From contig JBAYVF010000004.1 of NCBI GenBank assembly GCA_041674705.1, positions 38,516 to 102,515 on the forward strand: a DNA stretch of 64,000 nucleotides, written 5' to 3'. Below the pieces are notes generated by a model. It had not been told where the DNA came from. It did no database searches and saw only the letters and a list, made by a program, of their open reading frames with translations. The position numbers and the translations under genes were made by a program. This DNA is from Candidatus Omnitrophota bacterium. GTDB taxonomy: Bacteria > Omnitrophota > Omnitrophia > Omnitrophales > Aquincolibacteriaceae. Below are positions 1-64,000 of this stretch, one piece after another; the stretch's first letter is position 1; each line of letters starts with the position of its first letter.

Positions 1-561
1 CAAGAGGCCATTATTGGAATTGTCTATGCGGTGGCAGCAGCCGGGGCCATTCTCATCTTGAGCCGGGCGGCAGAAGGTGATGAAGAGATCCGTCATATGA
101 TGGTCGGCAATATCCTTCTGGTGGATCTCCGCGAGATACTCACGATGGCTGTCCTTTACGGCATCGTGGGTTCATTCCACTGGTATTTCCGCAAGACGTT
201 TCTCCTGATCTCGACAAAATCCGAAGAGGCTTATCGGAAAGGGATAAAGGTCCGGTGGTGGGACATTCTTTTTTATCTGACATTCGGTCTCGTGGTAACG
301 AGTTCGGTGCATATTGCGGGCGTCCTGCTCGTTTTCTCGTTTCTGATCATCCCGGCGGTCGGAGCGATCCTTTTTTCGGATAAAATATCCGGCAGGCTTT
401 TTCTGGGGTGGGGTTTTGGGATCCTTGCGAGTCTTGCAGGGATCGGGCTTTCGTATTACTTTGATCTCCCAACCGGGGCAACGGTGGTATGTGTTTTCGG
501 CGGACTCTTGGTCCTTCTCGCGTTAATAAAAACTTTGTTTCTTGCTGGCCCGAAGCCCTAG
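1..561 (+). CDS. ABC-3 family metal (Zn/Mn-type) ABC transporter permease, C-terminal part; the 5' end lies upstream of the window
   Basis: Frame 1 is open from position 1 (QEAIIGIVYAVAAAGAILIL...). The product is hydrophobic and multi-TM, with a ZnuB/MntB-like sequence. Confidence 0.65.
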   Translation, partial: QEAIIGIVYAVAAAGAILILSRAAEGDEEIRHMMVGNILLVDLREILTMAVLYGIVGSFHWYFRKTFLLISTKSEEAYRKGIKVRWWDILFYLTFGLVVTSSVHIAGVLLVFSFLIIPAVGAILFSDKISGRLFLGWGFGILASLAGIGLSYYFDLPTGATVVCVFGGLLVLLALIKTLFLAGPKP

Positions 562-1265
562 AGGCTGACCGCTTGGCCTTCTCGCAAGGGGGTAAAGCCT
601 CTTTTGTAAGCTCTTCGGAATAAGAGGTGGGCGGTAGCGCCGGTGCAGTGGAGGGGGATGACCTTTCGGACGCCGAGGGCTTGAAGTTCTGCGATGATCT
701 TTAAATTGTCTTTTCGCGTATTGTCCTTCATGTGGAATCCACCGCAGATAGCGTAGATTTTCTTGCCGAATATTTTGATAGCTTGCCTCACGATCCGGAC
801 GATCCCTGGGTGGGCGCAGCCCGTGATGACTGAAAAGCCCTTTTGTGATTTCACGACCAAAGCCTGTTCATAAAGAATGCCGCGACCTGTTTCGGCGCGC
901 ATCTGTCCAAGCGAAAAGATGCCCCGGCTTATTTGGCAGGGCCTGCTGACTTCGATTAATGAGCCGTGGTTACTCCGGATCAGCCCTTTTAGAGTTTTGC
1001 CGGTCTCCTTGCAGATGTGAACTTGTGCTTTGGGATGGGTCTTGAGGAAATCACCAAGTCCCGCAATGTGGTCCCAGTCCTCATGCGAGATCACCACATG
1101 TTTGACTCGGGAGAGATCGATTTTGAGGCGTCTGACATTTGTCCGAAAGATGTCTTCCCGGCCGAAAGCATCAAAGAGAACATCTCCGACGAGAAAAGAA
1201 ATGCCCCAACGCATGGCTTTACGTTCTTTTTTTGTTGAGCCATCGGCAATAAGCCTGAGATTCAT
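558..1265 (-). CDS. MBL-fold metallo-hydrolase
   Basis: HxHxDH-type motif (SHEDWDHIAGL) and a C-terminal CGGFH segment. Its stop overlaps the upstream gene's start. Confidence 0.7.
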   Translation of the reverse strand: MNLRLIADGSTKKERKAMRWGISFLVGDVLFDAFGREDIFRTNVRRLKIDLSRVKHVVISHEDWDHIAGLGDFLKTHPKAQVHICKETGKTLKGLIRSNHGSLIEVSRPCQISRGIFSLGQMRAETGRGILYEQALVVKSQKGFSVITGCAHPGIVRIVRQAIKIFGKKIYAICGGFHMKDNTRKDNLKIIAELQALGVRKVIPLHCTGATAHLLFRRAYKRGFTPLREGQAVSL

Positions 1266-1606
1266 TTTCTCCCGACCACTTCAGCGGCTTTTTCGACGCA
1301 GCCAACGCATGGTAGCTTTTTCAAAGCTTTGATCTCGTGGCATTTCAGGGAGCCTGCTAAGGAATGAAGCTCTTTCAAACCATCTTGGGTTCGGTGGGGG
1401 AAATGATGATCCAAGAGGCATTTTGCTGCGTAAAAAGCCCCGCAATATCCTTCTGGAGCCATTCCTCCACCGCAGGCTGAGAGCAATACCGTGGTTTTTT
1501 CCTCAAGTGGAAGTTGTTCCCGGAATGTTTCTGCGACAGACTGTGCACAATTAAGTCTTCGGGGGCTCTTCTTTCCCAAAAAATAGGCTTTTGCTGTTTC
1601 TTTCAT
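1262..1606 (-). CDS. C_GCAxxG_C_C family putative redox-active protein
   Basis: Family signatures NCAQSV ... ACGGGM ... GYCGAFYAAKC. Translationally coupled to the MBL hydrolase (4-nt overlap). Confidence 0.65.
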   Translation of the reverse strand: MKETAKAYFLGKKSPRRLNCAQSVAETFREQLPLEEKTTVLLSACGGGMAPEGYCGAFYAAKCLLDHHFPHRTQDGLKELHSLAGSLKCHEIKALKKLPCVGCVEKAAEVVGRK

Positions 1607-1779
1607 GAGTTATTGAAGCTTTCTATGGTCTTGTTTTAATTTCTCGTGAGCATTGCAAAAAGGACAGAACTTTTCCATCCGTGCCATGGCCCGGGCGAAT
1701 TTAGAGTTCGGGAAACGCCTGGCTATGATGCACAGAGGGCATATTTCACACACAAATGCGAGTAGCCGGATCAACCCGT

Positions 1780-2292
1780 TCATTTTTTGTCCTTTCCCGC
1801 CATTTTATGCTGTTTGAGAAAATGTTCTGTGCATTCCATGAATTTGGCGGTTCCTTTTGCGATAACCCGCTTGCCTTGCAAGAGCTCGGACTCCAGGATA
1901 TGCCACGCCGAGATAGATTTTTTTATCCGTGCACGGACGGTTGCCGCTTGCTTCACGGCAAGAGGGGATAGAAACCGAACCGTTAATGCTCCCGTCACGG
2001 CTATTCTACCATGGGCAAATAGGCAGTTCATCATCGCTCCGTCGAGGATCGCCGCAATGACGCCGCCGTGCATCAACCCGGGATAGCCTTGCAAGAACTC
2101 GTCGCAAAAGAAGCGCGCTTTAACAGAGCCATCTTTGCAAGCATGAAACGGTAGTTTGAGCCCAAGGGGATGCTTTTTGCCGCAGATGATGCAATGGGCA
2201 TGGAAAAGCTTTTGGAAGGACCTAAATCGCTTCTTTGTTTCCGCCATAAGTCCGCATGTGCTTTCTGTCAGGGGTTTTTTTACGTTTAGCAT
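1780..2292 (-). CDS. Hotdog-fold (PaaI/4HBT-like) thioesterase with an N-terminal Cys/His-rich segment
   Basis: HGGVIAAILDGAMMNC hotdog signature. N-terminal HAHCIICGKKH...HAC. Overlaps the next gene by 7 nt. Confidence 0.65.
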   Translation of the reverse strand: MLNVKKPLTESTCGLMAETKKRFRSFQKLFHAHCIICGKKHPLGLKLPFHACKDGSVKARFFCDEFLQGYPGLMHGGVIAAILDGAMMNCLFAHGRIAVTGALTVRFLSPLAVKQAATVRARIKKSISAWHILESELLQGKRVIAKGTAKFMECTEHFLKQHKMAGKDKK

Positions 2293-3137
2293 CCGACAAC
2301 CTCCCAGATCTTGGTGATCTCATTTTTTAAAGGGCCATTCGTATATTCTGTGATGGGTTTTCCTGCGATTACGGATTCGATGACGGCTCGTGCGAAAGGT
2401 ATTTTCCCGATAACAGGGACCCTGCGAGATTCGCAATAACGCTCGATCTTCTCCGACGCTTCCGGATTAATGTCCCATTTATTGATGACAAGCTGTGTCT
2501 GCACGTTGAAGTGCTCAGCTAGATCGATCACGCGTTCGGCATCATGCAATCCGGAAAGGGTGGGTTCTGTCACGATCAAGGCGAGATCCACTCCCGAAAG
2601 GGAAGCGATGACCGGACACCCGATGCCCGGAGGTCCATCGATGATGATGTGTGTTGCCCCGTTCTTTTCCGCGATTTCCTTGGCTGCCTCACGGACCTTC
2701 GCGACAAGTTTCCCCGAGTTTTCCTCGGCGATGCCCAGTTTTGCATGCACGAAGGGTCCGTACCGTGTTTCGGAAATAAACCACTCACCGGCCGTATTTT
2801 CTTTCATGCGGATCGCGTTTACAGGGCACAGCCTGGCGCATAAGCCACATCCTTCGCAAGCAATCGGGCTCACGGCAAATTCGGAACTGATCGCTTGAAA
2901 ACGGCATGCGTCCGAACATTGTCCGCAGTGCGTGCAAAGGACCGGATCGATCTTGGCAAAAGCCCCGCTCTTGAAGATGTTCCGTTCTTTTATGGAAGGG
3001 TGCAGCAAGAGGTGGAGATTGGCGGCATCGACATCGCAGTCCACCATGACCTTGTTTTTTGCCAATGATGCAAAAGCTCCGGTGAGCATGGTTTTCCCCG
3101 TGCCGCCTTTCCCGCTGATGACGACGATCTGTTTCAT
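2286..3137 (-). CDS. MinD/ParA-superfamily P-loop ATPase with inserted 2x[4Fe-4S] ferredoxin domain (COG1149-type)
   Basis: Deviant Walker A GKGGTGKT plus two CxxCxxCxxxCP motifs (CTHCGQCSDAC, CEGCGLCARLCP). Confidence 0.8.
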   Translation of the reverse strand: MKQIVVISGKGGTGKTMLTGAFASLAKNKVMVDCDVDAANLHLLLHPSIKERNIFKSGAFAKIDPVLCTHCGQCSDACRFQAISSEFAVSPIACEGCGLCARLCPVNAIRMKENTAGEWFISETRYGPFVHAKLGIAEENSGKLVAKVREAAKEIAEKNGATHIIIDGPPGIGCPVIASLSGVDLALIVTEPTLSGLHDAERVIDLAEHFNVQTQLVINKWDINPEASEKIERYCESRRVPVIGKIPFARAVIESVIAGKPITEYTNGPLKNEITKIWEVVGC

Positions 3138-3976
3138 GCCACGACCTTGGTGCTGTCCAGGATGAAACGGAAAAGCTCTTGGAATTTTGTCCGATATTCG
3201 GGGAATTGCTCAATAAAAGGGATTCCCACCGAATAGAGCTCAGCGATCTTGCGGTCGAAGGGGATCTTGAGTAGTACCGGGATGTCGTGAGCCTTAAAAT
3301 AAAGACGAGTTCTCAAGTCGTCAGGTTCCGCTCGATTCATAACAACGCCGTAAGGGATGCCAAGTTTTTGAACGGTTTCGATGGCCAGTTGGAGATCATT
3401 CATCCCGAAGGGTGTGGGTTCCGTGACCAGAATGCAGAAATCACTATCCTTTACGGCTGTGACCATAGGACACGCAGTGCCTGGAGGCGCATCAATGATC
3501 GCTGTCAAAGACGGATCGATATGTGATTTGACCTGCCTGATCAGAGGAGGGGCCATTGTCTCGCCTACGGTAAGCTTTCCCTGAATGAAACGGATGTCAT
3601 TTCGCTGTCCGATTTCAATCTCACCGATTGGGCGGTCGATCTCCCGGATCGTTCCCTGGGGGCATAGGCGGGAGCAGGCTCCGCAGCCGTGGCACATTTG
3701 AGGAAAGAAAAGGACCTTTTTAGGAAGCAGCGCGAAGGCATGATAAGCGCAAACATCCCGGCAAGTGCCGCAAAAGTTACATTTCCCGTAATCGATCTCC
3801 GGAACCCGGACCGTAGCCGGTTTTCGATCGCATATATTAGCTTTGAGAAATATCTGAGCATTAGGTTCTTCGACATCGCAATCAAGGAGCTGGGCTTGTT
3901 CAAGGCAGAGCGCCAGATTTACTGCCACCGTTGTTTTTCCGGTTCCGCCTTTGCCGCTTGCTACCGAGATGATCAT
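3134..3976 (-). CDS. MinD/ParA-superfamily P-loop ATPase with inserted 2x[4Fe-4S] ferredoxin domain (second paralogue)
   Basis: SGKGGTGKTT Walker A. Cys clusters CNFCGTCRDVC and CHGCGACSRLCP. 4-nt overlap with the neighbouring gene. Confidence 0.8.
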   Translation of the reverse strand: MIISVASGKGGTGKTTVAVNLALCLEQAQLLDCDVEEPNAQIFLKANICDRKPATVRVPEIDYGKCNFCGTCRDVCAYHAFALLPKKVLFFPQMCHGCGACSRLCPQGTIREIDRPIGEIEIGQRNDIRFIQGKLTVGETMAPPLIRQVKSHIDPSLTAIIDAPPGTACPMVTAVKDSDFCILVTEPTPFGMNDLQLAIETVQKLGIPYGVVMNRAEPDDLRTRLYFKAHDIPVLLKIPFDRKIAELYSVGIPFIEQFPEYRTKFQELFRFILDSTKVVA

Positions 3977-4620
3977 TTGGCTTTTGTCGCGATGAGCGTC
4001 TGATGAAAGAGCGTCTTCGTTTTTTGGAGGCTGAAATTTTTTCTCCGGAGGTATGCCGCAGTTTCCGACATGGTGATCGTGCCTCTGCCGTGAACATTTC
4101 CTTCGAGGGCATGGATCTGGTCCATGGTCTTAAATCCCTTTTCCGTAAAATCGCTCAGAATCAGCTTCCCCTGCGGTTTAAGGACTCGGATAAGTTCATC
4201 CAGGACCTTATGAGGCTGTGTGAAGTGGTGGAGGGTATTGATAGAGAAGATCATGTCATAGCTACTGTCTTTGAAACTCAAATGTTCGCCGTTCTCGACG
4301 CGAAGGTCAGCGAATCCGTCCAGAAGTTGGAATTTTAGATAGCGTTTCGCGATATCTTTTTCTTCTTTGGAAATATCAAAGCTGGTGAAGGAAAGTCCGC
4401 ATTTTGCAAGTGCGCTCGCGAAATGACCCTTTCCCGTGCCTGCTTCGAGTATCTTGCCGCGCAGGGGAGAGGCCTGTTCGAGAATCACTTCCCGCTCCCG
4501 GTCGAGATCGTAGCCGAATTTCAAAAACAATTTCTTGCGTTCAAATATCCGGGTTAATTCAGGAGGAAGTCCGGCGGGGATTTTGCTTTTCTTGGAGACT
4601 CGTATCGGATCAGTTTTCAT
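3973..4620 (-). CDS. Class I SAM-dependent methyltransferase (start corrected from the 265-aa ORF call)
   Basis: Motif I LEAGTGKGHFASALA and post-I VLKPQGKLILSD. The ORF-track N-terminal 50 aa overlaps a real ferredoxin gene in another frame. Start moved to ATG at 4620 (MKTDPIRV...). Confidence 0.7.
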   Translation of the reverse strand: MKTDPIRVSKKSKIPAGLPPELTRIFERKKLFLKFGYDLDREREVILEQASPLRGKILEAGTGKGHFASALAKCGLSFTSFDISKEEKDIAKRYLKFQLLDGFADLRVENGEHLSFKDSSYDMIFSINTLHHFTQPHKVLDELIRVLKPQGKLILSDFTEKGFKTMDQIHALEGNVHGRGTITMSETAAYLRRKNFSLQKTKTLFHQTLIATKAK

Positions 4621-4783
4621 TGGGAGTGATCGCTTGGGTTGGGCAGGAGGGAATGCAGCTCCCGCATTCGACGCATTGTTCGTTCGCCACAGCTTTGCCT
4701 CCCACGAGTCGGACTCCGTCCACAGGGCAAATTCCGATGCAAGCGCAGCAACCGTTACATTTTGAGGCATCTATTTTGACCAT
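4610..4783 (-). CDS. 2x[4Fe-4S] ferredoxin, 57 aa (not in ORF track)
   Basis: Minus-strand translation gives MVKIDASKCNGCCACIGICPVDGVRLVGGKAVANEQCVECGSCIPSCPTQAITPNEN*. It has two CxxCxxCxxxCP motifs. Its stop overlaps the methyltransferase start. Confidence 0.7.
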   Translation of the reverse strand: MVKIDASKCNGCCACIGICPVDGVRLVGGKAVANEQCVECGSCIPSCPTQAITPNEN

Positions 4784-4848
4784 GAAAATTTCTCCATCGT
4801 TTTATGTTTATAGAACAGCCTCCTAGGCTGTTTTTAGATTGTGATTTT

Positions 4849-5184
4849 TCAAAGAGGGTGAAAAAGGGTAATAGCTTCCGTGACCTTGCCGGTGATCCCG
4901 GTATGGATTTTTATCCCGGCAGGGTTCAGGACCTGGGCGGCATTCGGGCCGACGCTACCGGTCAAGACCGCCTCAACACCTTTTGAGACCATCAATTGTG
5001 CGGATTGGACGCCAGCACCCCCTGAGTTCTGGCCATTCGGATTTCCGAGGATCTCTTGCTCACCCGAAACCGTATCAACGATCCAGAAATACCGGCACCG
5101 GCCAAAGCGGGGATCGACCGCCGCTTCCGGATCATTTCCTTGAGCTGTAATACAGAGACGCATAGATTTCCTTTCGATTAGCAC
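4849..5184 (-). CDS. NifX/NifB-C-terminal-like (dinitrogenase FeMo-cofactor biosynthesis domain) protein
   Basis: About 110 aa with the RFGRCRYFWIVD motif typical of the NifB/NifX/NafY-type domain. Confidence 0.7.
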   Translation of the reverse strand: MLIERKSMRLCITAQGNDPEAAVDPRFGRCRYFWIVDTVSGEQEILGNPNGQNSGGAGVQSAQLMVSKGVEAVLTGSVGPNAAQVLNPAGIKIHTGITGKVTEAITLFHPL

Positions 5185-5254
5185 CGTTTCTCATTTGATT
5201 TTAAAGGAAAACGGTACAGCCTTGCGAATCCATAAAATCAATTGGAGCGCAGTG

Positions 5255-5620
5255 CTAGTGGCAACCACCCTCGTGCCCTTGGCAACCCGCCAGTCCGCCG
5301 AGCTTATTTTTAATGAGGTCTTCGACCGCGGCTCTGACATTTCCCGAGTAACCGAACACCTGAATCCCGGCGTGCACAAATTTTTCCTGAGCGCCCATAC
5401 CCATGCCGCCGGCGATCACGTGCGTTATACCATGCTTCATCATTTCGCCAACGGCCTGGCAGCCGCCCCCGCCGTGTTGGGCGGTGTTCTGAGCTACTTT
5501 AGCTTCCTTAACTTTATCTCCGTCTATTTCGACGATGCAAAAATATTTACACTGCCCGAAATGTGCGGATACATCGCTGTCGAGTCCCCGGTCGTCATTG
5601 GTGGTAATCCCTATTTTCAT
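5255..5620 (-). CDS. NifX/NifB-C-terminal-like domain protein with Gly/Cys/His-rich C-terminal tail
   Basis: HFGQCKYFCIVEID motif. The C-terminus GGLAGCQGHEGGCH suggests metal or cluster binding. Confidence 0.7.
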   Translation of the reverse strand: MKIGITTNDDRGLDSDVSAHFGQCKYFCIVEIDGDKVKEAKVAQNTAQHGGGGCQAVGEMMKHGITHVIAGGMGMGAQEKFVHAGIQVFGYSGNVRAAVEDLIKNKLGGLAGCQGHEGGCH

Positions 5621-5650
5621 TTGATACTCCCTTTAGTTTGATGTTGGATA

Positions 5651-5681
5651 GGGGACAGGCCGCTCATTCTTGCCTGTCCCC
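5651..5681 (-). promoter_or_regulatory. Intercistronic stem-loop (10-bp stem GGGGACAGGC/GCCTGTCCCC) between DUF5320 and NifX-like genes
   Basis: Perfect inverted repeat seen in the sequence. No U-run follows it on the minus strand, so it looks like a stability or processing element rather than a terminator. Confidence 0.35.
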
Positions 5682-5687
5682 TAAGTG

Positions 5688-5939
5688 TTATTTCGCTTTA
5701 CTCTGTTCCAGCTCGTTCAGTTTTGAACGGACGGCTTCCAATTCGCTGGAAAGGTATGCTGCACGCTCTTTCAGGGTCTCGGTTCCTTCGGTCCCGCTAA
5801 CTTTTGGCTGACCTGAATCAGCCCGTTGCCTGCCGGTGAGTCCCGTGGCATAAAACTGATTTCGCCAACCGCGTCCTCGACCCATCGTCATTCCCATTCT
5901 CCTGGGTCCTGTTCCATCTCCTCCTGGCATGATATTCAC
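5688..5939 (-). CDS. DUF5320-family small protein
   Basis: N-terminal GDGTGPRRMGMTMGRGRG plus C-terminal coiled coil. Sits beside DUF134 as is typical for this family. Confidence 0.6.
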   Translation of the reverse strand: MNIMPGGDGTGPRRMGMTMGRGRGWRNQFYATGLTGRQRADSGQPKVSGTEGTETLKERAAYLSSELEAVRSKLNELEQSKAK

Positions 5940-5948
5940 CTCCTTTGG

Positions 5949-6332
5949 TTAAATTGTGTCATTTGTTCCAAAATTGCCCCGGCGGCATCTTCCGCGCCCT
6001 TGCCCAAAACCGCCCTTGAGTGGAGGTTCCGGTTGTTCCGGTATCTGAATATTGATGCCACCGGCGATTTTGAGTGCTTTACCATTCACAATAGCATCTG
6101 CGATCTTCTTGTGGGCTGCAGCAATGGTATTGCCGAAGGTTTGCCGCGAAATATTCATTTTTTTTGCTGCGTCTTCCTGATAAAGGCCTTCCAGATCCGC
6201 GAGGCGGATCGCTTCAAACTCATCAAGTGTCAAACCAACCTCCTGAAGGACAGAGAGAGGAATGCCTCTTGGCTTGAAATAATCCACTCCGGGTGTTCCG
6301 AAAACGCGCCTGCATTTAAACGGTCTTGGCAT
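5949..6332 (-). CDS. DUF134/UPF0251 putative DNA-binding protein (first gene of operon)
   Basis: Conserved KCRRV...FKPRGIP...LTLDEFEAIRLADLEGL sequence, which is sigma-70 region-4-like. Confidence 0.7.
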   Translation of the reverse strand: MPRPFKCRRVFGTPGVDYFKPRGIPLSVLQEVGLTLDEFEAIRLADLEGLYQEDAAKKMNISRQTFGNTIAAAHKKIADAIVNGKALKIAGGINIQIPEQPEPPLKGGFGQGRGRCRRGNFGTNDTI

Positions 6333-6425
6333 GGGGTCCTCCGAATGTTATTAGCATATGCCAATAATAGCCCTCAAGAGACTACTTGTCAAGGATTCGA
6401 AGGAACTTTGCTGAATGGAGGGAAG

Positions 6426-6466
6426 GTAAAATCCCAACGGGCCCGATGTTAGGCGGACCCGTTGGG
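6426..6466 (-). terminator. Rho-independent terminator of the peroxiredoxin gene
   Basis: CCCAACGGG...CCCGTTGGG stem followed by a short U-run on the minus strand. Confidence 0.45.
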
Positions 6467-6480
6467 CAGGGAAAACTGTT

Positions 6481-7260
6481 TTATTGCTTACTCGAACCTT
6501 TTTCGACTTCCTCTTTGGGGAGCTTTTTAAAACACATGAACCAGTCCTTACAGGTCACATCTCCTTTTCCTGATTGTTCCATGCGTTCTTTAGCGGTCCC
6601 GCAAGAACCGGCGGGAGGTACGATCACATCCTGACCTGGCTGCCAGTTGGCAGGGGTAGCGACCTTAAAGGCATCGGCGGTCTGCATGGCGATCAAGAGA
6701 CGCTTGATCTCGTCAAAGTTGCGGCCGTTGGAGAGCGGATAGTAAAGCATCGCGCGAACTTTGCCCACGGGATCGATAAAAAATACCGCACGCACTGCTT
6801 TGGTATCGCTTGCGGTCGGCTGAAGCATCCCGTACTTTTTCGCCACTTCCATCTTGAGATCTTCGATCAGCGGGAAAGTTACTTCCACATTCTTCATCCC
6901 GTTGAACTCGATTTTTTCTTTGATCGTCCTGAGCCACGCGATATGGCTGTAGGTGCTATCGATCGAAAGACCGACCAGCTGTGTGTTGAGCTTCTCGAAC
7001 TCAGGCATCATGGTCGCAAACGTCATGAACTCGGTTGTGCAGACGGGAGTAAAATCCGCAGGGTGGCTGAAGAGAATGATCCATTTCCCCTTATAATCGC
7101 CCGGGAAATTGATCGGGCCTTGGGTGGTCTGGGCCGTAAACGCCGGAGCATCATCCCCGATCAGAGGCAAATGCTTGGCTGCGACTTCCTCAGCAAAACC
7201 TAAAGGAAGGGTGACAGTTATTAAGGCAAAAGCCAGTAACAGCGAAAACGTTTTTTTCAT
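6481..7260 (-). CDS. Secreted 1-Cys/Prx6-type peroxiredoxin (AhpC/TSA family)
   Basis: Signal peptide MKKTFSLLLAFALITVTLPLGFA. Peroxidatic motif FTPVCTTE. Confidence 0.8.
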   Translation of the reverse strand: MKKTFSLLLAFALITVTLPLGFAEEVAAKHLPLIGDDAPAFTAQTTQGPINFPGDYKGKWIILFSHPADFTPVCTTEFMTFATMMPEFEKLNTQLVGLSIDSTYSHIAWLRTIKEKIEFNGMKNVEVTFPLIEDLKMEVAKKYGMLQPTASDTKAVRAVFFIDPVGKVRAMLYYPLSNGRNFDEIKRLLIAMQTADAFKVATPANWQPGQDVIVPPAGSCGTAKERMEQSGKGDVTCKDWFMCFKKLPKEEVEKGSSKQ

Positions 7261-7418
7261 GGTGGCTCCTCGAATTTGTTGGGGGCTTTAGGAATTCCCT
7301 TCGATGGGTTCAATATAGGTCCGAAAAGCTGGCGAAGCAAGAGCCGATTTATTTTGGGGTTTTTCCGTAAAAAAGCTTTTTGGAAGGTGAAAAAGCGATA
7401 AGATATACAATATTCCTT

Positions 7419-8807
7419 ATGAAAAAAGCTATCTTGTTTCTCTCGATATTGAGCTTGATCTCGGGCCATTTGGTTTGCGCCGAAGAAATGCCGGCGCAAA
7501 ACGCAGAGCTTGAGAAACGCACATTCCTTGATTGTTACCAGAAAGTTCTCACCCATTATCCCGCGCTCAGGAAACGGTATGAACAATTGGAACAGGCCAA
7601 GGCGGAACGAAATCTTGCCATCGCGGATCTTTTTCCCAAAGTGCGCGGCATTTTCGAAATGGAGACCTCCGATGACCCGGTGTTCGTGTTCGGCAGTCTG
7701 CTCCGGCAGAAATCTTTTACCGACCAGAACTTCGAGCTTAATTCACTCAACACACCCCGTCACCGGACGAATTATCATTTCGGGATCGAAGGGGACATCC
7801 TTCTTTTCGATTCATTCAATACGATCTCGAAGATCCGCTCCGCCCGCCGGCTTGTGAAATCCGCGGATCTCGAGACGGATTTTACCGAAATGGAAGCCGC
7901 GATCATCACGCTTGAAAGTTATTTGGGGATCCTTCTCGCGCGGGAGCTCTATAACGTTGCGGTCGAGGTAAAGGAAGCCTCGGACAAGGATCTTCAGCAG
8001 GCCAAAGACCTGAACGACAAGGGGATGATCTTGGGCGCGGACTATTACGCGGCCAAGGTGACGGCGGCAGGGATCGAGCGTGAAGTGAACCGACTAAAGG
8101 GCCTTCTTAAAACTTCTCGCATGTTGATGAATATTCTGATGGGGGAAGACCCGGAGCTTGTCTGGGATGCGGCTGGTCAATTTCCGGATGCCGCTCAAGA
8201 TCAAGGGGCACTTCAATCCTGGCTCGCTCAGGCGTATCAAAAAAGGCTGGACCTTGCGGCGATGGATCAGCTGCTTGATGCGCAACGGATCGAATCGCTG
8301 CGCCAGAAAACTTCCTTTCTCCCAAAATTTTACGGGTTCGGCAGTTTGGATGAAGACACCAACAATTGGCATACCGGCGGGCAGAACTTTTCAGTAGGCG
8401 TGAAAGGTTCGATGGATTTTTTTGATCCGAGTTATCCGGGACGCGTAAAAGGATCCGGCGCCAGATACAAGGAGCTTAAGGCCGAACGCGACGCGCTTCG
8501 CGATGAGATCGCCAAGGGACTTATCCAGGAGCTCACGCGTTACGAAACCGTGACCGCGGATGCGCCGATCATGAAGTTGGCCTACGCCGACGCAAAACAG
8601 GCCTCCGAACTTACGGCGAAACTTTATCAGGAAGGCCGAAAATCGATCGCGGATCTTCTGGAGATGCGCCGCGGCTATTTTGAAACGGCCGCCGGGTTCC
8701 AGAGCCTTCTCTTGGCGCTTGAACTCGAATATGCAAAACTTTTATTCCTCTCCGGACAGCTTACCGAAAACGGTATCCACGAAATGAACACGCGGCTCAA
8801 AGGTTAG
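7419..8807 (+). CDS. TolC-family outer membrane efflux protein
   Basis: Signal peptide from MKKAILFLSILSL, so the start is moved from 7380. Coiled-coil/beta repeats typical of outer membrane efflux proteins. Confidence 0.75.
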   Translation: MKKAILFLSILSLISGHLVCAEEMPAQNAELEKRTFLDCYQKVLTHYPALRKRYEQLEQAKAERNLAIADLFPKVRGIFEMETSDDPVFVFGSLLRQKSFTDQNFELNSLNTPRHRTNYHFGIEGDILLFDSFNTISKIRSARRLVKSADLETDFTEMEAAIITLESYLGILLARELYNVAVEVKEASDKDLQQAKDLNDKGMILGADYYAAKVTAAGIEREVNRLKGLLKTSRMLMNILMGEDPELVWDAAGQFPDAAQDQGALQSWLAQAYQKRLDLAAMDQLLDAQRIESLRQKTSFLPKFYGFGSLDEDTNNWHTGGQNFSVGVKGSMDFFDPSYPGRVKGSGARYKELKAERDALRDEIAKGLIQELTRYETVTADAPIMKLAYADAKQASELTAKLYQEGRKSIADLLEMRRGYFETAAGFQSLLLALELEYAKLLFLSGQLTENGIHEMNTRLKG

Positions 8808-8811
8808 CTCT

Positions 8812-11800
8812 ATGGCCACGCATCACTCGGACATCATTAGCGGGATCGTCAGTTACTTCGCCAAGTCCAAGATCACGCCTCTCATTATCGCAGCGTCGCT
8901 TATTATCGGCGTGTTTGCGGTCATCAATCTTCCCCGGGAAGAAGAGCCGCAGATCTCGGTGCCGATGTTTGATATTTTTGTCGCTTATCCGGGCGCAGAT
9001 TCCAAGGAGGTCGAGCAACGGATCGTGACCCTTGGAGAACGCAAGCTCTGGGAGATCCCGGGCGTGGAATACGTTTATTCTACGATCGAGCCGGAAGGAG
9101 CGCTGATCATTGTTCGGTTCAAGGTCGGGGAAGATGTCGAAAAGAGCCTGATCAAGCTTTACACCAAGGTCTATTCCAATCTCGATTTCCTGCCTTCTGA
9201 CGCAACGCAGCCCCTGATCAAAGTCCGTTCGATTGATGATGTGCCGATTCTGACCCTTACTTTCCATGGTAAAGATAAAGATCCTGTCGTGCTTCGCAGA
9301 ACCGTGGCAAATGTCCAGAACATCGTGAACGCGATCCCCGATGTTTCAGAAACCCGCATTACGGGTGGCCGCAAACGTCAGTTCCAGGTATTTTTTGATG
9401 AAGAAAAGCTTAAGGCCCGGCTCCTGAACCCGCTTGAGATCACGCAGATCATCCGCTCCGCGAACGTGAAACAAAGTGCCGGACATCTTGAAAGCGCGCC
9501 GGAACTTGAATCGGTGGAGGCAAATTCGTTTTTCCGCACAAAATCCGATCTTGAGAATCTCGTGGTCGGCGCGAGCGCGGGGAGCGTGGTGACGCTCAAA
9601 GACATCGCGAAAGTCGTGGACGGTCCGGATGAAGAAGAACGCGCGTCGGAAATTTTCTTTGGACCCGCATCGAAGGAAAAAGACAAAGGTCCGTTTGATG
9701 CCGTGACGCTTTCGATCTCAAAACGTAAGGGCGCGAACGCGGCCCATCTTTCCGAGGTGATCCTGCACGCGATTAAAGAGCTTCCGGAAACGACGCTTCC
9801 CAAAGATGTTGAAATGACCGTAACGCGCGATTACGGGGAGACCGCGAAAGAAAAATCCAACGAACTGCTTTTTCATATGGCGATCGCGATCTTCGGCGTG
9901 AGTGTTCTGATCGCCTGGGTGCTTGGCCTGCGCGAGTCCGGGGTGGTGGCGATCGCGATCCCGATGACCTTGGCGCTGACGCTTGCCACGTTCTATTTTC
10001 TTGGCTATACGCTGAATCGCATTACGCTTTTTGCGCTGATCTTTTCGATCGGGATCCTTGTGGATGACCCGATCGTGGATGTGGAAAATATCGTCCGGCA
10101 TCTCCGGCTTCCGGACAATAAAGGAAAATCCATTCTGGATATCACGATCGAAGCCGTGAATGAAGTCCGCAGTCCTTTGATCCTCGCGACGCTTACGGTG
10201 ATCGCAGCCATCCTGCCGATGGCTTTTGTAAGCGGACTTATGGGCCCCTACATGCGCCCCATTCCGATCGGCGCAAGCGCGGCGATGATGTTCTCGATGT
10301 TCGTGGCTTTTGTCGCGACTCCTTGGGCCGCATACCAGATTCTCGGGAGGGCGTTCGCTCAGGGGAAGCTCAAAGCCCACCACGAAGGAGAGAAAGAAGA
10401 TTTTCTGACGCATCTTTATCGCTCCTACATGAATCCGCTCATTTATAACGCGAAGATCCGGCAATGGTTCTTGATCGGTCTCGGAACCTTGCTTGCGCTT
10501 GCGGTTTTGCTTGTGCCTCTCAAGTTGGTTCGCATGAAAATGTTGCCGTTCGACAACAAGAATGAATTCCAGGTGGTGCTCAATATGCCCGAGGGGACAC
10601 CCGCGGCGAAGACTCAGGCTGTGATCACGGAGATCGCGGATTATCTCGTCACCACGCCGGAAGTCAAAGACATTGAGATGTATGTGGGCTCGGCAGCACC
10701 CTATAATTTCAACGGGCTTGTGCGTCATTACTTTCTTCGATCAAAACCTTTCCAGGCGGATCTTCAAGTGAATCTGGCAGGAAAACATCAGCGCAAACGC
10801 CAAAGCCATGATATCGCCAAAGCGGTACGCCCGAGGATCCATGAGATCGTGAAAAAACACGGCGGCCATGTTCAGGTTGCAGAAGTCCCTCCCGGCCCGC
10901 CTGTTCTTTCGACGCTCGTGCTTGAAATTTATGGACCCACGCTTGAGGGCCAAACAAAGCTTGCGAAACAGATCGAAGGATTGCTCGCTTCCAGCGAAGG
11001 CGTGACCGACATCGATACCTATATCCAGTCACCGGAAAAGCTCATGCGCCTCCGTGTGAATACGCAGAAAGCATCCTTGAATGGAATTCCGGTCGCGCAG
11101 ATCGCTGAAGTTATCACAACCGCAGTCGGGGGAAAGACCGTGGATCTGGCGCACCTTTCTGAAGAATACGAGCCGGTGGAGATCCTTTTGCGTCTGCCCA
11201 AGGAAAAGCGTGCGGGGATGGAGAGTGTTCTCAATATGACGCTTCTCTCCCGGTATGGGAACCCGATCCCGGTACGGGAACTTGTGGATATCGAAAAGGA
11301 CACCAAAGACCCCGCGATCTATCACAAGAACCTTATGCGGGTCTCATATGTGATCGCGGACGTGGCAGGGAAGTTTGAAAGCCCGGCGTATGCGATCCTG
11401 AAACTCAAAAAAGAGATCGCAAAGATGCCGGTGCCTGTTAATCAAGAGGGCCAGAAGACGCTCGACCAACTTTTTAACGGCCAGCCGCAAACGACGGATC
11501 GCTGGACCTTGAAGTGGGATGGAGAATGGCAGATCACGTACGAAGTATTCCGTGATCTCGGGATCGCGTTCGTCTTTGTGCTTCTTCTGATCTACGCGCT
11601 TGTGGTTGGGTGGTTCCAGTCGTTTAAAACGCCGTGGATCATCATGTTGCCGATTCCGCTCACGCTTGTGGGGATTTTACCTGCGCACTGGCTCGGCGGC
11701 GTGTTTTTTACTGCGACTTCCATGATCGGGATGATCGCGGGTGCCGGGATCGTGGTCCGCAATTCCATTATTCTCGTGGATTTTATCGAAATGAGACGTG

Positions 11801-12036
11801 CGGAGGGGATGCCCCTTGAAGAAGCCGTGATCGATGCCGGGGTGAAGCGCTTCAGGCCGATGCTTTTGACAGCGGCGGCGGTAGTCGTCGGCGCATCGGT
11901 CATTCTGTTCGACCCGATCTTTCAGGGTTTAGCCGTCGCCTTGATGGCGGGGGAGATCGCCTCGACGATCCTTTCTCGAACCGCAGTTCCTGTTTTCTAT
12001 TACATGATGGCTAAAAAAACAGGGACTCGGGACTAG
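8812..12036 (+). CDS. RND efflux transporter permease (AcrB/CzcA-type)
   Basis: 1074 aa. 12-TM RND architecture with large periplasmic loops. Confidence 0.85.
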   Translation: MATHHSDIISGIVSYFAKSKITPLIIAASLIIGVFAVINLPREEEPQISVPMFDIFVAYPGADSKEVEQRIVTLGERKLWEIPGVEYVYSTIEPEGALIIVRFKVGEDVEKSLIKLYTKVYSNLDFLPSDATQPLIKVRSIDDVPILTLTFHGKDKDPVVLRRTVANVQNIVNAIPDVSETRITGGRKRQFQVFFDEEKLKARLLNPLEITQIIRSANVKQSAGHLESAPELESVEANSFFRTKSDLENLVVGASAGSVVTLKDIAKVVDGPDEEERASEIFFGPASKEKDKGPFDAVTLSISKRKGANAAHLSEVILHAIKELPETTLPKDVEMTVTRDYGETAKEKSNELLFHMAIAIFGVSVLIAWVLGLRESGVVAIAIPMTLALTLATFYFLGYTLNRITLFALIFSIGILVDDPIVDVENIVRHLRLPDNKGKSILDITIEAVNEVRSPLILATLTVIAAILPMAFVSGLMGPYMRPIPIGASAAMMFSMFVAFVATPWAAYQILGRAFAQGKLKAHHEGEKEDFLTHLYRSYMNPLIYNAKIRQWFLIGLGTLLALAVLLVPLKLVRMKMLPFDNKNEFQVVLNMPEGTPAAKTQAVITEIADYLVTTPEVKDIEMYVGSAAPYNFNGLVRHYFLRSKPFQADLQVNLAGKHQRKRQSHDIAKAVRPRIHEIVKKHGGHVQVAEVPPGPPVLSTLVLEIYGPTLEGQTKLAKQIEGLLASSEGVTDIDTYIQSPEKLMRLRVNTQKASLNGIPVAQIAEVITTAVGGKTVDLAHLSEEYEPVEILLRLPKEKRAGMESVLNMTLLSRYGNPIPVRELVDIEKDTKDPAIYHKNLMRVSYVIADVAGKFESPAYAILKLKKEIAKMPVPVNQEGQKTLDQLFNGQPQTTDRWTLKWDGEWQITYEVFRDLGIAFVFVLLLIYALVVGWFQSFKTPWIIMLPIPLTLVGILPAHWLGGVFFTATSMIGMIAGAGIVVRNSIILVDFIEMRRAEGMPLEEAVIDAGVKRFRPMLLTAAAVVVGASVILFDPIFQGLAVALMAGEIASTILSRTAVPVFYYMMAKKTGTRD

Positions 12037-12073
12037 GGACTCGTTCCTCGAAAGAGTTTTGACGAGTCCCGAG
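12022..12073. repeat. REP-like GGGACTCG/CGAGTCCC palindromic element (copy 1), overlapping the RND stop codon
   Basis: GGGACTCGGGACTAGGGACTCG...CGAGTCCCGAG. The same motif family is present at 17758-17867 and 60626-60690. Confidence 0.6.
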
Positions 12074-12088
12074 CAACGGGGGTTTATT

Positions 12089-12292
12089 ATGACCATGGAA
12101 AAAATAATTCGCGTGATGGCGGGAACTTTCATTTTAGCAAGCGTCGCTCTGGCGATCTGGGTAAGCCCCTGGTGGCTCGTCTGGACGGCGCTTATCGGCG
12201 TGAATCTTATCCAGTCCGCCTTCACCGGTTGGTGTCTGGCCGAAAAGATCCTCAAGAAATTCGGCGTCCCTGGTTCCTGTTGCAGTCAATAG
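12089..12292 (+). CDS. DUF2892 (YgaP-like) small membrane protein
   Basis: 67 aa with two TM helices and a C-terminal GWCLAEK motif. GGGGG Shine-Dalgarno 7 nt upstream of ATG 12089. Confidence 0.55.
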   Translation: MTMEKIIRVMAGTFILASVALAIWVSPWWLVWTALIGVNLIQSAFTGWCLAEKILKKFGVPGSCCSQ

Positions 12293-12306
12293 CCGATATT
12301 ACCCCA

Positions 12307-12363
12307 TGTAACACCGGGTGTTAAAACGGTGTCATTTCCCCGAATGTAAGACCGGGTGTTACA
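12307..12363. promoter_or_regulatory. Two tandem 17-19-bp palindromes TGTAACACCGGGTGTTA and TGTAAGACCGGGTGTTACA (putative regulator or enhancer sites)
   Basis: Seen directly at 12307-12323 and 12345-12363. They lie 45-105 bp upstream of the TTGACA and TGGCAC elements. Confidence 0.4.
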
Positions 12364-12382
12364 TTTGGGTGAGGCCCTTTGA

Positions 12383-12426
12383 TTGACACTCCTTCCGCCT
12401 TCGGGCAGAATGGCACCACTTTTAAT
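12383..12426 (+). promoter_or_regulatory. Candidate gatCAB promoter(s): TTGACA-17-CAGAAT overlapping a sigma54-like TGGCAC-N5-TTAAT
   Basis: TTGACA at 12383-12388, CAGAAT at 12406-12411, TGGCAC at 12411-12416. The -12 element lacks GC, so the sigma54 assignment is weak. Confidence 0.35.
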
Positions 12427-12443
12427 CACGGGTCGGGAACTTG

Positions 12444-12566
12444 CCCCGTTAGAGATTCACGAGAAGAAATTGTGCGAGATTGATTTTTAATGAAAACATT
12501 TAAAGTGGTAGACATAGATAGCCAGACAAGCGGAAGCGCCCTAGGCGCTTCCTATCTCTAACGGGG
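12444..12566 (+). promoter_or_regulatory. Leader hairpin: 11-bp inverted repeat CCCCGTTAGAG...CTCTAACGGGG enclosing about 100 nt, with an inner 9-bp hairpin, ending 5 nt before the gatC ATG
   Basis: Arms at 12444-12454 and 12556-12566. Inner GGAAGCGCC-CTA-GGCGCTTCC at 12532-12552. The same arms recur at 45314-45416. Confidence 0.5.
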
Positions 12567-12571
12567 TAAAC

Positions 12572-12853
12572 ATGGAAATCAATATCGATAGAGTTGCGGA
12601 ACTTGCGCGGCTCAATCTTAAAGCCGAAGAAAAAAAGAAGCTCGAAAAAGACCTCGGGGCGATCCTCGACTACGTCAAAAAACTGGATAAGCTGGATACG
12701 TCCAAAGTCGAGCCCACGAGCCATGTCCTTAATATGGAGAACGTGTTCCGCCCTGATGAAGCCAAGTCTTCGGATGCCGCCTCAAAGGCCCTGGAACATG
12801 CCCCTCAGACCGAAGGCTCTTTCTTCAAAGTCCCCAAGATCGTGCAAAGATAA
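12572..12853 (+). CDS. gatC: Asp-tRNA(Asn)/Glu-tRNA(Gln) amidotransferase subunit C
   Basis: 93 aa with a typical GatC sequence (LARLNL..EE...L..IL.YV..L). Lies upstream of gatA. Confidence 0.9.
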   Translation: MEINIDRVAELARLNLKAEEKKKLEKDLGAILDYVKKLDKLDTSKVEPTSHVLNMENVFRPDEAKSSDAASKALEHAPQTEGSFFKVPKIVQR

Positions 12854-12887
12854 GTGCTAAGTGATAAGTGTTAAGCGATAGGCAGAA

Positions 12888-14321
12888 ATGAATACACCAC
12901 TCCATAAACTGACAGTGAAGGAAGCGATCGGGTTCTGCCAAAAAGGCGGGGCTCAGGAGCTTGTTCATGCTTTAACCGAGAGGGCCCAAAAGTTGAATCC
13001 TCTCGTGAACGCGTTTTTGCGGTTTAGTGCTTCCGATATCAACTTACCGCTTACCGCTGAACGCTTACCCCTCGCAGGTGTTCCCGTTTCTATTAAAGAC
13101 AACATCTGTATCGATGGCAGGGAAGTGACGTGCGCGTCGAAGATCCTGGCTAAGCACGTGCCTCCTTATAATGCCACCGTGATCGAGAAATTGAAGAGCG
13201 CGGGTGCGACACTTTTCGGCCAATGCAATATGGACGAATTCGCGTTCGGTTCTTCGTGCGAAACCTCGGCGTTCGGTCCGTGCAAAAATCCCTGGGACCT
13301 CACGCGCGTACCCGGAGGCTCGAGCGGTGGCTCTGCGGCTTCCGTCGCGGCAGACATGACGCTTGCGGCGCTCGGGAGTGACACCGGCGGTTCGATTCGT
13401 CAGCCCGCGGCGCTTTGCGGTGTGGTCGGCGTCAAGCCCACTTACGGCCGCGTGTCGCGCTACGGTCTTATCGCGTTCGGTTCAAGCTTTGACCAGATCG
13501 GTCCCATTACAAAAACCGTGGAAGATGCCGCCATTCTGCTGAATGTGCTGAGCGGCCACGACCCGAAAGATTCCACGTCCGCGTCTCAGTCCGTTCCTGA
13601 TTTTACGCAAGCGCTCAAGCGCGATGTGAAGGGCCTCAAGATCGGCCTTCCGAAAGAGTACTTCATTGAAGGGATTGATCCCCAGATCGAGAAAAGCGTT
13701 CGCGAAGCCGCGGAGATCTATAAGAAGCTCGGCGCCGAGATCAAGACGATCAGCTTGTCGCATACCGAACACTCGGTTGCGGTCTACTATATTGTGGCCG
13801 TGGCGGAAGCCAGCTCGAACCTTGGACGCTTTGATGGCGTCGAGTACGGCCTGAGGGTTCCCACAAAAGATCTTCGTGAAATGTATTTTGAAACGCGCGA
13901 CCAGGGGTTCGGCCAGGAAGCCAAGCGCCGCATTCTGCTCGGCACGTTCGTGCTCTCGGCCGGTTATTATGAGGCTTATTATCTGAAGGGCCAGAAAGTC
14001 CGTACACTTATTCGGCAGGATTTTGAGAAGGCGTTCAAGGAAGTGGACGTGATCTTGTCGCCCACCTCGCCCACGGCGGCGTTCAAGATCGGCGAAAAGT
14101 CCGCAGACCCGATCGCCATGTACCTTTCCGATATCTTTACGATCCCCGCGAACCTGGCCGGCATTCCCGCGATGTCGGTTCCGTGCGGTTTTACAAGCGG
14201 CGGTCTTCCCATAGGCTTGCAGCTTATGGCCAGGCCCTTTGACGAATCCACCATGCTCCGCGCGGCTTACGCTTTCGAGCAGGAAACCGGCATCTATAAA
14301 AAGAAACCGAAGTTAGACTAG
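12888..14321 (+). CDS. gatA: Asp-tRNA(Asn)/Glu-tRNA(Gln) amidotransferase subunit A
   Basis: Amidase signature GGSSGGSAASVAA. 477 aa. Confidence 0.95.
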   Translation: MNTPLHKLTVKEAIGFCQKGGAQELVHALTERAQKLNPLVNAFLRFSASDINLPLTAERLPLAGVPVSIKDNICIDGREVTCASKILAKHVPPYNATVIEKLKSAGATLFGQCNMDEFAFGSSCETSAFGPCKNPWDLTRVPGGSSGGSAASVAADMTLAALGSDTGGSIRQPAALCGVVGVKPTYGRVSRYGLIAFGSSFDQIGPITKTVEDAAILLNVLSGHDPKDSTSASQSVPDFTQALKRDVKGLKIGLPKEYFIEGIDPQIEKSVREAAEIYKKLGAEIKTISLSHTEHSVAVYYIVAVAEASSNLGRFDGVEYGLRVPTKDLREMYFETRDQGFGQEAKRRILLGTFVLSAGYYEAYYLKGQKVRTLIRQDFEKAFKEVDVILSPTSPTAAFKIGEKSADPIAMYLSDIFTIPANLAGIPAMSVPCGFTSGGLPIGLQLMARPFDESTMLRAAYAFEQETGIYKKKPKLD

Positions 14322-14346
14322 AGACTACAGACCAGAGACGACAGCG

Positions 14347-14562
14347 ATGACGAATAATTTGCATCATGCAGCTAAAAAGTATGTCGAAGTGATCGAGAAG
14401 ATTGAAAGAACCACCAATCCCAAAGAGTTGCAGGAACTTGAGGAGAAGCGGGTGGACCTGCACTGGAAGTTTATCGATCTGCTCAAAAAGCAGGGGATCA
14501 AATATAAAGACAGAGATCACGCAACCCGGATTGCCATACGGATTGCGCACGGAGAGTTATGA
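14347..14562 (+). CDS. Hypothetical small protein (71 aa) within the gatA-gatB insert
   Basis: ORF only. ATGA overlap with the next ORF. Lower GC than flanking genes. Confidence 0.4.
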   Translation: MTNNLHHAAKKYVEVIEKIERTTNPKELQELEEKRVDLHWKFIDLLKKQGIKYKDRDHATRIAIRIAHGEL

Positions 14563-14792
14563 CGACGCTTGAAATTGCTCGCATTTATACGGATCTGGTG
14601 AAGGCGGAGCGGGAGATTCCTGAAGCGGAGCACCAGGCCAAGGAAAAGATCAATGCTCTCCGGACCAAGTATCACGAGATCCTGATGGCAAAGATGCGGG
14701 AAGAACGGATCGATTTCTCCGATCGCTTCGACGCCGCAGCCAAGGCTTTCGATCTTGTTCGCGAAGAAGATTCAAAGTACGGTGGTAGGTAG
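14559..14792 (+). CDS. Hypothetical small protein (77 aa) within the gatA-gatB insert
   Basis: ORF only, charged and helical. Coupled to the previous ORF. Confidence 0.4.
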   Translation: MTTLEIARIYTDLVKAEREIPEAEHQAKEKINALRTKYHEILMAKMREERIDFSDRFDAAAKAFDLVREEDSKYGGR

Positions 14793-14835
14793 TTGCAGAG
14801 CATTTGTGCGGCGCCGCACGAATTGGAAATGAATT

Positions 14836-15006
14836 AGCTCGACGTCGAGCTTATTGAGATCAGGCTGGCAAGGCGGTTCGGGCAGTCGGGGGCCTTATAT
14901 CGTATATGATATACCTGCCTGCCGGCAGGCGGCAAAACAGTCGGCGCCGACTGTTTTGGCCAATAGTGTGGGGGAGCTAACCCCTCCCCACCGGACGCCG
15001 TCCGGT
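14836..15006. repeat. Cluster of five GC-rich perfect palindromes
   Basis: AGCTCGACGTCGAGCT (14836-14851). GCCTGCCGGCAGGC (14917-14930). AAAACAGTCGGCGCCGACTGTTTT (14934-14957). GGGGAG-ctaacc-CTCCCC (about 14970-14989). ACCGGACGCCGTCCGGT (14990-15006). Confidence 0.65.
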
Positions 15007-15024
15007 TGACAAGAATGGAGAGAG

Positions 15025-15591
15025 ATGAAGAAAGAGCCATTTGTGCCAAGCTTAGGCTCTGATGTAATTAAGAAGTTTTGTCAGTTGTGTGATTGGGCGT
15101 ATCAATCATGGCTAATGCAACGGACTCTTTTTGATGATAACCCTAATCTTTATGTTCTGGAAAAGGATAGTTTTCAGAGATTTTTTAGTCTTCTTAATAA
15201 TGTTACGCTCGAATATGCCCTTCAGCAGCTCATAAAGCTTCATGATCCGGCAATTATGAATGGCAAGATTAATCTGACGATTAATTGCATAGTCCAATAT
15301 GGCGACTGGGAAAAGAAGGTGAGGACGGATTTAAAAAGTCTTAGCGACGAGTTAGAGTTATTAGCCGGATGCCTGAGAGCGGCGAGGAATAAAGTTCTTT
15401 CTCATAACGATTTTCTGGCGTGCATGGAAAATGTGCCGATCGGTTGTTTTGAGGAAAACAAAGATAGGGATTATTTTGATAAGCTCCAAGAATTTGTAAA
15501 TATTGTTCATGATAAAACGATCGGCGGGCCTTATCCTTTTGATAGTTTGGTGCAAAGTTACACCCGCGAATTTTTGAGTGCGCTGAAATAG
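15025..15591 (+). CDS. Hypothetical protein, low-GC cargo gene; possible HEPN-like Rx5H motif
   Basis: 188 aa, AT-rich codon usage. Motif RNKVLSH near residue 120. No confident family match. Confidence 0.5.
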   Translation: MKKEPFVPSLGSDVIKKFCQLCDWAYQSWLMQRTLFDDNPNLYVLEKDSFQRFFSLLNNVTLEYALQQLIKLHDPAIMNGKINLTINCIVQYGDWEKKVRTDLKSLSDELELLAGCLRAARNKVLSHNDFLACMENVPIGCFEENKDRDYFDKLQEFVNIVHDKTIGGPYPFDSLVQSYTREFLSALK

Positions 15592-15633
15592 CATTAGTAA
15601 CTGCGGCTATTCCTGTGCGCTAAAGTAATCAAA

Positions 15634-16197
15634 ATGATTCAAAGGGGAAGCCTGGTGGACGACAAATTGTTGAATGACATAGCAAAAAGCTTTGTTGTGA
15701 CGGCGCTTAGCTATACCAACCAGAACTGGCGGACATTTTGTCAGTCTTGGAGCAAGGCGTTGAAGGCTGATTTGTCAGGAGACGCTGAGGCTAAACTAGA
15801 ATTTTCGATGGCCATTATCGGGTTGGGCTTGTCACGCATTAAACGAGATTCTTTGGAAAATACTGCATCGCGTGAAGTTGGCAAGGTGCAGGCTGAGAAG
15901 ATTAGAGATTATTTGAGGGTGATGTCGGGCAACTTAGGTGATGAGCCATGGGAAAAGGCAATGAAGTATCATAATGCTTATGAAAATTGTCCCAATTTCG
16001 ATTCGAGATTTGATAAACCTCCTTTTGAAAGCCGCGTGGAAGCAATAGCCGTGGTTTTATTCGATTCTTTTAAAATAGCGCATCTTATTAAAATAGGAGG
16101 TCGCATCTCTTACGAACCTCTTACGCTTATGATGCTTGCTGGTACAGTTTTGGCAGCTTACCAAGACTGTAAAAACACATTTCAGAGTTTATTATGA
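15634..16197 (+). CDS. Hypothetical protein, low-GC cargo gene
   Basis: 187 aa, AT-rich. Partner of the previous ORF. No recognisable domain. Confidence 0.5.
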
Positions 16198-16325
16198 ACT
16201 ACGAACCTGTGATCGGACTTGAGGTCCACGTACAGCTGAAAACAAAGAGCAAGCTGTTTTGTTCGTGCTTCCGCCACACAGCGCGGCGGACAGGCGACGG
16301 AATTCGGTTAAGGAATGAATTATGA
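16194..16325 (+). pseudogene. Diverged duplicate of the gatB 5' end (25 gatB codons, then unrelated sequence to a stop)
   Basis: [25 protein letters not shown] matches gatB residues 1-25 ([25 protein letters not shown]) with about 22 synonymous nt differences. Its ATG overlaps the stop of the upstream cargo ORF. Confidence 0.7.
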
Positions 16326-17773
16326 ATTATGAGCCCGTGATAGGTTTGGAAGTGCATGTTCAATTGAAGACAAGATCAAAGTTGTTTTGTTCTTGTTCCA
16401 CCACTTTTGGCGAGGAAGGTAATAAGAATACATGCCCCGTGTGTCTCGGCTGGCCGGGGTCATTGCCGGTACTGAACGAAGCGGCGCTGAAACTCGGGAT
16501 TCGGGTGGGGCTTGCGCTTAATTGCAAGATCGCCGAGCGGCTCAAGTTCGACCGGAAGAATTATTTTTATCCGGATCTTCCCAAAGCCTACCAGATCTCG
16601 CAATTCGATATGCCGGTGAACGGCCGCGGCGAACTTCTCATCGAAACAAAAGATGCGGAAGGAAAAATGATCGAGCGAAAGATCGGGATTACTCGTGCGC
16701 ACCTGGAAGAAGATGCCGGGAAGCTTCTGCATGAAGGCATCGCGGACGGCAGTCTCGTGGACTACAACCGCGGCGGTATCCCGCTTCTTGAGATCGTCTC
16801 CGAACCGGATCTCGGAAGCCCGCAAGAGGCGCATGACTATCTCACCGCGCTCAAGGCCATCCTTCAATATGTGGAAGTGAGCGACTGCGATATGGAAAAG
16901 GGGAGCCTTCGCTGCGACGCGAACGTGTCGGTGCGGCCCGTGAGCCAGGAAAAACTCGGGACCAAGGTCGAGATCAAGAACCTGAACTCGTTCAAGATGG
17001 TGGCGCGAGCGATCCAGTACGAGATCGAACGGCAGACGGAAGCGCTTGAACGCGGGGAGGCGATCGTCCAGGAAACGCGACTTTGGAGTGACGCCGAGGG
17101 CATGACGGTTTCCATGCGTTCCAAAGAAGATGCCCACGACTACCGTTATTTTCCCGAGCCCGACCTTGTGCCTTTCACCTTGTCGCGCGAAGTCGTAGAG
17201 GCGATCCGGAAGACTTTGCCGGAATTGCCGCTTGAGCGCGCGAAGCGGTTCATCAAAGAATTCGGCATTCCGGAATATGATGCCTATGTGCTGGTGCAGG
17301 AGAAAAAACTGGCCAACTATTTTGAATCCTGCATTCGCGAAGGCGCCGCGCCGAAGCTCGCGAGCAATTGGATCCAAAATGAACTCTTGGCGCTGCTGAA
17401 TGTGAAAAACATCGCGATCGATGAGTGCCTGGTTTCGCCCCACGCGCTTGCCGGACTGATCCGGCTGGTCGAAAAAGGGATCGTAAGCGGGAAAACCGCT
17501 AAAGATGTTTTTCAGGAAATGGCGGCGACCGGTAAAACGGCGGACGTAATCGTTAAAGAAAAAGGCCTCACGCAGGTTTCGGATACCGGGCTCATTGAAA
17601 AAGCCGTTGAAAAAGCGATCGCCGCGAATCCCACGGCCGTCGCGGAATTCAAGGCCGGCAAACAAAAAGCCCTCGGCGCGCTGGTGGGTGCCGTTATGAA
17701 AGAAACCGGCGGCAAGGCGAATCCGAAAGTGGTTAATGAAATTCTCATTAACAAGCTGGGGACTCGTAGCTAG
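16322..17773 (+). CDS. gatB: Asp-tRNA(Asn)/Glu-tRNA(Gln) amidotransferase subunit B
   Basis: 483 aa, canonical GatB. Its last codons (GTRS*) are supplied by the REP-like element. Confidence 0.95.
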
Positions 17774-17867
17774 GGACTCGCACCTCGTGAAAAAAACTAC
17801 TCGTACCTCGTACCTCGTATCTCGGGACTCGAAAAAACGAGGAACTAGTCCCGAGTCCCGAGTCCCG
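17758..17867. repeat. REP-like GGGACTCG/CGAGTCCC element (copy 2), with CTCGTAC x3 and GTCCCGA x3 tandem units
   Basis: GGGACTCG x3, CTCGTACCTCGTACCTCG, CGAGGAACTAGTCCCGAGTCCCGAGTCCCG. Overlaps the gatB 3' end and the nominal tsaD 5' extension. Confidence 0.6.
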
Positions 17868-17876
17868 CTCTACACC

Positions 17877-18875
17877 TTGGGGGTAGAAACTTCCTGCGAC
17901 GAAACGTCGTGTTCGGTGCTGAAAGGCAAAGACACGATCCTCTCCAACGTGGTTTCCTCCAGTCTTTTCCGGCACAAGAAATTCGGCGGCGTGGTGCCCG
18001 AGATCGCGTCCCGGCACTGCATGGAACAGATCCAGTGCGTGTTCGAAGAAGCACTTCGACAGGCTCAGTGCAAGGCGCAGGATTTAGATCTGATCGCGGT
18101 CACGCAGGGCCCGGGTCTTATCGGTTCGCTTCTCGTGGGAGTCTCCTTCGCAAAGTCGTTGGCCTATCAACTTGGAATTCCCATCGTGGGTGTGAACCAT
18201 ATGGAAGCGCATCTCGTCGCGAATTTTTTCGGGACTCCGGAACCCAAACGCTATATCGGGCTCCTTGTTTCCGGCGGGCATACGATGCTCACGTTCTGCG
18301 AAAAAGGGAAGATCCATATTCTTGGCGAGACGGTGGATGACGCGGTCGGCGAAGCATACGACAAAGTCGCGAAGATCATGGGTTTGAGTTATCCGGGCGG
18401 GCCTATCCTTGATAAACTTGCGAAAGAGGGGAACCCGTGCGCTTTTCATTTTACCAGGCCGAAGCAGGACGAGCGTTTCAACTTCAGTTTCAGCGGCGTG
18501 AAAACGGCCGTGCTTTATCAATTTCAGGATCCGAAAACGGGGAAGCCGAATCCAGCGGCGCCTTCGGTGAAAGATATGGCGGCGAGTTTTCAGCACGCGG
18601 TGATCGGATGGCTTGTGGAAAAAGCGCTCGACGCGGCGGAATTTAAAAAGGCTTTCGACATCGTGGTGGGCGGCGGCGTGAGCGCGAATTCTTATTTGCG
18701 GGAGAAGCTCACGCGGGACGGCGCCGCAAAAGGCATCAAGGTCTGGTTCCCGCCGTTCGTGCTGTCGACCGACAACGCAGCCATGATCGCACGCCGGGGT
18801 TTTGAGCTTTTTAAACGAGGCTGTTGTTCTCCGCTCAAGATGACGGGAAATCCCGCTTTAGCTTTGGGCCGCTGA
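17877..18875 (+). CDS. tsaD: tRNA N6-adenosine threonylcarbamoyltransferase TsaD (Kae1/YgjD family)
   Basis: GVETSCDETS and HMEAHL motifs. The ORF-track start at 17736 is rejected. TTG at 17877 is the nearest in-frame start before the conserved N-terminus, so the start is uncertain. Confidence 0.8.
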   Translation: MGVETSCDETSCSVLKGKDTILSNVVSSSLFRHKKFGGVVPEIASRHCMEQIQCVFEEALRQAQCKAQDLDLIAVTQGPGLIGSLLVGVSFAKSLAYQLGIPIVGVNHMEAHLVANFFGTPEPKRYIGLLVSGGHTMLTFCEKGKIHILGETVDDAVGEAYDKVAKIMGLSYPGGPILDKLAKEGNPCAFHFTRPKQDERFNFSFSGVKTAVLYQFQDPKTGKPNPAAPSVKDMAASFQHAVIGWLVEKALDAAEFKKAFDIVVGGGVSANSYLREKLTRDGAAKGIKVWFPPFVLSTDNAAMIARRGFELFKRGCCSPLKMTGNPALALGR

Positions 18876-18887
18876 TATTTTAAAGTC

Positions 18888-18966
18888 GTACTTGGTCGTT
18901 GGTACATAGTACTTAGAAAAACAAAAACTGTCGTTACACTAAGTACCAAGTGCTATGTACCATGTA
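18888..18966 (+). promoter_or_regulatory. Long imperfect hairpin in the mgtC leader
   Basis: GTACTTGGT..TGGTACATAGTACTTAG pairs with CTAAGTACCAAGTGCTATGTACCA. About 17 bp of stem with a 7-nt bulge, directly upstream of the Shine-Dalgarno AAAGGAGG. Confidence 0.4.
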
Positions 18967-18985
18967 CTCATCAAAGGAGGTTTTT

Positions 18986-19459
18986 ATGTGTTCTTTTATG
19001 GGCCTGACAGCGCATGACATTGAAAATTTTACACGGCTTCTAACGGCTACCGGACTCGGAGCCCTCATCGGGCTTGAGAGGGAATACAATGGTAAGGAAG
19101 CCGGTTTCAAGACTTATACGCTGGTCTGTCTGGGGTCGGCCCTTATGATGATCATTTCCGCGGACATTTTTTTGATCTACAGAGGCCTTGCGGTTGTGGA
19201 TCCCTCGCGTATTGCGGCGCAAGTGGTGACAGGGATCGGTTTTTTGGGAGCCGGGGCGATCATTCGCGATCAGCAGGGCGTCCGGGGACTGACGACGGCG
19301 GCGGGGATCTGGGCGGTTTGCGGTATCGGTCTTGCTTGCGGTCTTGGTTTTTTTAAACCCGCCATGTTTACGACGCTCTTGGTGCTTATTGTGCTTGTCC
19401 TGTTCCAAAAATTCGAAAAGGATATTCTTCCCAAGAAGAAATCCCACCATACAATTTAA
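18986..19459 (+). CDS. mgtC: MgtC/SapB family membrane protein
   Basis: GLEREYNGKEAGFKTYTLVCLGSAL and VVTGIGFLGAGAI motifs. Start set at the ATG preceded by AAAGGAGG. Confidence 0.7.
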   Translation: MCSFMGLTAHDIENFTRLLTATGLGALIGLEREYNGKEAGFKTYTLVCLGSALMMIISADIFLIYRGLAVVDPSRIAAQVVTGIGFLGAGAIIRDQQGVRGLTTAAGIWAVCGIGLACGLGFFKPAMFTTLLVLIVLVLFQKFEKDILPKKKSHHTI

Positions 19460-19478
19460 CGGACGGATATTTCCACGA

Positions 19479-19507
19479 TTGACACTCCGAGAGCAAAAAG
19501 CTAGAAT
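19479..19507 (+). promoter_or_regulatory. Sigma70-type promoter for hisG (TTGACA-17-TAGAAT)
   Basis: TTGACA at 19479-19484 and TAGAAT at 19502-19507. Confidence 0.45.
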
Positions 19508-19516
19508 CCGCTCCCT

Positions 19517-20398
19517 ATGACAACAGTGAACAAGCTTAAAATTGCATTACCCAAGGGCAGTCTCGAAGAAGCGACCTATAATCTCTTCAAGCGGGCCGGC
19601 TTCAAGATCAACGTTAACTCCCGTTCCTACATTCCTTCCATTGATGATCCCGAGATCGAAGTGGTCCTCTTCCGCCCCCAAGAGATGTCCCGTTATGTTG
19701 AAGACGGCATTGTGGATTGCGGCCTCACCGGGCATGACTGGATCGTGGAAAATGACTCCGATGTGGTCGAACTTTGCGAGCTTCAATATTCCAAGCGCAC
19801 CTCCAATCCTGTCCGCTGGGTTCTGGCCGTGCACGAATCGTCGCCCTTTAAAAGCGTCAAGGACCTGAATGGCAAAAAGATCGTGACCGAGCTCGTGGGT
19901 GTAACGAAGCGCTATCTTAAAAAGAACAAAGTGACCGCGGAAGTGGAATTCTCGTGGGGGGCCACGGAAGCCAAACCGCCGCGTCTTGCGGATGCCATCG
20001 TGGAAGCCACCGAGACCGGCTCCAGTCTTCGCGCGAATAAACTCAAGATCATTGACACCGTGATCGTTTCGATACCGAAGTTCATCGCAAATAAGAAAAG
20101 CGTGAAAGACTCCTGGAAAAAACACAAGATGGACAATCTGATCATGTTGCTTCAAGGCGCGATGCGTGCCCAGGAAAAGGTCGGCCTTAAGATGAATGTC
20201 GAGAAGAAGAACCTGCAAAAGATCCTGAGTCTTCTCCCGGCCATGAAAAAACCGACCATTGCGAATCTTACGGATAAGAACTGGCTGGATGTCGAGACCA
20301 TCATCGACGAGTCTGTGGTCCGTGAGTTGATCCCGGCGCTCAAGGCGGCCGGCGCCTCAGGCATCATCGAATATCCGCTCAATAAAGTTATTCCCTAA
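19517..20398 (+). CDS. hisG: ATP phosphoribosyltransferase, long form
   Basis: [10 protein letters not shown]...GLTGHD N-terminal domain plus C-terminal regulatory domain. 293 aa. Confidence 0.9.
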
Positions 20399-20424
20399 AA
20401 CCATCATCCAAAGGAGTTCCATTC

Positions 20425-20523
20425 ATGCCTTGGGCTCGTAAACAGCGCAAGAAAAAGATGAACAAGCATAAGCGCAAAAAAAAGTTGCGCCGGAACCGTC
20501 ACAAGAAAAAAGACTGGTCCTAG
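20425..20523 (+). CDS. bS22-type small basic ribosomal protein (AURKAIP1/DUF1713-like), 32 aa (not in ORF track)
   Basis: MPWARKQRKKKMNKHKRKKKLRRNRHKKKDWS*. AAGGAG Shine-Dalgarno 8 nt upstream. Pattern matches bS22 (RKxRMxKHKxKKL..RH). Confidence 0.65.
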   Translation: MPWARKQRKKKMNKHKRKKKLRRNRHKKKDWS

Positions 20524-20545
20524 TTTTAAGTCACAAAGCTGCAAG

Positions 20546-20604
20546 GCCACAAGGACACAAAAGAAATGCTCGCGAGGCATGTGTCCTTGTGGCTTTGTGT
20601 CTTT
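20546..20604 (+). terminator. Strong hairpin (14-bp stem GCCACAAGGACACA/TGTGTCCTTGTGGC) plus T-rich tail after the bS22 gene
   Basis: Arms at 20546-20559 and 20580-20593, then TTTGTGTCTTT. It could also act as an attenuator before ispE. Confidence 0.55.
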
Positions 20605-20617
20605 AAGAGGGGTCTCC

Positions 20618-21493
20618 ATGCAAGCGCTCACTCTGAAGAGTCCGGCGAAACTCAATCTCTACCTCCGTATCCTCGGAAAACGGCCGGACGGATATCACAA
20701 ACTCCTGACGCTCTTTCACCGTATTTCGCTTGTCGATACGATCGTGATCCGTAAAAGCTCTCAAGGTTTTAAACTTTCCACAAATATTGCCTCACTTGAA
20801 ACCGGGGAAGGCAATCTCATCACCCGGGCCTACCGGGAGCTTCAACGGAAATTCCCCAGGTTGGGCGGGGTTTCTGTGCGGCTTACCAAGCGCATTCCGC
20901 TCGGCGCCGGATTGGGAGGCGGTTCCAGTAATGCCGCGTCATTTCTGCTAGGCATGAAAAAGCTTTTCAGGCTCAAGATATCTCGGCAAGAGCTTTTTTC
21001 TATAGGGAAAAGACTTGGCGCGGACGTGCCGTTCTTCCTTTCAGAGGCGCGGCAAGCCATGGCTTGGGGGATCGGGGATAAGCTGCAAAAAGTGCCTTCG
21101 GGCGTCCGTTTGGGGTTCCTTTTGTTGGTGACCGATCAGGGGCTGAACACGAAAAAAGTCTATCAGAAACTCGCCAGGAGCGGGCGGCCCCTTTCCTTGA
21201 CAAAGGAAAAGCGTATTGCTAGAATCCTGCGCTCTTTTCTCGCAAGCAAGAGGGTTCGGGAGGCTTCGGAATTCGCGCGAAATGATCTGGAAATCCCGGC
21301 GTTTCGCTTGATGCCATCCATTCCTAAAGCGATCACGGCTCTCAAAAACTTTGGCGTTCCCTATGTCCTTATGAGCGGAAGCGGGGCCACGGTCTTCGCA
21401 GCGTTCTCCAGCCGGGAAGAAGCTTTAGACCTATCGAAGAGATTGAAAGAAGTTCCCTTTCCTTTTCGCAAGGTGATTTGTCACTCATACTAG
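20618..21493 (+). CDS. ispE: 4-diphosphocytidyl-2-C-methyl-D-erythritol kinase
   Basis: KLNLYLRILGKRPDGYH and PLGAGLGGGSSNAA (GHMP kinase) motifs. Start moved to MQALTLKSP. Confidence 0.85.
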   Translation: MQALTLKSPAKLNLYLRILGKRPDGYHKLLTLFHRISLVDTIVIRKSSQGFKLSTNIASLETGEGNLITRAYRELQRKFPRLGGVSVRLTKRIPLGAGLGGGSSNAASFLLGMKKLFRLKISRQELFSIGKRLGADVPFFLSEARQAMAWGIGDKLQKVPSGVRLGFLLLVTDQGLNTKKVYQKLARSGRPLSLTKEKRIARILRSFLASKRVREASEFARNDLEIPAFRLMPSIPKAITALKNFGVPYVLMSGSGATVFAAFSSREEALDLSKRLKEVPFPFRKVICHSY

Positions 21494-21513
21494 TGGTACA
21501 TAAGAGTTGAGGT

Positions 21514-21828
21514 TTGGAAGTGAAGATCACGGAAATTCGCGTTTTTCCCCAAGCGAATAAAGAAAACAAGTTGTGTGCCTTTGCCAACATCACCTTTGAC
21601 GGTTGTTTTGTGGTGCGTGGCCTGAAGGTTCTCGAAGGGTCGAAAGGCCTTTTTGTGGTGATGCCGTCCCGCAAGGTCAAAGGCGATGATTACCGGGACG
21701 TGGCGCACCCCATCACGGCGGAGTTTAAGGATTATATTCAGAGCGAGGTCTTGAAAGCCTACGAGCTTTTTATCGAACATCAGCCCCAGGCCCAAGCGCT
21801 CAATGACGACGATCCGTTTGAGCGTTAG
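21514..21828 (+). CDS. spoVG: SpoVG family protein
   Basis: MEVKITEIRV...FVVRGLKVLEGSKGLFVVMPSRK. TTG start with GAGGT Shine-Dalgarno. Confidence 0.8.
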   Translation: MEVKITEIRVFPQANKENKLCAFANITFDGCFVVRGLKVLEGSKGLFVVMPSRKVKGDDYRDVAHPITAEFKDYIQSEVLKAYELFIEHQPQAQALNDDDPFER

Positions 21829-21829
21829 A

Positions 21830-22078
21830 ATGTCTTTTTTTGTTTATGGTCTCGAGAGTAAAAAAGACGGTCGGCATTACGTGGGAAGCGGTGAAGATGT
21901 TGACGAAAGATTGCGGCGGCACAATTTAGGCGATTATCGTTATACTAAAGGTCATCGGCCGTGGATTGTGATTTACAAGGAATCCTGCAAGTCACGCTCA
22001 GAAGCTGTAAAGCGGGAACGGTTTTTTAAATCCGGCGTAGGGCGCAAGTTCTTAAAAGAAATTATTAGTTCGAAATAA
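21830..22078 (+). CDS. Small stand-alone GIY-YIG nuclease-domain protein
   Basis: FFVYGLESKKDGRHYVGSGEDVDERLRRHN...RPW...ESCKSRSEAVKRERFFKSGVGRKFL. Start moved to MSFFVYG, 1 nt after the spoVG stop. Confidence 0.7.
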   Translation: MSFFVYGLESKKDGRHYVGSGEDVDERLRRHNLGDYRYTKGHRPWIVIYKESCKSRSEAVKRERFFKSGVGRKFLKEIISSK

Positions 22079-22086
22079 CAAAGTAT

Positions 22087-22157
22087 TGCCCCGTGGTGAA
22101 ATGGTATCACACTGCCCTTTGGAGGCAAGGTTTCTGGTTCGAGCCCAGACGGGGCAG
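22087..22157 (+). tRNA. tRNA-Gln (anticodon UUG)
   Basis: Hand-folded cloverleaf. Acceptor TGCCCCG/CGGGGCA with U1:A72 and G73. U8. D-arm GTGA-AATGGTA-TCAC. Anticodon loop CTTTGGA. T-arm TCTGG-TTCGAGC-CCAGA. No CCA is encoded. Confidence 0.8.
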
Positions 22158-22415
22158 ATTTTAAGAATCAAAGAACGGTTTTAAGGGAGCCCTTTTCCGC
22201 CTGAGGCGGATTCGTCCGCAAGGCGAATCCGATGATGAACGGATTCGCCTCTGGCGAAGGAGGCAAGGTTTCTGGTTCGAGCCCAGACGGGGCAGATTTT
22301 AAGAATCAAAGAACGGTTTAAGGGAGCCCTTTTCCGCCTGAGGCGGATTCGTCCGCAAGGCGAATCCGATGATGGACGGATTCGCCTCTGGCGAAGGAGG
22401 CAAGGTTTCTGGTTC
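22121..22415 (+). repeat. Tandem 138/137-bp repeat (about 2.15 copies), each unit starting with the 3' half of tRNA-Gln (GGAGGCAAGGTTTCTGGTTCGAGCCCAGACGGGGCAG)
   Basis: Units begin at 22121, 22259 and 22396. The last unit is truncated. Units contain several small GC hairpins (CCGCC-TGA-GGCGG, CGGATTCG..CGAATCCG). Confidence 0.75.
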
Positions 22416-22521
22416 TCCGCCGAAGGTCGGATCCGCCAACGCTTTGTGGCGGAGAGCCTCCGCCAAAGGACGGATTCGTCCTGAAGCTTTGCTTCGGGCG
22501 AACAGGCCGGGCAGACTTTGA

Positions 22522-23454
22522 ATGCAGCAAACTGGAAAAAATATGAAAAACGGACTCAGGGATAAAACGAAGGAAATGATCGCGGCCTACGGGTTCCTCA
22601 TGCCGAACCTGGTCGGATTTCTTCTCTTCACCTCGATCCCGGTCTTGGCGTCGCTTTGGCTGAGTTTTGTGAAGTGGGATCTTTTGTCGGATGGGCCGCA
22701 ATTTGCGGGGCTCACGAATTTTATCGAGCTCGTGAAAGATCCGTTTTTCGGAAAATATTGCTGGAACACCCTTTATTTGATGGCGGCGATCCCGATCAGC
22801 ATGGCAGGGTCGCTTCTCCTTGCGATCGCGCTGAATCAAAAACTTAAAGGGACGGTCATTTTCAGGACGCTCTATTTTCTTCCGACGATCTGTTCGGGCG
22901 TTGCGATCTTCATGCTCTGGCGCTTGATCTACAATCCGAATTTCGGGCTCCTCAATTCCATGATCGCTCAATTCGGGGATACGCTCGGTCTTAAATTGAT
23001 CGGACCGAACTGGCTGACGGACGAAGCGTGGGCGAAGCCGGCATTCATCATCATGAGCGTGTGGCAATCGATCGGCGGCTACAACATGATCCTTTATCTG
23101 GCCGCGTTGCAGGGTGTGCCGCGCGATCTTTATGATGCCGCGGAAGTGGACGGCGCCAACAGCTGGCAGAAATTCTGGAATGTCACGTGGCCGCAGATCT
23201 CGCCCACGACGTTCTTTATCGCGACCATGAGTTTGATCGGCGGATTCCAGGCGGGGTTCGATCAAGCGTACATCATGACGGGCGGGGGTCCTAACGGGTC
23301 CACCACCACGATCATTTATTATATTTTCAACAATGCTTTCGAATGGTACCGCATGGGGTATGCGGCCGCTATTTCGTGGGTGCTGTTTCTGATCATTTTT
23401 GCGGTAACGATCGTGAAGTGGCGTTTCTTTGGCAAGATCGTTCACTACACCTAG
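22522..23454 (+). CDS. Carbohydrate ABC transporter permease (MalF/UgpA-like)
   Basis: 6-TM ABC TMD with EAA-like region. 310 aa. Confidence 0.8.
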   Translation: MQQTGKNMKNGLRDKTKEMIAAYGFLMPNLVGFLLFTSIPVLASLWLSFVKWDLLSDGPQFAGLTNFIELVKDPFFGKYCWNTLYLMAAIPISMAGSLLLAIALNQKLKGTVIFRTLYFLPTICSGVAIFMLWRLIYNPNFGLLNSMIAQFGDTLGLKLIGPNWLTDEAWAKPAFIIMSVWQSIGGYNMILYLAALQGVPRDLYDAAEVDGANSWQKFWNVTWPQISPTTFFIATMSLIGGFQAGFDQAYIMTGGGPNGSTTTIIYYIFNNAFEWYRMGYAAAISWVLFLIIFAVTIVKWRFFGKIVHYT

Positions 23455-23563
23455 AACATCGTAGAATATAGCTTGTCATCCCCGCGGAGGCGGGGATCCA
23501 GTGAATGGATTCCCGATGAAGGCATTCGGGAATGACATTATTAGGGGATCTTAAGAGAAGACC

Positions 23564-24520
23564 ATGGGCAACCACATTGATTCATTGATCCAAGCGGAAA
23601 TGAAACAAGAGATGGCGGCATCTGCCTCCCGCTCTAAAAGAAAAAAACCGACGAAAGTCGTGACCGAGCTTAAGGAAAAGTCGCCCCTGAAGCGTAGATT
23701 GCAGCGTGCGGTGCTTTTTATAGCCCTGTTTATCGGTGCCGTGAGCATGGCGGCGCCTTTTCTCTGGATGGTCTCGACTTCGCTGGCGGAAGCGGGGCAG
23801 GTGTTTGCCGAAAATCGTCCGTGGTGGCAGGAATGGCTCCCGACCAGTTTTGTCTGGCAGAATTATGTGAAGGTCTGGTCCGTCGTTCCGTTCGCGCAAT
23901 TTTATCTGAATTCTATTTTTGTGAGTCTTTGCATTACGTTCGGGCAAGTCGCCACGAGCGCGATGGCCGCGTACGCGTTTGCGCGTCTGAGTTTTCCGGG
24001 CCGTGACAGGATCTTTTTTGGTTATCTCGCGACCATGATGATCCCAGGCGCGGTGACCATGATCCCGGTCTTTATCCTGCTCCGGCATTTTGGATGGATC
24101 GATACGTATAAGGCGCTGATCCTCCCGGGGATCTTTACGGCTTACGGGACGTTCATGTTACGGCAATTCTTTTTGACGCTGCCGAAGGATCTGGAAGATG
24201 CCGCGAAGATCGACGGGTGTTCGTATGTCCGGATCTTCTGGCACATCATTCTGCCGCTCTCGAAGCCGGCCTTGGCAACTTTGACGACTTTTACGTTCAT
24301 GGGGTCGTGGATGAATCTGATGTGGCCTTTGATTGTGGTGAATACGCATACGAAATATACGTTGCCGGTCGGATTGGCTTATTTTCAGGGAGTTCACGGC
24401 ACGGATTGGACGCTCCTTATGGCGGCGTCGATGTTGATGATCCTGCCGATCCTGATCGTCTTTTTATTCAATCAACGGTTCTTTGTCGAAGGTATCAAAT
24501 TAACCGGGATTAAAGGCTAA
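23564..24520 (+). CDS. Carbohydrate ABC transporter permease (MalG/UgpE-like)
   Basis: EAA motif region DAAKIDGCSYVRIFWHIILPLSKPAL. 318 aa. Confidence 0.8.
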   Translation: MGNHIDSLIQAEMKQEMAASASRSKRKKPTKVVTELKEKSPLKRRLQRAVLFIALFIGAVSMAAPFLWMVSTSLAEAGQVFAENRPWWQEWLPTSFVWQNYVKVWSVVPFAQFYLNSIFVSLCITFGQVATSAMAAYAFARLSFPGRDRIFFGYLATMMIPGAVTMIPVFILLRHFGWIDTYKALILPGIFTAYGTFMLRQFFLTLPKDLEDAAKIDGCSYVRIFWHIILPLSKPALATLTTFTFMGSWMNLMWPLIVVNTHTKYTLPVGLAYFQGVHGTDWTLLMAASMLMILPILIVFLFNQRFFVEGIKLTGIKG

Positions 24521-24525
24521 TTCCT

Positions 24526-25776
24526 ATGGAAGCGATTGTTCTCGCAGCTGGAAAAGGAACGCGGATGTGTTCGGAATTGCCGAAGGTCCTGCACCCGGTG
24601 TTTGGGAAACCCGTGCTCGGGTATGTGCTTGAAACGTTAGCCGGGGCCGGGATCAAGAATCCTTATGTCGTGGTGGGTTATAAGGCGGATGAAGTCCGTT
24701 CTTTTTCGAGATCGTACGGAGCGATCCCGGTGCTTCAGCGCGAGCAAAAAGGGACCGGTCATGCGGTGATGATGGCCAAGACGGCCTTGAAGCAGGCGCA
24801 GGGGGCTGTGCTGGTCTGGCCGGGCGATATGCCGCTTGTGAAGCCGGAAACACTCGAGAAATTTTTGGCGGCGCATAAAAAATCACGGGCGCATGTCAGC
24901 GTGTTATCCTGTGATCAGGCCGATCCTTCCGGATACGGGCGGATCGTTCGGGACGAAGGGCATTTTGCGGCCATTCGCGAGGAACTGGATGCGACTGCGG
25001 AAGAGCGTAAGATCCGGGAAGTGAATACCGGCATTTATCTTTTTGATAAAAAAGTTTTGTTCGAGGCTTTGGAAAAGATCGGACGGGACAACCAGAAGGG
25101 TGAGTATTATCTCACCGACACCATTGAGATCCTCCGGCGGGAGGGCTATTGTGTGGAAGCGTTTTCACTGGCGAGCGCGGAAGAAGGGCAAGGGATCAAT
25201 TCCCAGAAAGATCTGGCCACCGTGACAAAAAAGATCAATGAGCGGGAGATCGCAAGGCATCAGGAAAAAGGCGTGACGTTCATGGCGCCGGACCAGACGT
25301 TTGTGGCGCCCGGCGTGAAGATCGGCAGAGGCACCACGATCTATCCCTGGTGCTTTATTGAAAGCGATGTGGAGATCGGCGCCCATTGCAGGATCGGGCC
25401 GTTCGCGAAGCTTCGCCACGGTACCGTGATCGGAGAGGATTCGTTGATCGGAAGCTTTGTGGAAGTGAGCCGGAGTTGTCTTGGAAAAAAGGTTTCGGCT
25501 AAACATTTGACTTATTTGGGGAATGCAGTGATCGGGGACGGAACGAATCTCGGGGCCGGGACCATTACTGCGAATTTTGACGGAAAGAAAAAGCATCAGA
25601 CAGTGATCGGTAAAAATGTAATGATCGGTTCCAATACGGTTTTCGTGGCGCCTGTCCGGATCCCGGACGGGGCGAAGACCGGCGCGGGGTCGGTGGTGAT
25701 CCCGAAAATAAAAATTAAAAAAGGTGATGTGGTCGTCGGCGTTCCCGCCCGTCCCGTCACAAAGAAGAAAAGGTAG
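24526..25776 (+). CDS. glmU: Bifunctional GlcNAc-1-P uridylyltransferase / GlcN-1-P acetyltransferase (GlmU-like)
   Basis: N-terminal LAAGKGTRM nucleotidyltransferase domain plus C-terminal left-handed beta-helix hexapeptide repeats. Lies upstream of prs as in the gcaD-prs-ctc-pth cluster. Confidence 0.75.
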   Translation: MEAIVLAAGKGTRMCSELPKVLHPVFGKPVLGYVLETLAGAGIKNPYVVVGYKADEVRSFSRSYGAIPVLQREQKGTGHAVMMAKTALKQAQGAVLVWPGDMPLVKPETLEKFLAAHKKSRAHVSVLSCDQADPSGYGRIVRDEGHFAAIREELDATAEERKIREVNTGIYLFDKKVLFEALEKIGRDNQKGEYYLTDTIEILRREGYCVEAFSLASAEEGQGINSQKDLATVTKKINEREIARHQEKGVTFMAPDQTFVAPGVKIGRGTTIYPWCFIESDVEIGAHCRIGPFAKLRHGTVIGEDSLIGSFVEVSRSCLGKKVSAKHLTYLGNAVIGDGTNLGAGTITANFDGKKKHQTVIGKNVMIGSNTVFVAPVRIPDGAKTGAGSVVIPKIKIKKGDVVVGVPARPVTKKKR

Positions 25777-25785
25777 GGTGCCCTC

Positions 25786-26772
25786 ATGGTGAAGATTGCG
25801 AAACTGAATAAAAAACAGAATGGCGACATGGTTCTTTTAACCGGGAGCTCTCATCCGGAGCTCGCCAAGGAGATCGCAAAGCATCTTGGTATTCCTCTCG
25901 GCGATGTGATGCTCGGCCGCTTTCCGGAAGGGGAGATCCAGCTTCAGATCCGCGATAATATCCGCGGCAAAGATGTTTTTATCGTTCAGCCGACCTGCAC
26001 GCCGCCTAACGAAAGTCTAATGGAACTTTTGATCCTGATCGATGCCGCGCGCCGCGCTTCGGCCAAGCGGATCACGGCGGTACTGCCGTTTTTCGGTTAT
26101 GCCCGTCAGGATCGCAAAGACAAGCCGCGTGTTCCGATCACCGCGAAGCTGGTGGCCAATCTGATCGTAAGCGCCGGCGCGAACCGTGTGCTGGCCATGG
26201 ATCTTCACGCGGGACAGATCCAGGGATTTTTTGATATCCCGGTGGATCACCTCTATTCGATCAACGTGCTGGGGAACTACTTCAAGAAAAAGAAGATCAA
26301 GGATCTCGTGGTGGTTTCGCCTGACGTAGGCGGGATCAAGATGGCGCGAGGATACGCCAAACTTTTTAATTGCGATTTCGCGATCGTGGACAAGCGCCGC
26401 GAGAGCGCGTCCCAGACGCATGTGATGCACATCATCGGTTCCGTGGCCGGGAAAAACGTTGTGATCATCGACGACATGATCTCAACCGGCGGATCGCTGG
26501 TCGAAGCCGCCAAGGCTCTCAAGAAGGCGGGCGCATTGGACATCTATGCTAACATTGTGCACCCTGTTCTGGCCGGGAGCGCCGTTTCGAGGATCCGGGA
26601 TTCCGTGATCAAGGAACTTATCGTGACGAACAGTATCCCCTTAGGCAAGGAAAAGCGGATCAAGAAGATCACGCAGCTTTCGATCGCTTCGCTTTTGGCG
26701 GACGCGATCTGCCGGATCCATTACAACGAATCGATCAGCACACTTTTTTCAAGCGCAGGAGTAGAAGCATAA
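25786..26772 (+). CDS. prs: Ribose-phosphate pyrophosphokinase
   Basis: PRPP synthetase motifs (FPDGE, DLHA.QIQGFF, VVIIDDMISTGGS). Confidence 0.9.
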   Translation: MVKIAKLNKKQNGDMVLLTGSSHPELAKEIAKHLGIPLGDVMLGRFPEGEIQLQIRDNIRGKDVFIVQPTCTPPNESLMELLILIDAARRASAKRITAVLPFFGYARQDRKDKPRVPITAKLVANLIVSAGANRVLAMDLHAGQIQGFFDIPVDHLYSINVLGNYFKKKKIKDLVVVSPDVGGIKMARGYAKLFNCDFAIVDKRRESASQTHVMHIIGSVAGKNVVIIDDMISTGGSLVEAAKALKKAGALDIYANIVHPVLAGSAVSRIRDSVIKELIVTNSIPLGKEKRIKKITQLSIASLLADAICRIHYNESISTLFSSAGVEA

Positions 26773-26831
26773 ACCGAGCAAGAGGGAAGCCACTTCCGTC
26801 TTAATCACAGGACATCAAGGAGGAATTTTCA

Positions 26832-27578
26832 ATGCAAACTTTTGAACTGAAAGCCAAGGCACGTACCGCGGATGGAACCAGTAAAGCACGCGCGGTCCGT
26901 CGTAACGAAATGTTTCCCGCCGTGGTCTATGGCCATGGGATGAAACCGCTCGCGATCGAAGTGCCGGATAAGGCCTTCTTAAAGGCGATTCATACCAAGG
27001 CCGGCGCCAACGTCCTGATCACGCTTCAGATCGAAGGCGTGAAGCTGAAGGAATCGACCTGCCGTGTCAAAGCGATCCAGAATAATCCCGTCACCGACAA
27101 GATCGATCATATTGATTTTATGGTCATTTCGCTCACCGAAAAGATCACGGTGAAGGTGCCGGTAGTTCTTCTCCATATTGAAGAGGCGCCCGGCGTCAAG
27201 GAAAACGGATCCCTTGACCTGGTGCATCGCGAGATCGAGGTGGAGTGTTTGCCGACTCAGATCCCGGAAAAGATCGAGATCGAAACGAAGACGATGAAGA
27301 TTAACGACGCGGTCCACGTCAAGGACTTGATACTGCCCCATGGGATCAAATGCCTGCTTTCACCCGAGGATGTTGTGCTCGCGATCCATCCTCCTCGTGA
27401 AGAGGAAGTGAAGCCTGTTGAAGAGGGTGCCGTGGAGCCTGAGGTCATGGAAAAGGGCAAGAAGGATAAGGAAGGCGAAGAAGGTGCTCCCGCGAAGGCC
27501 GCGGCGCCTGCCGGAGCCAAACCTGCCGCACCTGCCGCGGGAAAACCTGCCGCAGCCCCCGCCAAAGAAGGAAAGTAA
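26832..27578 (+). CDS. rplY: 50S ribosomal protein L25 / general stress protein Ctc, with A/P/K-rich C-terminal tail
   Basis: L25/Ctc N-terminal and beta-barrel domains. C-terminal AKAAAPAGAKPAAPAAGKPAAAPAKEGK. Confidence 0.85.
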   Translation: MQTFELKAKARTADGTSKARAVRRNEMFPAVVYGHGMKPLAIEVPDKAFLKAIHTKAGANVLITLQIEGVKLKESTCRVKAIQNNPVTDKIDHIDFMVISLTEKITVKVPVVLLHIEEAPGVKENGSLDLVHREIEVECLPTQIPEKIEIETKTMKINDAVHVKDLILPHGIKCLLSPEDVVLAIHPPREEEVKPVEEGAVEPEVMEKGKKDKEGEEGAPAKAAAPAGAKPAAPAAGKPAAAPAKEGK

Positions 27579-27717
27579 CGACGGTCCCAATGCTTATCAA
27601 TTTCAGCGGATCTGAAATTGGGGCCGTCCTGACGGCCATTGATGAAAAGAAAATAAAAGTCAGGACGGATTTCCCGGGAGTCGCGCAAGCGTCCCCGGGA
27701 GGATCCTGAGGGCTCTG

Positions 27718-28299
27718 ATGAAACTCATCGTTGGGCTTGGGAATCCCGGAGACGAATACGCCCGCACGCGGCACAATATCGGCCGCCGGCTCATGGAGTT
27801 CATCGCTGAAGATGAGAAAGTAAAGCTCGCTTCCAAAAAGTCCCAGAAAGCGGCTCTGGCTTCGGTGTTGTGGAATCAAGAGGCCGTTCACCTGGCGCAT
27901 CCGCTCACCTATATGAATCTTTCCGGCGAAGCGATCGCGGCGCTTGTAAAATATTGGAAGGTCGCGGCGGACAAAGATCTTTTAGTCGTAGTCGATGATG
28001 TCGCGTTGCCTTTTGGAAAATTCCGTTTGCGGGGCGAGGGAAGTTCGGGCGGGCATAATGGCCTTGCCTCGATCGAAGAACATCTTGGGAGCCGTGCCTA
28101 TCCGAGGCTTAGGATCGGGATCGGTCCTTGCGAGAAAGGAACGGACGAGTCGCTTCGGGATTATGTGCTTTCTCCCTTTAAGGTCTTAGAAGAAAAGAAA
28201 ATGAAAACGCTTCTTGGGGCCGGGGCGGAAGCGTGCCGGGCCTGGGCGTTAGAGCCCCTGGCGAAGGCGATGAATCGGGTCAATGCTGTCACGTTGTGA
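27718..28299 (+). CDS. pth: Peptidyl-tRNA hydrolase
   Basis: MKLIVGLGNPG..Y..TRHNIG signature. Confidence 0.9.
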   Translation: MKLIVGLGNPGDEYARTRHNIGRRLMEFIAEDEKVKLASKKSQKAALASVLWNQEAVHLAHPLTYMNLSGEAIAALVKYWKVAADKDLLVVVDDVALPFGKFRLRGEGSSGGHNGLASIEEHLGSRAYPRLRIGIGPCEKGTDESLRDYVLSPFKVLEEKKMKTLLGAGAEACRAWALEPLAKAMNRVNAVTL

Positions 28300-28482
28300 A
28301 GGGCAGATGAGCTTTCCTATTAAATGAGAATCAGGGTTGCTCAAGCAGGGCATTTATGTTACATTGTCTTTCCTTTTAGCCTTTTCAAAGGCCTAAAAAC
28401 TTCATAACTGCTTCTGTAGCTTCTGTTTATGAAACTTACGGGAAGAGTTATCATTTTAATAATCTAGACGCCGAGGGAGTGT

Positions 28483-28824
28483 GTGATGAAAAAATACGAA
28501 GGTTTGTTTATTTTTCCGCCGGAGATCACAGGGGAGAGCCATAAAGACCCTGCCGCGGAGGTTGTGAAGTGGATCGAAAAGTTCCAGGGGAAAGTCATTC
28601 AGAAGACCGATCTCGGGAAAAAGCCGCTCGGCCATATGATCCGCAAATACAAAGACGGCCGGACGTTTGTTTTTGAATTCGAAATGGATCCGTCCCGGGC
28701 CCAGGATTTCCGCAAGGAACTGGAGCTTCAGGAAAATCTTTTAAGATACATGGTGAGCATCCCCGCGAAGAAGCCCGCATTGCCGCCTCTTCCGGTCGCT
28801 CCTGTCGCAACATCCAAAGCATAA
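28483..28824 (+). CDS. rpsF: 30S ribosomal protein S6
   Basis: YEGLFIFPPE...G...DLGKKPLGHMIRK. Followed by ssb-rpsR-rplI. Confidence 0.85.
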   Translation: MMKKYEGLFIFPPEITGESHKDPAAEVVKWIEKFQGKVIQKTDLGKKPLGHMIRKYKDGRTFVFEFEMDPSRAQDFRKELELQENLLRYMVSIPAKKPALPPLPVAPVATSKA

Positions 28825-28855
28825 TCAACCCAACACAAAAAATATCGGGTGACCT

Positions 28856-29341
28856 ATGGCCGTAAGTTTGAATAAAGTGATGTTGATCGGAAATCTCACG
28901 AGGGATCCGGAGCTTCGTTATATTCCTTCGGGACAGGCCGTGACGACGTTCACGATCGCCGTCAACCGCGCGTTCAATTCCAAGGCGGGAGAAAAAAAAG
29001 AAGAAGTCGCCTTTATCCGCATCGTTGCTTGGGCGCGTCTCGCCGAGATCTGCAATGAGTACCTGAAAAAAGGCCGCCCCGTTTTTGTCGAAGGAAGGAT
29101 CCAGACCCGAAGTTGGGATGGCCCGGATGGTACCAAACGGTATTCCACGGAAGTGGTTGCCGACAATGTCCAGTTCCTCGGATCAAAGCCCGGAAGCGGG
29201 AAGGGCGAGAGCTCGGATGTACCGACGATGGACGTGGACGATAGTATTTTTGAAGCCCCGGAGGGCGGCATGCCTTCCAAAAAGGATTCCGTCTCCCTTT
29301 CAAAGGACGAACTTAAACCCGACGAAGAAATTCCATTCTAA
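28856..29341 (+). CDS. ssb: Single-stranded DNA-binding protein
   Basis: OB fold with NKVMLIGNLTRDPELRY and an acidic C-terminal tip (DEEIPF). Confidence 0.9.
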   Translation: MAVSLNKVMLIGNLTRDPELRYIPSGQAVTTFTIAVNRAFNSKAGEKKEEVAFIRIVAWARLAEICNEYLKKGRPVFVEGRIQTRSWDGPDGTKRYSTEVVADNVQFLGSKPGSGKGESSDVPTMDVDDSIFEAPEGGMPSKKDSVSLSKDELKPDEEIPF

Positions 29342-29438
29342 TCCTGCGTTACGGGTAATTTTATGGGTTTGCAGTATTTGTACCGTTAACCCGTAAAAAA
29401 AATAATAAACGGTGCTAAATCAGCCAGGTGTAAAAAAT

Positions 29439-29756
29439 ATGAAACCGAGATCTTCGAAGTTTGGAAAGTTTGAAAAGAAAAAACCATTTGATAAGAACGC
29501 CCGCGGTCCCAAAAAGGGCGAAAAGGGTTACGGCTCACCGAGTCGGGCTCCTTCCCGGCCCGTGCGCAAACGTATGCGTCGCGTGTTGCCCCAGATGGAT
29601 TACAAGGATGTGGACGCTCTCGGCAAATACATCACCGAAAAAGGCAAGATCCTGCCGCGTCGTATCACGCGTTTGAGCTCGAAAGACCAGCGGACGCTCA
29701 CGCGTCTCATTAAGAAGTCGCGTCACTCCGGGCTTCTGGCGTTCCAGGCGAATTAA
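29439..29756 (+). CDS. rpsR: 30S ribosomal protein S18, with Lys-rich N-terminal extension
   Basis: Conserved core [47 protein letters not shown]. Start chosen at ATG 29439 (GGTG Shine-Dalgarno). 29412 is the alternative. Confidence 0.8.
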
Positions 29757-29797
29757 TCGCCGGGACCATTTTAAAAAAGAAAAAGAGGAATTGATCC

Positions 29798-30253
29798 ATG
29801 GAATTATTGCTTTTAAAAAATGTGACAGATGTTGGCAAAAAAGGCGATGTCGTACGCGTCCGTGACGGGTTCGCAAGAAATTTCCTGATGCCTCAGGATC
29901 TCGCGATCCCGGCAACCCGTGCGAACAAGCAGTTCTTTGCGGAAAAGCGCGCCCGTAACGTTGTGCGCAAGGCCAAAGAAAAAGAAATCGCCGAAAAACG
30001 AGCTAAAGAGATGAAGGATCTTACGATCACCCTCGAAGTCCGCGCAGGCGAAGGGGACAAGCTTTACGGCTCCGTGACCGCCGAGGACCTTCGTGTGGCG
30101 CTTGAAAAACAAGGACACAGTTTTGAAAAAAAGCAGGTCCGGATCAAGGACGCTTTGAAGACCCTGGGTACGCATCAGGTGGATCTCGAGATCTACCCGC
30201 AGGTCAAGACACGTCTGACGGTTGAGCTCGTCCGCGGCCCTGATTCTCATTAA
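29798..30253 (+). CDS. rplI: 50S ribosomal protein L9
   Basis: MELLLLKNVTDVGKKGDVVRVRDGFARNFLMPQ is the canonical L9 N-terminus. Confidence 0.9.
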   Translation: MELLLLKNVTDVGKKGDVVRVRDGFARNFLMPQDLAIPATRANKQFFAEKRARNVVRKAKEKEIAEKRAKEMKDLTITLEVRAGEGDKLYGSVTAEDLRVALEKQGHSFEKKQVRIKDALKTLGTHQVDLEIYPQVKTRLTVELVRGPDSH

Positions 30254-30350
30254 TTTTAATATCAACGGGTAATCAGGACAGTCCGATTCAGCGTTTTTGA
30301 AAAGAAGATAGGGAATTGGACGACCGTCTTAACCTCTCTAGAGGTCATTT

Positions 30351-31715
30351 GTGGCTGAATTGAAGACAACGGTCAATCTTTACGAAAAACTTCCGCCCCA
30401 GAATCGCGAAGCTGAAATGAGCGTTCTGGGCGCAATGTTTTTTGACGAGATCGCGCTCGCCAAAGCCATTGAAGTTCTTACCCCCGATTTTTTCTACGAT
30501 CAGCGTCATCAAAACATCTTCACGGCGATGACGGCCCTCTTTTCCAAGAATCACCCCGTGGATCTCATCACCGTTTCCGAAGAGCTCAAAAAACGCAAGC
30601 AGCTGGAAGACCTGGGCGGGATCAGCTACCTGACGCAACTCACTACGATCGTCCCGACGGCGGCCAATATTGAGCACTATGCCCGCATCGTCAAAGACAA
30701 GGCCCTTCTTCGAAAGCTTATCCAATCCGGAACGCAGATTGTGCAAAACAGTCTTGAGTCCGACGGAAATGCCCGCGAGATGATCGACAGCGCGGAGAAG
30801 ATGATCTTCGACATCGGTCAGTCGCAGATCGAAAATAAGACCGTTCAGATCAAAGACATTATCCATGAGAGCATGGAAACGATCGACCAGCTCTTTCAGC
30901 GCAAGGAGCACATCACCGGGATCGCGACCGGTTTTCATGAATTCGATATGAAGACGGCGGGGCTTCAGCCGTCGGACCTCGTTATCGTCGCCGGACGTCC
31001 TTCCATGGGAAAATCCGCTTTTGCCACCGCGATCTGCGAACATGCGGGCATCAATTTGAAGAAACCGGTCGTTATTTTCTCGCTTGAAATGAGCAAAGAA
31101 CAATTGGTCCAGAGGATGCTCTGTTCCCACGCCCGCGTGGACGCGCAAAAGGTCCGCACAGGATATCTTTCCCATCAGGATTGGCCGAAGCTCACGAACG
31201 CTGCCGGGAAACTTTCTGAGGCGCCGATCTTTATTGATGACACGCCGGGCCAGACCGTGCTCGAGATCCGCGCCAAGGCGCGCCGCCTTAAAATGAAGCA
31301 CGATATTTCGCTGATCGTGATCGACTATTTGCAGCTCATGCAGGGTTCCAAATCCTCCGAGAACCGCCAGCAGGAGATCTCCGAAATTTCCAGGTCCCTC
31401 AAGGCCCTGGCGCGAGAGATCCGGGTTCCCGTGATTGCGGTGAGTCAGCTTTCCCGCGCGGTAGAGTCCAGGACAGGCAATCGTCCGCAGCTTTCCGATC
31501 TTCGCGAGTCAGGCGCCATCGAACAGGACGCGGACGTGGTTGTGTTTCTTTTTCGCGAAGAGTATTATCAGCCTTCTGAAGAGAACAAGAACAAGGCCGA
31601 AGCGATCATCGCCAAACAACGTAATGGGCCCACGGGTGTGATTCCGCTCGTGTTTCTCAAAGAATGGACGCGTTTCGATAATCCCGAATTTTTTAGATCC
31701 GAGGAATCCGCATGA
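30351..31715 (+). CDS. dnaB: Replicative DNA helicase
   Basis: Walker A GRPSMGKSAF, the DnaB N-terminal domain, and downstream H2-H4 motifs. GTG start with GAGGT Shine-Dalgarno. Confidence 0.95.
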   Translation: MAELKTTVNLYEKLPPQNREAEMSVLGAMFFDEIALAKAIEVLTPDFFYDQRHQNIFTAMTALFSKNHPVDLITVSEELKKRKQLEDLGGISYLTQLTTIVPTAANIEHYARIVKDKALLRKLIQSGTQIVQNSLESDGNAREMIDSAEKMIFDIGQSQIENKTVQIKDIIHESMETIDQLFQRKEHITGIATGFHEFDMKTAGLQPSDLVIVAGRPSMGKSAFATAICEHAGINLKKPVVIFSLEMSKEQLVQRMLCSHARVDAQKVRTGYLSHQDWPKLTNAAGKLSEAPIFIDDTPGQTVLEIRAKARRLKMKHDISLIVIDYLQLMQGSKSSENRQQEISEISRSLKALAREIRVPVIAVSQLSRAVESRTGNRPQLSDLRESGAIEQDADVVVFLFREEYYQPSEENKNKAEAIIAKQRNGPTGVIPLVFLKEWTRFDNPEFFRSEESA

Positions 31716-34117
31716 AGCGTTTCAGTGTTTTGTTTTTGAGCTTGTCCTTCTGCGCGTTCCTTTCGTCGGCGGTTTTTGCCGAAGATGCCGCGAAGAAGAC
31801 GGCGACTGAACCCGCGGTGGCTTCTCCGGCGGCTCCCGTTTCAACCCCTCAAGCTCAGACTTCGACTTCCACTTCGCCCGCAACAGATTCCCAGCCCGCT
31901 CCGAGGATTGAAAAAACGGTCGTCGCCGTGGATGTTCGCGGGAATCGCATCGTGAGCACGAACACGATCTTGAGTAAGATCCAGACCAAGGAAGGGCTTG
32001 CCCTTAAACAGCAAACCGTCAACGAAGATATCAAGCGCCTTTATGCGACCGGATTTTTTGAGGATGTGAAACTGGAAGTGGAAGAACTTCCGGAAGGTTA
32101 CAAGCTGATCGTGGACGTCGACGAGAAGCCGATCATCAAGCAAATTACGCTCGAGGGGTTTACTTCTTTTAAAGAGGATAAGCTTCGCAAGACATTGGGC
32201 GTGATGGAAGGACAGATCCTGGATCGCAAGGCCGTCAAAAAAGGCGAGGAAGAGATCCGGAAGCTTTACGCGGACAAGGGATTCCGGTTCGTGGACCTTC
32301 AAACGGCGGTGAACGTGGACCCTCAAACCAAAGAAGCTGTGATCACGATCAAGGTCTTCGAAGGGAAAAAGTTCAAGATCACCAAGATCTCTTTCGAGGG
32401 GGCCAAAGCCTTCAAGCCCAAGCAGCTTGCCAAGCTCATGAAGACGAAGAAGCAAATATGGTTCCTGTTCGGCACGTTCAAAGAAGGTGACTTTGAAAAA
32501 GACCTCGAGAAGATCAGTTTCTTCTATCAAAAGGAAGGCTATCTGGACGTGAAGGTGTCTCCGGAGTTCAGTTATAACAAAGACAAGAATACGATCGAGA
32601 TCCTGATCAGGATCGACGAGGGGCAACATTATCTGACCGGTGAGATCAAGTTCAAGGGGAGTACCCTTTTCCCGGAGTCCGAGCTTTGGCAGCAACTCGA
32701 AATGCTTCCCGGCCTGACTTATTCGCAGTTCTATGTCGCGCAGGATATCGAAAAGCTCCGTCAGTTCTATGCCAACGAGGGTTATATCGAAGCTCGCGTG
32801 GTGCCTGACGTAAAATTGAACCGCGACAGCGGGAAAGTCGATATCACCTACGAGATCCAGGAAGGAGACCTTTATTTTGTGGAGAAGGTCCAGATCCGCG
32901 GAAACACCAAGACCCGCGACAAGGTCATCCGTCGCGAGCTTCGCATCCGCCCGGGCGAACGCTTTGACGGCAAGAAGATCGAAAAATCCAAGGAGCGCCT
33001 CCAGAACCTGAACTATTTTGAAGAGATCACCTATGATACCGAGCCTACGGATGCCGGGACAAATCGCAAAGACCTTATTTTCAGGGTGAAAGAAAAACGT
33101 ACGGGCGAGCTTTCCTTCGGCGGCGGCGTCAGTTCCATTGATACCTTCATGGGGTTTGCCGAGATCTCCCAACGCAATTTCGATATTCTCAACTGGCCGC
33201 GTTTCACGGGTGGTGGACAGTCGCTTTCGATCCGCGGGCAGATCGGTACGATCCACCAGGAATACGACGTCAGTTTCGTGGAACCGTACCTTTTTAACAA
33301 GCCGATCTCCTGGGGCACGAACCTTTTTGCCACTTCTCAAGACAACAAGAACACTCTTTTTGGCGAGAGACGCATGGGCGCTTCCACGACTTTATCGCGT
33401 CTTTTTAAAGATGTTCTCCGGGCGGGTGGCGGGTACACGCTGGAACGCGTGGAGCTCAGGGATATTGCGGACAATGCTCCCGTTTCGGTCACGGAATTTA
33501 AAGGGCCGGACTGGCTTTCCAGACTTCGTGCGTTCACGACCTTTGATAATCGAGATAGTGTCTTTGCCCCGACCAAAGGGCGCGTGATCAATCTCGCAGG
33601 CGAGCTGGTCGGAAGTTTTCTTGGCGGCGACCAGGAGTATTATATCCTGAGATCCGGATACACGGAGTACCTTACGTTCCATAAAAAGCATCAGATCGAA
33701 TTTCAGGCCAGGTTGGCTTCGGCTCAGTCGTTCGGGAAATCGTCCACAACGCCGGCCTATGACAGGTTCTTTGCCGGCGGCCTTGGTACGGTACGTGGTT
33801 TTGATTACCGGCGTGTGGGGCCTCAGGAAGAAGGGGAGGCCGTGGGCGGTCAGACCATGGCGATTGTGAATTTGGACTACACTTTTCCGCTTCCGTATCT
33901 TGACGCATTCCGCGGTGTGGTGTTTGTGGATGCGGGGAATGTTAGCAAGGATTCCTACAATATCGATTTCGGGAAATTTGCCGTAAGCGTGGGTCCCGGG
34001 ATCAAGGTCAAGACACCGATCGGGCCTTTGGCTTTTTATTATGGTCTTCCCATTGCAAACCGGGACACCAAGAACAGGAACGGTCGTTTTGAATTCAGTT
34101 TGAGCCGTAGTTTTTGA
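31712..34117 (+). CDS. bamA: Outer membrane protein assembly factor BamA
   Basis: Signal peptide, POTRA repeats, C-terminal 16-strand barrel ending ...FEFSLSRSF. Confidence 0.9.
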   Translation: MKRFSVLFLSLSFCAFLSSAVFAEDAAKKTATEPAVASPAAPVSTPQAQTSTSTSPATDSQPAPRIEKTVVAVDVRGNRIVSTNTILSKIQTKEGLALKQQTVNEDIKRLYATGFFEDVKLEVEELPEGYKLIVDVDEKPIIKQITLEGFTSFKEDKLRKTLGVMEGQILDRKAVKKGEEEIRKLYADKGFRFVDLQTAVNVDPQTKEAVITIKVFEGKKFKITKISFEGAKAFKPKQLAKLMKTKKQIWFLFGTFKEGDFEKDLEKISFFYQKEGYLDVKVSPEFSYNKDKNTIEILIRIDEGQHYLTGEIKFKGSTLFPESELWQQLEMLPGLTYSQFYVAQDIEKLRQFYANEGYIEARVVPDVKLNRDSGKVDITYEIQEGDLYFVEKVQIRGNTKTRDKVIRRELRIRPGERFDGKKIEKSKERLQNLNYFEEITYDTEPTDAGTNRKDLIFRVKEKRTGELSFGGGVSSIDTFMGFAEISQRNFDILNWPRFTGGGQSLSIRGQIGTIHQEYDVSFVEPYLFNKPISWGTNLFATSQDNKNTLFGERRMGASTTLSRLFKDVLRAGGGYTLERVELRDIADNAPVSVTEFKGPDWLSRLRAFTTFDNRDSVFAPTKGRVINLAGELVGSFLGGDQEYYILRSGYTEYLTFHKKHQIEFQARLASAQSFGKSSTTPAYDRFFAGGLGTVRGFDYRRVGPQEEGEAVGGQTMAIVNLDYTFPLPYLDAFRGVVFVDAGNVSKDSYNIDFGKFAVSVGPGIKVKTPIGPLAFYYGLPIANRDTKNRNGRFEFSLSRSF

Positions 34118-34240
34118 TCGGGCGCTTGTTTCGCCCGATCATCCTGAGCGACTGAACGTATTTTGTGAGGGAGTCGAAGGATTCCCTTTGAGGTGAAGTA
34201 GGATTTTAATTCCATTCTAATCTAAAAAAGGAGAGATACC

Positions 34241-34753
34241 ATGAACCGTAAAATGATAGCAGGTTTTCTGGCGGCGTTGATGATGTTGGGCCTGAGCTTT
34301 CCGGCTTTCGCGGCGGAGATGAAGGTTGCCTATGTCGATGTGGGCGAGGTTTTTGACAATTACCAAAAGACCAAGGATCAGGATCTGGTGCTGAAGACCG
34401 CGGGAGAAGCCAAGGAAAAAGAACGTAATGAAATGGCGACCAAGATCCGCTCGATGGAAGATGAAATAGCCCTTCTCGCGGCGGATGCCCGCGCTGCCAA
34501 GCAGGAGCAATTGATCGAAAAGAAGCGTCAGCTTGAGGATTTTGATCGCAATGTGCGTCAGCAACTCGCAGAACAGCGCGATAAGGTGGTTCGCGAGATC
34601 TTCCAGGAGATCGATGTGATCGTTCAGGATCTTTCGGCCAAGGGCGGTTATGACATGATCTTCAATAAACGCGTGCTTCTTGCCCAGAAAAAGAATTTTG
34701 ACATTACGCCGCAAGTTTCTGCGGAGCTCGCGAAGAAATACAAAAAGGCTTAA
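34241..34753 (+). CDS. skp: OmpH/Skp periplasmic chaperone
   Basis: Signal peptide plus coiled-coil OmpH fold. Lies downstream of bamA. Confidence 0.8.
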   Translation: MNRKMIAGFLAALMMLGLSFPAFAAEMKVAYVDVGEVFDNYQKTKDQDLVLKTAGEAKEKERNEMATKIRSMEDEIALLAADARAAKQEQLIEKKRQLEDFDRNVRQQLAEQRDKVVREIFQEIDVIVQDLSAKGGYDMIFNKRVLLAQKKNFDITPQVSAELAKKYKKA

Positions 34754-34766
34754 AGCTTTAGGGATC

Positions 34767-36047
34767 ATGAAACAAAAGACGCTCAAAACCCAAGCTGTTT
34801 TCGAAGGGACGGGGCTCCATACCGGTCACAAGGTGACGGTATGCGTGCGTCCGGCTTCGGAGAATGCGGGCATTCTCTTTTGCCGTGTCGATCTGGCCCC
34901 GGACCTCAAGGTCCGGGCCTCGATCGAGAATGTCTGTTCCGACGAAGCTCGCCAGACCGCCATTGTGGTAGGCAGCGGTCGTGTCCGTACGATCGAGCAT
35001 CTCATGGCGGCTTTCCACGGGCTCGGGATCGATAACGCCTTAGTCGAGATCGACGGGGAAGAAGTGCCCGGGATGGACGGGAGCGCTCTGGAGTTTACGA
35101 AGGCCCTCATTGCCTCCGGTTTCGAGGAGCAGAACGCTCCGCGAAAGTTTCTTGAGATCAAAGAACCGGTGTATGTCGATCAAGGGGACCAGTCGATCGT
35201 GCTTTTGCCGGCCCCGACATTTTCGATCTCCTATATGTTGAGCTATCGCGATGCGAACCTTTTGGACCAGTACCTGTCGCTTCCGATCGTGCCGGAGATC
35301 TTTGAACGAGAGCTGGCGTCGGCTCGCACCTTTTGTCTTAAAAAAGAAGCCGAGCTCTTGCTGTCCCAGGGATTTGGCAAAGGGGCGAATCCTACCAACA
35401 CGCTTATTTTTGAAAAGAACAAACCCCTCCAGAACACTTTAAGGTTTGAAAACGAAGCGTGTCGCCATAAAATGATGGATATCCTGGGCGATCTGTTTTT
35501 ATGCGGAAAATTCATCCGCGGGCATGTGATCGCTTCCCGAAGTGGCCATGCCCTAAACGTCGAACTCGTGAGGAAACTGATGATGAACACTCCCGCTGAA
35601 CCCAAACCGCTCTCCAGGACGCTCAATGTGGAAGAGATCCAAAAGATCATCCCGCACCGCTACCCCTTTCTTTTTGTGGACCGGATCGAGAATTTTGAAC
35701 CGGGAACGCGTGCCACAGGTTTCAAACAGGTCACGATGAACGACTATTTTTTTCAGGGGCATTTCCCGGGTCATCCCGTGATGCCGGGGGTGTTGATCGT
35801 GGAAGCCATGGCGCAAGTCGGTGGCGTGATCATGCTGGGAGAGCCCGAGAATCGGGGCAAGATCGCCTACTTCATGAGCGTGGATGCCGTCAAGTGGCGC
35901 ACCCCGGTCCTTCCGGGAGATACGCTCCGGATGGAGGTCGAGGTTTTGAAGAAACGCGCCAAGTTTGGTCAATGTTCCGGCAAGGCTTATGTGGGTGATA
36001 AACTTGCATGCGAAGCGGATGTGAAATTCGCTGTGGTGGATGCGTGA
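34767..36047 (+). CDS. lpxC/fabZ: Bifunctional UDP-3-O-acyl-GlcNAc deacetylase / 3-hydroxyacyl-ACP dehydratase (LpxC-FabZ fusion)
   Basis: N-terminal LpxC (TLKTQAVFEGTGLHTG...HALNVEL). C-terminal FabZ hotdog (FQGHFPGHPVMPGVLIVEAMAQ). Start moved to MKQKTLK. Confidence 0.85.
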   Translation: MKQKTLKTQAVFEGTGLHTGHKVTVCVRPASENAGILFCRVDLAPDLKVRASIENVCSDEARQTAIVVGSGRVRTIEHLMAAFHGLGIDNALVEIDGEEVPGMDGSALEFTKALIASGFEEQNAPRKFLEIKEPVYVDQGDQSIVLLPAPTFSISYMLSYRDANLLDQYLSLPIVPEIFERELASARTFCLKKEAELLLSQGFGKGANPTNTLIFEKNKPLQNTLRFENEACRHKMMDILGDLFLCGKFIRGHVIASRSGHALNVELVRKLMMNTPAEPKPLSRTLNVEEIQKIIPHRYPFLFVDRIENFEPGTRATGFKQVTMNDYFFQGHFPGHPVMPGVLIVEAMAQVGGVIMLGEPENRGKIAYFMSVDAVKWRTPVLPGDTLRMEVEVLKKRAKFGQCSGKAYVGDKLACEADVKFAVVDA

Positions 36048-36814
36048 AGATTCATCCGACGGCGATCGTTCATCCGGACGCCATTTTGGGCGACGGGGTG
36101 GAGATCGGCCCTTGGGCGATCATTGCCGGGACGGTGAAGATCGGCGCGCGCACGAAGGTCGGGCCGCGCGTGACAATTGAAGGACACACCACGATCGGTG
36201 AAGATAATGAGATTTTTACCGGCGCGGTTGTTGGCAGCCTGACGCAGGACAAAAAAGCCGATGGTGGCGTGAGTTATCTGAAGATCGGCGACCGCAACAC
36301 GATCCGCGAATATGCGACCCTGAACCCCGGTACTTTAAATGGCACCGAAACCGTGGTCGGAAATGATAATCTTCTGATGGCCTACGCGCACGTGGCGCAT
36401 GATTGTATTATCCAAAATGGCGTAACCCTTGCCAATAACGCGACACTTGCGGGCCATGTGATCGTGGAGGATCAAGCGATCATCGGGGGGCTTTCCGCGG
36501 TCCATCAATTCGTCCGGATCGGAAAATTGTCGATCACGGGGGGATGCTCCAAAGTCGTGCAGGACATTCCTCCCTTTATGATGGTCGACGGCCATCCGGC
36601 ACATGCCTTTGGCATCAATGCCGTGGGGCTCGATCGCGCGGGATTTTCCAAGGAAGAAAAATCCGCCATCAAAAAGGCCTTCAAGATCATCTTCAAATCG
36701 GGCCTTATCTTAAAGAACGTTATCAAACAGATCCAGCAAGACATCCCCCTGAGTCCTTCCATTCAGACGATCCTCGCATTCCTGGAGACGTCCGAACGTG
36801 GCATTTGCGGATAA
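36044..36814 (+). CDS. lpxA: Acyl-ACP--UDP-N-acetylglucosamine O-acyltransferase
   Basis: GTG start overlapping the fabZ stop (GTGA). Hexapeptide repeats. (V)KIHPTAIVHPDAILGDGVEIGP. Confidence 0.85.
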   Translation: MKIHPTAIVHPDAILGDGVEIGPWAIIAGTVKIGARTKVGPRVTIEGHTTIGEDNEIFTGAVVGSLTQDKKADGGVSYLKIGDRNTIREYATLNPGTLNGTETVVGNDNLLMAYAHVAHDCIIQNGVTLANNATLAGHVIVEDQAIIGGLSAVHQFVRIGKLSITGGCSKVVQDIPPFMMVDGHPAHAFGINAVGLDRAGFSKEEKSAIKKAFKIIFKSGLILKNVIKQIQQDIPLSPSIQTILAFLETSERGICG

Positions 36815-36917
36815 GGTCCGCTTGAAGTCGGTATTTCGGGCCGTTCCCCCAGTGGTCGAATTCGCAGGGGATGAAGCCGATATCTCTTTCTGATATAATC
36901 TCTGGCGAGGTGAACTT

Positions 36918-37733
36918 ATGAAGACCATGGGCATTATCGCGGGCAACGGTCGTTTTCCCATTCTGGTGGCGGAAGAAGCCAAGCGGGCGGGATACCGGGT
37001 CGTGACCTGCGCCATTGAACAGGAAGCCGAACCGGCTCTGGAAAAACTTTCGGACGCTTTCTCGTGGGTCAAAGTGGGCGAGCTTAAAAAGCTGTCGAAA
37101 TTCCTCAAAGACGAAGGTGCTCACGAAGCCATCATGGCCGGCAAGATCGAGAAAGTGCGTTTCTTTAAGGAAAACGTCCGGTTCGATCTCGATATGATGG
37201 GAGTTCTTGTAAAGCTGAAGGACCACAAAGATGACTCCCTCCTCGGGGGTATTGCGGATTACCTCTTTAAAAAAGGCATCGTGCTCCAGGATTCAACCCT
37301 CCTTCTCAAAGATATGATGCCGGGCCCCGGCTTGCTTGGGAAAAGGAAACCCTCGAAAGCCGTTATGGACAATATTGATTTTGGCTTTGAAATGGCGCAA
37401 AAGATCTCGGGCGCGGACATCGGACAAACCGTGGTCGTGAAGAACAAGGCCGTACTCGCGGTCGAGGCCATTGAAGGCACCGACGAAGCGATACGCCGCG
37501 GCGGGGCGCTCGGGCGCGGTAAGATCGTTGTGGTGAAGATCGCCAAGCCAAATCAGGATATGCGTTTTGATGTGCCGGCGGTGGGCTTAAAGACCCTGGA
37601 GGGGTTGATCGAAGCGCAGGCTGTGGCTTTCGCATTTGAGGCCCATAAGACTCTTTTTATCGGCAAAGATATTTTTGTGGAGCAAGCCAATCGCGCGGGC
37701 ATCGTTCTTTACGGCGTGAGCGACCGGCCTTAA
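36918..37733 (+). CDS. lpxI: UDP-2,3-diacylglucosamine diphosphatase LpxI (DUF1009 family)
   Basis: About 270 aa with an N-terminus of LpxI/DUF1009 type (IAGNGRFP). Lies downstream of lpxA. Confidence 0.65.
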
Positions 37734-37746
37734 TGCTGGGGAAAAT

Positions 37747-39333
37747 ATGAGCAGTGAAAAAATAAAACCTACCGTAGGTTTGAAGCGTGAGATCCAGGAG
37801 CTCAGTGTGCTCTATGAGATCACCCGGCATATGACGGCCCCATTCCCGATCGAGGAGCGGATGAGGAAAGCGCTGGATGTGCTCCATGAAAAAATGGGCA
37901 TGCACCGCGGAACCTTGACGCTTCTGGATGCGGATGGTGAGAGCCTGACGATCGAGATCGCCCATGGCCTGGACGATCAGGCGAAAAAGAAAGGGCGCTA
38001 CAAGATCGGCGAAGGTATTACCGGAAAAGTCGTGGAGGCGGGAGAGCCGATCGCGGTGCCGAATATTGGGGAAGAACCGCTTTTTCTTAACCGCACCGGA
38101 GCCCGGAAAGATTTCCGGCGCAACCGGATCGCTTTCATCTGTGTCCCTATCAAGATCGACCAAGAGACCATTGGCGCGCTCAGCGTGGACCGCCTTTTCG
38201 AAGGCAATATTTCTCTGGACGAAGATCTAAGGCTTCTGACCATTATCAGCTCCATCCTTGCGCAAACCGTTGCCAGTTACCGACTTCGCGAAAAGGAAAA
38301 AGCGAAGCTCCAGTTCGAGAATGTCGAATTGAAGCGCGAACTTGCCAAGAAATTCCATCCAGCTAACATCATCGGGAAAAGCAAGCGCATGGAAGAAGTT
38401 TATGAGGCCATCGATATGGTGAGCCGGACGCGCTCGACCGTGCTGCTCCGGGGTGAAACAGGGACCGGAAAAGAATTGGTGGCGCATGCGATCCATTATG
38501 GAAGTTTCCGCTCGAAAGGGCCGTTCGTGAAGGTGTCCTGCGCGGCATTACCGGAAACTCTCCTCGAGAGCGAGCTCTTTGGGTATGAAAAGGGCGCTTT
38601 TACCGGGGCGGTCGCAAGAAAACTGGGGCGTTTTGAGCTGGCCGACGGCGGGACTCTTTTCCTCGATGAGATCGGGGATATCTCAGCCTCAATGCAGGTT
38701 AAGCTTTTGCGGGCACTCCAGGAGCGGGAGTTCGAGCGCGTGGGCGGGACCCAGACGATTCGCGTGGATGTGCGGGTTATCGCGGCGACGAACCGTGATC
38801 TTGAAAAAGCGATCCAGGAAAAGCAGTTCCGGGAAGATCTCTATTACCGGCTCAATGTAGTGCCGATCCTTTTGCCCTCTTTAAGGGAAAGGCGGGAAGA
38901 TATTCCGCTTCTTGTCGCGCATTTCTTGAAAAGGGCAGATCTTGAAAACGGGAAAAAAGTGAAGTATGTTTCCGACGATGCCATGAAGTATTTGATGGGT
39001 TATTCTTGGCCCGGCAATATCCGGGAGCTTGAGAACGCGATCGAACGGGCTGTGATCCATTGCAAGACCGATACGCTTGAAACCGATCTTTTTCCGATAC
39101 CGGGATCCAAAGGCCATCCGGTTATGATCCAGCCCAAGCCTTTTGAATCCTCGATCGGGGAAAAGGGTGAAGATGTTCCAGGGGATCTTCCGAGCGCTGT
39201 TGAAAAGCTTGAAAAGAAGTTGATCCAGGAGGCTCTTCGCTCCAATGCCGGGAATCAGCGCAAGACGGCCAAGGCGCTTGGAGTGACGGAGCGTATCCTT
39301 GGGTACAAGATCAAACAGTATGGTCTGAAGTAG
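37747..39333 (+). CDS. Sigma54-dependent transcriptional activator with N-terminal GAF domain and C-terminal Fis-type HTH (NifA/NtrC-like, no receiver domain)
   Basis: AAA+ sigma54-interaction domain ([29 protein letters not shown]-equivalent). C-terminal [22 protein letters not shown]. Confidence 0.85.
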
Positions 39334-39340
39334 CGGGTTC

Positions 39341-39383
39341 CTACAAAATTGTAGTTATTTCCCCCAAGACAACAATTTTGTGG
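39341..39383. promoter_or_regulatory. Two inverted copies of the motif CYACAAAATTGTWG (CTACAAAATTGTAG and CAACAATTTTGTGG), a putative upstream activator site for glnN
   Basis: Located at 39341-39354 and 39370-39383, 50-95 bp upstream of the sigma54 -24 element. Confidence 0.45.
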
Positions 39384-39433
39384 TTTTATATCTCAGATGG
39401 AGTGAATCCCTAGGGGTGAAATAGCTAAGAAAT

Positions 39434-39449
39434 TGGCATAGAAATTGCT
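39434..39449 (+). promoter_or_regulatory. Sigma54 promoter (TGGCAT-N5-TTGCT) for glutamine synthetase
   Basis: GG-N10-GC spacing is exact. Lies 80 nt upstream of the ATG. Confidence 0.6.
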
Positions 39450-39528
39450 AATTAGGAATGGGGTTCTTTTACGTCTTCATGAAAAGAAGCTGAATTAACA
39501 AGCTATTCAAACAAAAAAGGGGGATGTT

Positions 39529-41670
39529 ATGTGCGAAGATAAGGCCTGTCAGTGCAGTTCTAAAAATGTGGATGTGCCGAAGATTTTTGGAAGTAACGTT
39601 TTTAATGATCGGACCATGAGAGAACGTCTCCCCAAAGAGACCTATAAAGCTCTCAAGAAAACGATCCAGCAAGGACTTCCGCTTTCGCCCGAGGTGGCCA
39701 ATGTGGTTGCCAATGCGATGAAGGATTGGGCTATTGAAAAAGGTGCGACGCATTACACCCATTGGTTTCAGCCGCTCACTGGCCGTACCGCGGAAAAACA
39801 TGATTCTTTTATCTCTCCGACCGACGATGGTAGCGTGATCATGGAGTTCTCCGGGAAGCAATTGGCTCAAGGTGAACCAGATGCATCGTCTTTTCCGAGC
39901 GGGGGTCTTCGCTCCACATTTGAAGCGCGTGGCTATACGGCGTGGGATTGCACCTCTCCCGCATTCCTCAAAGAGGATGCTTCGGGGAATGTGACTCTTG
40001 CCATTCCGACGGCTTTTTGTTCTTATACGAGCGAAGCGCTTGATAAAAAAACGCCGCTTCTTCGTTCCATGGAAGCAGTTTCCAAACAGGCCATTCGCGT
40101 TTTAAAAGCCCTCGGCAACAAAACCGCAAAGCGCGTGACCTCGACGGTCGGTCCTGAGCAGGAATATTTCCTGATCGACAAGACCTGCTATGAAAAACGT
40201 CTCGATCTGATCGTTTCCGGGAGGACGCTTTTCGGCGCCCCTTCGCCCAAGGGACAGGAGTTGGAAGATCAGTATTTTGGCGCGATCAAAGATCGTATTG
40301 CCGATTTCATGAGGGATCTGGATATCGAACTTTGGAAGATGGGGATCTCTTCCAAGACCAAGCACAACGAAGTGGCGCCCGCGCAGTATGAAATGGCGCC
40401 GATCTATTCCACGACCAACATCGCGGCGGATCACAATCAACTTGTGATGGAAACCATGCAGAAAGTGGCGCTTCGCCACGGCCTTGTGTGCCTCCTTCAT
40501 GAGAAGCCGTTTGCGGGCGTGAATGGTTCTGGCAAGCATAACAACTGGTCGCTTTCGACCGACGATGGACAAAATCTTCTTGAGCCGGGGAAGACGCCTT
40601 CTGAGAACGAGCAGTTCTTGATCTTTGTAAGCGCCCTTCTCATGGCAGTGGATCGTCATGCTGACAAGCTTCGCGCGAGTTGCGGCAATCCCGGGAATGA
40701 TCTACGGCTCGGCGCGAACGAAGCTCCTCCTGCCATTATTTCGGTTTTTATGGGGGAAGAGTTCACGGAGATTTTGGAAGGTATCGCTAAGGGGAAAAAA
40801 GTGGAGTCCCGTGGCCAGAGTTTTCTTCATATCGGGGTCGATGCCTTACCTCCGCTCCCGAAGGACAATACCGATCGTAACCGCACATCGCCTTTCGCGT
40901 TCACGGGGAACAAGTTCGAATTCCGCATGGTTGGCTCCTCGGCCTCCATTTCGGGACCGAATATCGTGATCAATACTATTGTTGCGGAAGCGTTGGATGA
41001 GATTGCGACGCGTCTTGAAAAGGCCGGCAAGAACGGTCTGAACAAAGAAGCAACCGCAATCGTTCGCGACGCAGTGAAAAAGCATGGGCGTATCATTTTT
41101 AACGGGAACAACTACTCCGATGAGTGGGTTGCAGAAGCCAAGAAGCGCGGTCTGCCGAACATCAAGACCGGCATCGAAGCTCTGGGCTACATGGCGACGC
41201 CTCAGGCAGAGAAGCTCTTCGACAAGTACCAGGTGCTTTCTCCCAAGGAGCTCCATTCCCGTTATGAGATCTACTTGGAAGCCTATGTAAAGCATGTGAA
41301 TATCGAAGCTCAGGCATCCGTCCAGATGGTCAAGCGGCTCTTTATGCCTGCAGGGATAAAGTTTGCCGCCGAGCTCGCAGGGGGGATCGGAGCTTTAAAA
41401 TCAGCTGCGGCTTCGGTGACGGTCCAGAAAGCATTGCTCACAACTGTGAGCGGCCTTTTATCAACCGCTTCGGAAAAGCTTGCGGTACTTGAAGCTTCAA
41501 TCGATAAGGCGCACCATGTATCGGATGTGGCCAAACGTGCCGAGGCATTCCGAGACAAAGTCGTTGTGGTGATGAATGCTCTTCGCAAGGACATCGATGC
41601 GCTTGAAGGCGTGACTCCGACTGAAATTTGGCCGGTTCCCACTTACGCGGAGATGCTCTTCAAGTTGTAA
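39529..41670 (+). CDS. glnN: Glutamine synthetase type III
   Basis: 713 aa, the size typical of GSIII. The catalytic region shows the Gln-synt_C hallmark residues of a type III GS. Confidence 0.8.
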
Positions 41671-41848
41671 GGCGCGATTTTAAGCGCACTTATCTGGTTC
41701 GACATAGCTTACCACCTTGAGTGAAGTCGAAGGGCTGAGCAAGCCCGAAGGGCGCGCCGAAGGATATCCTTCGACTCCTTCGCAAAAGGCTCACTCGCTC
41801 AGGATGATTAGGGTTGGTGTTACCAACCCTAAACAATCAGGGCAAGGC

Positions 41849-41888
41849 AGGCGGGTTTCCTCATCCCCTGAGGGACCCGCCTTTTTTT
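41849..41888 (+). terminator. Rho-independent terminator of glnN
   Basis: AGGCGGGT...ACCCGCC stem followed by TTTTTTT. It is preceded by three further hairpins (41745-41795, and TAGGGTTGGT-gtt-ACCAACCCTA at about 41805-41828). Confidence 0.6.
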
Positions 41889-41962
41889 ATTGAGACTGTC
41901 CTGATGTTCTCGCAATAAATTCCCGCAAAAATACACACATCTTTCGGCCCATTCACTCGATT

Positions 41963-41978
41963 TGGCATGGCTCTTGCA
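41963..41978 (+). promoter_or_regulatory. Sigma54 promoter (TGGCAT-N5-TTGCA) for amt1-glnK1
   Basis: Exact -24/-12 consensus and spacing. Confidence 0.6.
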
Positions 41979-42080
41979 CCTATATGATGGCTCTAGAGTA
42001 CGAGTGGTTTTTATAGGCATAAAAATACAAAAATGTGCGACAAATTCGTGGAGAATCAAACCTTTGAAAGGGAGGAGCAA

Positions 42081-43412
42081 ATGATGAAAAAACTAAAGAA
42101 GTGGTTTTTAGGAATAACCGGGTTTATGGCTCTCATGGGAATTTCAAGGCTGGCCATGGCGGCGGACGGGGTCGTTCCGGCCATTAATACGGGCGATACG
42201 GCGTGGGTGCTGATGTCTGCGGCGTTCGTTTTCCTGATGACCCCGGGCCTAGCATTCTTCTACGGCGGCCTAGTTCGCAAAAAGAACATGCTTTCGGTGC
42301 TCATGCAATGTTTTATGCTGATGTGCATCATCACGCTTCAATGGGTGATCTTTGGCTACAGCCTTTCGTTCGGGCCGGATATCAAAGGAATGATCGGAAG
42401 CTTGAGCTGGGCGGGCCTGCACGGCGTCGGGATAACGCCGTTCGCGGATTATTCAGCCACGGTTCCGCATCAAGCCTTCATGATCTATCAAGCGATGTTT
42501 GCCATTATCACGCCGGGACTGATCCTGGGCGCTTTCGCGGAGCGTATGAAATTTTCCGCATTTGTTGTCTTCTCGCTCCTCTGGGCGACCTTTGTTTATG
42601 ATCCCGTTTGCCACTGGGTGTGGGGCGTGGGCGGTTTCTTGAGAAACATGGGAGCGCTTGATTTTGCCGGAGGCACAGTCGTTCACATTAATGCGGGTGT
42701 TGCGGCTCTTGCCTGCGCGCTAGTGCTAGGGAAAAGAAAAGGTTATCCCAGCCATATGTCACCTCCGCACAATCTTCCGTTTGCTGTGCTCGGCGCGGGG
42801 TTGTTGTGGTTCGGCTGGTTCGGGTTCAATGGAGGAAGTGCCCTGGGAGCTAACGGTCTTGCCACAAGCGCCCTTGTGGTGACCCATGTGGCCGCCGCTG
42901 CCGCAGGTCTGACCTGGTCATTGATCGAATGGAAGATTAGCTCGAAGCCGACCATGCTTGGCATGATCACGGGAGCTGTTGCTGGGCTTGTTGCTATTAC
43001 GCCGGCCGCGGGATTTGTCGGCCCCATGGATGCTATTTGGATCGGGATTGGGGTTTCCGTGATTTGTTATTTCTTTGTTGCTGTGGTGAAAAGCAAGTTT
43101 GGCTATGACGATTCTCTGGATGCTTTTGGTGTGCATGGGGTTGGCGGGATCTGGGGAGCTTTGGCCACGGGACTCTGGGCCACAAAGGAGATTAATCCGG
43201 CCGGGAATAATGGGCTTTTTTACGGGAATCCTGGACTCCTGTGGATTCAGCTCAAGGCGGTAGTGATTACCATTGTTTATTCGTTCATCGTTTCGTTTGT
43301 TCTTCTGAAGATCGTAGACGTTCTGCTGGGTCTACGCGTTTCGGAGGACGAAGAGCGCATCGGGCTGGACCTCACGCAACATCGTGAATCTGGCTACACC
43401 ATCTTAGATTAA
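42081..43412 (+). CDS. amt: Ammonium transporter (copy 1)
   Basis: Amt/MEP signature D(F)AGG.VVH. Signal peptide. 11 TM helices. Start moved to the ATG after the GGGAGG Shine-Dalgarno. Confidence 0.9.
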   Translation: MMKKLKKWFLGITGFMALMGISRLAMAADGVVPAINTGDTAWVLMSAAFVFLMTPGLAFFYGGLVRKKNMLSVLMQCFMLMCIITLQWVIFGYSLSFGPDIKGMIGSLSWAGLHGVGITPFADYSATVPHQAFMIYQAMFAIITPGLILGAFAERMKFSAFVVFSLLWATFVYDPVCHWVWGVGGFLRNMGALDFAGGTVVHINAGVAALACALVLGKRKGYPSHMSPPHNLPFAVLGAGLLWFGWFGFNGGSALGANGLATSALVVTHVAAAAAGLTWSLIEWKISSKPTMLGMITGAVAGLVAITPAAGFVGPMDAIWIGIGVSVICYFFVAVVKSKFGYDDSLDAFGVHGVGGIWGALATGLWATKEINPAGNNGLFYGNPGLLWIQLKAVVITIVYSFIVSFVLLKIVDVLLGLRVSEDEERIGLDLTQHRESGYTILD

Positions 43413-43424
43413 AGGAGGAATGCC

Positions 43425-43766
43425 ATGAAATATATTATCGCCGTGATCCAACCGGACCGGGTGGATGAAGTGCTCCGGATCCTCGAAGAAAAAGAGATCC
43501 ATCTTGTGACCGTAACTAATGTTCTTGGCCGCGGCCGGCAAAAGGGGATCTCCGAGGTTTACCGGGGCCATAAAGAGGGGGGGCGGCTGCTTCGAAAAGT
43601 GAAGCTCGAAATCGCGGTCAATGAAGCCTTTGTGAAGGCGACGGTCGATGCGATCAAAGAAGGTTCGAGGACGGGGCATATCGGGGACGGCAAGATCTTT
43701 GTGCTCGATCTCAAGGAATGCTTTCGAATTCGCACCGGGGAGATCGGCGAAGTCGCAATCGGATAA
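43425..43766 (+). CDS. glnK: Nitrogen regulatory protein P-II (copy 1)
   Basis: MKYIIAVIQPDR...GRGRQKG...EVYRG T-loop. Linked to amt. Confidence 0.9.
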   Translation: MKYIIAVIQPDRVDEVLRILEEKEIHLVTVTNVLGRGRQKGISEVYRGHKEGGRLLRKVKLEIAVNEAFVKATVDAIKEGSRTGHIGDGKIFVLDLKECFRIRTGEIGEVAIG

Positions 43767-43767
43767 A

Positions 43768-43826
43768 ACGCGGGGAACGGCGAGCGAGAAATATTAGTTT
43801 TTGCGTTCGGCGTTCCCCGTTTCCAG
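43768..43826 (+). terminator. Imperfect long hairpin (CGGGGAACGGCG.../...CGTTCGGCGTTCCCCG) after glnK1: possible terminator or enhancer site
   Basis: About 17-bp stem with 2 mismatches and an AT-rich loop. A short T-run follows. Confidence 0.4.
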
Positions 43827-43840
43827 GTTTTTCAACAACT

Positions 43841-43856
43841 TGGCACATCTCTTGCA
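43841..43856 (+). promoter_or_regulatory. Sigma54 promoter (TGGCAC-N5-TTGCA) for amt2-glnK2
   Basis: Perfect consensus. Confidence 0.65.
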
Positions 43857-43984
43857 CCATACCGTGAGAAGCTCTATCTCTGCATTCGGCTCAGAATAGA
43901 GATTTTTTTGCTACCTTAAAGTCTACAAAAATGTAGGACGAATTCGTCGCGAATAGGATCTGTCGACAAAAATGGAGGCGTTTG

Positions 43985-45313
43985 ATGCGAAAAAAAAGTA
44001 AGCTTTTTTGGGAAATTATTCTTTTCTTTGTTTTTCTGGGTTTATCGAAAATGGTATGGGCTGCAGACCCAGCGGTCCCGCCCGTTAGCGGCGGAGATAT
44101 CTCGTGGGTTCTTGTTTCCGCGGCTCTGGTATTTCTGATGACTCCCGGTTTGGCTTTTTTCTACGGCGGGCTCGTTCGTAAGAAGAATATGCTCTCGGTC
44201 CTGATGCAGTGCTTTATTTTGATATGCCTGATCACGCTTCAGTGGGTGCTTTTCGGCTATAGTTTGGCATTTGGTCCGGATGTGAAGGGGCTGATCGGCA
44301 ACTTGAGCTGGGCAGGGCTTCAGGGCGTGGGTCTGGATCCTTTTGCGGCTTATTCATCTACAATCCCGCATCAGCTTTTTATGATCTATCAAGCGATGTT
44401 CGCGATTATCACGCCGGGCTTGATCCTGGGGGCCTTCGCAGAGCGCATGAAATTCTCCGCATTTTGTATCTTCTCGCTTCTTTGGGCCACATTCGTTTAC
44501 GATCCCGTTTGCCACTGGATGTGGGGTGCGGGTGGTTTCCTGAGAGATATGGGGGCTCTTGATTTTGCGGGTGGGGTTGTGGTTCATATCAACGCCGGCA
44601 TTGCGGCTTTGGTTTGCGCGCTTGTGCTCGGTAAAAGAAAAGGCTATCCCAGTCATATGTCGCCTCCCCACAACCTGCCCTTTGCGGTTTTAGGTGCCGG
44701 GCTTCTTTGGTTCGGTTGGTTTGGGTTTAATGGAGGAAGTGCGTTAGGCGCCAATCGACTCGCCGTGAGCGCCATGGTCGTTTCTCACGTTGCCGGGGCA
44801 GCTGCCGGGCTGACTTGGGCGCTCCTGGAATGGAAGTTCAACTCTAAACCTACCATGCTCGGTATGATTACCGGCGCCGTCGCGGGACTTGCGACGATCA
44901 CCCCGGCAGCAGGCTTTGTGGGGCCGATCGATGCGATCTGGATAGGGGTTTTGGCTTCACTCGTCTGTTTCTTTTGTGTGGCGGTGGTTAAAGCCAAGTT
45001 CACTTACGATGATTCACTGGATGCTTTCGGAGTGCACGGGGTTGGCGGGATCGTGGGGACTTTGGCCACGGGACTCTGGGCGACAAAGGCCATCAATCCA
45101 GCCGGGAATAACGGACTTTTTTACGGAAATCCGGGTCTGTTTCTAATTCAGCTGAAGGCTGTGGGGATCACCATTGTTTATTCATTTGTCGTCTCCTGGG
45201 TCCTTCTGAAGCTTGTGGATGTTTTTATAGGTCTGCGTGTTTCTGAGGACGGCGAACGCATCGGGCTGGATCTCACGCAGCATCGTGAATCTGCCTACAC
45301 CATGTTGGATTAA
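43985..45313 (+). CDS. amt: Ammonium transporter (copy 2)
   Basis: Paralogue of copy 1, about 75% identical. GGAGG Shine-Dalgarno before ATG 43985. Confidence 0.9.
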   Translation: MRKKSKLFWEIILFFVFLGLSKMVWAADPAVPPVSGGDISWVLVSAALVFLMTPGLAFFYGGLVRKKNMLSVLMQCFILICLITLQWVLFGYSLAFGPDVKGLIGNLSWAGLQGVGLDPFAAYSSTIPHQLFMIYQAMFAIITPGLILGAFAERMKFSAFCIFSLLWATFVYDPVCHWMWGAGGFLRDMGALDFAGGVVVHINAGIAALVCALVLGKRKGYPSHMSPPHNLPFAVLGAGLLWFGWFGFNGGSALGANRLAVSAMVVSHVAGAAAGLTWALLEWKFNSKPTMLGMITGAVAGLATITPAAGFVGPIDAIWIGVLASLVCFFCVAVVKAKFTYDDSLDAFGVHGVGGIVGTLATGLWATKAINPAGNNGLFYGNPGLFLIQLKAVGITIVYSFVVSWVLLKLVDVFIGLRVSEDGERIGLDLTQHRESAYTMLD

Positions 45314-45416
45314 CCCCGTTAGAGGTTCAGATGTCTCATAACGGACGTTCTAGAAAGTATGCGAATCAATACATCAAAAACACATCCCGTGAAAGTGGGT
45401 TAGATCTCTAACGGGG
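45314..45416 (+). promoter_or_regulatory. Second copy of the CCCCGTTAGAG...CTCTAACGGGG bracketed leader, between amt2 and glnK2
   Basis: Arms at 45314-45324 (starting right after the amt2 stop) and 45406-45416. The interior differs from the gatC copy. GGAGG Shine-Dalgarno and the glnK2 ATG follow. Confidence 0.5.
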
Positions 45417-45430
45417 TAAAGGAGGAACCT

Positions 45431-45772
45431 ATGCGCTACATCATTGCGATCATTCAACCAGATCGATTGGACGAAGTTTTGAGAATCTTGGAAGAAAAAG
45501 AGATTCATCTCGTGACGGTCACAAGCGTTCTGGGGCGCGGACGTCAAAAGGGGATTTCGGAAGTTTATCGCGGTCATAAGGAAAATGGACGTCTCTTGAA
45601 AAAAATAAAACTGGAGATCGCCGTGAATGAAGAGTTCGTGAAAGCTACCGTCGACGCCATTATCCAAGGTGCTCGAACTAATCACATCGGGGATGGAAAG
45701 ATCTTCGTTCTTGATCTAAAAGAATGTTTTCGTATCCGTACCGGTGAGACCGGGAAAATAGCGATCGGTTAA
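45431..45772 (+). CDS. glnK: Nitrogen regulatory protein P-II (copy 2)
   Basis: Near-identical to copy 1. Confidence 0.9.
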   Translation: MRYIIAIIQPDRLDEVLRILEEKEIHLVTVTSVLGRGRQKGISEVYRGHKENGRLLKKIKLEIAVNEEFVKATVDAIIQGARTNHIGDGKIFVLDLKECFRIRTGETGKIAIG

Positions 45773-45790
45773 ACCCAACTAAAAAGAGTA

Positions 45791-45854
45791 TCCCGGCCCA
45801 AAATCGCCTCCCCTGGCGATTGAGAAGTACCCCTTCTCGGGGCCGGGATTTTTC
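45791..45854 (+). terminator. Repeated 64-nt compound terminator element (copy 1)
   Basis: TCCCGGCCC...nested AATCGCC-tcccctg-GCGATT...GGGGCCGGGA followed by TTTTT. Near-identical to 47610-47674. Confidence 0.55.
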
Positions 45855-45976
45855 TTGCCCTGTTTTTTTGGATGTCGGGTGTTGGATCATTCCTAAAAAC
45901 TACAAAATTGTAATACCTCAAAATGTTTCTGCCTTCTCAAAATAAAATCCTACTGTAAGCCCGATTTTTCCTAACT

Positions 45977-45992
45977 TGGCATGATATATGCA
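45977..45992 (+). promoter_or_regulatory. Sigma54-type promoter (TGGCAT-N5-ATGCA) upstream of the Fis-like gene and porin; CTACAAAATTGTAA motif at 45900-45913
   Basis: GG-N10-GC spacing conserved. The motif lies about 65 bp upstream. Confidence 0.5.
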
Positions 45993-46035
45993 CTGTTTCC
46001 AATGGGTTCATTAACAGCCAATCGAAATTCAAGGT

Positions 46036-46242
46036 TTGAAGCAAATGGAGAATTTTAAACTGGATCATGGAGCTCTTCCAAATGAAGGGAGGCTTCTAAA
46101 TGCTGTTCATGAGCTTGAAAGGCAGATGATTGAGAAGGCCATGGCGCGCTCCGGGGGAAACCAACGCGTGGCCTCGGAAATCCTGGGGATCACGGAGCGT
46201 ATGCTGGGATATCGCTTAAAACATTACGGAATGAATTTTTAG
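46036..46242 (+). CDS. Stand-alone Fis-family HTH DNA-binding protein (68 aa)
   Basis: C-terminal NQRVASEILGITERMLGYRLKHYGM resembles the Fis/NtrC C-terminal HTH. Confidence 0.6.
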   Translation: MKQMENFKLDHGALPNEGRLLNAVHELERQMIEKAMARSGGNQRVASEILGITERMLGYRLKHYGMNF

Positions 46243-46274
46243 GAAGCATTTTAGAAATACAACAACTGGAGGAA

Positions 46275-47573
46275 GTGATGGAAAAAATATTAAAAAGGTT
46301 TTTAAGTGTGTGCCTGATCGGAATGTGTTTTTGCCCCGGGGTGGTTTTTGGCGAAAGCCTTGAGACCGCGCCCGGGGTCCAGGCAACCGAGATCGCTCCG
46401 GCGCCGGTAGCCTCTCCGGACCGAGGGCTCTTGATGAGCCTTCTGGATTGGGCGGGGATCGGACAGACCCTGGACAAAGCCGGCATCAAGATCTACGGCT
46501 ATTCCGAAGCCGGGATCATGTTCGATCCCACGGCGGGCCGGAACGGGGCGGGTCCGACTTTTCTGGGATTCAATTATTTCAAAAACACCCCGATGCTCAA
46601 CAAGATCAGTTTGAACGTTGAGCGCACGGTCGATCCGTCGAAGAAGGCGTTTGACGTGGGTTTCCGTCTCGAGGGCATCTGGGGAACGGACGCGAAGTTC
46701 ATCCACGCGAACGGTATCGCGGACACACAAACGGGTCGCTATCAGATGGATCCTTTGCAGGCCTATGTCGACGTCACGACGCCTTACCTTCCGATTCGGA
46801 TCCGCGCCGGAAAATGGATCGAACTGGCCGGCTTTGAACATTTCAGCGCCAATATCTACGGTGCGTTCGGTGATCCTGCCAGGGCGTTTTATTCTTACAG
46901 TTATCAGTTCCTCTACGCGGAGCCTGGGACCCAAACGGGTGTTTTGGGGACTTATGTCCTGAATCCGCAATGGTCTTTTGATCTTGGGATCACGGATGGC
47001 TGGAATCAATGTACCCGGGATGCCAACCATTACGCGGACATCCTGGGGCGTATTACGTTTACGCCCAATGATAAGACCGCGTTTATTTTCACAATGACCG
47101 AAGGCCCGGAGTATCCGACGGGGGTAGGGCGTGGATTGCCTCCCGGTGACAATAAAGACTGGTGGACGGCCATGGATTTCGTAGCCACCCGCAAGGTGAC
47201 CGAAAAATTGAGTTTGGGTTTGGGAGGCGATTTTGTGAATGCTCCGCACATTCCCGGATTGTCCAAAGGCGCCAAACAATGGGGAGGTGTGGCCGGGTAT
47301 GCCAGCTACGCTCTTAACAAGTTTGTCACGGCGAATTCGCGACTCGAGTGGTATATCGACGCGGCCAACGGGTTTTCGAACGGAGCGTCCACGCGCGCCA
47401 ATTACTATGAAGCGACCTTGGGCCCGGCTATCAAGCCCTTCGCGAACAAGAAGTTCTTGTCTCAGGTGATCGTGAGACCGGAACTTCGCTTTGATTTTTC
47501 AAATCAGCCGGTTTTTGCCAAAGGCGACAAGATGCAGGTGTCGTTAAGCGCGGATATTCTGTATACCTTTTAG
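46275..47573 (+). CDS. Outer-membrane beta-barrel porin (sigma54/nitrogen-regulon associated)
   Basis: Signal peptide (MMEKILKRFLSVCLIGMCFCPGVVFG). Alternating amphipathic beta strands. C-terminal ...ADILYTF with terminal aromatic residue. Confidence 0.65.
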   Translation: MMEKILKRFLSVCLIGMCFCPGVVFGESLETAPGVQATEIAPAPVASPDRGLLMSLLDWAGIGQTLDKAGIKIYGYSEAGIMFDPTAGRNGAGPTFLGFNYFKNTPMLNKISLNVERTVDPSKKAFDVGFRLEGIWGTDAKFIHANGIADTQTGRYQMDPLQAYVDVTTPYLPIRIRAGKWIELAGFEHFSANIYGAFGDPARAFYSYSYQFLYAEPGTQTGVLGTYVLNPQWSFDLGITDGWNQCTRDANHYADILGRITFTPNDKTAFIFTMTEGPEYPTGVGRGLPPGDNKDWWTAMDFVATRKVTEKLSLGLGGDFVNAPHIPGLSKGAKQWGGVAGYASYALNKFVTANSRLEWYIDAANGFSNGASTRANYYEATLGPAIKPFANKKFLSQVIVRPELRFDFSNQPVFAKGDKMQVSLSADILYTF

Positions 47574-47609
47574 GATCGCGGAAGCTCCATAAGAGATCAA
47601 GGAAAAATT

Positions 47610-47674
47610 CATCCCGGCCCAAGATCGCCTCCCCTGGTGATCGAGAAGTACCCCTTCTCAGGGCCGGGACTTTT
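47610..47674 (+). terminator. Repeated 64-nt compound terminator element (copy 2)
   Basis: TCCCGGCCCAAGATCGCCTCCCCTGGTGATCGAGAAGTACCCCTTCTCAGGGCCGGGA followed by TTTTTT. Confidence 0.55.
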
Positions 47675-47826
47675 TTCAGGATTTAGGGGTTCTCGGGACC
47701 CCGGATTTTATGATTATCCGCTGCTGGACAGTTTGGCCAACCTGAAGTATTCTATGCGCCAATCTGAAGGCCTTCTGACCAGTAAGAACGGAAGCCCGCT
47801 GATTCACTTACCCCAGGTGTAAAATC

Positions 47827-48954
47827 GTGAAAAAAGCAATACTAGCGCTCGAGGATGGTGTGTGGTTCGAAGGCGAGGGTTTTGGCGCCGACGGTGAGGT
47901 ATTTGGGGAAGTTGTTTTCAATACGGGCTTAAGCGGCTATCAAGAGATCCTGACCGATCCCTCCTACAAAGGTCAGATGGTCTGCATGACCTATCCCCAT
48001 ATCGGCAACTACGGAATCAATACAGCCGATAGTGAATCCTCCCGGCCCTGGGTCGAAGGTTTTATCATCAAGGAACTGAGCCCGGTGGTGAGCAATTACC
48101 GCTCCGAGATGACGCTCGATCAATACCTCAAGAAATACAACATCCTCGGCATCCAGGGGATCGATACCCGCAAGCTTGTGAAACATCTCCGGACCGTGGG
48201 CGCCAAGAAAGCCGTTATTTCCACCCAGGAACTCGATCCCAAAAAACTCATCCAAAAAGCCAAGAAATCCCGCGGCATCGAAGGCGTCGATCTGGTCAAA
48301 GAAGTGATGTGCCAGAAACCTTATGTCTTTGAAGATGTCATGCCGATGGAATTTGCATGGGGTGATCAGCAAAAAAAAGGATTCAAGGTCGTCGCTGTCG
48401 ATAGCGGTGTGAAATGGAATATCCTCCGGAAACTCAACCAGCATGGCTTCCATGTTCAGGTGGTTCCGGCGAGCGCGACCGCCGAAGAGATCCTGGCGTA
48501 TAAACCGGACGGTCTTTTTCTCGCGAACGGTCCCGGCGATCCGGCGGCTGTGAAATATCTGGTTGCAACGGTGCGGAAACTCATCGGCAAACTGCCGATG
48601 TTCGGTATTTGTCTCGGGCATCAGATGATCGGGCAGGCGCTCGGGGGGAAGACCTCCAAGCTCAAATTCGGGCACCATGGCAATAACCAGCCGGTCATGG
48701 ACCTCAAGACACGGAAGATCGAGATCACTTCCCAAAACCACAACTTTGTGGTGAATATCGAGTCGCTTCCCAAAGACGAAGTGGAAATGACGCACATCAA
48801 TTTGAATGATAAAACGCTCGAGGGATTCCGGCACAAGAAATACCCGATCTTCTGCGTGCAGTATCACCCCGAGAATGCCCCGGGGCCGCACGACAGCGAC
48901 TATCTCTTTTCCCGTTTTTATGACCTTATAGAGAAGAGCCAAAAGAATGCCTAA
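47827..48954 (+). CDS. carA: Carbamoyl-phosphate synthase small (glutaminase) subunit
   Basis: GATase class I triad region (GICLGHQ). GTG start. Confidence 0.95.
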
Positions 48955-51900
48955 AAGAACCGATATCAAAAAGATCCTCATCATCGGGTCCGGGCCGATC
49001 ATCATCGGTCAGGCGTGCGAATTCGATTATTCGGGCGCGCAGGCCGTCAAGGCCTTGAAAGAAGAAGGCTACAAGGTGGCCCTCATTAATTCCAATCCCG
49101 CGACCATCATGACCGATCCTGATCTTGCGGACGCGACCTACATTGAGCCGCTCACCGTGGAATTTCTCGAGAAGGTCATTATCAAGGAAAAGCCTGATGC
49201 CGTTCTGCCGACCATGGGCGGACAAACAGGATTGAATCTCGCCGTTGAGGCCTATGAAGCGGGCGTATTCAAGCGCCATAATGTCGAAATGATCGGCGCG
49301 AAGTACGAAGCGATCAAGAAGGCCGAGAACCGCGAGGAATTCAAGCGCGCCATGCAAAAGATCGGCCTGGATCTTCCGAAAAGCGATTTCGCGTATTCCC
49401 TGGAAGAAGCCGAGAAGGTGGCTGAAAAAATTGGTTATCCGGTCATTGTGCGGGCGAGTTTTACGCTCGGCGGTTCCGGAAGCGGCGTTTGCCATAATAT
49501 CGAGGAACTCCGGACAACGGCGCGCACAGGGTTGGATTACAGCCGGGTTCACGAGATTCTGATCGAAGAATCGATCGTGGGATGGAAAGAATATGAACTT
49601 GAGGTGATGCGCGACACGAATGACAATTTCGTGGTTATCTGCTCGATCGAAAATCTGGACCCCATGGGCGTTCATACGGGTGATTCCATCACCGTGGCGC
49701 CGGCGCAGACCTTGACGGACCGGGAATACCAGCGGATGCGCGATGCCGCCCGCAAAGTGATGTCTGAGATCGGGATCGAGACCGGAGGCTCGAACGTTCA
49801 GTTCGCGGTCGATCCCAAAACGGGCCGCATGGTCATCATTGAGATGAATCCTCGTGTTTCCAGGTCTTCGGCCTTGGCTTCCAAAGCCACGGGTTTTCCG
49901 ATTGCGAAGTTTGCGGCCAAGCTCGCGGTCGGATTGACACTGGATGAGATCCCCAACGACATTACCAAATACACGCCGGCCTCGTTTGAACCTTCAATCG
50001 ATTATTGCGTGGTCAAGATCCCGCGCTTTGCTTTCGAAAAATTTGAGGGTGTGGATGACCGCCTGTCGACCCAAATGAAATCCGTCGGCGAGGTCATGTC
50101 GATTGGCCGCACCTTTAAGGAAGCGTTCCAGAAAGGCTTGCGTTCGCTGGAGACGAAGCGTTTCGGGTTCGGCGGCGATGGTAAAGACAAGATCTTCGAC
50201 CTCACGCTCAAAACGCGCGAAGCCTATCTCCAATTCCTTAAGACCGTCCCTCAGGACAAGGAACTTCGCGAGAAGATCTTTGCCTATGCGAAGATTCCCC
50301 GGGAAGACAGGATTTTTTATCTGAAATACGCGTATCTTGCCGGGTACACCACCGAAGAGATCTATAAAAAAACAGGGGTCGACCCGTGGTTTCTAGCGCA
50401 GCTTAAGCAGATCATTGATCTTGAAGGAGAATTGCTCGCCGCGCAGGGGAAGCTAAAGCAACAGGATGGGTTGATGCGAAAGGCCAAGCAATACGGATTT
50501 TCGGACCGGCAACTCGCATTTTATTGGGGGCTTCAGGAAAAAGACGTTCGCAAAAAACGTAAGGGCCTTGGGATCAAACCGGTCTATAAATTGGTGGATA
50601 CCTGCGCCGCGGAATTCAAGGCCTACACGCCTTACTTTTATTCAACCTATGAGGACGAGGACGAGGCGAATCCCAGCCGGAAAAAGAAGGTCATGATCCT
50701 GGGCGGCGGGCCGAACCGCATCGGGCAGGGGATCGAATTTGATTATTGCTGCGTCCACGCGGTCATGGCCCTGAAAAAAATGGGCTATGAGACGATCATG
50801 GTCAACTCCAACCCCGAGACCGTGAGTACGGATTATGACACTTCCGACAAACTTTTCTTCGAACCGCTCACGCTGGAAGATGTCCTTAATATTTATGAAA
50901 ATGAAAAACCGCTGGGCGTGATCCTGCAGCTTGGCGGTCAAACGCCCTTGAATCTTGCGAAGTCGCTTTTGGCGAACGGGGTCAAGATCCTCGGGACCTC
51001 GGTCGATGCGATCGATCGCGCCGAAGATCGCGACCGGTTCAAGAAGTTGCTTAAGAAGATCGGGCTTCGCCAGCCCGCCAACGGAATTGCGACAAGTCTG
51101 GAGGAAGCCCATCAGATCGCCAAAGAGATCGGATATCCGGTCGTCATTCGTCCGTCCTATGTGCTCGGCGGCCGCGCCATGGAGATCGTCTATGACCAGA
51201 CTTCGCTCAAAAAATATATGAAACATGCGGTCGAAGCCAGTGACGACCAGCCTGTGCTGATCGATAAATTCCTTGAGGATGCGACCGAGATGGATGTGGA
51301 TCTTATTTCCGACGGGAAGACCGCCGTGGTGGGTTCTGTGATGGAACACATCGAGGAAGCGGGCATCCATTCCGGAGATAGCGCGTCCGTTATTCCGCCT
51401 TTTTCTATTTCCCGTGAGATTGTCGAGGAGATCGTCCAGAAGACCAAGCGGATCGCCAAAGAGCTCGGCGTGGTCGGGCTGATGAACGTTCAATATGCGA
51501 TCCAGAAGGACCAGGTTTTTTGCCTGGAGGTGAACCCGCGTGCTTCACGGACGGTGCCGTTTGTGAGTAAAACGATCGGGGTGCCGCTTGCAAAACTTGC
51601 CGCGCAGCTCATGGTCGGGAAAACGCTCAAAGAACTGAAATTCACCGAAGAGATCGTGCCGAAACATGTGGCCGTCAAAGAATCTGTTTTTCCTTTCGTG
51701 AAATTCCCGGGAGTCGACATTATCCTTTCTCCGGAAATGAAATCCACCGGCGAAGTCATGGGGATCGACAAAGATTTCGGGAAGGCTTTCTACAAATCCC
51801 AGGACGCGGCCATGTCTCATATCCCGCGCAAAGGAACAGTATTTATTAGCGTAAAAGATACAGATAAACCCAAGATCGCCGAGATCGCCCGGGAGTTTCA

Positions 51901-52240
51901 CAAGCTGGGCCTCAAAATCGTCTCAACCAAGGGGACGGCCAAGGTCCTGAAAGAGGCGGGCGTGCCTGCTGAAGAAGTTCTCAAGATGGTGGAGGGAAGC
52001 CCCAATCTCTCGCATTGGATCAAAGAGAAGAAAATGGACCTCATCATTAATACGCCGAGCGGAAAAGGCCCCATGCTCGATGAAGGCAAGATCCGATCGC
52101 TCGCCGTTTCCTTCAATATCCCGTGTATTACCACGCTGAGCGCTGCGCGTGCGGCCGTTCGCGGTCTTCAAGCTGTCCGGGATGATGACCTCGATGTGAA
52201 GTCGATCCAAGACTATCACGGCGTTAAAGGTAAACCCTAA
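48947..52240 (+). CDS. carB: Carbamoyl-phosphate synthase large subunit
   Basis: 1097 aa. Duplicated ATP-grasp halves and MGS-like C-terminal domain. Confidence 0.95.
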
Positions 52241-52252
52241 AAGGAGAGTTCC

Positions 52253-54829
52253 TTGATCAGCTCGGGAGTCAAAGGTCTCGATAAAGTAACCACAGGATTG
52301 CGCCTCGGCGATAATGTTGTTTGGCAGGTCGACGCGATCCACCATTACGCGGAATTTGTCGCCCCCTTCGTCCAAAAAGCCCTCGAAGAAAAAAGAAAAC
52401 TTGTCTATATCCGCTTTGCCAATCATGAGCCTCTCCTGAAGGAAGACAAGAACATCACCGTCTACAAGCTCGACCCGCATATGGGCTTCGAGCCTTTTTC
52501 CGCCGCGATCAACAGTATCGCGAAAAAAGAAGGCGAAGGCGTTTTTTATGTTTTTGACTGCCTCTCGGACCTGCTTTCGGCTTGGGCCAATGACCTCATG
52601 ATCGGGAATTTTTTCAAAATCACCTGTCCCTACCTTTATGAGTTGAACACGATCGCTTATTTTGCTCTTTTGCGAAGCCGGCATTCGTTCAAGACCGTCG
52701 CGCGTATCCGGGACACGACCCAGCTTTTGATCGATGTGTATTATTACCATGGGGATTGTTACATCCATCTCCTGAAGGTCTGGAACCGGTATTCGCCGAC
52801 GATGTTCTTGCCCCATGTCCGGCAGAAGGAAAAATTTATTCCCATCGCCAATAGCGCCGATACGGCCAAGGTCTTTTCCGAGATCTTCAAAAAAGGAGCC
52901 AAGAGCGCGAAGCGGAATCTGGATTACTGGGACCAGCTTTTCCTGAAGGCGGAAGACCTTGCAGGCAAAAAAAGCGGTTCTAAAGAAGTGAAAGAACAAA
53001 TGATGGATCAGTTGTGCCGGATCGTATTGGCCCGCGACGAAAAAATGCTGGCTCTGGCCAAGGAAAATTTTGGGTTGGAAGATCTCCTGAATATCAAGTC
53101 GAGGATGATTGGGACCGGGTTCATCGGAGGGAAGTCGGTGGGGATGCTGATCGCCCGGAGCATTTTGCAGAGAGAGAAATCTTTGGAGACGGAAAAACTT
53201 TTTGAGCCGCATGACTCTTTTTACATCGGTTCGGATGTCTTCTACACTTATATCGTAGAAAATGGCCTGTGGAAAGACCACATGGCGCAGAGGACTCCGG
53301 AAGGTTATTTGGAAGTGGCCGGAAAACTTCACGAGGAGTTGGTGCGAGGCACCTTTCCCGAAGAGATCAAGGACCAGTTCCTCCAGATGATCGAGTATTT
53401 CGGACAGTCGCCGATCATCGTTCGTTCCAGCAGTTTGCTCGAAGACAGTTACGGGAATGCCTTTGCCGGGAAATACGAAAGTGTTTTTCTCGTTAACCAG
53501 GGAACGCCCGATGAACGTTATGCGAAATTCGTCGAAGCCGTTCGCCGGATCTATGCTTCTACGATGAACCCCGACGCCTTGGCCTACCGGTTGCAGCGCG
53601 GATTGGATCAGATGGATGAGCAAATGGCGCTCCTGGTCCAGCGGGTCTCAGGCGCCTACCATCAGGACTATTTTTTCCCGGATGCCGCCGGCGTCGGGAT
53701 CTCGCAGAACGTTTTCGTCTGGAAAAGCGGCCTGGACCCTAAAGCCGGCATGTTGCGCTTGGTCTTAGGGTTAGGGACCCGAGCGGTCAATCGCGTGGAG
53801 GGGGATTACCCGCGGGTCGTGGCTTTGGATGAGCCGCTTCTCAAGGCTTATGCGGGGATGGCGGCAACCCAGAGGTTTTCGCAGCACGACGTGGATGTCT
53901 TGAACGTTAAAGAAAATACCCTGCAAACGATCTCTTTCAGGAAATTGCTGAAGGAGAAAGTAGAAATGCCTCTGGATCTCCTGGCGATCAAAGATCACGA
54001 GGTCGCGGAAAAATTGCAGGCGGCGGGGTCGGACGAGGAGCCCTGGATCATCACTTTCGACAAACTTGTTTCCGAAACAACGTTTGCCTCGATCATGCAA
54101 AAAATCCTCAAGGTCCTGGAAACAGCTTATGGATATCCCGTCGATATCGAATTCACGGTCAATTTCAAAAAGAACGGCGCGTTCCAGGTGAACCTGCTTC
54201 AATGCCGGCCGATGCAGACCAAGGGCTTGGGGCATCGCGTCAAGATCCCGAAAACGATTTCCAAAGACAAGGTTCTTTTCCAGTCGAAAGGAAACTTTCT
54301 GGGCGGGAACATTTTGCAGGCCATTGATAAGATCATTTACGTGGACCCGGAAGCCTATTGCGGGCTGGAAACTCAGTCGGAGCGTTATGATATTGCGCGC
54401 GTGGTCGGAGAGCTCAATCGCAAGATCGAGAGTAAGGAAAAAACGGCCGTCATGCTTTTGGGCCCCGGCCGGTGGGGGACCACCACGCCGTCTTTAGGGG
54501 TGCCGGTTTCTTTTGCCGAGATCAATCATATTACCGTTCTTGGAGAGATCGCGTTTGTGACGGAGAATGCATCTCCCGAGATCTCCTTCGGGACCCATTT
54601 CTTTCAGGATCTTGTGGAGACGGGGATCTTCTACGTAGCGCTTTTCCCGGGTGATTCAGGCGTTTCGATGGATCAGAAATTTTTCGATGCGATCCCCAAG
54701 ACGCTGAAGAAGCTGGCGCCGGAATACAAAAAATATGAGCACGTGGTCAAGGTATTCGACGTGAAGAAGAACGACCTCAAGATCGCGGCAGACATCCTTT
54801 CTCAAAAAGTCGTCTGCTACTTTGGGTAA
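52253..54829 (+). CDS. Hypothetical 858-aa fusion protein: Walker-A-less KaiC/RecA-like N-terminal domain plus PEP-utilising-enzyme N-terminal (PPDK_N, ATP-grasp-like) nucleotide-binding domain plus uncharacterised C-terminal region
   Basis: N-terminal ISSGVKGLDKVTTGLRLGDNVVWQVD matches the KaiC-type I-x-TG-x-GLD-x-L-GG-L pattern but has no GKT. Middle region has GFIGGKSVGMLIA and IIVRSSSLLEDSYGNAFAGKYESV, matching PPDK_N/PEP synthase motifs. TTG start with AAGGAG Shine-Dalgarno 13 nt after the carB stop. Confidence 0.55.
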   Translation: MISSGVKGLDKVTTGLRLGDNVVWQVDAIHHYAEFVAPFVQKALEEKRKLVYIRFANHEPLLKEDKNITVYKLDPHMGFEPFSAAINSIAKKEGEGVFYVFDCLSDLLSAWANDLMIGNFFKITCPYLYELNTIAYFALLRSRHSFKTVARIRDTTQLLIDVYYYHGDCYIHLLKVWNRYSPTMFLPHVRQKEKFIPIANSADTAKVFSEIFKKGAKSAKRNLDYWDQLFLKAEDLAGKKSGSKEVKEQMMDQLCRIVLARDEKMLALAKENFGLEDLLNIKSRMIGTGFIGGKSVGMLIARSILQREKSLETEKLFEPHDSFYIGSDVFYTYIVENGLWKDHMAQRTPEGYLEVAGKLHEELVRGTFPEEIKDQFLQMIEYFGQSPIIVRSSSLLEDSYGNAFAGKYESVFLVNQGTPDERYAKFVEAVRRIYASTMNPDALAYRLQRGLDQMDEQMALLVQRVSGAYHQDYFFPDAAGVGISQNVFVWKSGLDPKAGMLRLVLGLGTRAVNRVEGDYPRVVALDEPLLKAYAGMAATQRFSQHDVDVLNVKENTLQTISFRKLLKEKVEMPLDLLAIKDHEVAEKLQAAGSDEEPWIITFDKLVSETTFASIMQKILKVLETAYGYPVDIEFTVNFKKNGAFQVNLLQCRPMQTKGLGHRVKIPKTISKDKVLFQSKGNFLGGNILQAIDKIIYVDPEAYCGLETQSERYDIARVVGELNRKIESKEKTAVMLLGPGRWGTTTPSLGVPVSFAEINHITVLGEIAFVTENASPEISFGTHFFQDLVETGIFYVALFPGDSGVSMDQKFFDAIPKTLKKLAPEYKKYEHVVKVFDVKKNDLKIAADILSQKVVCYFG

Positions 54830-54869
54830 TCCGCAATTCCACAGACCTATTCCTTAGGTTTTTTTGAAG

Positions 54870-55142
54870 ACAATCCCAATGCGAAGAGGCGCGCTCGCGA
54901 GACGGAACGGGCACGGTGGCGAACAGGAATCGCCTCTCGACACCGGCTGTTCACTCGCTCCTGCGGCGAGTGCCAGCCTGCGCTCTCGCTGATGGGACCT
55001 GCCCAGCTGAGCAGGACCAAGCTCCCATCAGCTCCGAGAGCTGTCTCGATGCGATTCCTGTCCGCCGAGTGAAGTCGAGCGCGCGAGCGAAGATCGCCTC
55101 GCTGGGGCGATCTGAGTGGTGACGAAGCGCATTGGGATTGTT
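54870..55142. repeat. 273-bp foldback (long imperfect palindrome) element with 14-bp terminal inverted repeats ACAATCCCAATGCG/CGCATTGGGATTGT
   Basis: Terminal repeats at 54870-54883 and 55129-55142. Internal arms are also mutually complementary (GCGATTCCTGT..CGCC on both sides, GCTGATGGGA/TCCCATCAGC around the centre). Confidence 0.6.
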
Positions 55143-55374
55143 AAGTGACTAACCATGAGATGAAAGGCCAGGCCGATTTTCGGACAGCACTTGCCCTCTT
55201 CTGATAAAAATATAAGGTTGGCAAGTACAGTCCTTGTCTCGCATTTCATTTCCACAAAGGTTGACAAGGACAGCCCCAATCTCAGCTCAGCTGAGATTGA
55301 TTGGTATTGGGACAGTCCAAATCAACATTTAAAAACATAAGATAAGAGTTTGGACTGGCGTTACCGGAGTTTCG

Positions 55375-55770
55375 ATGTTAAATTACCCTCCTATGCAAAG
55401 ACCCACTAAAACATTCATCACACTTTTTGTCCTGCTCGCTTTTGCCTGTCCTTTAATGGCCGCGGAAGTGGCCCCGGAGGCCACGATCCAGGAAGAAGGA
55501 ACGATGTTGCGCAAAGCACAACGCGGGTTTCTTAATATCGCGCTTTGTCCCTTCGAGATATCCAATGAGCTTTCCAAAGAAGTCCGCAATGACACACTCC
55601 CTCCGAGTTGGTTTGCAGGATTAGGGCGCGGCGCTTTTTACATGGTAGGACGTGCTTTGGTGGGGGTTTATGAAGTGGTGACTTTCCCGATCCCTTATCC
55701 GGCAAAGTACAAACCGGTCATCCAGCCGGAATTCCCCTGGCAGCTCGCGAAAGAGAAGCCTAATTTTTAA
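55375..55770 (+). CDS. Hypothetical secreted protein (signal peptide)
   Basis: TFITLFVLLAFACPLMAAEVAP signal sequence. 131 aa. No confident family. Confidence 0.5.
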   Translation: MLNYPPMQRPTKTFITLFVLLAFACPLMAAEVAPEATIQEEGTMLRKAQRGFLNIALCPFEISNELSKEVRNDTLPPSWFAGLGRGAFYMVGRALVGVYEVVTFPIPYPAKYKPVIQPEFPWQLAKEKPNF

Positions 55771-55779
55771 GCAGCAACC

Positions 55780-56919
55780 TTAGTTATTTCTTCCCAGAAA
55801 GTTGCAAACTTCCTTCGCGGCTCGCGCGCTTGCGCCTTTTTCTCCAAGTTTCTCTCTCACCTGACGGAACTCCTCTTTCATCTTCTGCTGCAATTCCGGG
55901 GTTTGGAGAAAGAACTTGGCTTCATGGGCAAGCGTTTCGGGGTGGGCGTCTTGCTGAATGAATTCAGGGACAACCTTGTCGTCGGCGAGGAGATTGACGA
56001 GTCCGAGGTAGGGGACTTTAATGAGGTGTTTGCCGAGAAGGTAGGTTGACCAGCTCGCTTTATAGAGAAGAAAGAAAGGCGTTCCGATGAGCGCTGTTTC
56101 AAGCGTTGCGGTGCCGGAAGCCACATAGGCAAAGTCCATGGCCTTCACAAGCTCATAAAAAGGAACAGCAGGACAAGTCACCTTCACGCCGGATGCCGCG
56201 ACGATTTCATCATACACAACCGACGGCACATTGGCAGATTTTGAAAGAAAAAAAGCGGTTTCCGGAAGATCTTTTTGAAGATAAGCCGCGGCCCGGAGCA
56301 TGATGGGGAGAATGCGTTTGACCTCTTTTTCCCGTGAACCTGAAAAAAGGCCAATCGCTTTTTGTTTCGGAGTGATCCCGATCTTGGCACGTAGTATCGC
56401 GGCTTCCGGAAGCTCCGGGATCGCGTCGAGCAGGGGATGGCCGACGAATTTGACCGCCACGCCTTCCTCTTCGTAAAAATCCTTCTCAAATGGCAGGATC
56501 ACGAGCATTTCCTGAATGTGCTTGCGCACGATATGGATCCGGCGTTTTCCCCAGGCCCAGAGCTGCGGGGAGATGTAATAAAGGACGGGGGCGGCCTTCG
56601 GGAGCTTTTTCGCGAGACGAAGGTTGAAGGCCGGAGAGTCGATCAGAATAATGGCATCTGGCTTTTCTCTTCGGATATTAGCGAGCGTTTCGTTGAAGAT
56701 CTTCAGGTATTTGAAATAATTCCGGAGCACGTCGCCCAGGCCCAGCGCAGAGATCTTTGTCATATCGTGAAAAACCTGCATCCCAGCGGCTTGCATCTTG
56801 GCGCCGCCGACACCACAGAACTGAGTCCCGGGCATGAGCCTTTGGATTTCGGAAATAAGATGAGCGCCGTGGAGATCGCCCGAGGCTTCGCAGGCCACTA
56901 GAAAAATTTTATGGGTCAT
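55780..56919 (-). CDS. lpxB: Lipid-A-disaccharide synthase
   Basis: GT-B glycosyltransferase with N-terminus MTHKIFLVACEASGDLHGAHLI. Start moved from 56985 to 56919. Confidence 0.85.
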   Translation of the reverse strand: MTHKIFLVACEASGDLHGAHLISEIQRLMPGTQFCGVGGAKMQAAGMQVFHDMTKISALGLGDVLRNYFKYLKIFNETLANIRREKPDAIILIDSPAFNLRLAKKLPKAAPVLYYISPQLWAWGKRRIHIVRKHIQEMLVILPFEKDFYEEEGVAVKFVGHPLLDAIPELPEAAILRAKIGITPKQKAIGLFSGSREKEVKRILPIMLRAAAYLQKDLPETAFFLSKSANVPSVVYDEIVAASGVKVTCPAVPFYELVKAMDFAYVASGTATLETALIGTPFFLLYKASWSTYLLGKHLIKVPYLGLVNLLADDKVVPEFIQQDAHPETLAHEAKFFLQTPELQQKMKEEFRQVREKLGEKGASARAAKEVCNFLGRNN

Positions 56920-57022
56920 AAAATTTTTAAATAACCAATAACCAAGAGACAAATCCCAAGCAAATTCAAAGAACCAATCTCCCAATCACGAATTTGGTTA
57001 TTGAGTTTTGGTTCTTGTTTGG

Positions 57023-58009
57023 TCATTGGATCTTGGAATTTGGAGATTGAAGCGAAGCGCTGGGTTTAGGGTGGTTTTTCTGGATGACTTCGGCGATCTT
57101 GAGGGCGATCGCGAGGGCGTTGCGGGCCGCGACATCGGGTTTTCCGATGCTTGTCCCAGTGCTGATCCCGTTCAGGAAGGATTTCAGCTCTTCCTTGAGA
57201 GGCTCGGCCTTTTCGATCGAGATGTCTTCCTGGAGGACCTCGTTCCCGGTCTTGCGGATGATCTTGCCGGTCTGAGCGCCGTAATCCAGGGAAATATAGG
57301 CGTCTTCCTGGAAGATGCGGATCTTACGCTGTTTTTCGAAAGTAAGCCGCGACGCGGTGATGTTCGCGATCGTTCCGTTCTTGAATTTGAGGCGGACATT
57401 CGCGATATCTTCAAAAGGGGTCAGGACATTCACTCCGATCGCGTCGAAATGTTCGAAGGGGGAGTCCACGAGCCCCAACACAATATCAAGATCATGGATC
57501 ATCAGGTCCAGCACGACGCCGCAGTCGTTGATCCTTCCCGTGAAGGGTCCGAGGCGGTGGATCTCGAGGAACCGGATATTTTTTGCGATCTCCCGGACGC
57601 GTTTGAAAGCGGGATTGTGGCGTTCGATGTGACCGACCTGGAGGGTGCAGGAATGCTTCCGGGAAAGTTTGATCAGTTCATCCGCTTCGCGGAGCCGCAG
57701 CGTAATGGGTTTTTCGACCAGGACGTGGATGCCGGCTTTTAGGAACTCTTTGGCGACCGCGTAATGAGTCGAGGTGGGGGTGGCGATACTCACGGCATCG
57801 ACTTTTCCGATGAGATCCCGGAAATCCTTGTAATAGACGGTTCCGAGCTCTTTGGCCTTGTCCTCCTTGGCAGGATCCAGGTCCGAGATCCCGACCAATT
57901 CCGCCTCAGAGAGGTCGCGATAGATCCTGGCATGTTCCTTGCCCAGGTGTCCTACGCCAACCACGCCAACTTTAAGAGGTTTTGTCACTTTAAATCCTTC
58001 AGGCTGCAT
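57023..58009 (-). CDS. Gfo/Idh/MocA family NAD(P)-dependent oxidoreductase (lipid A cluster; GnnA-like candidate)
   Basis: Rossmann N-terminus KVGVVGVGHLGKEHARIY. Placed between lpxB and msbA. Confidence 0.75.
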   Translation of the reverse strand: MQPEGFKVTKPLKVGVVGVGHLGKEHARIYRDLSEAELVGISDLDPAKEDKAKELGTVYYKDFRDLIGKVDAVSIATPTSTHYAVAKEFLKAGIHVLVEKPITLRLREADELIKLSRKHSCTLQVGHIERHNPAFKRVREIAKNIRFLEIHRLGPFTGRINDCGVVLDLMIHDLDIVLGLVDSPFEHFDAIGVNVLTPFEDIANVRLKFKNGTIANITASRLTFEKQRKIRIFQEDAYISLDYGAQTGKIIRKTGNEVLQEDISIEKAEPLKEELKSFLNGISTGTSIGKPDVAARNALAIALKIAEVIQKNHPKPSASLQSPNSKIQ

Positions 58010-58177
58010 GAGTTATCGAGAGGAAAACGATGTTCAGAAGCTTAAATCATAACCTTGAGCAGTGTCAACGGATATGTTACAGTGTGGCCTCAAACCGTAC
58101 AGCGTTTCGCGTACGGAGTACGGCGAAGGGTATTCCCTAATACGCCGTACGCCTTACTCCTTACTCGGAGATTTTTC

Positions 58178-59941
58178 ATGGACATCTATAAACGACTACT
58201 GGGTTATGTAAAGCCGTACCGCGGGCGTCTTGCCATCGCTTTTCTGTGCATGCTCGCGTTTTCGATGGCCAACGCTCTTGTCTCGGTCGCGCTCTATGTG
58301 ATCACAAAAGGGTTCTTTCAGAAGAGCCAGGTTGTCGTGGATAAAATTCCTTTTCTCTCCAAGTATTTCCCGCAACTGACCTCCGTCGCTTTGCCCATGA
58401 TCTGGATCCCCGTTATTCTGATCGGTGTGTTTGCTTTGCGCGGTTTTTTTGATTATATATCGAACTACAATATGGCCAATGTGGGGATCCTTGTGGTTCG
58501 CAAGGTCCGGGACGATCTTTATCGCCACCTGGTCTATCTTTCCCATGATTTTTATGCGAAGGGCCGTACCGGAGATTTTCTTTCTCGCATCACGAACGAT
58601 GTCGGTCAGATCCAGGGCGCGGTCACGGACGTGATCACCGACCTTATCAAGCAACCTTTGGTCATTCTTTTCAACATCCCCTTTATTTTTATTTGGGGCG
58701 GGAAATTTGCGCTTATTGCAATCGTGATCTTTCCGCTTGTGGCGATTCCGATCGTGCTTTTGGGTAAGCAGCTTCGCAAGCTGACGAAGAAGATGCAGGA
58801 GCGAACCGGGGACATCACCTCCTTTATCGGTGAGACTCTGTCCGGGGCCCATATTGTGAAGTCCTTCACCAGCGAAGAAAGAGAGATCCGTCGTTTTGAA
58901 GAGATCAATAATAGCGTTTTCAATTATTTTAGAAAGACTATCAAGATTACGATCATCCAGCGGCCTCTGATCGAGGTGATCGGCGCGATCGGCGCTGCGT
59001 TCGCGGTATGGTATGGAATGCAGTACCTGTCACCGGAGCGTTTTGCGGCTTTTTTTATTTCGCTTTATATTTGTTACGAACCTCTCAAAAAAATCAGCAG
59101 GGTGAATAGCACGATCCAGCAGTCGATCGCCTCCGGCCAGCGCATCTTCGAAGTGCTGGATTCCAAACCCACGATCCATAACAAACCCGGCGCCCACGTC
59201 TTTTCGGAGCCGGTCCATGAGATCAGCTATGAACACGTGGGTTTCTATTATGAATTCGATAAATGGGTGCTCAAGGATATTGAGATCAAGGCCAAGCACA
59301 ATGAAGTGATCGCCTTTGTGGGCGCAAGCGGTTCGGGAAAGACCACGCTCGTGAGTTTACTTCTTCGCTTTTATGATCCCGTGGAAGGTGCGATCAAGAT
59401 CAATGGCAAGGATATCCGGGATCTGTCGCTGAATTCTTTGCGAGGTTTGATCGGGATCGTGTCGCAGGAGACCGTGCTTTTTAATTGTACGATCCGGGAG
59501 AATATCGCCTATGGGCGTCCGGATGCGAGCCTGGAAGATGTCAAACGAGCGGCCGGGATCGCGTACGCTGATCATTTCATCGAAGCCCTTCCGAAAGGTT
59601 ACGACACTCCGCTCGGGGACCGGGGGCTCAAGCTTTCCGGCGGCGAGCGCCAGCGCATTGCGATCGCCCGCGCGCTTCTCAAAGATCCGCCGATCCTGAT
59701 CCTCGATGAAGCGACTTCACACCTCGACACGCAAAGCGAAAAAGAAGTCCAGGGCGCTTTGGAAAATCTCATGAAAGCCCGCACCGTGCTTGTGATCGCT
59801 CATCGCCTTTCCACCATCCAGAAAGCGGACCGTATCCTCGTGATGGATAAAGGCAAGATCGTCCAGCAGGGAACGAATGAGTTTCTTCTGCGATTGGGCG
59901 GGATGTACAAAAAACTCTACGACCTGCAGTTCAATCTTTAA
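58178..59941 (+). CDS. msbA: Lipid A export ABC transporter, fused permease/ATPase (MsbA-like)
   Basis: 6-TM domain plus NBD with Walker A GASGSGKTT, signature LSGGERQR and Walker B ILILDEATS. Start moved to MDIYKRLLGYV with GGAG Shine-Dalgarno. Confidence 0.8.
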   Translation: MDIYKRLLGYVKPYRGRLAIAFLCMLAFSMANALVSVALYVITKGFFQKSQVVVDKIPFLSKYFPQLTSVALPMIWIPVILIGVFALRGFFDYISNYNMANVGILVVRKVRDDLYRHLVYLSHDFYAKGRTGDFLSRITNDVGQIQGAVTDVITDLIKQPLVILFNIPFIFIWGGKFALIAIVIFPLVAIPIVLLGKQLRKLTKKMQERTGDITSFIGETLSGAHIVKSFTSEEREIRRFEEINNSVFNYFRKTIKITIIQRPLIEVIGAIGAAFAVWYGMQYLSPERFAAFFISLYICYEPLKKISRVNSTIQQSIASGQRIFEVLDSKPTIHNKPGAHVFSEPVHEISYEHVGFYYEFDKWVLKDIEIKAKHNEVIAFVGASGSGKTTLVSLLLRFYDPVEGAIKINGKDIRDLSLNSLRGLIGIVSQETVLFNCTIRENIAYGRPDASLEDVKRAAGIAYADHFIEALPKGYDTPLGDRGLKLSGGERQRIAIARALLKDPPILILDEATSHLDTQSEKEVQGALENLMKARTVLVIAHRLSTIQKADRILVMDKGKIVQQGTNEFLLRLGGMYKKLYDLQFNL

Positions 59942-60034
59942 TCAGGCTTTAGTCAGCAGACCACAGATCGCAGACAACAGACTGGAAGCGGTTGCGCCAG
60001 TCCCGGCAAGCTTAATGTGTTTAGAATATCCAAT

Positions 60035-60082
60035 AAAAAAGCCCCCGTGCTTTCTTGCAAAAGCAAGAACGGGGGCTTTTTT
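60035..60082. terminator. Bidirectional rho-independent terminator between msbA and the convergent minus-strand gene
   Basis: AAAAAAGCCCCCGT...ACGGGGGCTTTTTT with an inner CTTGC-aaaa-GCAAG. Confidence 0.7.
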
Positions 60083-60110
60083 GCTTTAGTTCGTGGTTAT
60101 TATAGCCTGA

Positions 60111-60539
60111 CTAGAACTTGAAGAGTTTGATCTTGGCGGCGTCGCCGGAACCTTTTTCGGCTTGTTCAATCTCGTAACTGTCATCTTTCGCGTAGCCGAG
60201 GGACGCGACCTTTTTAACGCCTTTAATGGTGTTATCGACGACCTTTTCCCCGGCCTGTTGCGTTCCGTCCAGGGTTCCAACGACGGGCTTTTCGCTCATG
60301 GTGCCGTGGGCCGTATCTCCGAGGGTGTCCTTGACGTTGTCATAGGTTACTTCTTTGATCCCCGTCGCAAAATTCTTCGCCGGATGGCGTTTTTCTTGGG
60401 CTTGTGTATCTTGATCCATCGCTTTTTGGACCTTTTCCTGCGCGCGAGCCTCTTGATCATACTGGTCCGGTTTTCGCGCCATGCCGACATTTGCCAGGGC
60501 AATGACAAGAACAAGGATAACGAGAATTCTCTTTTCCAT
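60111..60539 (-). CDS. Hypothetical secreted or membrane-anchored protein, Lys/Glu/Asp-rich
   Basis: N-terminal hydrophobic segment ILVILVLVIALANVGMA. 142 aa. No family match. Confidence 0.5.
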   Translation of the reverse strand: MEKRILVILVLVIALANVGMARKPDQYDQEARAQEKVQKAMDQDTQAQEKRHPAKNFATGIKEVTYDNVKDTLGDTAHGTMSEKPVVGTLDGTQQAGEKVVDNTIKGVKKVASLGYAKDDSYEIEQAEKGSGDAAKIKLFKF

Positions 60540-60625
60540 TTAGGGACCCCTTAGTTAGCTTATTTAGGAGAGCAAACAGGAATAGTATACATAAACGGGT
60601 TTTAAAGTAAATCCAAATGGAAAAC

Positions 60626-60690
60626 GGGACTCGTACCTCGGGACTCGTTTTGGTTCCTCGTTTTTACGAGTCCCTAGTCCCGAGTCCCGG
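60626..60690. repeat. REP-like GGGACTCG/CGAGTCCC element (copy 3)
   Basis: GGGACTCGTACCTCGGGACTCG...CGAGTCCCTAGTCCCGAGTCCCG, upstream of hom. Confidence 0.6.
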
Positions 60691-60803
60691 CTCTTCGGTT
60701 GGCGCCGAAGGGCTGTTTGATTTTTGCTTTGAGGTAAGTTATACTGCGCTGCCTTCGTTAAGGTTTGTCATCACTGAACTTAGGACATTTACTCAGGAGA
60801 AAT

Positions 60804-62099
60804 ATGAAAAAGATCAGAATCGGACTTCTCGGGTTGGGACAGATCGGTACCGGACTCTATGAGATCCTTACGGCGAAGAAAGCTCTATTCGCCCGTCAGC
60901 TCGGGGTGTCTTTTGAGCTCGCGCGGATCGCAGAAAAGTATCCCCAGCGGAATAAGAAGATTCGTCCTACGAAACACCTCATGACGAAAGACGCTTTCGC
61001 GGTAGTGCGGGATCCATCCATTGACGTCGTGGTCGAGCTGATTGGCGGTACGACGGTCGCCCGTCAACTCATCAAGGAAGCCCTCAGGAATGGCAAGCAT
61101 GTGGTGACCGCGAACAAGGCTCTTTTGGCCGAGCATGGCGATGAGATCTTTGAACTCGCGCACCGGATGAAACGCTGGCTTTGTTTTGAAGCGAGTGTGG
61201 GCGGCGGCATTCCGTGCATCAAGGCGCTTCGCGAAGGTCTTGTGTCCAACCGGATCGATTCGGTTCACGCCATTATCAACGGGACCACGAATTATATTTT
61301 GACCCAGATGACCGCCAAAGGTATGAGCTTCGCGGAAGCCTTGGCCGGCGCGCAAAAGTTGGGGTTTGCCGAGGCGAATCCTTTTCTGGATGTGAGTGGC
61401 CACGATGCCGCGCACAAGCTGGCGATCCTCGCGCGTTTCGCGTTCGGCGGGAAAGTGAAGTTCAAGGACATCTACTGCGAAGGGATCACCGAGATCTCAA
61501 GCGATGACATCGCCTTTGCCAAGGAATTCGGGTACACGATCAAACTTCTCGCGATCGCCAAGCGATCCGGGGCGGGGATGGAAGCGCGCGTTCAGCCGAC
61601 GCTTTTGCCGAACTCGCATATTCTCGCCAATGTGAATGGATCGTTCAACGCGATCCTGATGCGCGGCGACGAGGTGGGCGATGTGCTCTTTTACGGCCGC
61701 GGGGCGGGACCGCATCCGACCGCAAGCGCCGTGATCGCGGATCTGGTGGATATCGCCAAAGCCGGAGCCGCAGGGCCCGTCGAAGACCGGTTCATTGTCC
61801 GGGCGCTCGGGAAAACGATTCCGGTGAAAAGCATTTTTTCGATCCTGTCGCGTTACTACTTGAGGTTCTATGTAATCGATGAGCCCAGTGTGCTCGCGAA
61901 TATCTCGAAGATCCTCGGGAAATACAAGATCAGCATCTCGGATGTGATGCAGCGCGAGCGCAGCGCCGGTCGCGCGGTGCCGCTTATCCTTTTAACGCAT
62001 CATACGCACGAAAAAAATCTCCGGGCCGCCGTTCGCGAGATCGATCGTATGTCTTGCATCAAAGGAAGGACTCAGGTCATCCGGATGGAAGAGGCTTAA
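60804..62099 (+). CDS. hom: Homoserine dehydrogenase
   Basis: NAD-binding N-terminus [12 protein letters not shown] plus C-terminal ACT domain. Start moved to the ATG after the AGGAGA Shine-Dalgarno. Confidence 0.9.
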
Positions 62100-62104
62100 G
62101 CGCT

Positions 62105-63175
62105 ATGGGGAAATACGCCGTCAAAAAGATCGGGATCATTGAACGTTACCAGGAATATCTCCCGGTCACGGACAAAACCCCGATCATTTCGCTCAATGAA
62201 GGCAACACGTCGCTTATTCTCGCGGAAGCTTTGCCTAAAGAGCTCGGCCTGAAGAATGTCCGGATCTATTACAAATTCGAAGGCCTGAACCCGACGGGTT
62301 CTTTCAAGGATCGCGGGATGACCATGGCGATCACAAAAGCTGTGGAAGCGGGTTCGAAGGCCGTGATGTGCGCTTCGACCGGCAATACCTCCGCCTCTGC
62401 CGCGGCTTACGCGGCCCGGTGCGGGTTGAAATGTTTCGTGTTGATCCCGGAAGGGAAGATCGCCAAGGGGAAGCTTTTGCAGGCGTATCGCTACGGCGCG
62501 AAGGTAATCATGATCGAAGGAAATTTTGACAAGGCTCTGGAGCTGGTGAAAGAGATCACCCAGGAAGGCAAGATCACGCTTGTGAATTCCATCAATCCTT
62601 ATCGTATCGAAGGCCAGAAGACGGCGGCGTTCGAGATCGTCGATGATCTGGGGGATGCGCCGGAATATCACGCGCTTCCGGTCGGGAATGCGGGCAATAT
62701 CACCGCTTACTGGAAAGGCTACAAGGAATATAAAAAGGCGGGGAAGTCCGAGATCCTGCCGAAGATGCTTGGGTTCCAGGCCGCGGGTTCGGCGCCGATC
62801 GTGCTGGGGCATCCGGTGGAAAAACCGGAGACTCTCGCGACCGCGATCCGCATCGGGAATCCCGCGAGCTGGCAGGGCGCGGTTACCGCGCGTGATGAAT
62901 CGGGCGGGCTGATCGATAGTGTGACGGACGAAGAGATCACGAAGGCTTACCGTTTTATCGCGGAGCGCGAAGGCGTTTTCGCGGAACCGGCGAGTTGCGC
63001 GCCGGTGGCGGGGGTGATCCATCTCGCCCAAAAAGGATATTTTAAGGAAGGTTCCCGTATTGTGATCACGCTCACGGGGGCGGGCTTGAAAGATCCCGAT
63101 TTCGCGCTTAGCTTTGAAGATCCGGTCATTAAAGTCAAATCCACGCTTGATGCCGTCAAGGAGGTTATCCGATGA
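62105..63175 (+). CDS. thrC: Threonine synthase
   Basis: PLP-fold with FKDRGM (Lys) motif. Start moved to MGKYAVKK. Confidence 0.9.
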
Positions 63176-64000
63176 AGTCCATTGTTGTGGTGCTTGCAGG
63201 CGCTGCGGATCATCCGACCGAAGAGCTTGGCGGAAAAACTCCTTTGGAAGCGGCCAAAGTTCCGAACCTGAATTTTTTCGCGAAAAACGGCAAAGTAGGA
63301 ACTGCGAAACTTGTGTCCGATCGTTTGCCGCTTTCCGCGGACGTGAGCCTGTTTAATCTTTTAGGCTATGACGCGTCAAAACTTTATACAGGCCGCGGGC
63401 CGCTTGAGGCCGCCGACAAGGAATTGACACTTGATGACAAAGAAGTCGCGTTCTGCATGAATTTCATCACCGAGGCCGCCGGGATGCTGGCCGATCCGAC
63501 CGCCGGGGCTCTCAGCACCAAAGAGGCGAAGGCGCTGGTCAATTTTTTAAATAAAAAAGTAGCGAACGATTTTGTCCGGTTTTTTTCCGGTTCCGGGCAC
63601 CGGCATATTGCGGTCATCAAGGACGCGAATGGATTTGAAGCCTTGTCCGCGAAGACCCAGCCGCCGGAGAGTGTGATCGGCGAAAAGATCGAAGATGTGT
63701 TGCCCAAAGGTCCGGGTGAGGAAATGATGCGGAAATTGATGTATGACGCCCGGCTTCTTTTGCAGGACCATGAGATCAATCAGGTGCGCGTGGATCTCGG
63801 TGAAAATCCGGCGAACATGATCTGGCTTTGGGGACAGGGAAAGAAACCCGTGCTCAAGCCTTTCCGCGAATGCTTTGACGTCTCCGGCGGCGCGATGGTC
63901 GCGGCGCGTGAATATGCCAAGGGTATGGGGCGTGTGGTGGGGCTTACGGTTATGGAGGTCAAGGCGGAAGGTGAGGAACCTTCGGCTTTTTATGACAAGA
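63172..64000 (+). CDS. Cofactor-independent phosphoglycerate mutase, archaeal type (ApgM family; candidate non-orthologous homoserine kinase), 3' end beyond window
   Basis: [15 protein letters not shown]...NLLGYD is the ApgM-type metalloenzyme N-terminus. ATGA overlap with the thrC stop. The frame is open to the window end. Confidence 0.7.

Follow-up and report, generated by a model that had tools for sequence, protein, structure and literature searches.

Three loci in a 64,000-nucleotide stretch of DNA from an uncultivated member of the Omnitrophota (the window) are heptanucleotide SSR palindromes of the GGGACTC type, a known but poorly understood class of repeat. The explanation that best accounts for them overall, and that we consider likely, is that they arose locally, created new gene ends and probably caused tsaD to restart at a GTG codon at 17787. 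Two proteins have acquired new short tails from the heptamer repeats, (G)TRS in GatB and TGTRD in the RND pump. Repeat counts and scans of the source DNA refer to the 64-kb window alone, and the coordinates of the features are collected in Table 1. Relatives are designated by L numbers.

Table 1. Genes, heptamer elements and other heptamer arrays in the window
Feature	Position	Strand	Basis
RND (ACR_tran) efflux pump gene	8812..12036	+	translation; Pfam ACR_tran on syntenic L121 and L122 genes
Element A, heptamer hairpin	12022..12073		sequence; TRF period 7; RNA fold
Array GATAAGT GCTAAGT GATAAGT GTTAAGC GATAGGC	12845..12885	+	TRF; period-7 scan
Array AGACTAG AGACTAC AGACCAG AGACGAC	14312..14345	+	TRF; period-7 scan
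Perfect tandem duplication of heptamer ATGAATT, holding the gatB start codon	16315..16328	+	TRF
gatB	16322..17773	+	translation; 120 homologues, Candidatus Omnitrophota names
Element B, hairpin	17758..17867		sequence; RNA fold; orthologous copies
tsaD, proposed start GTG	17787..18875	+	comparative evidence; GTG 13 nt past gatB stop
Heptamer hairpin, unit xxGTACx, A-rich loop, tsaD stop to mgtC	18885..18968		fold -25.8 kcal/mol, z -3.6; period-7 scan
Heptamer hairpin, unit G(C/A)GTACG / CGTACGC	58100..58170		fold -35.2 kcal/mol, z -4.3; Pfam
Element C, heptamer hairpin	60626..60689		sequence; RNA fold; ORFs; Pfam

The sequence GGGACTCG occurs 13 times in the window, counting both strands, against 2.52 ± 1.66 expected (13 was reached in 0 of 100 shuffles), and all but one of these copies fall within three clusters (12022-12070, 17759-17866 and 60626-60688). 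The two-unit pattern GGACTCGNNNCTMG is found eight times, with 0.01 expected. TACCTCG by itself is not enriched in the window (5 against 3.8 expected) and is relevant solely within the arrays. Searching the window for GGGACTCG with one mismatch gave no extra clusters, and a pair at 5774-5844 from that search was rejected as a heptamer element. The unit is a heptamer at all three loci, as TRF assigns period 7 at 12022-12043, 17800-17824, 17847-17867 and 60667-60689. Heptanucleotide SSRs are defined by two or more tandem 7-nt units (≥14 bp) in excess of chance, as seen here.

The three loci share a layout in which a G-rich heptamer arm comes first and is followed by a loop and an inverted C-rich arm. 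The order of units is also similar: GGGACTCG, a variant unit, GGACTCG, xxCCTCG, the loop and then CGAGTCC units. In element A, the G-arm (12022-12050) reads GGGACTCG GGACTAG GGACTCG TTCCTCG and the C-arm (12059-12073) reads GACGAGTCCCGAG, with 12036-12045 pairing with 12061-12070 in the core stem. Element B consists of a 5' arm (17759-17788; GGGACTCG TAGCTAG GGACTCG CACCTCG), an interior (17789-17836) with an A-run and tandem CTACTCG TACCTCG TACCTCG TATCTCG GGACTCG, and a 3' arm (17837-17866; ACGAGGAA CTAGTCC CGAGTCC CGAGTCC C). The G-arm of element C (60626-60647) is GGGACTCG TACCTCG GGACTCG and its C-arm (60666-60689) is CGAGTCC CTAGTCC CGAGTCC CG; a separate hairpin with a T-run follows at about 60690-60735. 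Elements A and B lie between co-directional genes and begin on or just before the upstream stop, whereas element C sits between divergent genes, a minus-strand ORF starting at 60539 and homoserine dehydrogenase starting at 60804.

A long hairpin is predicted at every locus in the RNA of either strand, with z-scores from -2.2 to -5.1. The fold energies for the two strands are -24.7/-22.4 kcal/mol for A (z -2.2 for the first), -45.2/-48.5 kcal/mol for B (z -3.9 for the first, with 0 of 200 shuffles equally stable) and -35.1/-36.5 kcal/mol for C (z -3.9/-5.1). Sense and antisense energies show no consistent asymmetry, so they are silent on selection acting on the RNA of one strand. In three relatives (L123, L136 and L147) the arms are decayed and fold no better than shuffles. 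A search of the window against Rfam 15 at the gathering score matched only a tRNA-Gln, with no match at the elements. The first-pass annotation had described a repeat family at three loci, combining direct and inverted units and able to form hairpins; the sequence at all three ranges is as it described, and the counts, TRF and folds bear the description out.

Both upstream genes end inside an element. The RND ORF ends ...AKKTGTRD*, and its last five codons (TGTRD) and TAG stop (12034-12036) lie within element A. Likewise, gatB ends ...INKLGTRS* with its last codons, (G)TRS, and TAG stop (17771-17773) in the 5' arm of element B; the encoded protein is the same 483 aa as NCBI record MFA7254933.1. 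Each stop is the TAG of a CTAG variant unit in an identical repeat register. Because pure GGGACTC is stop-free in every frame, the upstream gene reads into the array up to a TAG-bearing variant.

Relatives reveal what preceded these tails. At the junction of element A, L122 carries an orthologous element, L121, L131 and L134 carry different heptamers, and L132 carries none. The element-free L132 pump ends ...AKKGEKP* with an ATGA stop/start overlap, whereas in element-bearing relatives AKK is followed by a tail that tracks the local heptamer (TGTRD, TRD, SS, NSTA or NSKA). GatB orthologues that lack the repeat terminate in ...KKLG*, ...KKLQG* or ...KKLS*. Wherever the DNA was compared (L121, L122, L127, L137 and L203), GatB tails of the GTR[SDT] type are accompanied by the repeat, and L204 has the repeat with a variant tail, ETRS. 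Only T-R-S of the GatB tail is certainly new, because the glycine may be ancestral. The ends of the element-free proteins thus confirm the earlier claim that the element donates C-terminal codons to gatB and the RND pump gene, and a check for distant GTR[DS] C-termini lacking the repeat found none wherever the DNA was compared. A GGGACTC-type unit is also present inside gatB of L130 and L135, where an in-frame array is tolerated within GatB.

Element B also bears on the start of tsaD. The tsaD ORF (17736..18875) spans the entire element, and three pipelines place its start differently: at TTG 17877 (NCBI, 332 aa), at ATG 17736 (ENA, 379 aa) and later (JGI, 319 aa). The element has replaced an ancestral gatB-tsaD junction, 'TAA A GTG', and at the position of that ancestral start the window has GTC. 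In 6 of 13 element-bearing relatives there is no ATG, GTG or TTG within 15 codons of LGIETS, and the sister genome L127 has TTA at the position of the window's TTG. The tsaD frame runs through the element without a stop at 12 of 13 loci, against 2 and 5 of 13 for the other frames. This is weaker evidence than it looks, because heptamer arrays rarely hold stops anyway; the A-rich loops carry TAA in frames other than that of tsaD. A GTG or ATG is kept at CCTC-GTG-AA in the window, L127, L122, L203 and L204, and the distances from this codon to a conserved Pro codon (in L122, to a local ATG two codons further on) are 78, 57, 87 and 102 nt, all multiples of three. Most predicted TsaD proteins in close relatives have N-terminal extensions of this kind. 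The Shine-Dalgarno-like AGGGA ahead of GTG 17787 is weak.

On this comparative evidence, GTG 17787, in frame within element B, is most likely the true start and is the best supported of the candidates, and the element probably moved the start of the essential tsaD gene as the old start was lost. The window TsaD may nonetheless be a short protein beginning MGVETS, in keeping with the shorter NCBI and JGI calls. The upstream extension, which spans 47 codons up to a conserved Leu-Tyr-Thr (46 in the first-pass annotation), had been dismissed as spurious. That view may be right insofar as ATG 17736 overshoots, but it is probably wrong in part, since the best-supported start lies inside the element. 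With GTG 17787 as the start, roughly 27 residues at the N-terminus of TsaD would come from the interior and 3' arm of element B. Because translation most likely starts there, both segments would be translated as a basic, Ser/Pro/Arg-rich extension whose predicted sequence includes KKTTRTSYLVSR, with TSYLVSR, GTSPESR and VPLYTLGVETSCDETSCSVLK as predicted tryptic peptides. Ribosome hopping in the manner of T4 gene 60, from one GGG codon flanking element B to the other, was also considered and rejected, as relatives with other units lack matching take-off and landing codons.

How the elements came to occupy these sites is a separate matter. The first-pass annotation called them REP-like, and a REP- or MITE-like mobile element would be a palindromic unit copied by a RAYT or other transposase and inserted three times. 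One could point to the same units in similar order at the three loci, to the unit within gatB of L130 and L135, and to the element-free relatives, against which the elements look like insertions at stop/start overlaps. The REP and BIME sequences of E. coli, Pseudomonas and Stenotrophomonas have a conserved 20-40 nt, a head tetranucleotide and no internal 7-nt periodicity, number in the hundreds per genome and are associated with RAYTs; MITEs carry the terminal inverted repeats of a parent IS and a target-site duplication. Like REPs, the heptamer elements are short and extragenic palindromes that form mRNA hairpins between co-transcribed genes and, by analogy, may also stabilise 3' ends or modulate the downstream cistron. 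However, they vary in length and have no fixed consensus; in an alignment of the three copies only the heptamer core is shared, and arm lengths and loops differ. There is no REP head or other terminal motif, no flanking direct repeat or target-site duplication, and no RAYT or other transposase domain by Pfam in the 10 neighbouring ORFs tested. Furthermore, orthologous sites in sister genomes carry different heptamers, and simple tandem arrays of the identical unit are found in unrelated phyla. Spread by transposition is therefore very unlikely, and the REP label does not hold in the family sense.

A local origin fits better with the tandem repeats at large. Of the tandem periods, only 7 is clearly over-represented in the source genome and its close relatives. 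The window has eight tandem arrays of period 7 and at most one of any other period between 4 and 13. In 221 kb from close relatives there are 35 period-7 arrays, compared with 0-8 for other periods, whereas relatives at 63-72% GatB identity have none in 117 kb. Perfect 7-mer tandem duplications number eight in the window, with 2.0 expected, and one of them lies on the gatB start codon.

Several window arrays use other units (Table 1). The GATAAGT array begins on the gatC stop TAA (12851-12853), ends just ahead of the gatA ATG at 12888 and has no inverted arm. In relatives this junction is an overlap, CGATGA, which both ends of the array still resemble, and an origin in situ is plausibly shown only for this array. 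The AGACTAG array holds the gatA stop TAG (14319-14321) in its first unit and extends to an ATG at 14347. Orthologous AGACnnn arrays follow gatA in L122 and L132, the AGAC core being kept in the three species and the other three bases varying. The hairpin at 58100-58170 lies just upstream of an ABC exporter gene (ATG 58178). At orthologous junctions, sister genomes have hairpins of quite different heptamers, or nothing. The elements would thus have risen locally rather than by transposition, through 7-bp tandem duplication or slippage and then an inverted copy of the array. Such events would amount to a habit of the lineage, in which 7-nt-periodic arrays of several unit types fill the junctions of formerly abutting or overlapping genes.

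The GGGACTC unit itself is widespread. A scan of a genome collection found (GGGACTC)n arrays in many phyla, at 120 or more genome loci; among the matches listed, most are in Xanthomonadales, Acidobacteriota and Gemmatimonadota, the modal size is four units, and no locus matches the window by blastn. Also among the matches listed, 46 arrays have an inverted partner downstream and two have one upstream, a G-arm-first bias that corresponds to the layout of all three window copies.

Orthologous copies of element B are present at L121, L127, L122, L137, L203 and L204. Element B is identical to the L127 copy at 108 of 109 positions, against 80.9% identity in the gatB flank and 59% at gatB third codon positions, and its first 32 nt match L122 at 31 positions and L204 at 30. 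Instead of selection, the cause of the 108/109 identity could be a recent recombination or conversion event in the element. L121 and L127, whose flanks are identical, differ within the element; L121 ends there, and the difference may be an assembly effect.

A 7-bp slippage bias specific to the lineage could have produced the elements as functionless, neutral by-products, tolerated where no gene is broken. Units turn over fast, presence varies at orthologous junctions, arms have decayed in L123, L136 and L147, fresh 7-bp duplications occur and an in-frame array persists inside GatB, as neutrality would have it. It does not readily explain why element B is nearly unchanged between lineages with such divergent third codon positions, or why frame and start codon are kept across length variants. 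The G-arm-first bias among the matches listed likewise needs a directional mechanism or selection. A wholly neutral account is thus unlikely.

If the elements are more than by-products, they could act as transcription terminators or operon-boundary markers, a possibility that the first-pass annotation raised. They are stable GC-rich hairpins placed right behind stop codons, and element C is followed by the T-run hairpin. However, the 3' arms continue into GCAACGGGGG, CTCTACACC and GGCTCTTCGG, with no U-tract on the sense strand. A terminator and promoter scan showed no enrichment: it gave 11 terminator-like sites where 12.0 were expected, and none of its sense-strand calls falls on an element. 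Essential tsaD lies directly downstream without promoter space of its own, and element C lies between divergent genes. The genes flanking A and B overlap or abut in relatives and are therefore co-translated operon partners, so that these elements fall within formerly overlapping co-directional pairs. We regard termination as extremely unlikely.

The spacing of the unit raises the alternative of G-quadruplex (G4) regulatory elements. GGGACTC has G3N4 spacing, the modal array of four units in other phyla (among the matches listed) equals the G4 minimum, and Rehm et al. (2015; PMC4692102) observed G4 formation in vitro for related units; a G4 role has been proposed for the Xanthomonas repeat GGGAATC. 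No window copy has four G3 tracts in G4 spacing, though; there are at most three per arm, broken by TACCTCG or TAGCTAG, and a canonical motif search gave no overlap with the three elements. The complementary arm favors a duplex hairpin, and the arrays of the GATAAGT, AGACTAG and GTAC types lack G-tracts altogether. A G4 role is thus highly improbable.

Alternatively, the arrays could be binding sites for a protein that reads the 7-nt register, either a DNA-binding protein or a post-transcriptional regulator of the sort that MacGregor (2015; PMC4679880) proposed for another heptamer, TAACTGA of Beggiatoaceae. The extreme nucleotide conservation of element B against saturated synonymous sites would fit, as would the AGAC core kept downstream of gatA in three species and the arrays directly upstream of start codons. 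Yet unit sequences are completely different from one junction to the next and, at one junction, from one sister genome to another, which is hard to reconcile with a single binding specificity. We consider this reading quite unlikely.

Translational coupling is our best guess for the function of element B. In coupling hairpins of phages and operons, the ribosome on the upstream ORF melts a stem that hides the downstream start. Similarly, the stem of element B includes the stop codon of gatB, the AGGGA that resembles an SD sequence and the putative GTG start, all of which would pair with the 3' arm. A ribosome ending gatB would melt this stem, so that translation of tsaD would be coupled to that of gatB. 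The ancestral gatB-tsaD junction, with its 1-nt gap between stop and start, implies that coupling existed there already. We know of no coupling stem built of heptamer repeats. In its fullest form, the proposal is that element B has been exapted: it provides the GatB stop and tail and the tsaD start, its 3' arm is translated, its stem serves as the coupling switch, and it has consequently stayed near-invariant (108/109) despite saturated synonymous sites. We advance this combination only tentatively, as a possibility that may well prove wrong. No start site is sequestered in elements A and C, and the copies therefore need not share a single function.

In many bacteria, no long simple repeats are more common than heptamer repeats. 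Here they rewrite the ends of conserved proteins (GatB, the RND pump, GatA and GatC), and they are able to shift an essential gene's start and to mislead gene callers, as seen by the three TsaD starts that three pipelines gave for the same DNA. If coupling and exaptation hold, element B would offer a first concrete function for the repeat class and a slippage route to coding sequence, and 7-bp slippage would more generally generate new protein ends and start sites where the genes of an operon meet. The relatives provide a comparative series for such questions, with the same operon junctions found without a repeat, with different units, and with one type that is near-invariant.

No paper on heptamer repeats in Omnitrophota came up in a literature search, but several systems in other bacteria are comparable. 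Long heptanucleotide SSRs in prokaryotes were described by Mrazek et al. (2007; as cited in PMC4679880 and PMC4692102), with polymerase slippage proposed as their cause. As far as those accounts go, these SSRs and the STRR heptamers of Calothrix PCC 7601 share the lineage-specific excess of period 7 and are direct arrays, whereas most of the arrays here come with an inverted partner and are positioned precisely at stop/start junctions.

The TAACTGA heptamers of marine Beggiatoaceae, cyanobacteria and Bacteroidetes occur as 169 direct sets and one indirect set, with direct repeats a few nucleotides upstream of starts and a suspected role in translation (MacGregor 2015; PMC4679880). Similar arrays in the window are those at 12845-12885 and 14312-14345. 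However, the TAACTGA system uses one fixed unit genome-wide, whereas the arrays here are of many unit types and often form hairpins.

The closest likeness in unit is to the GGGAATC or (GGGANTN)n repeats of Xanthomonas and the GGGGA(C/T)T repeats of Nostoc (PMC4692102), which share the 7-nt unit; GGGACTC fits GGGANTN. Rehm et al. (2015; PMC4692102) reported (GGGANTN)n arrays to be 89-93% intergenic, at a mean of 28 nt past the upstream ORF, with 70-75 convergent inverted pairs per genome. Elements A and B have in common with these a site right after the upstream ORF between co-directional genes, while element C, between divergent genes, belongs to the rare category; all three copies form inverted pairs with the G-arm first. 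They fit GGGANTN but hold no GGGAATC, of which the rule of Rehm et al. asks at least one per array. A run of at least four uninterrupted G-tracts is preferred in the literature, though not required; the window copies have at most three per arm, with TACCTCG and TAGCTAG interleaved. Finally, unlike the Rehm repeats, the window copies overlap coding ends and supply the stop codons, and one copy seems to be partly translated.

The first-pass annotation described a repeat family at three loci in the window (elements A, B and C; see table), and the sequence at all three coordinates agrees. The motif GGGACTCG occurs 13 times on both strands of the window against 2.5 expected, a number reached in no shuffle, and 12 of the 13 copies are clustered (12022-12070, 17759-17866 and 60626-60688). 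No further cluster was found in the window, even with one mismatch allowed. The two-unit pattern GGACTCGNNNCTMG is present eight times against 0.01 expected. The repeat unit is a heptamer (period 7 by Tandem Repeats Finder, TRF), and the layout is the same at each locus: a G-rich 5' arm of GGGACTC and its variants (TACCTCG, TTCCTCG, CACCTCG, TAGCTAG and GGACTAG) leads through a loop to a 3' arm of inverted units (CGAGTCC, CTAGTCC). Folding bears out the predicted long hairpins, which can form at all three loci as RNA from either strand (-22 to -48 kcal/mol; z -2.2 to -5.1).

The elements have no match in Rfam. The label 'REP-like' is not supported, as heptamers are all that the copies have in common: neither ends nor loops are conserved and there are no target duplications, which also speaks against MITEs. 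A scan of ten neighbouring ORFs gave no transposase domain. Nor do the elements appear to be terminators marking operon boundaries, as had been suggested, since the 3' arms are not followed by a U-tract and terminator-like sites are not enriched. G-quadruplex motifs were also considered; none of the three copies has four G-tracts in G4 spacing, and a duplex hairpin is therefore the likely structure of the window copies. Directly after element C, upstream of a homoserine dehydrogenase gene, a separate GC-rich hairpin (GGCTCTTCGG...CCGAAGGGC, then TTTGATTTTTG) occupies 60690-60735. Terminator-like and lying between divergent genes, it could mark a small transcript or leader.

The genes run in the order outer-membrane factor, RND pump, ygaP-like, gatC, gatA, a small cassette, gatB, tsaD, mgtC and hisG, an order that is syntenic in relatives. 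The best GatB and TsaD homologues come from Candidatus Omnitrophota MAGs; MFA7254933.1 at NCBI is identical to the window GatB and MFA7254934.1 to a short form of its TsaD. In an element-free relative (the contig encoding protein P0002) gatA and gatB overlap, whereas a ~2-kb cassette (14347-16197) lies between them in the window; it comprises four small ORFs, one of them an HEPN_AbiU2 abortive-infection protein (15025-15591). The same gap holds other cargo in three relatives' loci (L122 8115-9957; L203 785-2420; L204 634-2400), including Fic, Trypsin_2 and DUF2971. Defence or toxin-type genes seem to insert preferentially at this site, which in the window is bounded by heptamer arrays. Further downstream lies tRNA-Gln (22086-22158), and after it a 137-bp unit that starts with the tRNA's 3' portion is present in 2.1 tandem copies (to 22415); these look like repeated attachment-site remnants of integrated elements.

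Junctions were compared in the DNA of 80 GatB loci from metagenomes and a few contigs fetched by protein. Two relatives (L125, L128) lack the element between gatB and tsaD and read TAA A GTG CCT TTT TAT ACC, giving a TsaD that begins MPFYTLGIETS; more distant element-free relatives place an ATG three codons 5' of LGIETS. Hairpins of GGGACTC units occupy the junction in the window, L121, L127, L122, L137, L203 and L204, and other relatives have hairpins of other units: TACGGGG/CCGTACT (L126), GGCGTAC (L134), TTCGGGG and TCCGGAG types (L129, L132), CGCAACG/CGTTGCG (L131), GGAACGN/CGTTTCC (L130) and others. Most of the relatives' hairpins fold well (z -2 to -4.7), and a few have decayed arms. In all element-bearing junctions the 5' arm begins on or right after the gatB stop codon, the sense strand of the loop is rich in A, and the 3' arm extends into the conserved Pro-x-Tyr codons of tsaD.

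The upstream genes end within the repeat. The RND pump ORF (8812..12036) ends ...AKKTGTRD* and gatB (16322..17773) ends ...INKLGTRS*, both stops being the TAG of a CTAG variant unit in the same repeat register. Pure GGGACTC repeats contain a stop codon in none of the frames, as can be read off the sequence, so the upstream gene reads through until a variant unit supplies TAG. At the RND-ygaP junction, L132 retains an overlap (...AKKGEKP* with ATGA). In relatives with an element, AKK is kept and the residues after it (TGTRD, TRD, SS, NSTA or NSKA) depend on the local heptamer, and the old GGAGAAACC ATG, displaced downstream, now provides the ygaP Shine-Dalgarno (SD) sequence and start. Among 120 GatB homologues most end ...KKLG*, ...KKLQG* or ...KKLS*, and the Gly of the GatB tail may be ancestral. 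The proposal that the element donates the C-terminal codons of both proteins, and with them the stops, stands, because the repeat is present in all GatB homologues ending GTR[SDT] or ETRS for which DNA could be obtained. The GatB lengths of 492-539 aa in relatives stem from N-terminal over-extension, not from C-terminal tails. Two relatives carry an in-frame (GGGACTC)4 array inside gatB itself (L130 2346-2392; L135 4648-4676), which swaps DAEGKMIER for KGLGTRDSGLETK in an otherwise invariant region and shows that tolerant protein loops are open to invasion by the repeat.

The N-terminal extension of tsaD had been dismissed as spurious; it is probably a real coding change. Three public annotations of the gene (17736-18875) give 332 aa (NCBI, from TTG 17877), 319 aa (JGI) and 379 aa (ENA). 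The ancestral start has been lost: where the ancestral GTG aligns, the window has GTC and other element-bearing relatives have GCT, ACG, ACT, GCC or TCC, and in 6 of 13 of these no ATG, GTG or TTG lies 15 codons or fewer from LGIETS. In L127, a sister genome whose element is nearly identical, TTA stands at the position of TTG 17877. The tsaD frame is stop-free across the element at 12 of 13 loci, against 2 and 5 of 13 for the other two frames; L131, the one locus where it is not, carries an SD and ATG of its own. Counted as ~11 independent element types, 10 of them open, and with a background open rate of ~0.27, this has a probability near 2e-5 by our own arithmetic, which treats the frames as comparable. 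Furthermore, all GGGACTC-type elements keep a GTG or ATG within CCTC-GTG-AA, 13 nt past the gatB stop. In four length variants this codon lies 78, 57, 87 and 102 nt from the conserved Pro codon (in L122, from a local ATG two codons beyond the Pro codon), all multiples of three, so that frame and start codon are conserved while the element changes length. Predicted TsaD proteins of close relatives mostly carry extensions of 10-55 residues rich in Lys, Arg, Ser and Pro, and one database protein (P0137) matches the window TsaD read from GTG 17787. Gene callers may be misled by stop-free heptamer arrays. We somewhat favour GTG 17787 as the most likely start, in which case the interior and 3' arm of element B would be translated.

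Element B is also conserved beyond its surroundings. Over the final 900 nt of gatB, the window and L127 share 80.9% identity, and only 59% at third codon positions, whereas the 109-nt element is identical at 108/109 positions. Its first 32 nt, which hold the GatB tail, stop, an AGGGA stretch, a spacer and GTG, match the window at 31/32 in L122 and 30/32 in L204, with gatB identities of 77% and 73%. This argues for nucleotide-level selection or recent exchange of the element. One caution concerns L121 (11380-11541), which is identical to L127 over 900 nt of flank and differs over the last ~40 nt within the element, inside which its contig ends; the difference could be strain variation or a repeat-caused assembly break. 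Once the mRNA folds, the element B stem would pair three features with the 3' arm, namely the stop codon of gatB, the weak SD-like AGGGA and the GTG. Ribosomes that finish gatB would melt this stem and make initiation possible 13 nt downstream, restoring the coupling formerly given by the ancestral 1-nt gap. Elements A and C hide no start site, and may be only intercistronic or 5'-leader hairpins, or functionless.

Among tandem periods in the window, only period 7 is clearly over-represented, with 8 arrays against 0-1 for each other period from 4 to 13 at a single threshold, and there are 8 perfect 7-mer tandem duplications where 2.0 are expected.

Positions of repeat features in the window
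Feature	Position	Location
Element A	12022-12073	RND pump end
Element B	17758-17867	gatB-tsaD
Element C	60626-60689	
GATAAGT x5 array	12845-12885	gatC stop to gatA start
AGACTAG, AGACTAC, AGACCAG, AGACGAC array	14312-14345	gatA stop to next start
xxGTACx hairpin	18885-18968	3' of tsaD
GTACG-type hairpin	58100-58170	5' of ABC exporter gene
ATGAATT perfect tandem duplication	16315-16328	includes gatB start codon

The ATGAATT duplication looks like a fresh 7-bp event; its upstream copy opens an out-of-frame mini-ORF of 5 codons. Within gatA, a period-7 stretch (13037-13073; CTTACCG CTTACCG CTGAACG CTTACCC) encodes ...NLPLTAERLPLAG, is conserved in L131 (3854-3883), and may represent an ancient array within the gene or simply chance. 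In close relatives (77-90% GatB identity), 221 kb contain 35 arrays of period 7 and 0-8 of other periods, and 117 kb from relatives with 63-72% identity contain no period-7 array; the excess is therefore lineage-specific. In relatives gatC and gatA overlap at CGATGA, which the GATAAGT array still resembles at both ends, pointing to local tandem duplication. Given the variation at the gatB-tsaD, RND-ygaP and gatC-gatA junctions, we infer a local origin for the arrays, from 7-bp duplication or slippage together with an inverted copy, and not from transposition.

Heptanucleotides are the commonest long simple repeats in prokaryotes, and polymerase slippage has been proposed (Mrazek et al. 2007, as summarised in PMC4679880 and PMC4692102); TAACTGA heptamers lie directly 5' of start codons (MacGregor 2015). 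Xanthomonas has G-rich GGGAATC or heterogeneous (GGGANTN)n repeats and Nostoc GGGGA(C/T)T; these are 89-93% intergenic, a mean of 28 nt past the upstream ORF and mostly between co-directional genes, with 70-75 convergent inverted pairs per genome and four units preferred (Rehm et al. 2015, PMC4692102). They form G-quadruplexes in vitro, and the authors identified no function (PMC4692102). A scan of one genome per species with GGGACTCG-NNNCTMG-GGACTCG found at least 120 loci in Xanthomonadales, Acidobacteriota, Gemmatimonadota, Planctomycetota, Omnitrophota and other groups. Among the matches listed are 139 (GGGACTC)n arrays from many phyla, with a modal size of 4 units and the inverted partner downstream in 46 and upstream in only 2. 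All three window copies share this G-arm-first layout. The strong bias suggests a directional mechanism for the inverted copy; speculatively, template switching might produce it where the G-rich array stalls replication. We found no paper on such repeats in Omnitrophota. The window elements are real members of a known heptamer repeat class, for which this phylum is new, and their GGGACTC unit matches the GGGANTN consensus of Rehm et al. The class is already known; new and testable here are the series of junctions, the altered ends of the proteins and the hairpin, which is nearly invariant and apparently translated.

Follow-up and report, generated by a model that had tools for sequence, protein, structure and literature searches.

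A Candidatus Omnitrophota genome carries, between its hisG and ispE genes, an open reading frame (ORF) of only 32 codons, closely followed by a strong hairpin. Whether this ORF is a gene, what its product would do, and whether the hairpin ends its message or governs expression of ispE are the questions raised by the locus. A sequence-only reading had proposed an unannotated ribosomal protein gene of the bS22 family followed by a terminator or attenuator. Here, we report a computational follow-up covering the window (the whole 64-kb stretch of DNA analyzed) and related loci from public genomes. Our full account, to which we assign a probability of roughly 80%, is that a translated bS22 gene forms part of a hisG-bS22 message, that the hairpin acts on this message as a leaky terminator or stabilizer, and that ispE is expressed by read-through.

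The locus and its hairpin

Features of the locus are collected in Table 1. The 32-aa ORF, its Shine-Dalgarno (SD) motif, and the spacer between them are exactly as the sequence-only reading had them. The ispE start is most likely at 20618 (MQALTLKSPAKLN), which yields a protein of 291 aa, as in homologues; the gap between the U-rich tail and this start is 14 nt.

Table 1. Features of the hisG-bS22-ispE locus, with positions in the window
Feature	Positions	Strand	Details
Promoter-like site	19479-19507	+	TTGACA-17-TAGAAT; 11 of 12 matches to a consensus that may not apply to Omnitrophota
hisG, long-form ATP phosphoribosyltransferase	19517-20398	+	HisG + HisG_C (PF01634, PF08029); 293 aa
Shine-Dalgarno motif	20411-20416	+	AAGGAG; 8 nt 5' of the bS22 ATG
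bS22-like ribosomal protein gene	20425-20523	+	ATG to TAG; 32 aa
Stem-loop after bS22	20535-20604	+	Perfect 14-bp core plus imperfect flanking extensions
U-rich tail	20594-20604	+	TTTGTGTCTTT; 8 T in 11, broken by G and C
ispE (GHMP kinase)	20618-21493	+	Putative SD GAGGGG at 20607-20612

At the loci shown, the gene order was gatB-tsaD-mgtC-hisG-ORF-ispE-spoVG, with the ORF 3' of hisG in each. Loci L010 to L013, found in a scan of GTDB species representatives, are from Candidatus Omnitrophota metagenome-assembled genomes. The sequence-only reading had proposed a check of the hisG-bS22-ispE arrangement in relatives and had named a lack of homologues in conserved synteny as what would speak against the gene; order and peptide are kept across nine distinct Omnitrophota loci. 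In one sub-lineage (L003, L006, and L010), ispE is separated from the bS22 hairpins by one additional ORF, which encodes 80 to 118 aa without any Pfam match (about 6104/6218-6460 in L003 and L006).

Beyond these genes, the window carries a tRNA-Gln(UUG) at 22086-22158, whose last ~35 nt at the 3' end, T-arm included, recur in a tandem array with a 137-nt unit (22121-22415; 2.1 copies, 98% matches). A serine recombinase gene is found just after spoVG in relative L006 and in ENA contig ERZ1426827, and the arrangement of tRNA-Gln repeat and nearby recombinase looks like the att-site scars of an integrative element.

The perfect 14-bp hairpin noted earlier was seen 3' of the ORF: its core arms, GCCACAAGGACACA (20546-20559) and TGTGTCCTTGTGGC (20580-20593), are perfectly complementary (8 G-C of 14 pairs), and with the extensions the stem reaches about 20 pairs. 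No inverted repeat in the 64-kb window is longer than this one at 20535-20604. From the stop codon, it is 22 nt to the perfect core and 11 nt to the imperfect extension. The predicted fold has a free energy of -39.2 kcal/mol (z, -3.4 in one calculation and -4.8 in another, the latter with 0 of 200 shuffles as stable), and its 20-nt loop is partly closed by a 4-bp mini-stem. About 2.4 copies of the 8-nt unit CAAGGACA (period 8) make up the 5' arm. The description of a "T-rich tail" was apt in composition, with 8 T in 11 positions, but the tract is interrupted, and part of it pairs with the upstream CACAAAG. A consensus terminator scan of the window flagged only an inner 8-pair sub-hairpin, because of the 20-nt loop and the interrupted U-tract. 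The window hairpin thus has neither a short loop (3 to 8 nt) nor an uninterrupted U-tract.

Each of the nine distinct loci has a very stable hairpin after bS22 (z, -4.6 to -7.9; 0 of 200 shuffles as stable at each), its position and stability being kept while the sequences are unrelated, and it is followed by a U-rich tail at six of the nine. L001, L005, and L007 have U6 to U7 runs and an additional short hairpin right after the stop codon. L011 to L013 have no U-tract, and their 3' arm ends within a few nucleotides of the ispE start codon; the hairpin arms of L011 and L012 are built from heptamers. Termination may therefore not be a function common to all of these hairpins, given the three relatives without a U-tract. 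Hairpins also follow bS22 in L003, L006, and L010, where a different ORF comes next, which argues that the hairpin belongs to the 3' end of bS22 and not to the leader of ispE. Interleaved stems, as in a pseudoknot or a terminator/anti-terminator pair, were considered for L001, L005, and L007 and rejected, as folding gave one long nested hairpin and the short first hairpin. In Rfam, the window region and L001 gave only a tRNA and sub-threshold matches to generic miRNA-like hairpins.

Similar structures lie elsewhere in the window. Intergenic hairpins at 12021-12071, 17758-17867, and 60625-60689 have arms of GGGACTC, CTCGTAC, or AGTCCCG heptamer units, and one at 43771-43819 has arms of the 7-nt unit GGGGAACGG, a type that is also found 3' of bS22 in L001, L005, and L007. 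These heptamer arms recall the STRR heptamers of cyanobacteria. The tsaD ORF, as called mechanically from 17736, overlaps gatB and crosses a heptamer-repeat hairpin; the lengths of homologues (334 to 366 aa) suggest that the true tsaD start lies later, near 17877. Of the 25 most stable 90-nt windows, 12 fall in the non-coding 11% of the window, and the bS22 hairpin ranks about 23rd in stability. No further copy of its arm was found within the 64-kb window at up to 3 mismatches, so it is not a dispersed identical repeat, although the architecture does recur. The hairpin after bS22, whose architecture is shared by further intergenic regions of the window, is therefore an ordinary member of a general gene-boundary class, of which this genome has many, and no special device; hairpins of equal strength are common between its genes.

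This recurrence bears on the alternative that survives best, which we consider possible but doubtful: the hairpin would be no terminator but a copy of a genome-wide, fast-evolving family of intergenic stem-loops with arms of 7- to 8-nt tandem repeats, in the manner of REP elements or of the STRR heptamers of cyanobacteria. These stem-loops might be RNase processing sites or mRNA-stability elements, or might do nothing specific for bS22 or ispE. The short tandem units in the arms of the bS22 hairpin (period 8) and of the four intergenic hairpins named above agree with it, as do the entirely different repeat units of the orthologous hairpins in relatives, the absence of a U-tract in three of nine relatives, and the share of the most stable windows (12 of 25) that lies in the non-coding 11%. 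It is opposed by the U-rich tract right after the stem at six of nine loci, those of L001, L005, and L007 (U6 to U7) being textbook terminators. Nor is it exclusive of termination, since a repeat-derived hairpin can still terminate. The operon-internal boundary hairpins of this clade may form a distinct class, with arms of lineage-specific 7- to 8-nt tandem repeats, and may undergo full sequence turnover between close relatives while position and stability are kept. If so, leaky terminators that set the ratios of neighboring cistrons, here a ribosomal protein versus ispE, would be generated and tuned by repeats.

Product of the small ORF

The product of the ORF is MPWARKQRKKKMNKHKRKKKLRRNRHKKKDWS, with 12 K and 6 R (18 of 32 residues; 56%), which agrees with the size (about 28 to 33 aa) and the K/R content (over one-half) of the bS22 family. 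Across the nine distinct Omnitrophota loci, the ORF has 22 variable nucleotide sites, of which 19 are synonymous; synonymous changes make up 17% of all possible single changes in the ORF. The only amino acid changes are R5S and R23K. The 60 nt on each side of the ORF are about 30% identical among these loci, which is the random level, and the GGAG 5' of the bS22 ATG is kept in all nine while the remaining upstream sequence diverges. Among relatives, the peptide is 97 to 100% identical, HisG 88 to 96%, and IspE 46 to 63%. Judged by this conservation, the ORF is a real gene, strongly conserved and under purifying selection.

An exact-sequence look-up found the peptide in 120 blocks of a public assembly collection (24 contigs inspected). 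The term "unannotated" was accurate for function but not for gene calls, since at least 54 public contigs already carry a prediction of the exact peptide; it and its close homologues are named only "hypothetical protein" (JGI) and "FL=1" (MGnify). We aligned 27 close homologues, the first of which (P0002) is identical to the window protein. All are 32 aa long and 81 to 100% identical to the window protein, with 19 invariant columns; K29 and S32 are invariant and W3 and W31 nearly so. A query lengthened by eight in-frame upstream codons (20401-20520) returned only this close 32-aa Omnitrophota family. Among 1.8 billion representatives, a single relative was found at E ≤ 0.001, a 32-aa query having little statistical power.

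Searched against PDB with phmmer, the peptide matched "30S ribosomal protein bS22" of Borrelia burgdorferi (8fmw_V; E = 7.6e-4), residues 1 to 28 aligning to residues 1 to 28 without a gap. The next matches were 9i5v_10 and 7jil_5 ("30S ribosomal protein S22"), and a mycobacterial-type DUF1713 chain matched weakly (E = 1.7). A profile of the 27 homologues gave 8fmw_V at 4e-7, 9i5v_10 at 2.6e-5, and 7jil_5 at 9.3e-5; the only further matches among 177,635 PDB sequences were to mitochondrial mS38. Identities to the Borrelia protein (18 of 28) were not reached by any of 2,000 composition-preserving shuffles (maximum, 14), and the phmmer score (22.8 bits) was not reached by any of 500 (maximum, 13.2 bits). 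Since no K/R-preserving shuffle attains the observed identities or bits, composition does not explain the match. In an alignment of five sequences (the window protein, its relative P0001, and three bS22 proteins from solved ribosome structures), M1, P2, K6, K11, H15-K16-R17-K18-K19, and R25-H26-K27-K28 are invariant; these include the non-basic M1, P2, H15, and H26, and N24 is present in four of the five.

The search with DUF1713/bS22 models that the sequence-only reading had advised as a check gave sub-threshold scores, 16.4 bits versus a cut-off of 23 for PF08213 (COX24_C) and 8.7 bits versus 34 for NF047430 (ribo_bS22), but neither model discriminates. As a control, the verified bS22 proteins of Borrelia, Flavobacterium johnsoniae, and 9i5v were scored with both models and gave lower values or none. 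Because the curated models also miss structurally verified bS22 proteins, sub-threshold scores say nothing on membership. AlphaFold2 predicted a helix over residues 2 to 31 (pLDDT, 86.5), which agrees with bS22 but is weak evidence, as K/R-rich peptides of any function tend to be predicted helical; the model, built without rRNA, did not reproduce the bend of the ribosome-bound bS22 helix. A Foldseek search with this single-helix model gave no match, as expected for one helix.

The window peptide is, by its full-length, gap-free PDB matches solely to bS22 and then mS38, above all shuffles, a bS22 homologue, and its presence in the ribosome would follow from that homology. The earlier assignment thus stands as to family, while the branch is the Spirochaetota/Bacteroidota type and not the actinobacterial type. 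The ORF is most probably translated. By homology to the Borrelia, Flavobacterium, and mycobacterial bS22 chains, its product would be one highly basic alpha-helix that inserts into the 16S rRNA pocket formed by h2/h27/h44/h45 at the subunit interface, making it a structural part of the 30S subunit.

That the product is instead a conserved small basic peptide outside the ribosome, for example one binding RNA or DNA, with a likeness to bS22 that arose by convergence through K/R richness, seems quite improbable. The sub-threshold PF08213 and NF047430 scores and the setting of the gene among biosynthetic rather than ribosomal protein genes could be read that way, but the similarity is positional rather than compositional (0 of 2,000 and 0 of 500 shuffles), extends to non-basic positions (M1, P2, H15, and H26 invariant; N24 in four of five), and links the peptide in PDB to bS22 and mS38 only. 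Known bS22 genes likewise lie outside ribosomal protein operons, and Spirochaetia locus L014 has a cdaA-like gene 3' of its bS22-type ORF. Among the Spirochaetota loci listed by tblastn (L014 to L022), none gave a HisG or IspE match.

Outside Omnitrophota, the closest genomic relatives of the bS22 gene are Spirochaetota loci with a bS22-type peptide of 59 to 69% identity. Six further matches (L040, L042 to L044, L052, and L057) are titled Firmicutes, Muribaculaceae, or Coriobacteriaceae and come from H076xx "cleanbin" isolates of one study. In peptide sequence they do not differ from the Spirochaetota type, and these matches may reflect bin contamination and not a wider distribution of bS22.

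Transcription of the locus

A promoter-like site precedes hisG at all nine loci examined (the window, L001, L003, L004, L005, L007, and L011 to L013). In the window, its -10 hexamer ends 9 nt 5' of the hisG ATG, and this distance is exact in six of the nine. The site is likely the promoter of a hisG-bS22 unit, judging from its match and position, and the hisG mRNA would probably be leaderless or nearly so, as the 9-nt distance in six loci suggests. A consensus scan found no promoter-like site at any locus within 250 nt 5' of bS22 or in the bS22-ispE interval. Inside ispE (window positions 21197-21225), about 290 nt 5' of spoVG, is a TG-extended TTGACA-17-TAGAAT site; it is kept (TTGACA-17-TA[G/A]AAT) at the same relative position in all nine loci, in which IspE is just 46 to 63% identical, and may be an internal promoter that gives spoVG a long 5' untranslated region.

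Given a promoter-like site before hisG and none from bS22 to ispE, the most likely role of the hairpin is that of a leaky terminator or stabilizer inside a hisG-bS22-ispE unit. In the proposed mechanism, the conserved TTGACA-17-TAGAAT promoter would drive bS22 as the second cistron, translated from its own SD, and the stem-loop with its U-rich tail would form the 3' boundary element of the hisG-bS22 message, most likely as a leaky Rho-independent terminator and/or a 3'-end stabilizer. As ispE starts 14 nt past the tail and has no recognizable promoter, it would receive only the read-through fraction, and for the same reason termination would have to be incomplete. The hairpin would then set a fixed ratio of hisG and bS22 to ispE, with no response to a signal. 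Joining this layout to the repeat-built arms gives a reading that we hold as rather unlikely, namely, a class of repeat-built leaky terminators together with obligatory co-transcription of hisG and bS22. In that case, a leaderless hisG and bS22 may always be transcribed together from the one conserved promoter; if true, the supply of a ribosomal protein would be linked to the enzyme that opens histidine biosynthesis.

A regulated attenuator or riboregulator of ispE, responding to translation of the bS22 ORF, to autoregulatory binding of bS22, or to a metabolite, appears very improbable. Passage through the hairpin would indeed decide transcription of ispE, which begins 14 nt past the tail without a recognizable promoter, and in L011 to L013 the 3' arm reaches within a few nucleotides of the ispE start codon. 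However, the intergenic sequence is about 29% identical (random) while the protein is identical, which argues against a specific site for a protein or ligand; the folds showed one dominant hairpin and no alternative anti-terminator pairing; and the core stem begins 22 nt past the stop codon, too far away to be melted by a ribosome terminating there. Rfam returned no matching family, and the hairpins after bS22 in L003, L006, and L010 are present despite a different next ORF. Of the two roles first offered for the hairpin, that of terminator is plausible, and the idea that it would insulate ispE or attenuate read-through agrees with the promoter layout, whereas that of regulated attenuator finds no conserved sequence, alternative structure, or Rfam family to match it. 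The last alternative, that an A-rich stretch happens to be open in this frame or that an antisense ORF of 83 aa (20404-20655, minus strand) is the real gene, can practically be set aside: the ORF is short and of low complexity and the opposite ORF is longer, but 18 of the 22 variable sites fall at codon position 3 of the plus frame (antisense position 1), a substitution pattern that effectively refutes the antisense gene, the antisense ORF crosses the non-conserved hairpin, and the peptide is identical across genomes with IspE just 46 to 63% identical.

Comparison with known systems

Ribosome structures have so far shown bS22 in Actinobacteria, Bacteroidota, and Spirochaetota; in Bacteroidota and Spirochaetota, it came to light solely through cryo-EM density that had no other explanation. 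A constrained orthologue in Omnitrophota, an uncultivated phylum, broadens the known distribution of bS22. The bS22 family itself is known, and what is new is the first functional assignment of a "hypothetical" peptide in Candidatus Omnitrophota. Among the top 10 of 4,972 papers listed by a full-text literature search, bS22 was unmentioned, and a paper naming both bS22 and Omnitrophota may still exist. NF047430 and PF08213 miss the Spirochaetota/Bacteroidota/Omnitrophota-type branch, and its genes are left "hypothetical" or uncalled; a model built from this branch would mend annotation in many genomes. No current view is challenged, and the hairpin and promoter layout make a simple operon model that is not unusual.

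With intrinsic terminators, the window hairpin shares a stable stem of moderate G+C content 3' of a stop codon and a U-rich stretch behind this stem; it differs in its 20-nt loop, its interrupted U-tract, and a stem far longer than is typical.

Among proteins, bS22 of B. burgdorferi (bb0822; PDB 8fmw chain V) is similar in size and charge, with a K/R content of 61% (PMC10618245), and shares with the Omnitrophota protein the pattern M-P-x2-R-K-x4-K-x3-H-K-R-K-K-K-x-R-x-N-R-H-K-K. Residue 3 is a clade-specific W in the Omnitrophota protein and C in the Borrelia protein, and the former has a 4-residue C-terminal extension, K-D-W-S. The Omnitrophota gene starts with ATG behind a strong SD, whereas the Borrelia gene starts with GUG, and the genomic neighborhoods differ. 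The Borrelia gene was absent from the annotation until the cryo-EM structure, has no transposon insertions (making it an essential-gene candidate), and has an abundant transcript; the authors of that study predicted bS22 in other bacteria (PMC10618245). The bS22 proteins of F. johnsoniae (Fjoh_1533; PDB 7jil chain 5), which was a "hypothetical protein" before cryo-EM (PMC7797042), and of 9i5v chain 10 are identical to the window protein at 16 to 17 of 29 positions and collinear from residue 1; those of Bacteroidota end at HKKK plus one residue, without the two tryptophans of the Omnitrophota protein. Actinobacterial bS22 and mS38/AURKAIP1/COX24 belong to the same basic-helix family and occupy the same rRNA pocket (PMC10618245), and the Mycobacterium smegmatis-type bS22 and mS38 (PF08213; NF047430) match the window protein weakly, at sub-threshold scores, over its residues 5 to 29.

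Follow-up and report, generated by a model that had tools for sequence, protein, structure and literature searches.

The closest described relatives of the activator considered here are Nlh1 and Nlh2 of Aquifex aeolicus, a non-diazotroph, in which a GAF domain, an AAA+ domain and a helix-turn-helix (HTH) domain are likewise found without a receiver domain. Binding of the Aquifex homologue 5' of glnBA was reportedly described by Studholme et al. in 2000. Nlh1 is presumed to regulate nitrogen assimilation and not nif genes, and its GAF dimer represses AAA+ assembly (PMC9866876). The same domain order, sigma-54 dependence and use of the GAF domain as nitrogen-signal input are found in NifA, this input consisting, as far as the titles of the cited papers tell, of 2-oxoglutarate binding in Azotobacter vinelandii and of GlnB/GlnK docking in Azospirillum and Herbaspirillum. 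In the enterobacterial NtrB-NtrC regulon (glnAp2, glnK-amtB), the glutamine synthetase (GS), Amt and P-II genes stand under -24/-12 promoters with palindromic enhancers, often in pairs. Finally, in the FlbD/ftr system of Caulobacter crescentus, natural sigma-54 promoters are served by activator sites located 3' of the start of transcription, from which the activator is also able to repress, according to the titles of Gober & Shapiro 1992, Mullin & Newton 1993 and Benson et al. 1994, as cited in PMC3096577.

The locus analysed here lies in a window (the whole stretch of DNA that was analysed) of 64 kb from a Candidatus Omnitrophota MAG, in keeping with the uncultured-type lineage that a first-pass annotation had supposed. 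It is a real and fairly ordinary nitrogen-uptake cluster, a sigma-54 regulon of a known kind that is closest to Aquifex Nlh1, and the core reading of that annotation, in which an adjacent NifA-like enhancer-binding protein (EBP) of the GAF type drives a compact sigma-54 nitrogen-assimilation regulon, is supported by comparative genomics. Two conserved twists appear unusual: activator-binding sites are predicted in the transcribed leaders of the amt genes, and a tiny gene seems to encode the activator's DNA-binding domain (DBD) only.

Organisation of the island

The cluster formerly proposed, made of a GAF-type EBP, a type III glutamine synthetase (GSIII), two amt-glnK pairs and a porin, is borne out by Pfam domains. 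All genes lie on the plus strand: the EBP gene (37747-39333) is followed by glnN, encoding GSIII (39529-41670; GSIII_N 2.5e-80, Gln-synt_C, Gln-synt_C-ter), amt1 (42081-43412; Ammonium_transp, NCBIfam amt), glnK1 (43425-43766), the amt1 paralogue amt2 (43982/43985-45313; Ammonium_transp, direct repeat D2), glnK2 (45431-45772), a small HTH gene (46045-46242) and a gene for a BBP2 (OmpL-like) outer-membrane porin (46275-47573), the last being identified from Pfam and gene contexts. The start of amt1 is probably 42081/42084, as favoured by the Shine-Dalgarno sequence GGGAGGAG and by alignment with the paralogue, and not the ATG 42033 retained by gene callers, which falls within a palindrome. Together with carAB, the island is kept within the Omnitrophota between lpxI and lpxB, and its gene order, four promoter classes and palindromic sites recur in several genomes of the phylum.

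Each P-II gene lies directly 3' of an amt gene, and the encoded proteins score 84-88 bits against PF00543 (cut-off 25), have GlnK and P-II proteins as best solved-structure matches and keep the ATP/2-oxoglutarate-binding residues Q39, K58, K90, R101 and R103. Position 51 is Glu, not Tyr, in both GlnK1 and GlnK2, so that GlnD-type uridylylation is not expected. The locus, although it shares its logic and target classes with the enterobacterial Ntr regulon, thereby differs from it, as it also does by a GAF domain in place of a phosphorylated receiver, by amt preceding glnK and by a GSIII instead of a GSI.

Each transcription unit ends in a terminator-like hairpin. After glnN, a terminator hairpin with a T-run (41848-41888, plus strand), partly conserved in the related locus L170, is found in a strongly structured region (41671-41895; fold z -5.05), and another terminator-like hairpin with a T-run follows glnK1 (43771-43835, plus strand; inverted repeat I9). 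The two last units are closed by copies of a Y-shaped terminator element (direct repeat D5), one at 45790-45853 (-41.7 kcal/mol, z -6.5) and its repeat at 47611-47674, both on the plus strand. In addition, the spacer between amt2 and glnK2 (45313-45420, plus strand) is structured, with a 15-bp long-range stem and a consensus fold of -28.5 kcal/mol that shows compensatory changes (z -3.96); this spacer has no match in Rfam.

The EBP gene begins 14 nt past the stop codon of lpxI, a synteny kept in relatives; it extends the lpxC/fabZ-lpxA-lpxI operon and has no sigma-54 promoter to itself. Since, besides, neither rpoN nor an RpoN box was found across the 64-kb window, the regulon is not fully self-contained, contrary to what had been claimed; as to its experimental tractability, the lineage being uncultured, this comes down to heterologous reconstitution.

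A NifA-like activator probably outside nitrogen fixation

The predicted combination of GAF, AAA+ and HTH domains without a receiver is confirmed by Pfam, which recognises GAF, Sigma54_activat (PF00158, 2e-74), AAA_lid_14 and HTH_8 and gives no Response_reg match; the GAFTGA motif at 38593 is the sole copy in the window. The epithet "NifA-like" also holds, by a small margin: the NCBIfam nifA model (TIGR01817) gives 538.7 bits for a cut-off of 528.85, whereas the NtrC model (TIGR01818) gives 351.6 bits for a cut-off of 558.6. Among solved structures, the GAF domain is nearest to Aquifex Nlh1 (4G3K, E 1.9e-25, residues 18-189) and Nlh2, another match being 4G3V, and then to NifA; as in Nlh1, this N-terminal domain is followed by a signalling helix and the AAA+ domain. 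Despite this likeness, whole-protein identity with the Aquifex proteins is about 38-46%, neither a small DBD-only paralogue nor a leader site is described in Aquifex, and the Aquificae orthologues carry a T(L/P)RQ(L/V)xYR recognition helix where the present protein has TERILGYK, so that a different DNA site is to be expected.

It could be asked whether the protein is a genuine nif-specific NifA whose nearness to nitrogen-assimilation genes is incidental, given that it scores above the TIGR01817 cut-off and that its orthologues carry NifA or VnfA names in public records. This is extremely improbable. The cut-off is exceeded by only 10 bits, no nif genes occur within the window or among the called genes of related Omnitrophota loci, and the NifA enhancer TGT-N10-ACA is absent from positions -250 to +130 of all four promoters described below. 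Moreover, the recognition helix is not of the NifA type TPRQxxYR, and the protein, with three Cys in all, has no CX4C redox motif. The locus further departs from NifA systems by the absence of a NifL partner and by its predicted targets, namely glnN, amt-glnK and the porin gene. In Acidobacteriota, Bacteroidales and others, orthologous activators adjoin amt, glnK (P-II) or GS genes (L004, L005, L009, L040, L081, L085, L087, L088, L093). Orthologues of this type are mis-annotated as nif-specific NifA.

Sigma-54 promoters and a shared palindrome

Four promoters of the form TGGCAY-N5-TTGCW had been announced. Three of them are exact, TGGCATAGAAATTGCT for glnN (39434-39449), TGGCATGGCTCTTGCA for amt1-glnK1 (41963-41978) and TGGCACATCTCTTGCA for amt2-glnK2 (43841-43856), to be compared with 0.15 matches expected in the window and with 100 shuffles, none of which reached three. 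The fourth, TGGCATGATATATGCA for the small HTH and porin genes (45977-45992), deviates by one mismatch (TATGCA instead of TTGCW) but keeps GG-N10-GC and has TGGCACGGTATATGCA as its homologue in L164. In the weighted sigma-54 scan that the first-pass annotation had called for, the four sites are among the best five matches on both strands of the 64 kb; the other one, at 57928, falls within the gene of an oxidoreductase of the GFO family (PF01408; 57023-58009, minus strand) and lacks conservation in relatives. The four promoters, all on the plus strand, are intergenic and stand 59-144 nt 5' of a same-strand gene, and in all four intergenic regions the -24/-12 elements with GG-N10-GC are kept in relatives, that of glnN for instance in L166 and L172. 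Predicted solely from the -12 position, transcription would start at 39460, 41989, 43867 and 46003.

These promoter regions also share a 12-bp palindrome, TACA-N4(A/T)-TGTA, of which the window holds just four copies (at most one mismatch, A/T spacer), one and all in the four promoter regions. Upstream of glnN, a distal copy TACAAAATTGTA (39342-39353, centre about -112), at the same position in L166 and L172, is followed 29-30 bp away by a degenerate proximal one, AACAATTTTGTG (39371-39382, centre about -84); pairs 29-31 bp apart are found in L008, L010, L087, L088, L166 and L172. The small HTH and porin unit has TACAAAATTGTA at 45901-45912 (centre about -96), with a homologous site at equal distance in L164. 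This architecture of promoters and sites is kept in L166/167, L170/171, L172/163, L164 and L173.

The palindrome is likely an enhancer of the activator, since it is also found beside activator orthologues of other phyla. Its assignment to the activator rests on co-occurrence: across phyla, among 21 loci with the TER helix, 8 have the palindrome, at a density of 0.359 per kb near gene ends, while among 139 loci of other EBPs 4 have it, the density being 0.027 per kb.

A point against this reading is that the half-sites (TACA and TGTA centres) are 8 bp apart, closely spaced for a Fis-type dimer if the contacts do not involve the outer bases of CTACA...TGTAG.

Sites in the amt leaders

Both amt genes carry their copy of the palindrome within the transcribed leader. 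The amt1 leader (42026-42050; direct repeat D17) contains TACAAAAATGTG, centred at about +42, then, 13 bp on, the degenerate palindrome GACAAATTCGTG, at the same position in L166, L170 and L172; that of amt2 (43924-43948) contains TACAAAAATGTA, centred at about +62, then GACGAATTCGTC, at the same position in L170 and L172. Such a second degenerate palindrome 13 bp downstream is found in amt leaders only. Across four genomes the leader palindromes are kept at +42 to +44 (amt1) and +62 to +64 (amt2), and the block made up of the two palindromes far exceeds in length any other fully conserved stretch of the aligned leaders.

A block that is transcribed and best conserved in its leader might act as RNA, either as a riboswitch or as a protein-binding leader for amt translation or termination, its likeness to the palindrome being coincidental. 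Other phyla do have nitrogen-related riboswitches 5' of their amt and glnK genes. Nevertheless, this explanation is very improbable here, as the leaders have no Rfam match at E<=1 and are no more stably folded than their shuffled versions (z -0.61 and +0.23), their consensus structure amounts to -0.6 kcal/mol, and the identical motif recurs in other phyla and, upstream of other units, in DNA that is not transcribed.

Read as DNA, the leader site is most likely a downstream enhancer that loops back to its promoter, an arrangement that has precedent at sigma-54 promoters in Caulobacter, going by titles cited in PMC3096577. The FlbD/ftr system is flagellar and needs IHF; the sites described here belong to short 5' leaders, in which their positions are fixed at about +43 and +63. 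A rather doubtful alternative is that the leader palindromes are operators, at which the small HTH protein or the non-activated dimeric activator, sitting at +42/+62, would block promoter escape or elongation; Amt would then be made only under severe nitrogen limitation, with activation from distant sites such as those of glnN. The conserved position of the sites within the transcribed region in four genomes, the extra degenerate palindrome unique to amt leaders and the presence in the regulon of a non-activating DNA-binding protein with a shared helix signature all speak in its favour, as does FlbD, which activates and represses from ftr sites (a title cited in PMC3096577). However, no other palindrome is found within -250 bp of amt1 or amt2, which would leave both without a nearby enhancer if the leader site were discounted, and the 75-bp spacer upstream of the amt2 promoter is occupied by a terminator and has no room for one. 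In addition, the leader sites are about 60 bp (amt1) and 80 bp (amt2) from the promoter centre, nearly mirroring the two nearest upstream sites, those at -84 and -96 (about 66 and 78 bp), and ordinary upstream sites serve amt in L173, a more remote relative, and in L081.

A stand-alone DNA-binding domain

The 65-aa product of the small HTH gene (68 aa if the ORF is taken from 46036), in which Pfam recognises HTH_8 only, had been called Fis-like. It is not a Fis orthologue; judged from its sequence, it is the DNA-binding domain of the activator alone. With the C-terminus of its own EBP it has 46% identity and 78% positives, and its helix signature, ITERMLGYRLK, shares TERxLGY with the activator. 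Since its identity to other EBP DBDs reaches 44%, little below that value, the claim of paralogy rests mainly on the recognition helix. Stand-alone proteins of this kind form 73 clusters. The small HTH gene is under purifying selection, as reflected by a surplus of synonymous changes, and the order P-II, small HTH, porin is strict in every place examined, the porin gene being always directly 3'. The structure model is a confident three-helix fold of the Fis/EBP DBD type, with a long dimerisation-type helix, an HTH and a disordered N-terminus, the top Foldseek/phmmer matches being NtrC1 (4L5E), NtrC4 (3E7L/4FTH), 2M8G and ZraR (1OJL). Unlike the DBDs that it resembles, it is free-standing.

Sigma-54 promoters often require a bending protein. 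The small HTH protein, whose best fold matches include Fis and which is co-regulated with the regulon, might accordingly be an architectural co-activator of the Fis/IHF kind that bends DNA for short loops (60-110 bp), in a positive feed-forward. This role is unlikely: the protein reaches 27.1 bits for a cut-off of 99 with the NCBIfam Fis model, its structure model has no N-terminal beta-hairpin arm as in Fis, its recognition helix copies the signature of the cognate activator and not that of Fis, and no conserved element is found between palindromes and promoters. Longer activator paralogues with the same helix also exist that have neither GAF domain nor GAFTGA; with their partly degenerate Walker motifs they resemble dead activators and not DNA-bending proteins, and the one whose context was examined, from another lineage, comes after amt-PII-TPR.

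For the small HTH protein itself, a role in negative feedback is most likely, since its recognition helix has the activator's signature and the regulon itself produces it. It would occupy the palindromes or heterodimerise with the activator DBD, and thereby damp or shape activation.

A model for the regulon

Taken together, these data suggest that the nitrogen-assimilation island of Candidatus Omnitrophota is probably run as a sigma-54 regulon, by a NifA-like activator acting through palindromes and perhaps with a decoy-type small HTH protein. Because its gene closes the lipid A operon, the activator would be present constitutively. When nitrogen becomes limiting, the AAA+ domain would be set free by the GAF domain, in the way described for Nlh1 of Aquifex. 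This could be triggered by 2-oxoglutarate, whose direct sensing had been suggested, by another metabolite, or else by the docking of GlnK to the GAF domain, direct 2-oxoglutarate sensing and P-II docking being equally good alternatives. The activator would then bind TACA-N4(A/T)-TGTA through its TERxLGYK recognition helix, upstream at glnN (about -112/-84) and at the small HTH unit (about -96) and, most likely, in the leaders of amt1 and amt2 (about +42 and +62), and remodel E-sigma54 at the four -24/-12 promoters, which would drive four terminator-bounded units: glnN, amt1-glnK1, amt2-glnK2 and small HTH-porin. The porin would presumably supply outer-membrane entry, and GlnK1 and GlnK2 would presumably block their cognate Amt transporters once ammonium is available again.

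More tentatively, and with more doubt than confidence, the small HTH proteins and the longer paralogues devoid of GAF and GAFTGA may together make up a class of "decoys" acting on sigma-54 regulons, as copies of the activator's DNA-binding module that do not activate and that the regulon itself produces, competing for TACA-N4-TGTA sites, especially those of the amt leaders, or poisoning the DBD dimer of the activator, and so providing built-in negative feedback. We have not found such a class described, and this decoy-type element is possibly new; if it is real, these regulons would carry a built-in feedback that may be gated by the adjacent P-II protein.

Gene content and sigma-54 promoters

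Every gene that the first-pass annotation had named is confirmed by Pfam. The activator (37747-39333) carries GAF, Sigma54_activat, AAA_lid_14 and HTH_8 domains and, as had been stated, no receiver domain, and the single GAFTGA of the window lies within it. The other genes encode a type III glutamine synthetase (glnN, 39529-41670), two Ammonium_transp proteins (amt1 and amt2), each followed by a 113-aa P-II protein (glnK1 and glnK2), a 68-aa ORF product with HTH_8 as its sole domain (46036-46242, hereafter the small HTH) and a BBP2 (OmpL-like) porin (46275-47573). Elsewhere in the window, an ORF with an abortive-infection-type HEPN AbiU2 domain (15025-15591) is found between a gatA-like amidase gene (12888-14321) and a gatB gene (16322-17773).

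Consensus -24/-12 promoters had been ascribed to all four units. Exact matches to TGGCAY-N5-TTGCW are indeed present at 39434, 41963 and 43841, three being observed against 0.15 expected, a number reached by none of 100 shuffles, whereas the fourth promoter, at 45977 (TGGCATGATATATGCA), has one mismatch and retains GG-N10-GC. A weighted scan covering the two strands of the 64 kb ranked these four sites and a match at 57928 as its five best hits. The latter, upstream of msbA, falls within the minus-strand gene of a GFO-family oxidoreductase (57023-58009); since it is intragenic and is not conserved in the related loci L163 and L168, it is attributed to chance rather than to a fifth promoter. 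Transcription is predicted to start near 39460, 41989, 43867 and 46003. As all four promoters are intergenic, and as a hairpin followed by a T-run closes each unit, the region reads as four transcription units. No RpoN box was found in the 64-kb window, and the one rpoN gene among all fetched loci belongs to an unrelated Coriobacteriaceae locus and is therefore uninformative. The earlier reading of the region was real and essentially right: to judge from its sequence, it is a sigma-54 nitrogen regulon of an already known kind, for which we found no paper describing it in Omnitrophota.

A palindrome shared by the four promoter regions

An inverted repeat upstream of glnN was the starting point of a search for shared palindromes. 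Each of the four promoter regions holds a single copy of TACAAAAWTGT, of which the rest of the window has none. Allowing one mismatch, TACA-N4-TGTA has six matches in 64 kb, of which the four with an all-A/T spacer are these promoter-region sites. Expressed as centres relative to the predicted transcription start, the sites lie at -112 and -84 for glnN (a pair 29-30 bp apart), at -96 for the small-HTH unit, and within the 5' leaders, at +42 and +62, for amt1 and amt2, respectively, each amt leader site being followed 13 bp further by a degenerate second palindrome, GACrAATTyGT. Positions are similar in related loci: -112 to -114 and -82 to -84 for glnN-type sites (window, L166, L172), +42 to +44 for amt1-type sites (window, L166, L170, L172), +62 to +64 for amt2-type sites (window, L170, L172), and -88 to -118 for the site of the third unit (L163, L164, L166, L168, L170). 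At amt1, gene callers place the start at ATG 42033, which falls in the TACAAAAATGTG palindrome and lacks a Shine-Dalgarno sequence, while the probable start at 42081/42084 is preceded by GGGAGGAG and agrees with the 442-aa orthologues.

The protein reading this palindrome was sought in 160 loci that a search with the activator had retrieved, 21 of which encode an enhancer-binding protein (EBP) with a recognition helix of the TER type, defined as TER(I/M/V)x(G/N/H/S)(Y/L)(K/R), and 139 of which have other helices. Loci with a TER-helix EBP, including the Omnitrophota relative L081, many Acidobacteriota and one Bacteroidales MAG, also have the palindrome beside the EBP gene. Exact A/T-spacer palindromes within 700 bp of gene ends reach 0.359/kb in the TER-helix loci, compared to 0.027/kb in the other-helix loci and 0.003-0.022/kb elsewhere, and at least one palindrome is present in 8/21 versus 4/139 loci. 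The palindromes often come in pairs, about 30 bp apart, and are located in the DNA that separates the EBP gene from amt, P-II or GS genes. Given this co-variation of helix type and motif, together with the link to nitrogen genes, the activator is most likely the protein that binds the palindrome.

Leader-located sites as possible enhancers or operators

The palindromes in the amt leaders do not appear to reflect a leader RNA or riboswitch, which was rejected: there was no Rfam match at E<=1, the leaders fold no better than shuffles (z -0.61 and +0.23), and the consensus structure is weak (-0.6 kcal/mol). By far the longest fully conserved block of the aligned amt leaders consists of the two palindromes. 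At amt2, only 75 bp separate the glnK1 stop from the -24 element, and as this spacer is occupied by a terminator, there is no room for an upstream enhancer. The amt genes of L081 and of the more distant L173 have ordinary upstream sites.

Taking the promoter centre at about -18, the amt leader sites are about 60 and 80 bp downstream of it, while the two nearest upstream sites, those at -84 for glnN and -96 for the small-HTH unit, are about 66 and 78 bp upstream, the distal glnN site (-112) being at about 94 bp. These near-mirror distances, in the absence of any other nearby site, favour a role of the leader sites as downstream enhancers. Natural precedents come from Caulobacter, with the ftr2/ftr3 elements and a "3' enhancer" in titles cited in PMC3096577. 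Since the Caulobacter activator, again according to titles cited there, also represses from some of its sites, the main rival to the downstream-enhancer reading is that the leader sites act as operators.

Identity of the activator and its putative signal

The activator scores just above the NCBIfam nifA cut-off (538.7 versus 528.85) and far below that of ntrC, and its orthologues, which share 63-92% identity and are common among Omnitrophota MAGs, are named "nif-specific transcriptional activator NifA" at NCBI. Its GAF domain is nearest to those of Aquifex aeolicus Nlh1 and Nlh2, NifA GAF domains coming next. A true NifA is nevertheless disfavoured: no NifA-type enhancer, TGT-N10-ACA, is found near any of the four promoters, the three cysteines of the protein form no CX4C motif, and the recognition helix is not of the NifA/Aquificae kind. 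The nif-specific name is therefore probably a functional mis-annotation, which could inflate inferences of diazotrophy from metagenomes. Nitrogenase genes were found neither in the window nor among the called genes of the related Omnitrophota loci.

According to a review, Nlh1 is a presumed regulator of nitrogen assimilation, whose back-to-back GAF dimer keeps the AAA+ domains inactive pending the binding of a ligand (PMC9866876). By analogy, the GAF dimer of the activator would repress its AAA+ domains until a ligand binds. As the GAF domain of A. vinelandii NifA binds 2-oxoglutarate, according to a title cited in PMC9866876, this metabolite, which the first-pass annotation had suggested, is a plausible signal. 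Docking of GlnK on the GAF domain, for which Azospirillum and Herbaspirillum are named as precedents, would be equally plausible. Both P-II proteins of the window retain Q39, K58, K90, R101 and R103, while position 51 is Glu, so that uridylylation is not expected.

The small HTH protein and longer relatives lacking GAFTGA

The gene that had been called Fis-like is not fis (27 bits against a cut-off of 99). Its product is 46% identical (78% positives) to the C-terminal 50 residues of the activator, the two DNA sequences being 70% identical over 54 nt (repeat D8), and it carries the same helix signature as the activator, with ITERMLGYRLK aligning to 11 residues of the latter; among 152 EBP tails, the TER signature is restricted to the GAF-type TER subfamily. 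The family comprises 73 clusters, whose members are all short (38-94 aa), stand alone and hardly vary in the HTH, and pairwise comparisons show roughly 1.4 to 4 synonymous codon changes for each non-synonymous one. In the AlphaFold model (pLDDT 83.7), one long helix accompanies a helix-turn-helix, and its structural matches are Fis helices B-D and the DNA-binding domains of NtrC1, NtrC4, ZraR, NtrX and 2M8G.

In every place examined, the gene is directly flanked by a P-II gene and a BBP2 porin gene. In most relatives it follows the P-II gene by 21-81 nt, within a transporter-P-II-HTH-porin operon, while in the window the third transporter and its P-II gene are missing and the homologous promoter directly drives the HTH-porin pair. 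In the islands of some loci, the genes preceding the small HTH encode an APC-family amino-acid permease fused to a C-terminal P-II domain (627-629 aa; L163 7666-9555, L168 7646-9535, L170 7713-9596) and, downstream of it, a separate 112-aa P-II protein, the porin gene following the small HTH; this permease::P-II unit is absent from the window.

An exhaustive search at the representative level also identified EBP-like proteins of 293-352 aa that share the helix (GITERMLGYKLK) but have lost the GAFTGA loop, are devoid of a GAF domain and have partly degenerate Walker motifs (L174 6234-7118; L175 2391-3275; P0077, P0085, P0090, P0094). In the one context examined, P0077 is at the distal end of an amt-P-II-TPR-P0077 operon, the operon being preceded by the palindrome TACATTTTTGTA and a -24/-12-like element with TTGT replacing TTGC. 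Many short HTH_8 proteins also turned up when representatives outside the family were searched for small HTH proteins, but no claim is based on them, as several are evidently the C-terminal pieces of complete activators. The DNA-binding module of the activator thus appears to exist in at least two kinds of non-activating copy, each distal in an amt-P-II operon. Most economically, both would compete for the enhancer or poison the DNA-binding dimer of the activator, which would result in negative feedback. An architectural role, by DNA bending, or one as a P-II-linked adaptor is also possible.

Structured elements within the island

The spacer that runs from the amt2 stop to the Shine-Dalgarno of glnK2 (45313-45420) is conserved and structured, with counterparts in relatives (L172 17369-17495; L170 2786-2919 and 4800-4934). 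A 15-bp long-range stem, in which ACCCCGUUAGAG pairs with CUCUAACGGGGU, encloses about 80 nt and shows compensatory changes at two positions (consensus -28.5 kcal/mol, single-sequence z -3.96). This spacer has no Rfam match and may serve in the processing of glnK or the control of its translation; the amt1-glnK1 junction, of 12 nt, is devoid of it.

A 64-nt repeat is found after glnK2 (45790-45853) and after the porin gene (47611-47674), without a third copy in the window. The two copies are 92% identical, with compensatory differences, and each adopts a three-way, Y-shaped fold with a U-run behind it (-41.7 and -40.9 kcal/mol, z -6.5 and -5.4), so that they are likely the terminators of the units ending with glnK2 and the porin gene. 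Downstream of glnN, a stretch of 225 nt (41671-41895; -93.7 kcal/mol, z -5.05) is unusually structured, with several palindromic hairpins and then a terminator. It is partly shared with L170 but has no counterpart in L172 or L166, which suggests the insertion of a palindromic repeat and not a 3'UTR sRNA under conservation.

Conservation of the island within a lipid A cluster

A search of genomes and metagenomes seeded with the activator gave relatives of at most 59% identity, the close Omnitrophota relatives being reached only via the small HTH protein, which is identical to one in a "Candidatus Omnitrophota bacterium" MAG, and the protein index. The contexts of these loci indicate that the arrangement is phylum-wide: rpsF-ssb-rpsR-rplI-dnaB-bamA-ompH-lpxC/fabZ-lpxA-lpxI-EBP is followed by GSIII, one or two amt-P-II pairs, in some cases the permease::P-II fusion with its additional P-II gene, the small HTH and the BBP2 porin, and then by carA-carB-(PPDK_N)-(gltB), ending with lpxB-GFO-msbA. 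Across Omnitrophota, the whole nitrogen island is therefore hosted by a lipid A/outer-membrane cluster (dnaB-bamA-ompH-lpxC::fabZ-lpxA-lpxI ... lpxB-GFO-msbA), whose flanks are at 30351-37733 and 55780-59941 in the window and are also present in L172 and L173. The PPDK_N gene, directly 3' of carAB in several Omnitrophota loci, encodes in the window an 858-aa protein (52253-54829) whose sole domain is this PEP-utilising, ATP-binding one and which scores far below every PEP synthase cut-off.

The lpxI-activator gap is 14 nt in the window, and the two genes overlap in L173. This proximity ties a sigma-54 activator to envelope genes in a curious way. As neither the palindrome nor a sigma-54 promoter lies upstream of the activator gene, its transcription is probably shared with the lpx genes.

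Significance for Omnitrophota and related regulons

Beyond one more regulon member, what appears new at the sequence level is the putative enhancer motif with its tie, in different phyla, to one subfamily of recognition helices, the conservation of sites within leaders, and the DNA-binding-domain-only paralogue. With the TERxLGYK helix linked to a DNA motif in several phyla, regulons can be predicted in Acidobacteriota and elsewhere. If the conserved leader sites are enhancers, they would join Caulobacter as a second natural example of sigma-54 activation from downstream, and the DNA-binding-domain-only protein, if a decoy, would be a simple new feedback device in sigma-54 biology. For the Omnitrophota, a widespread and uncultured phylum, the result is a concrete, testable regulatory map of nitrogen assimilation, made up of the activator, its putative enhancer motif and four promoters with their predicted transcription starts.
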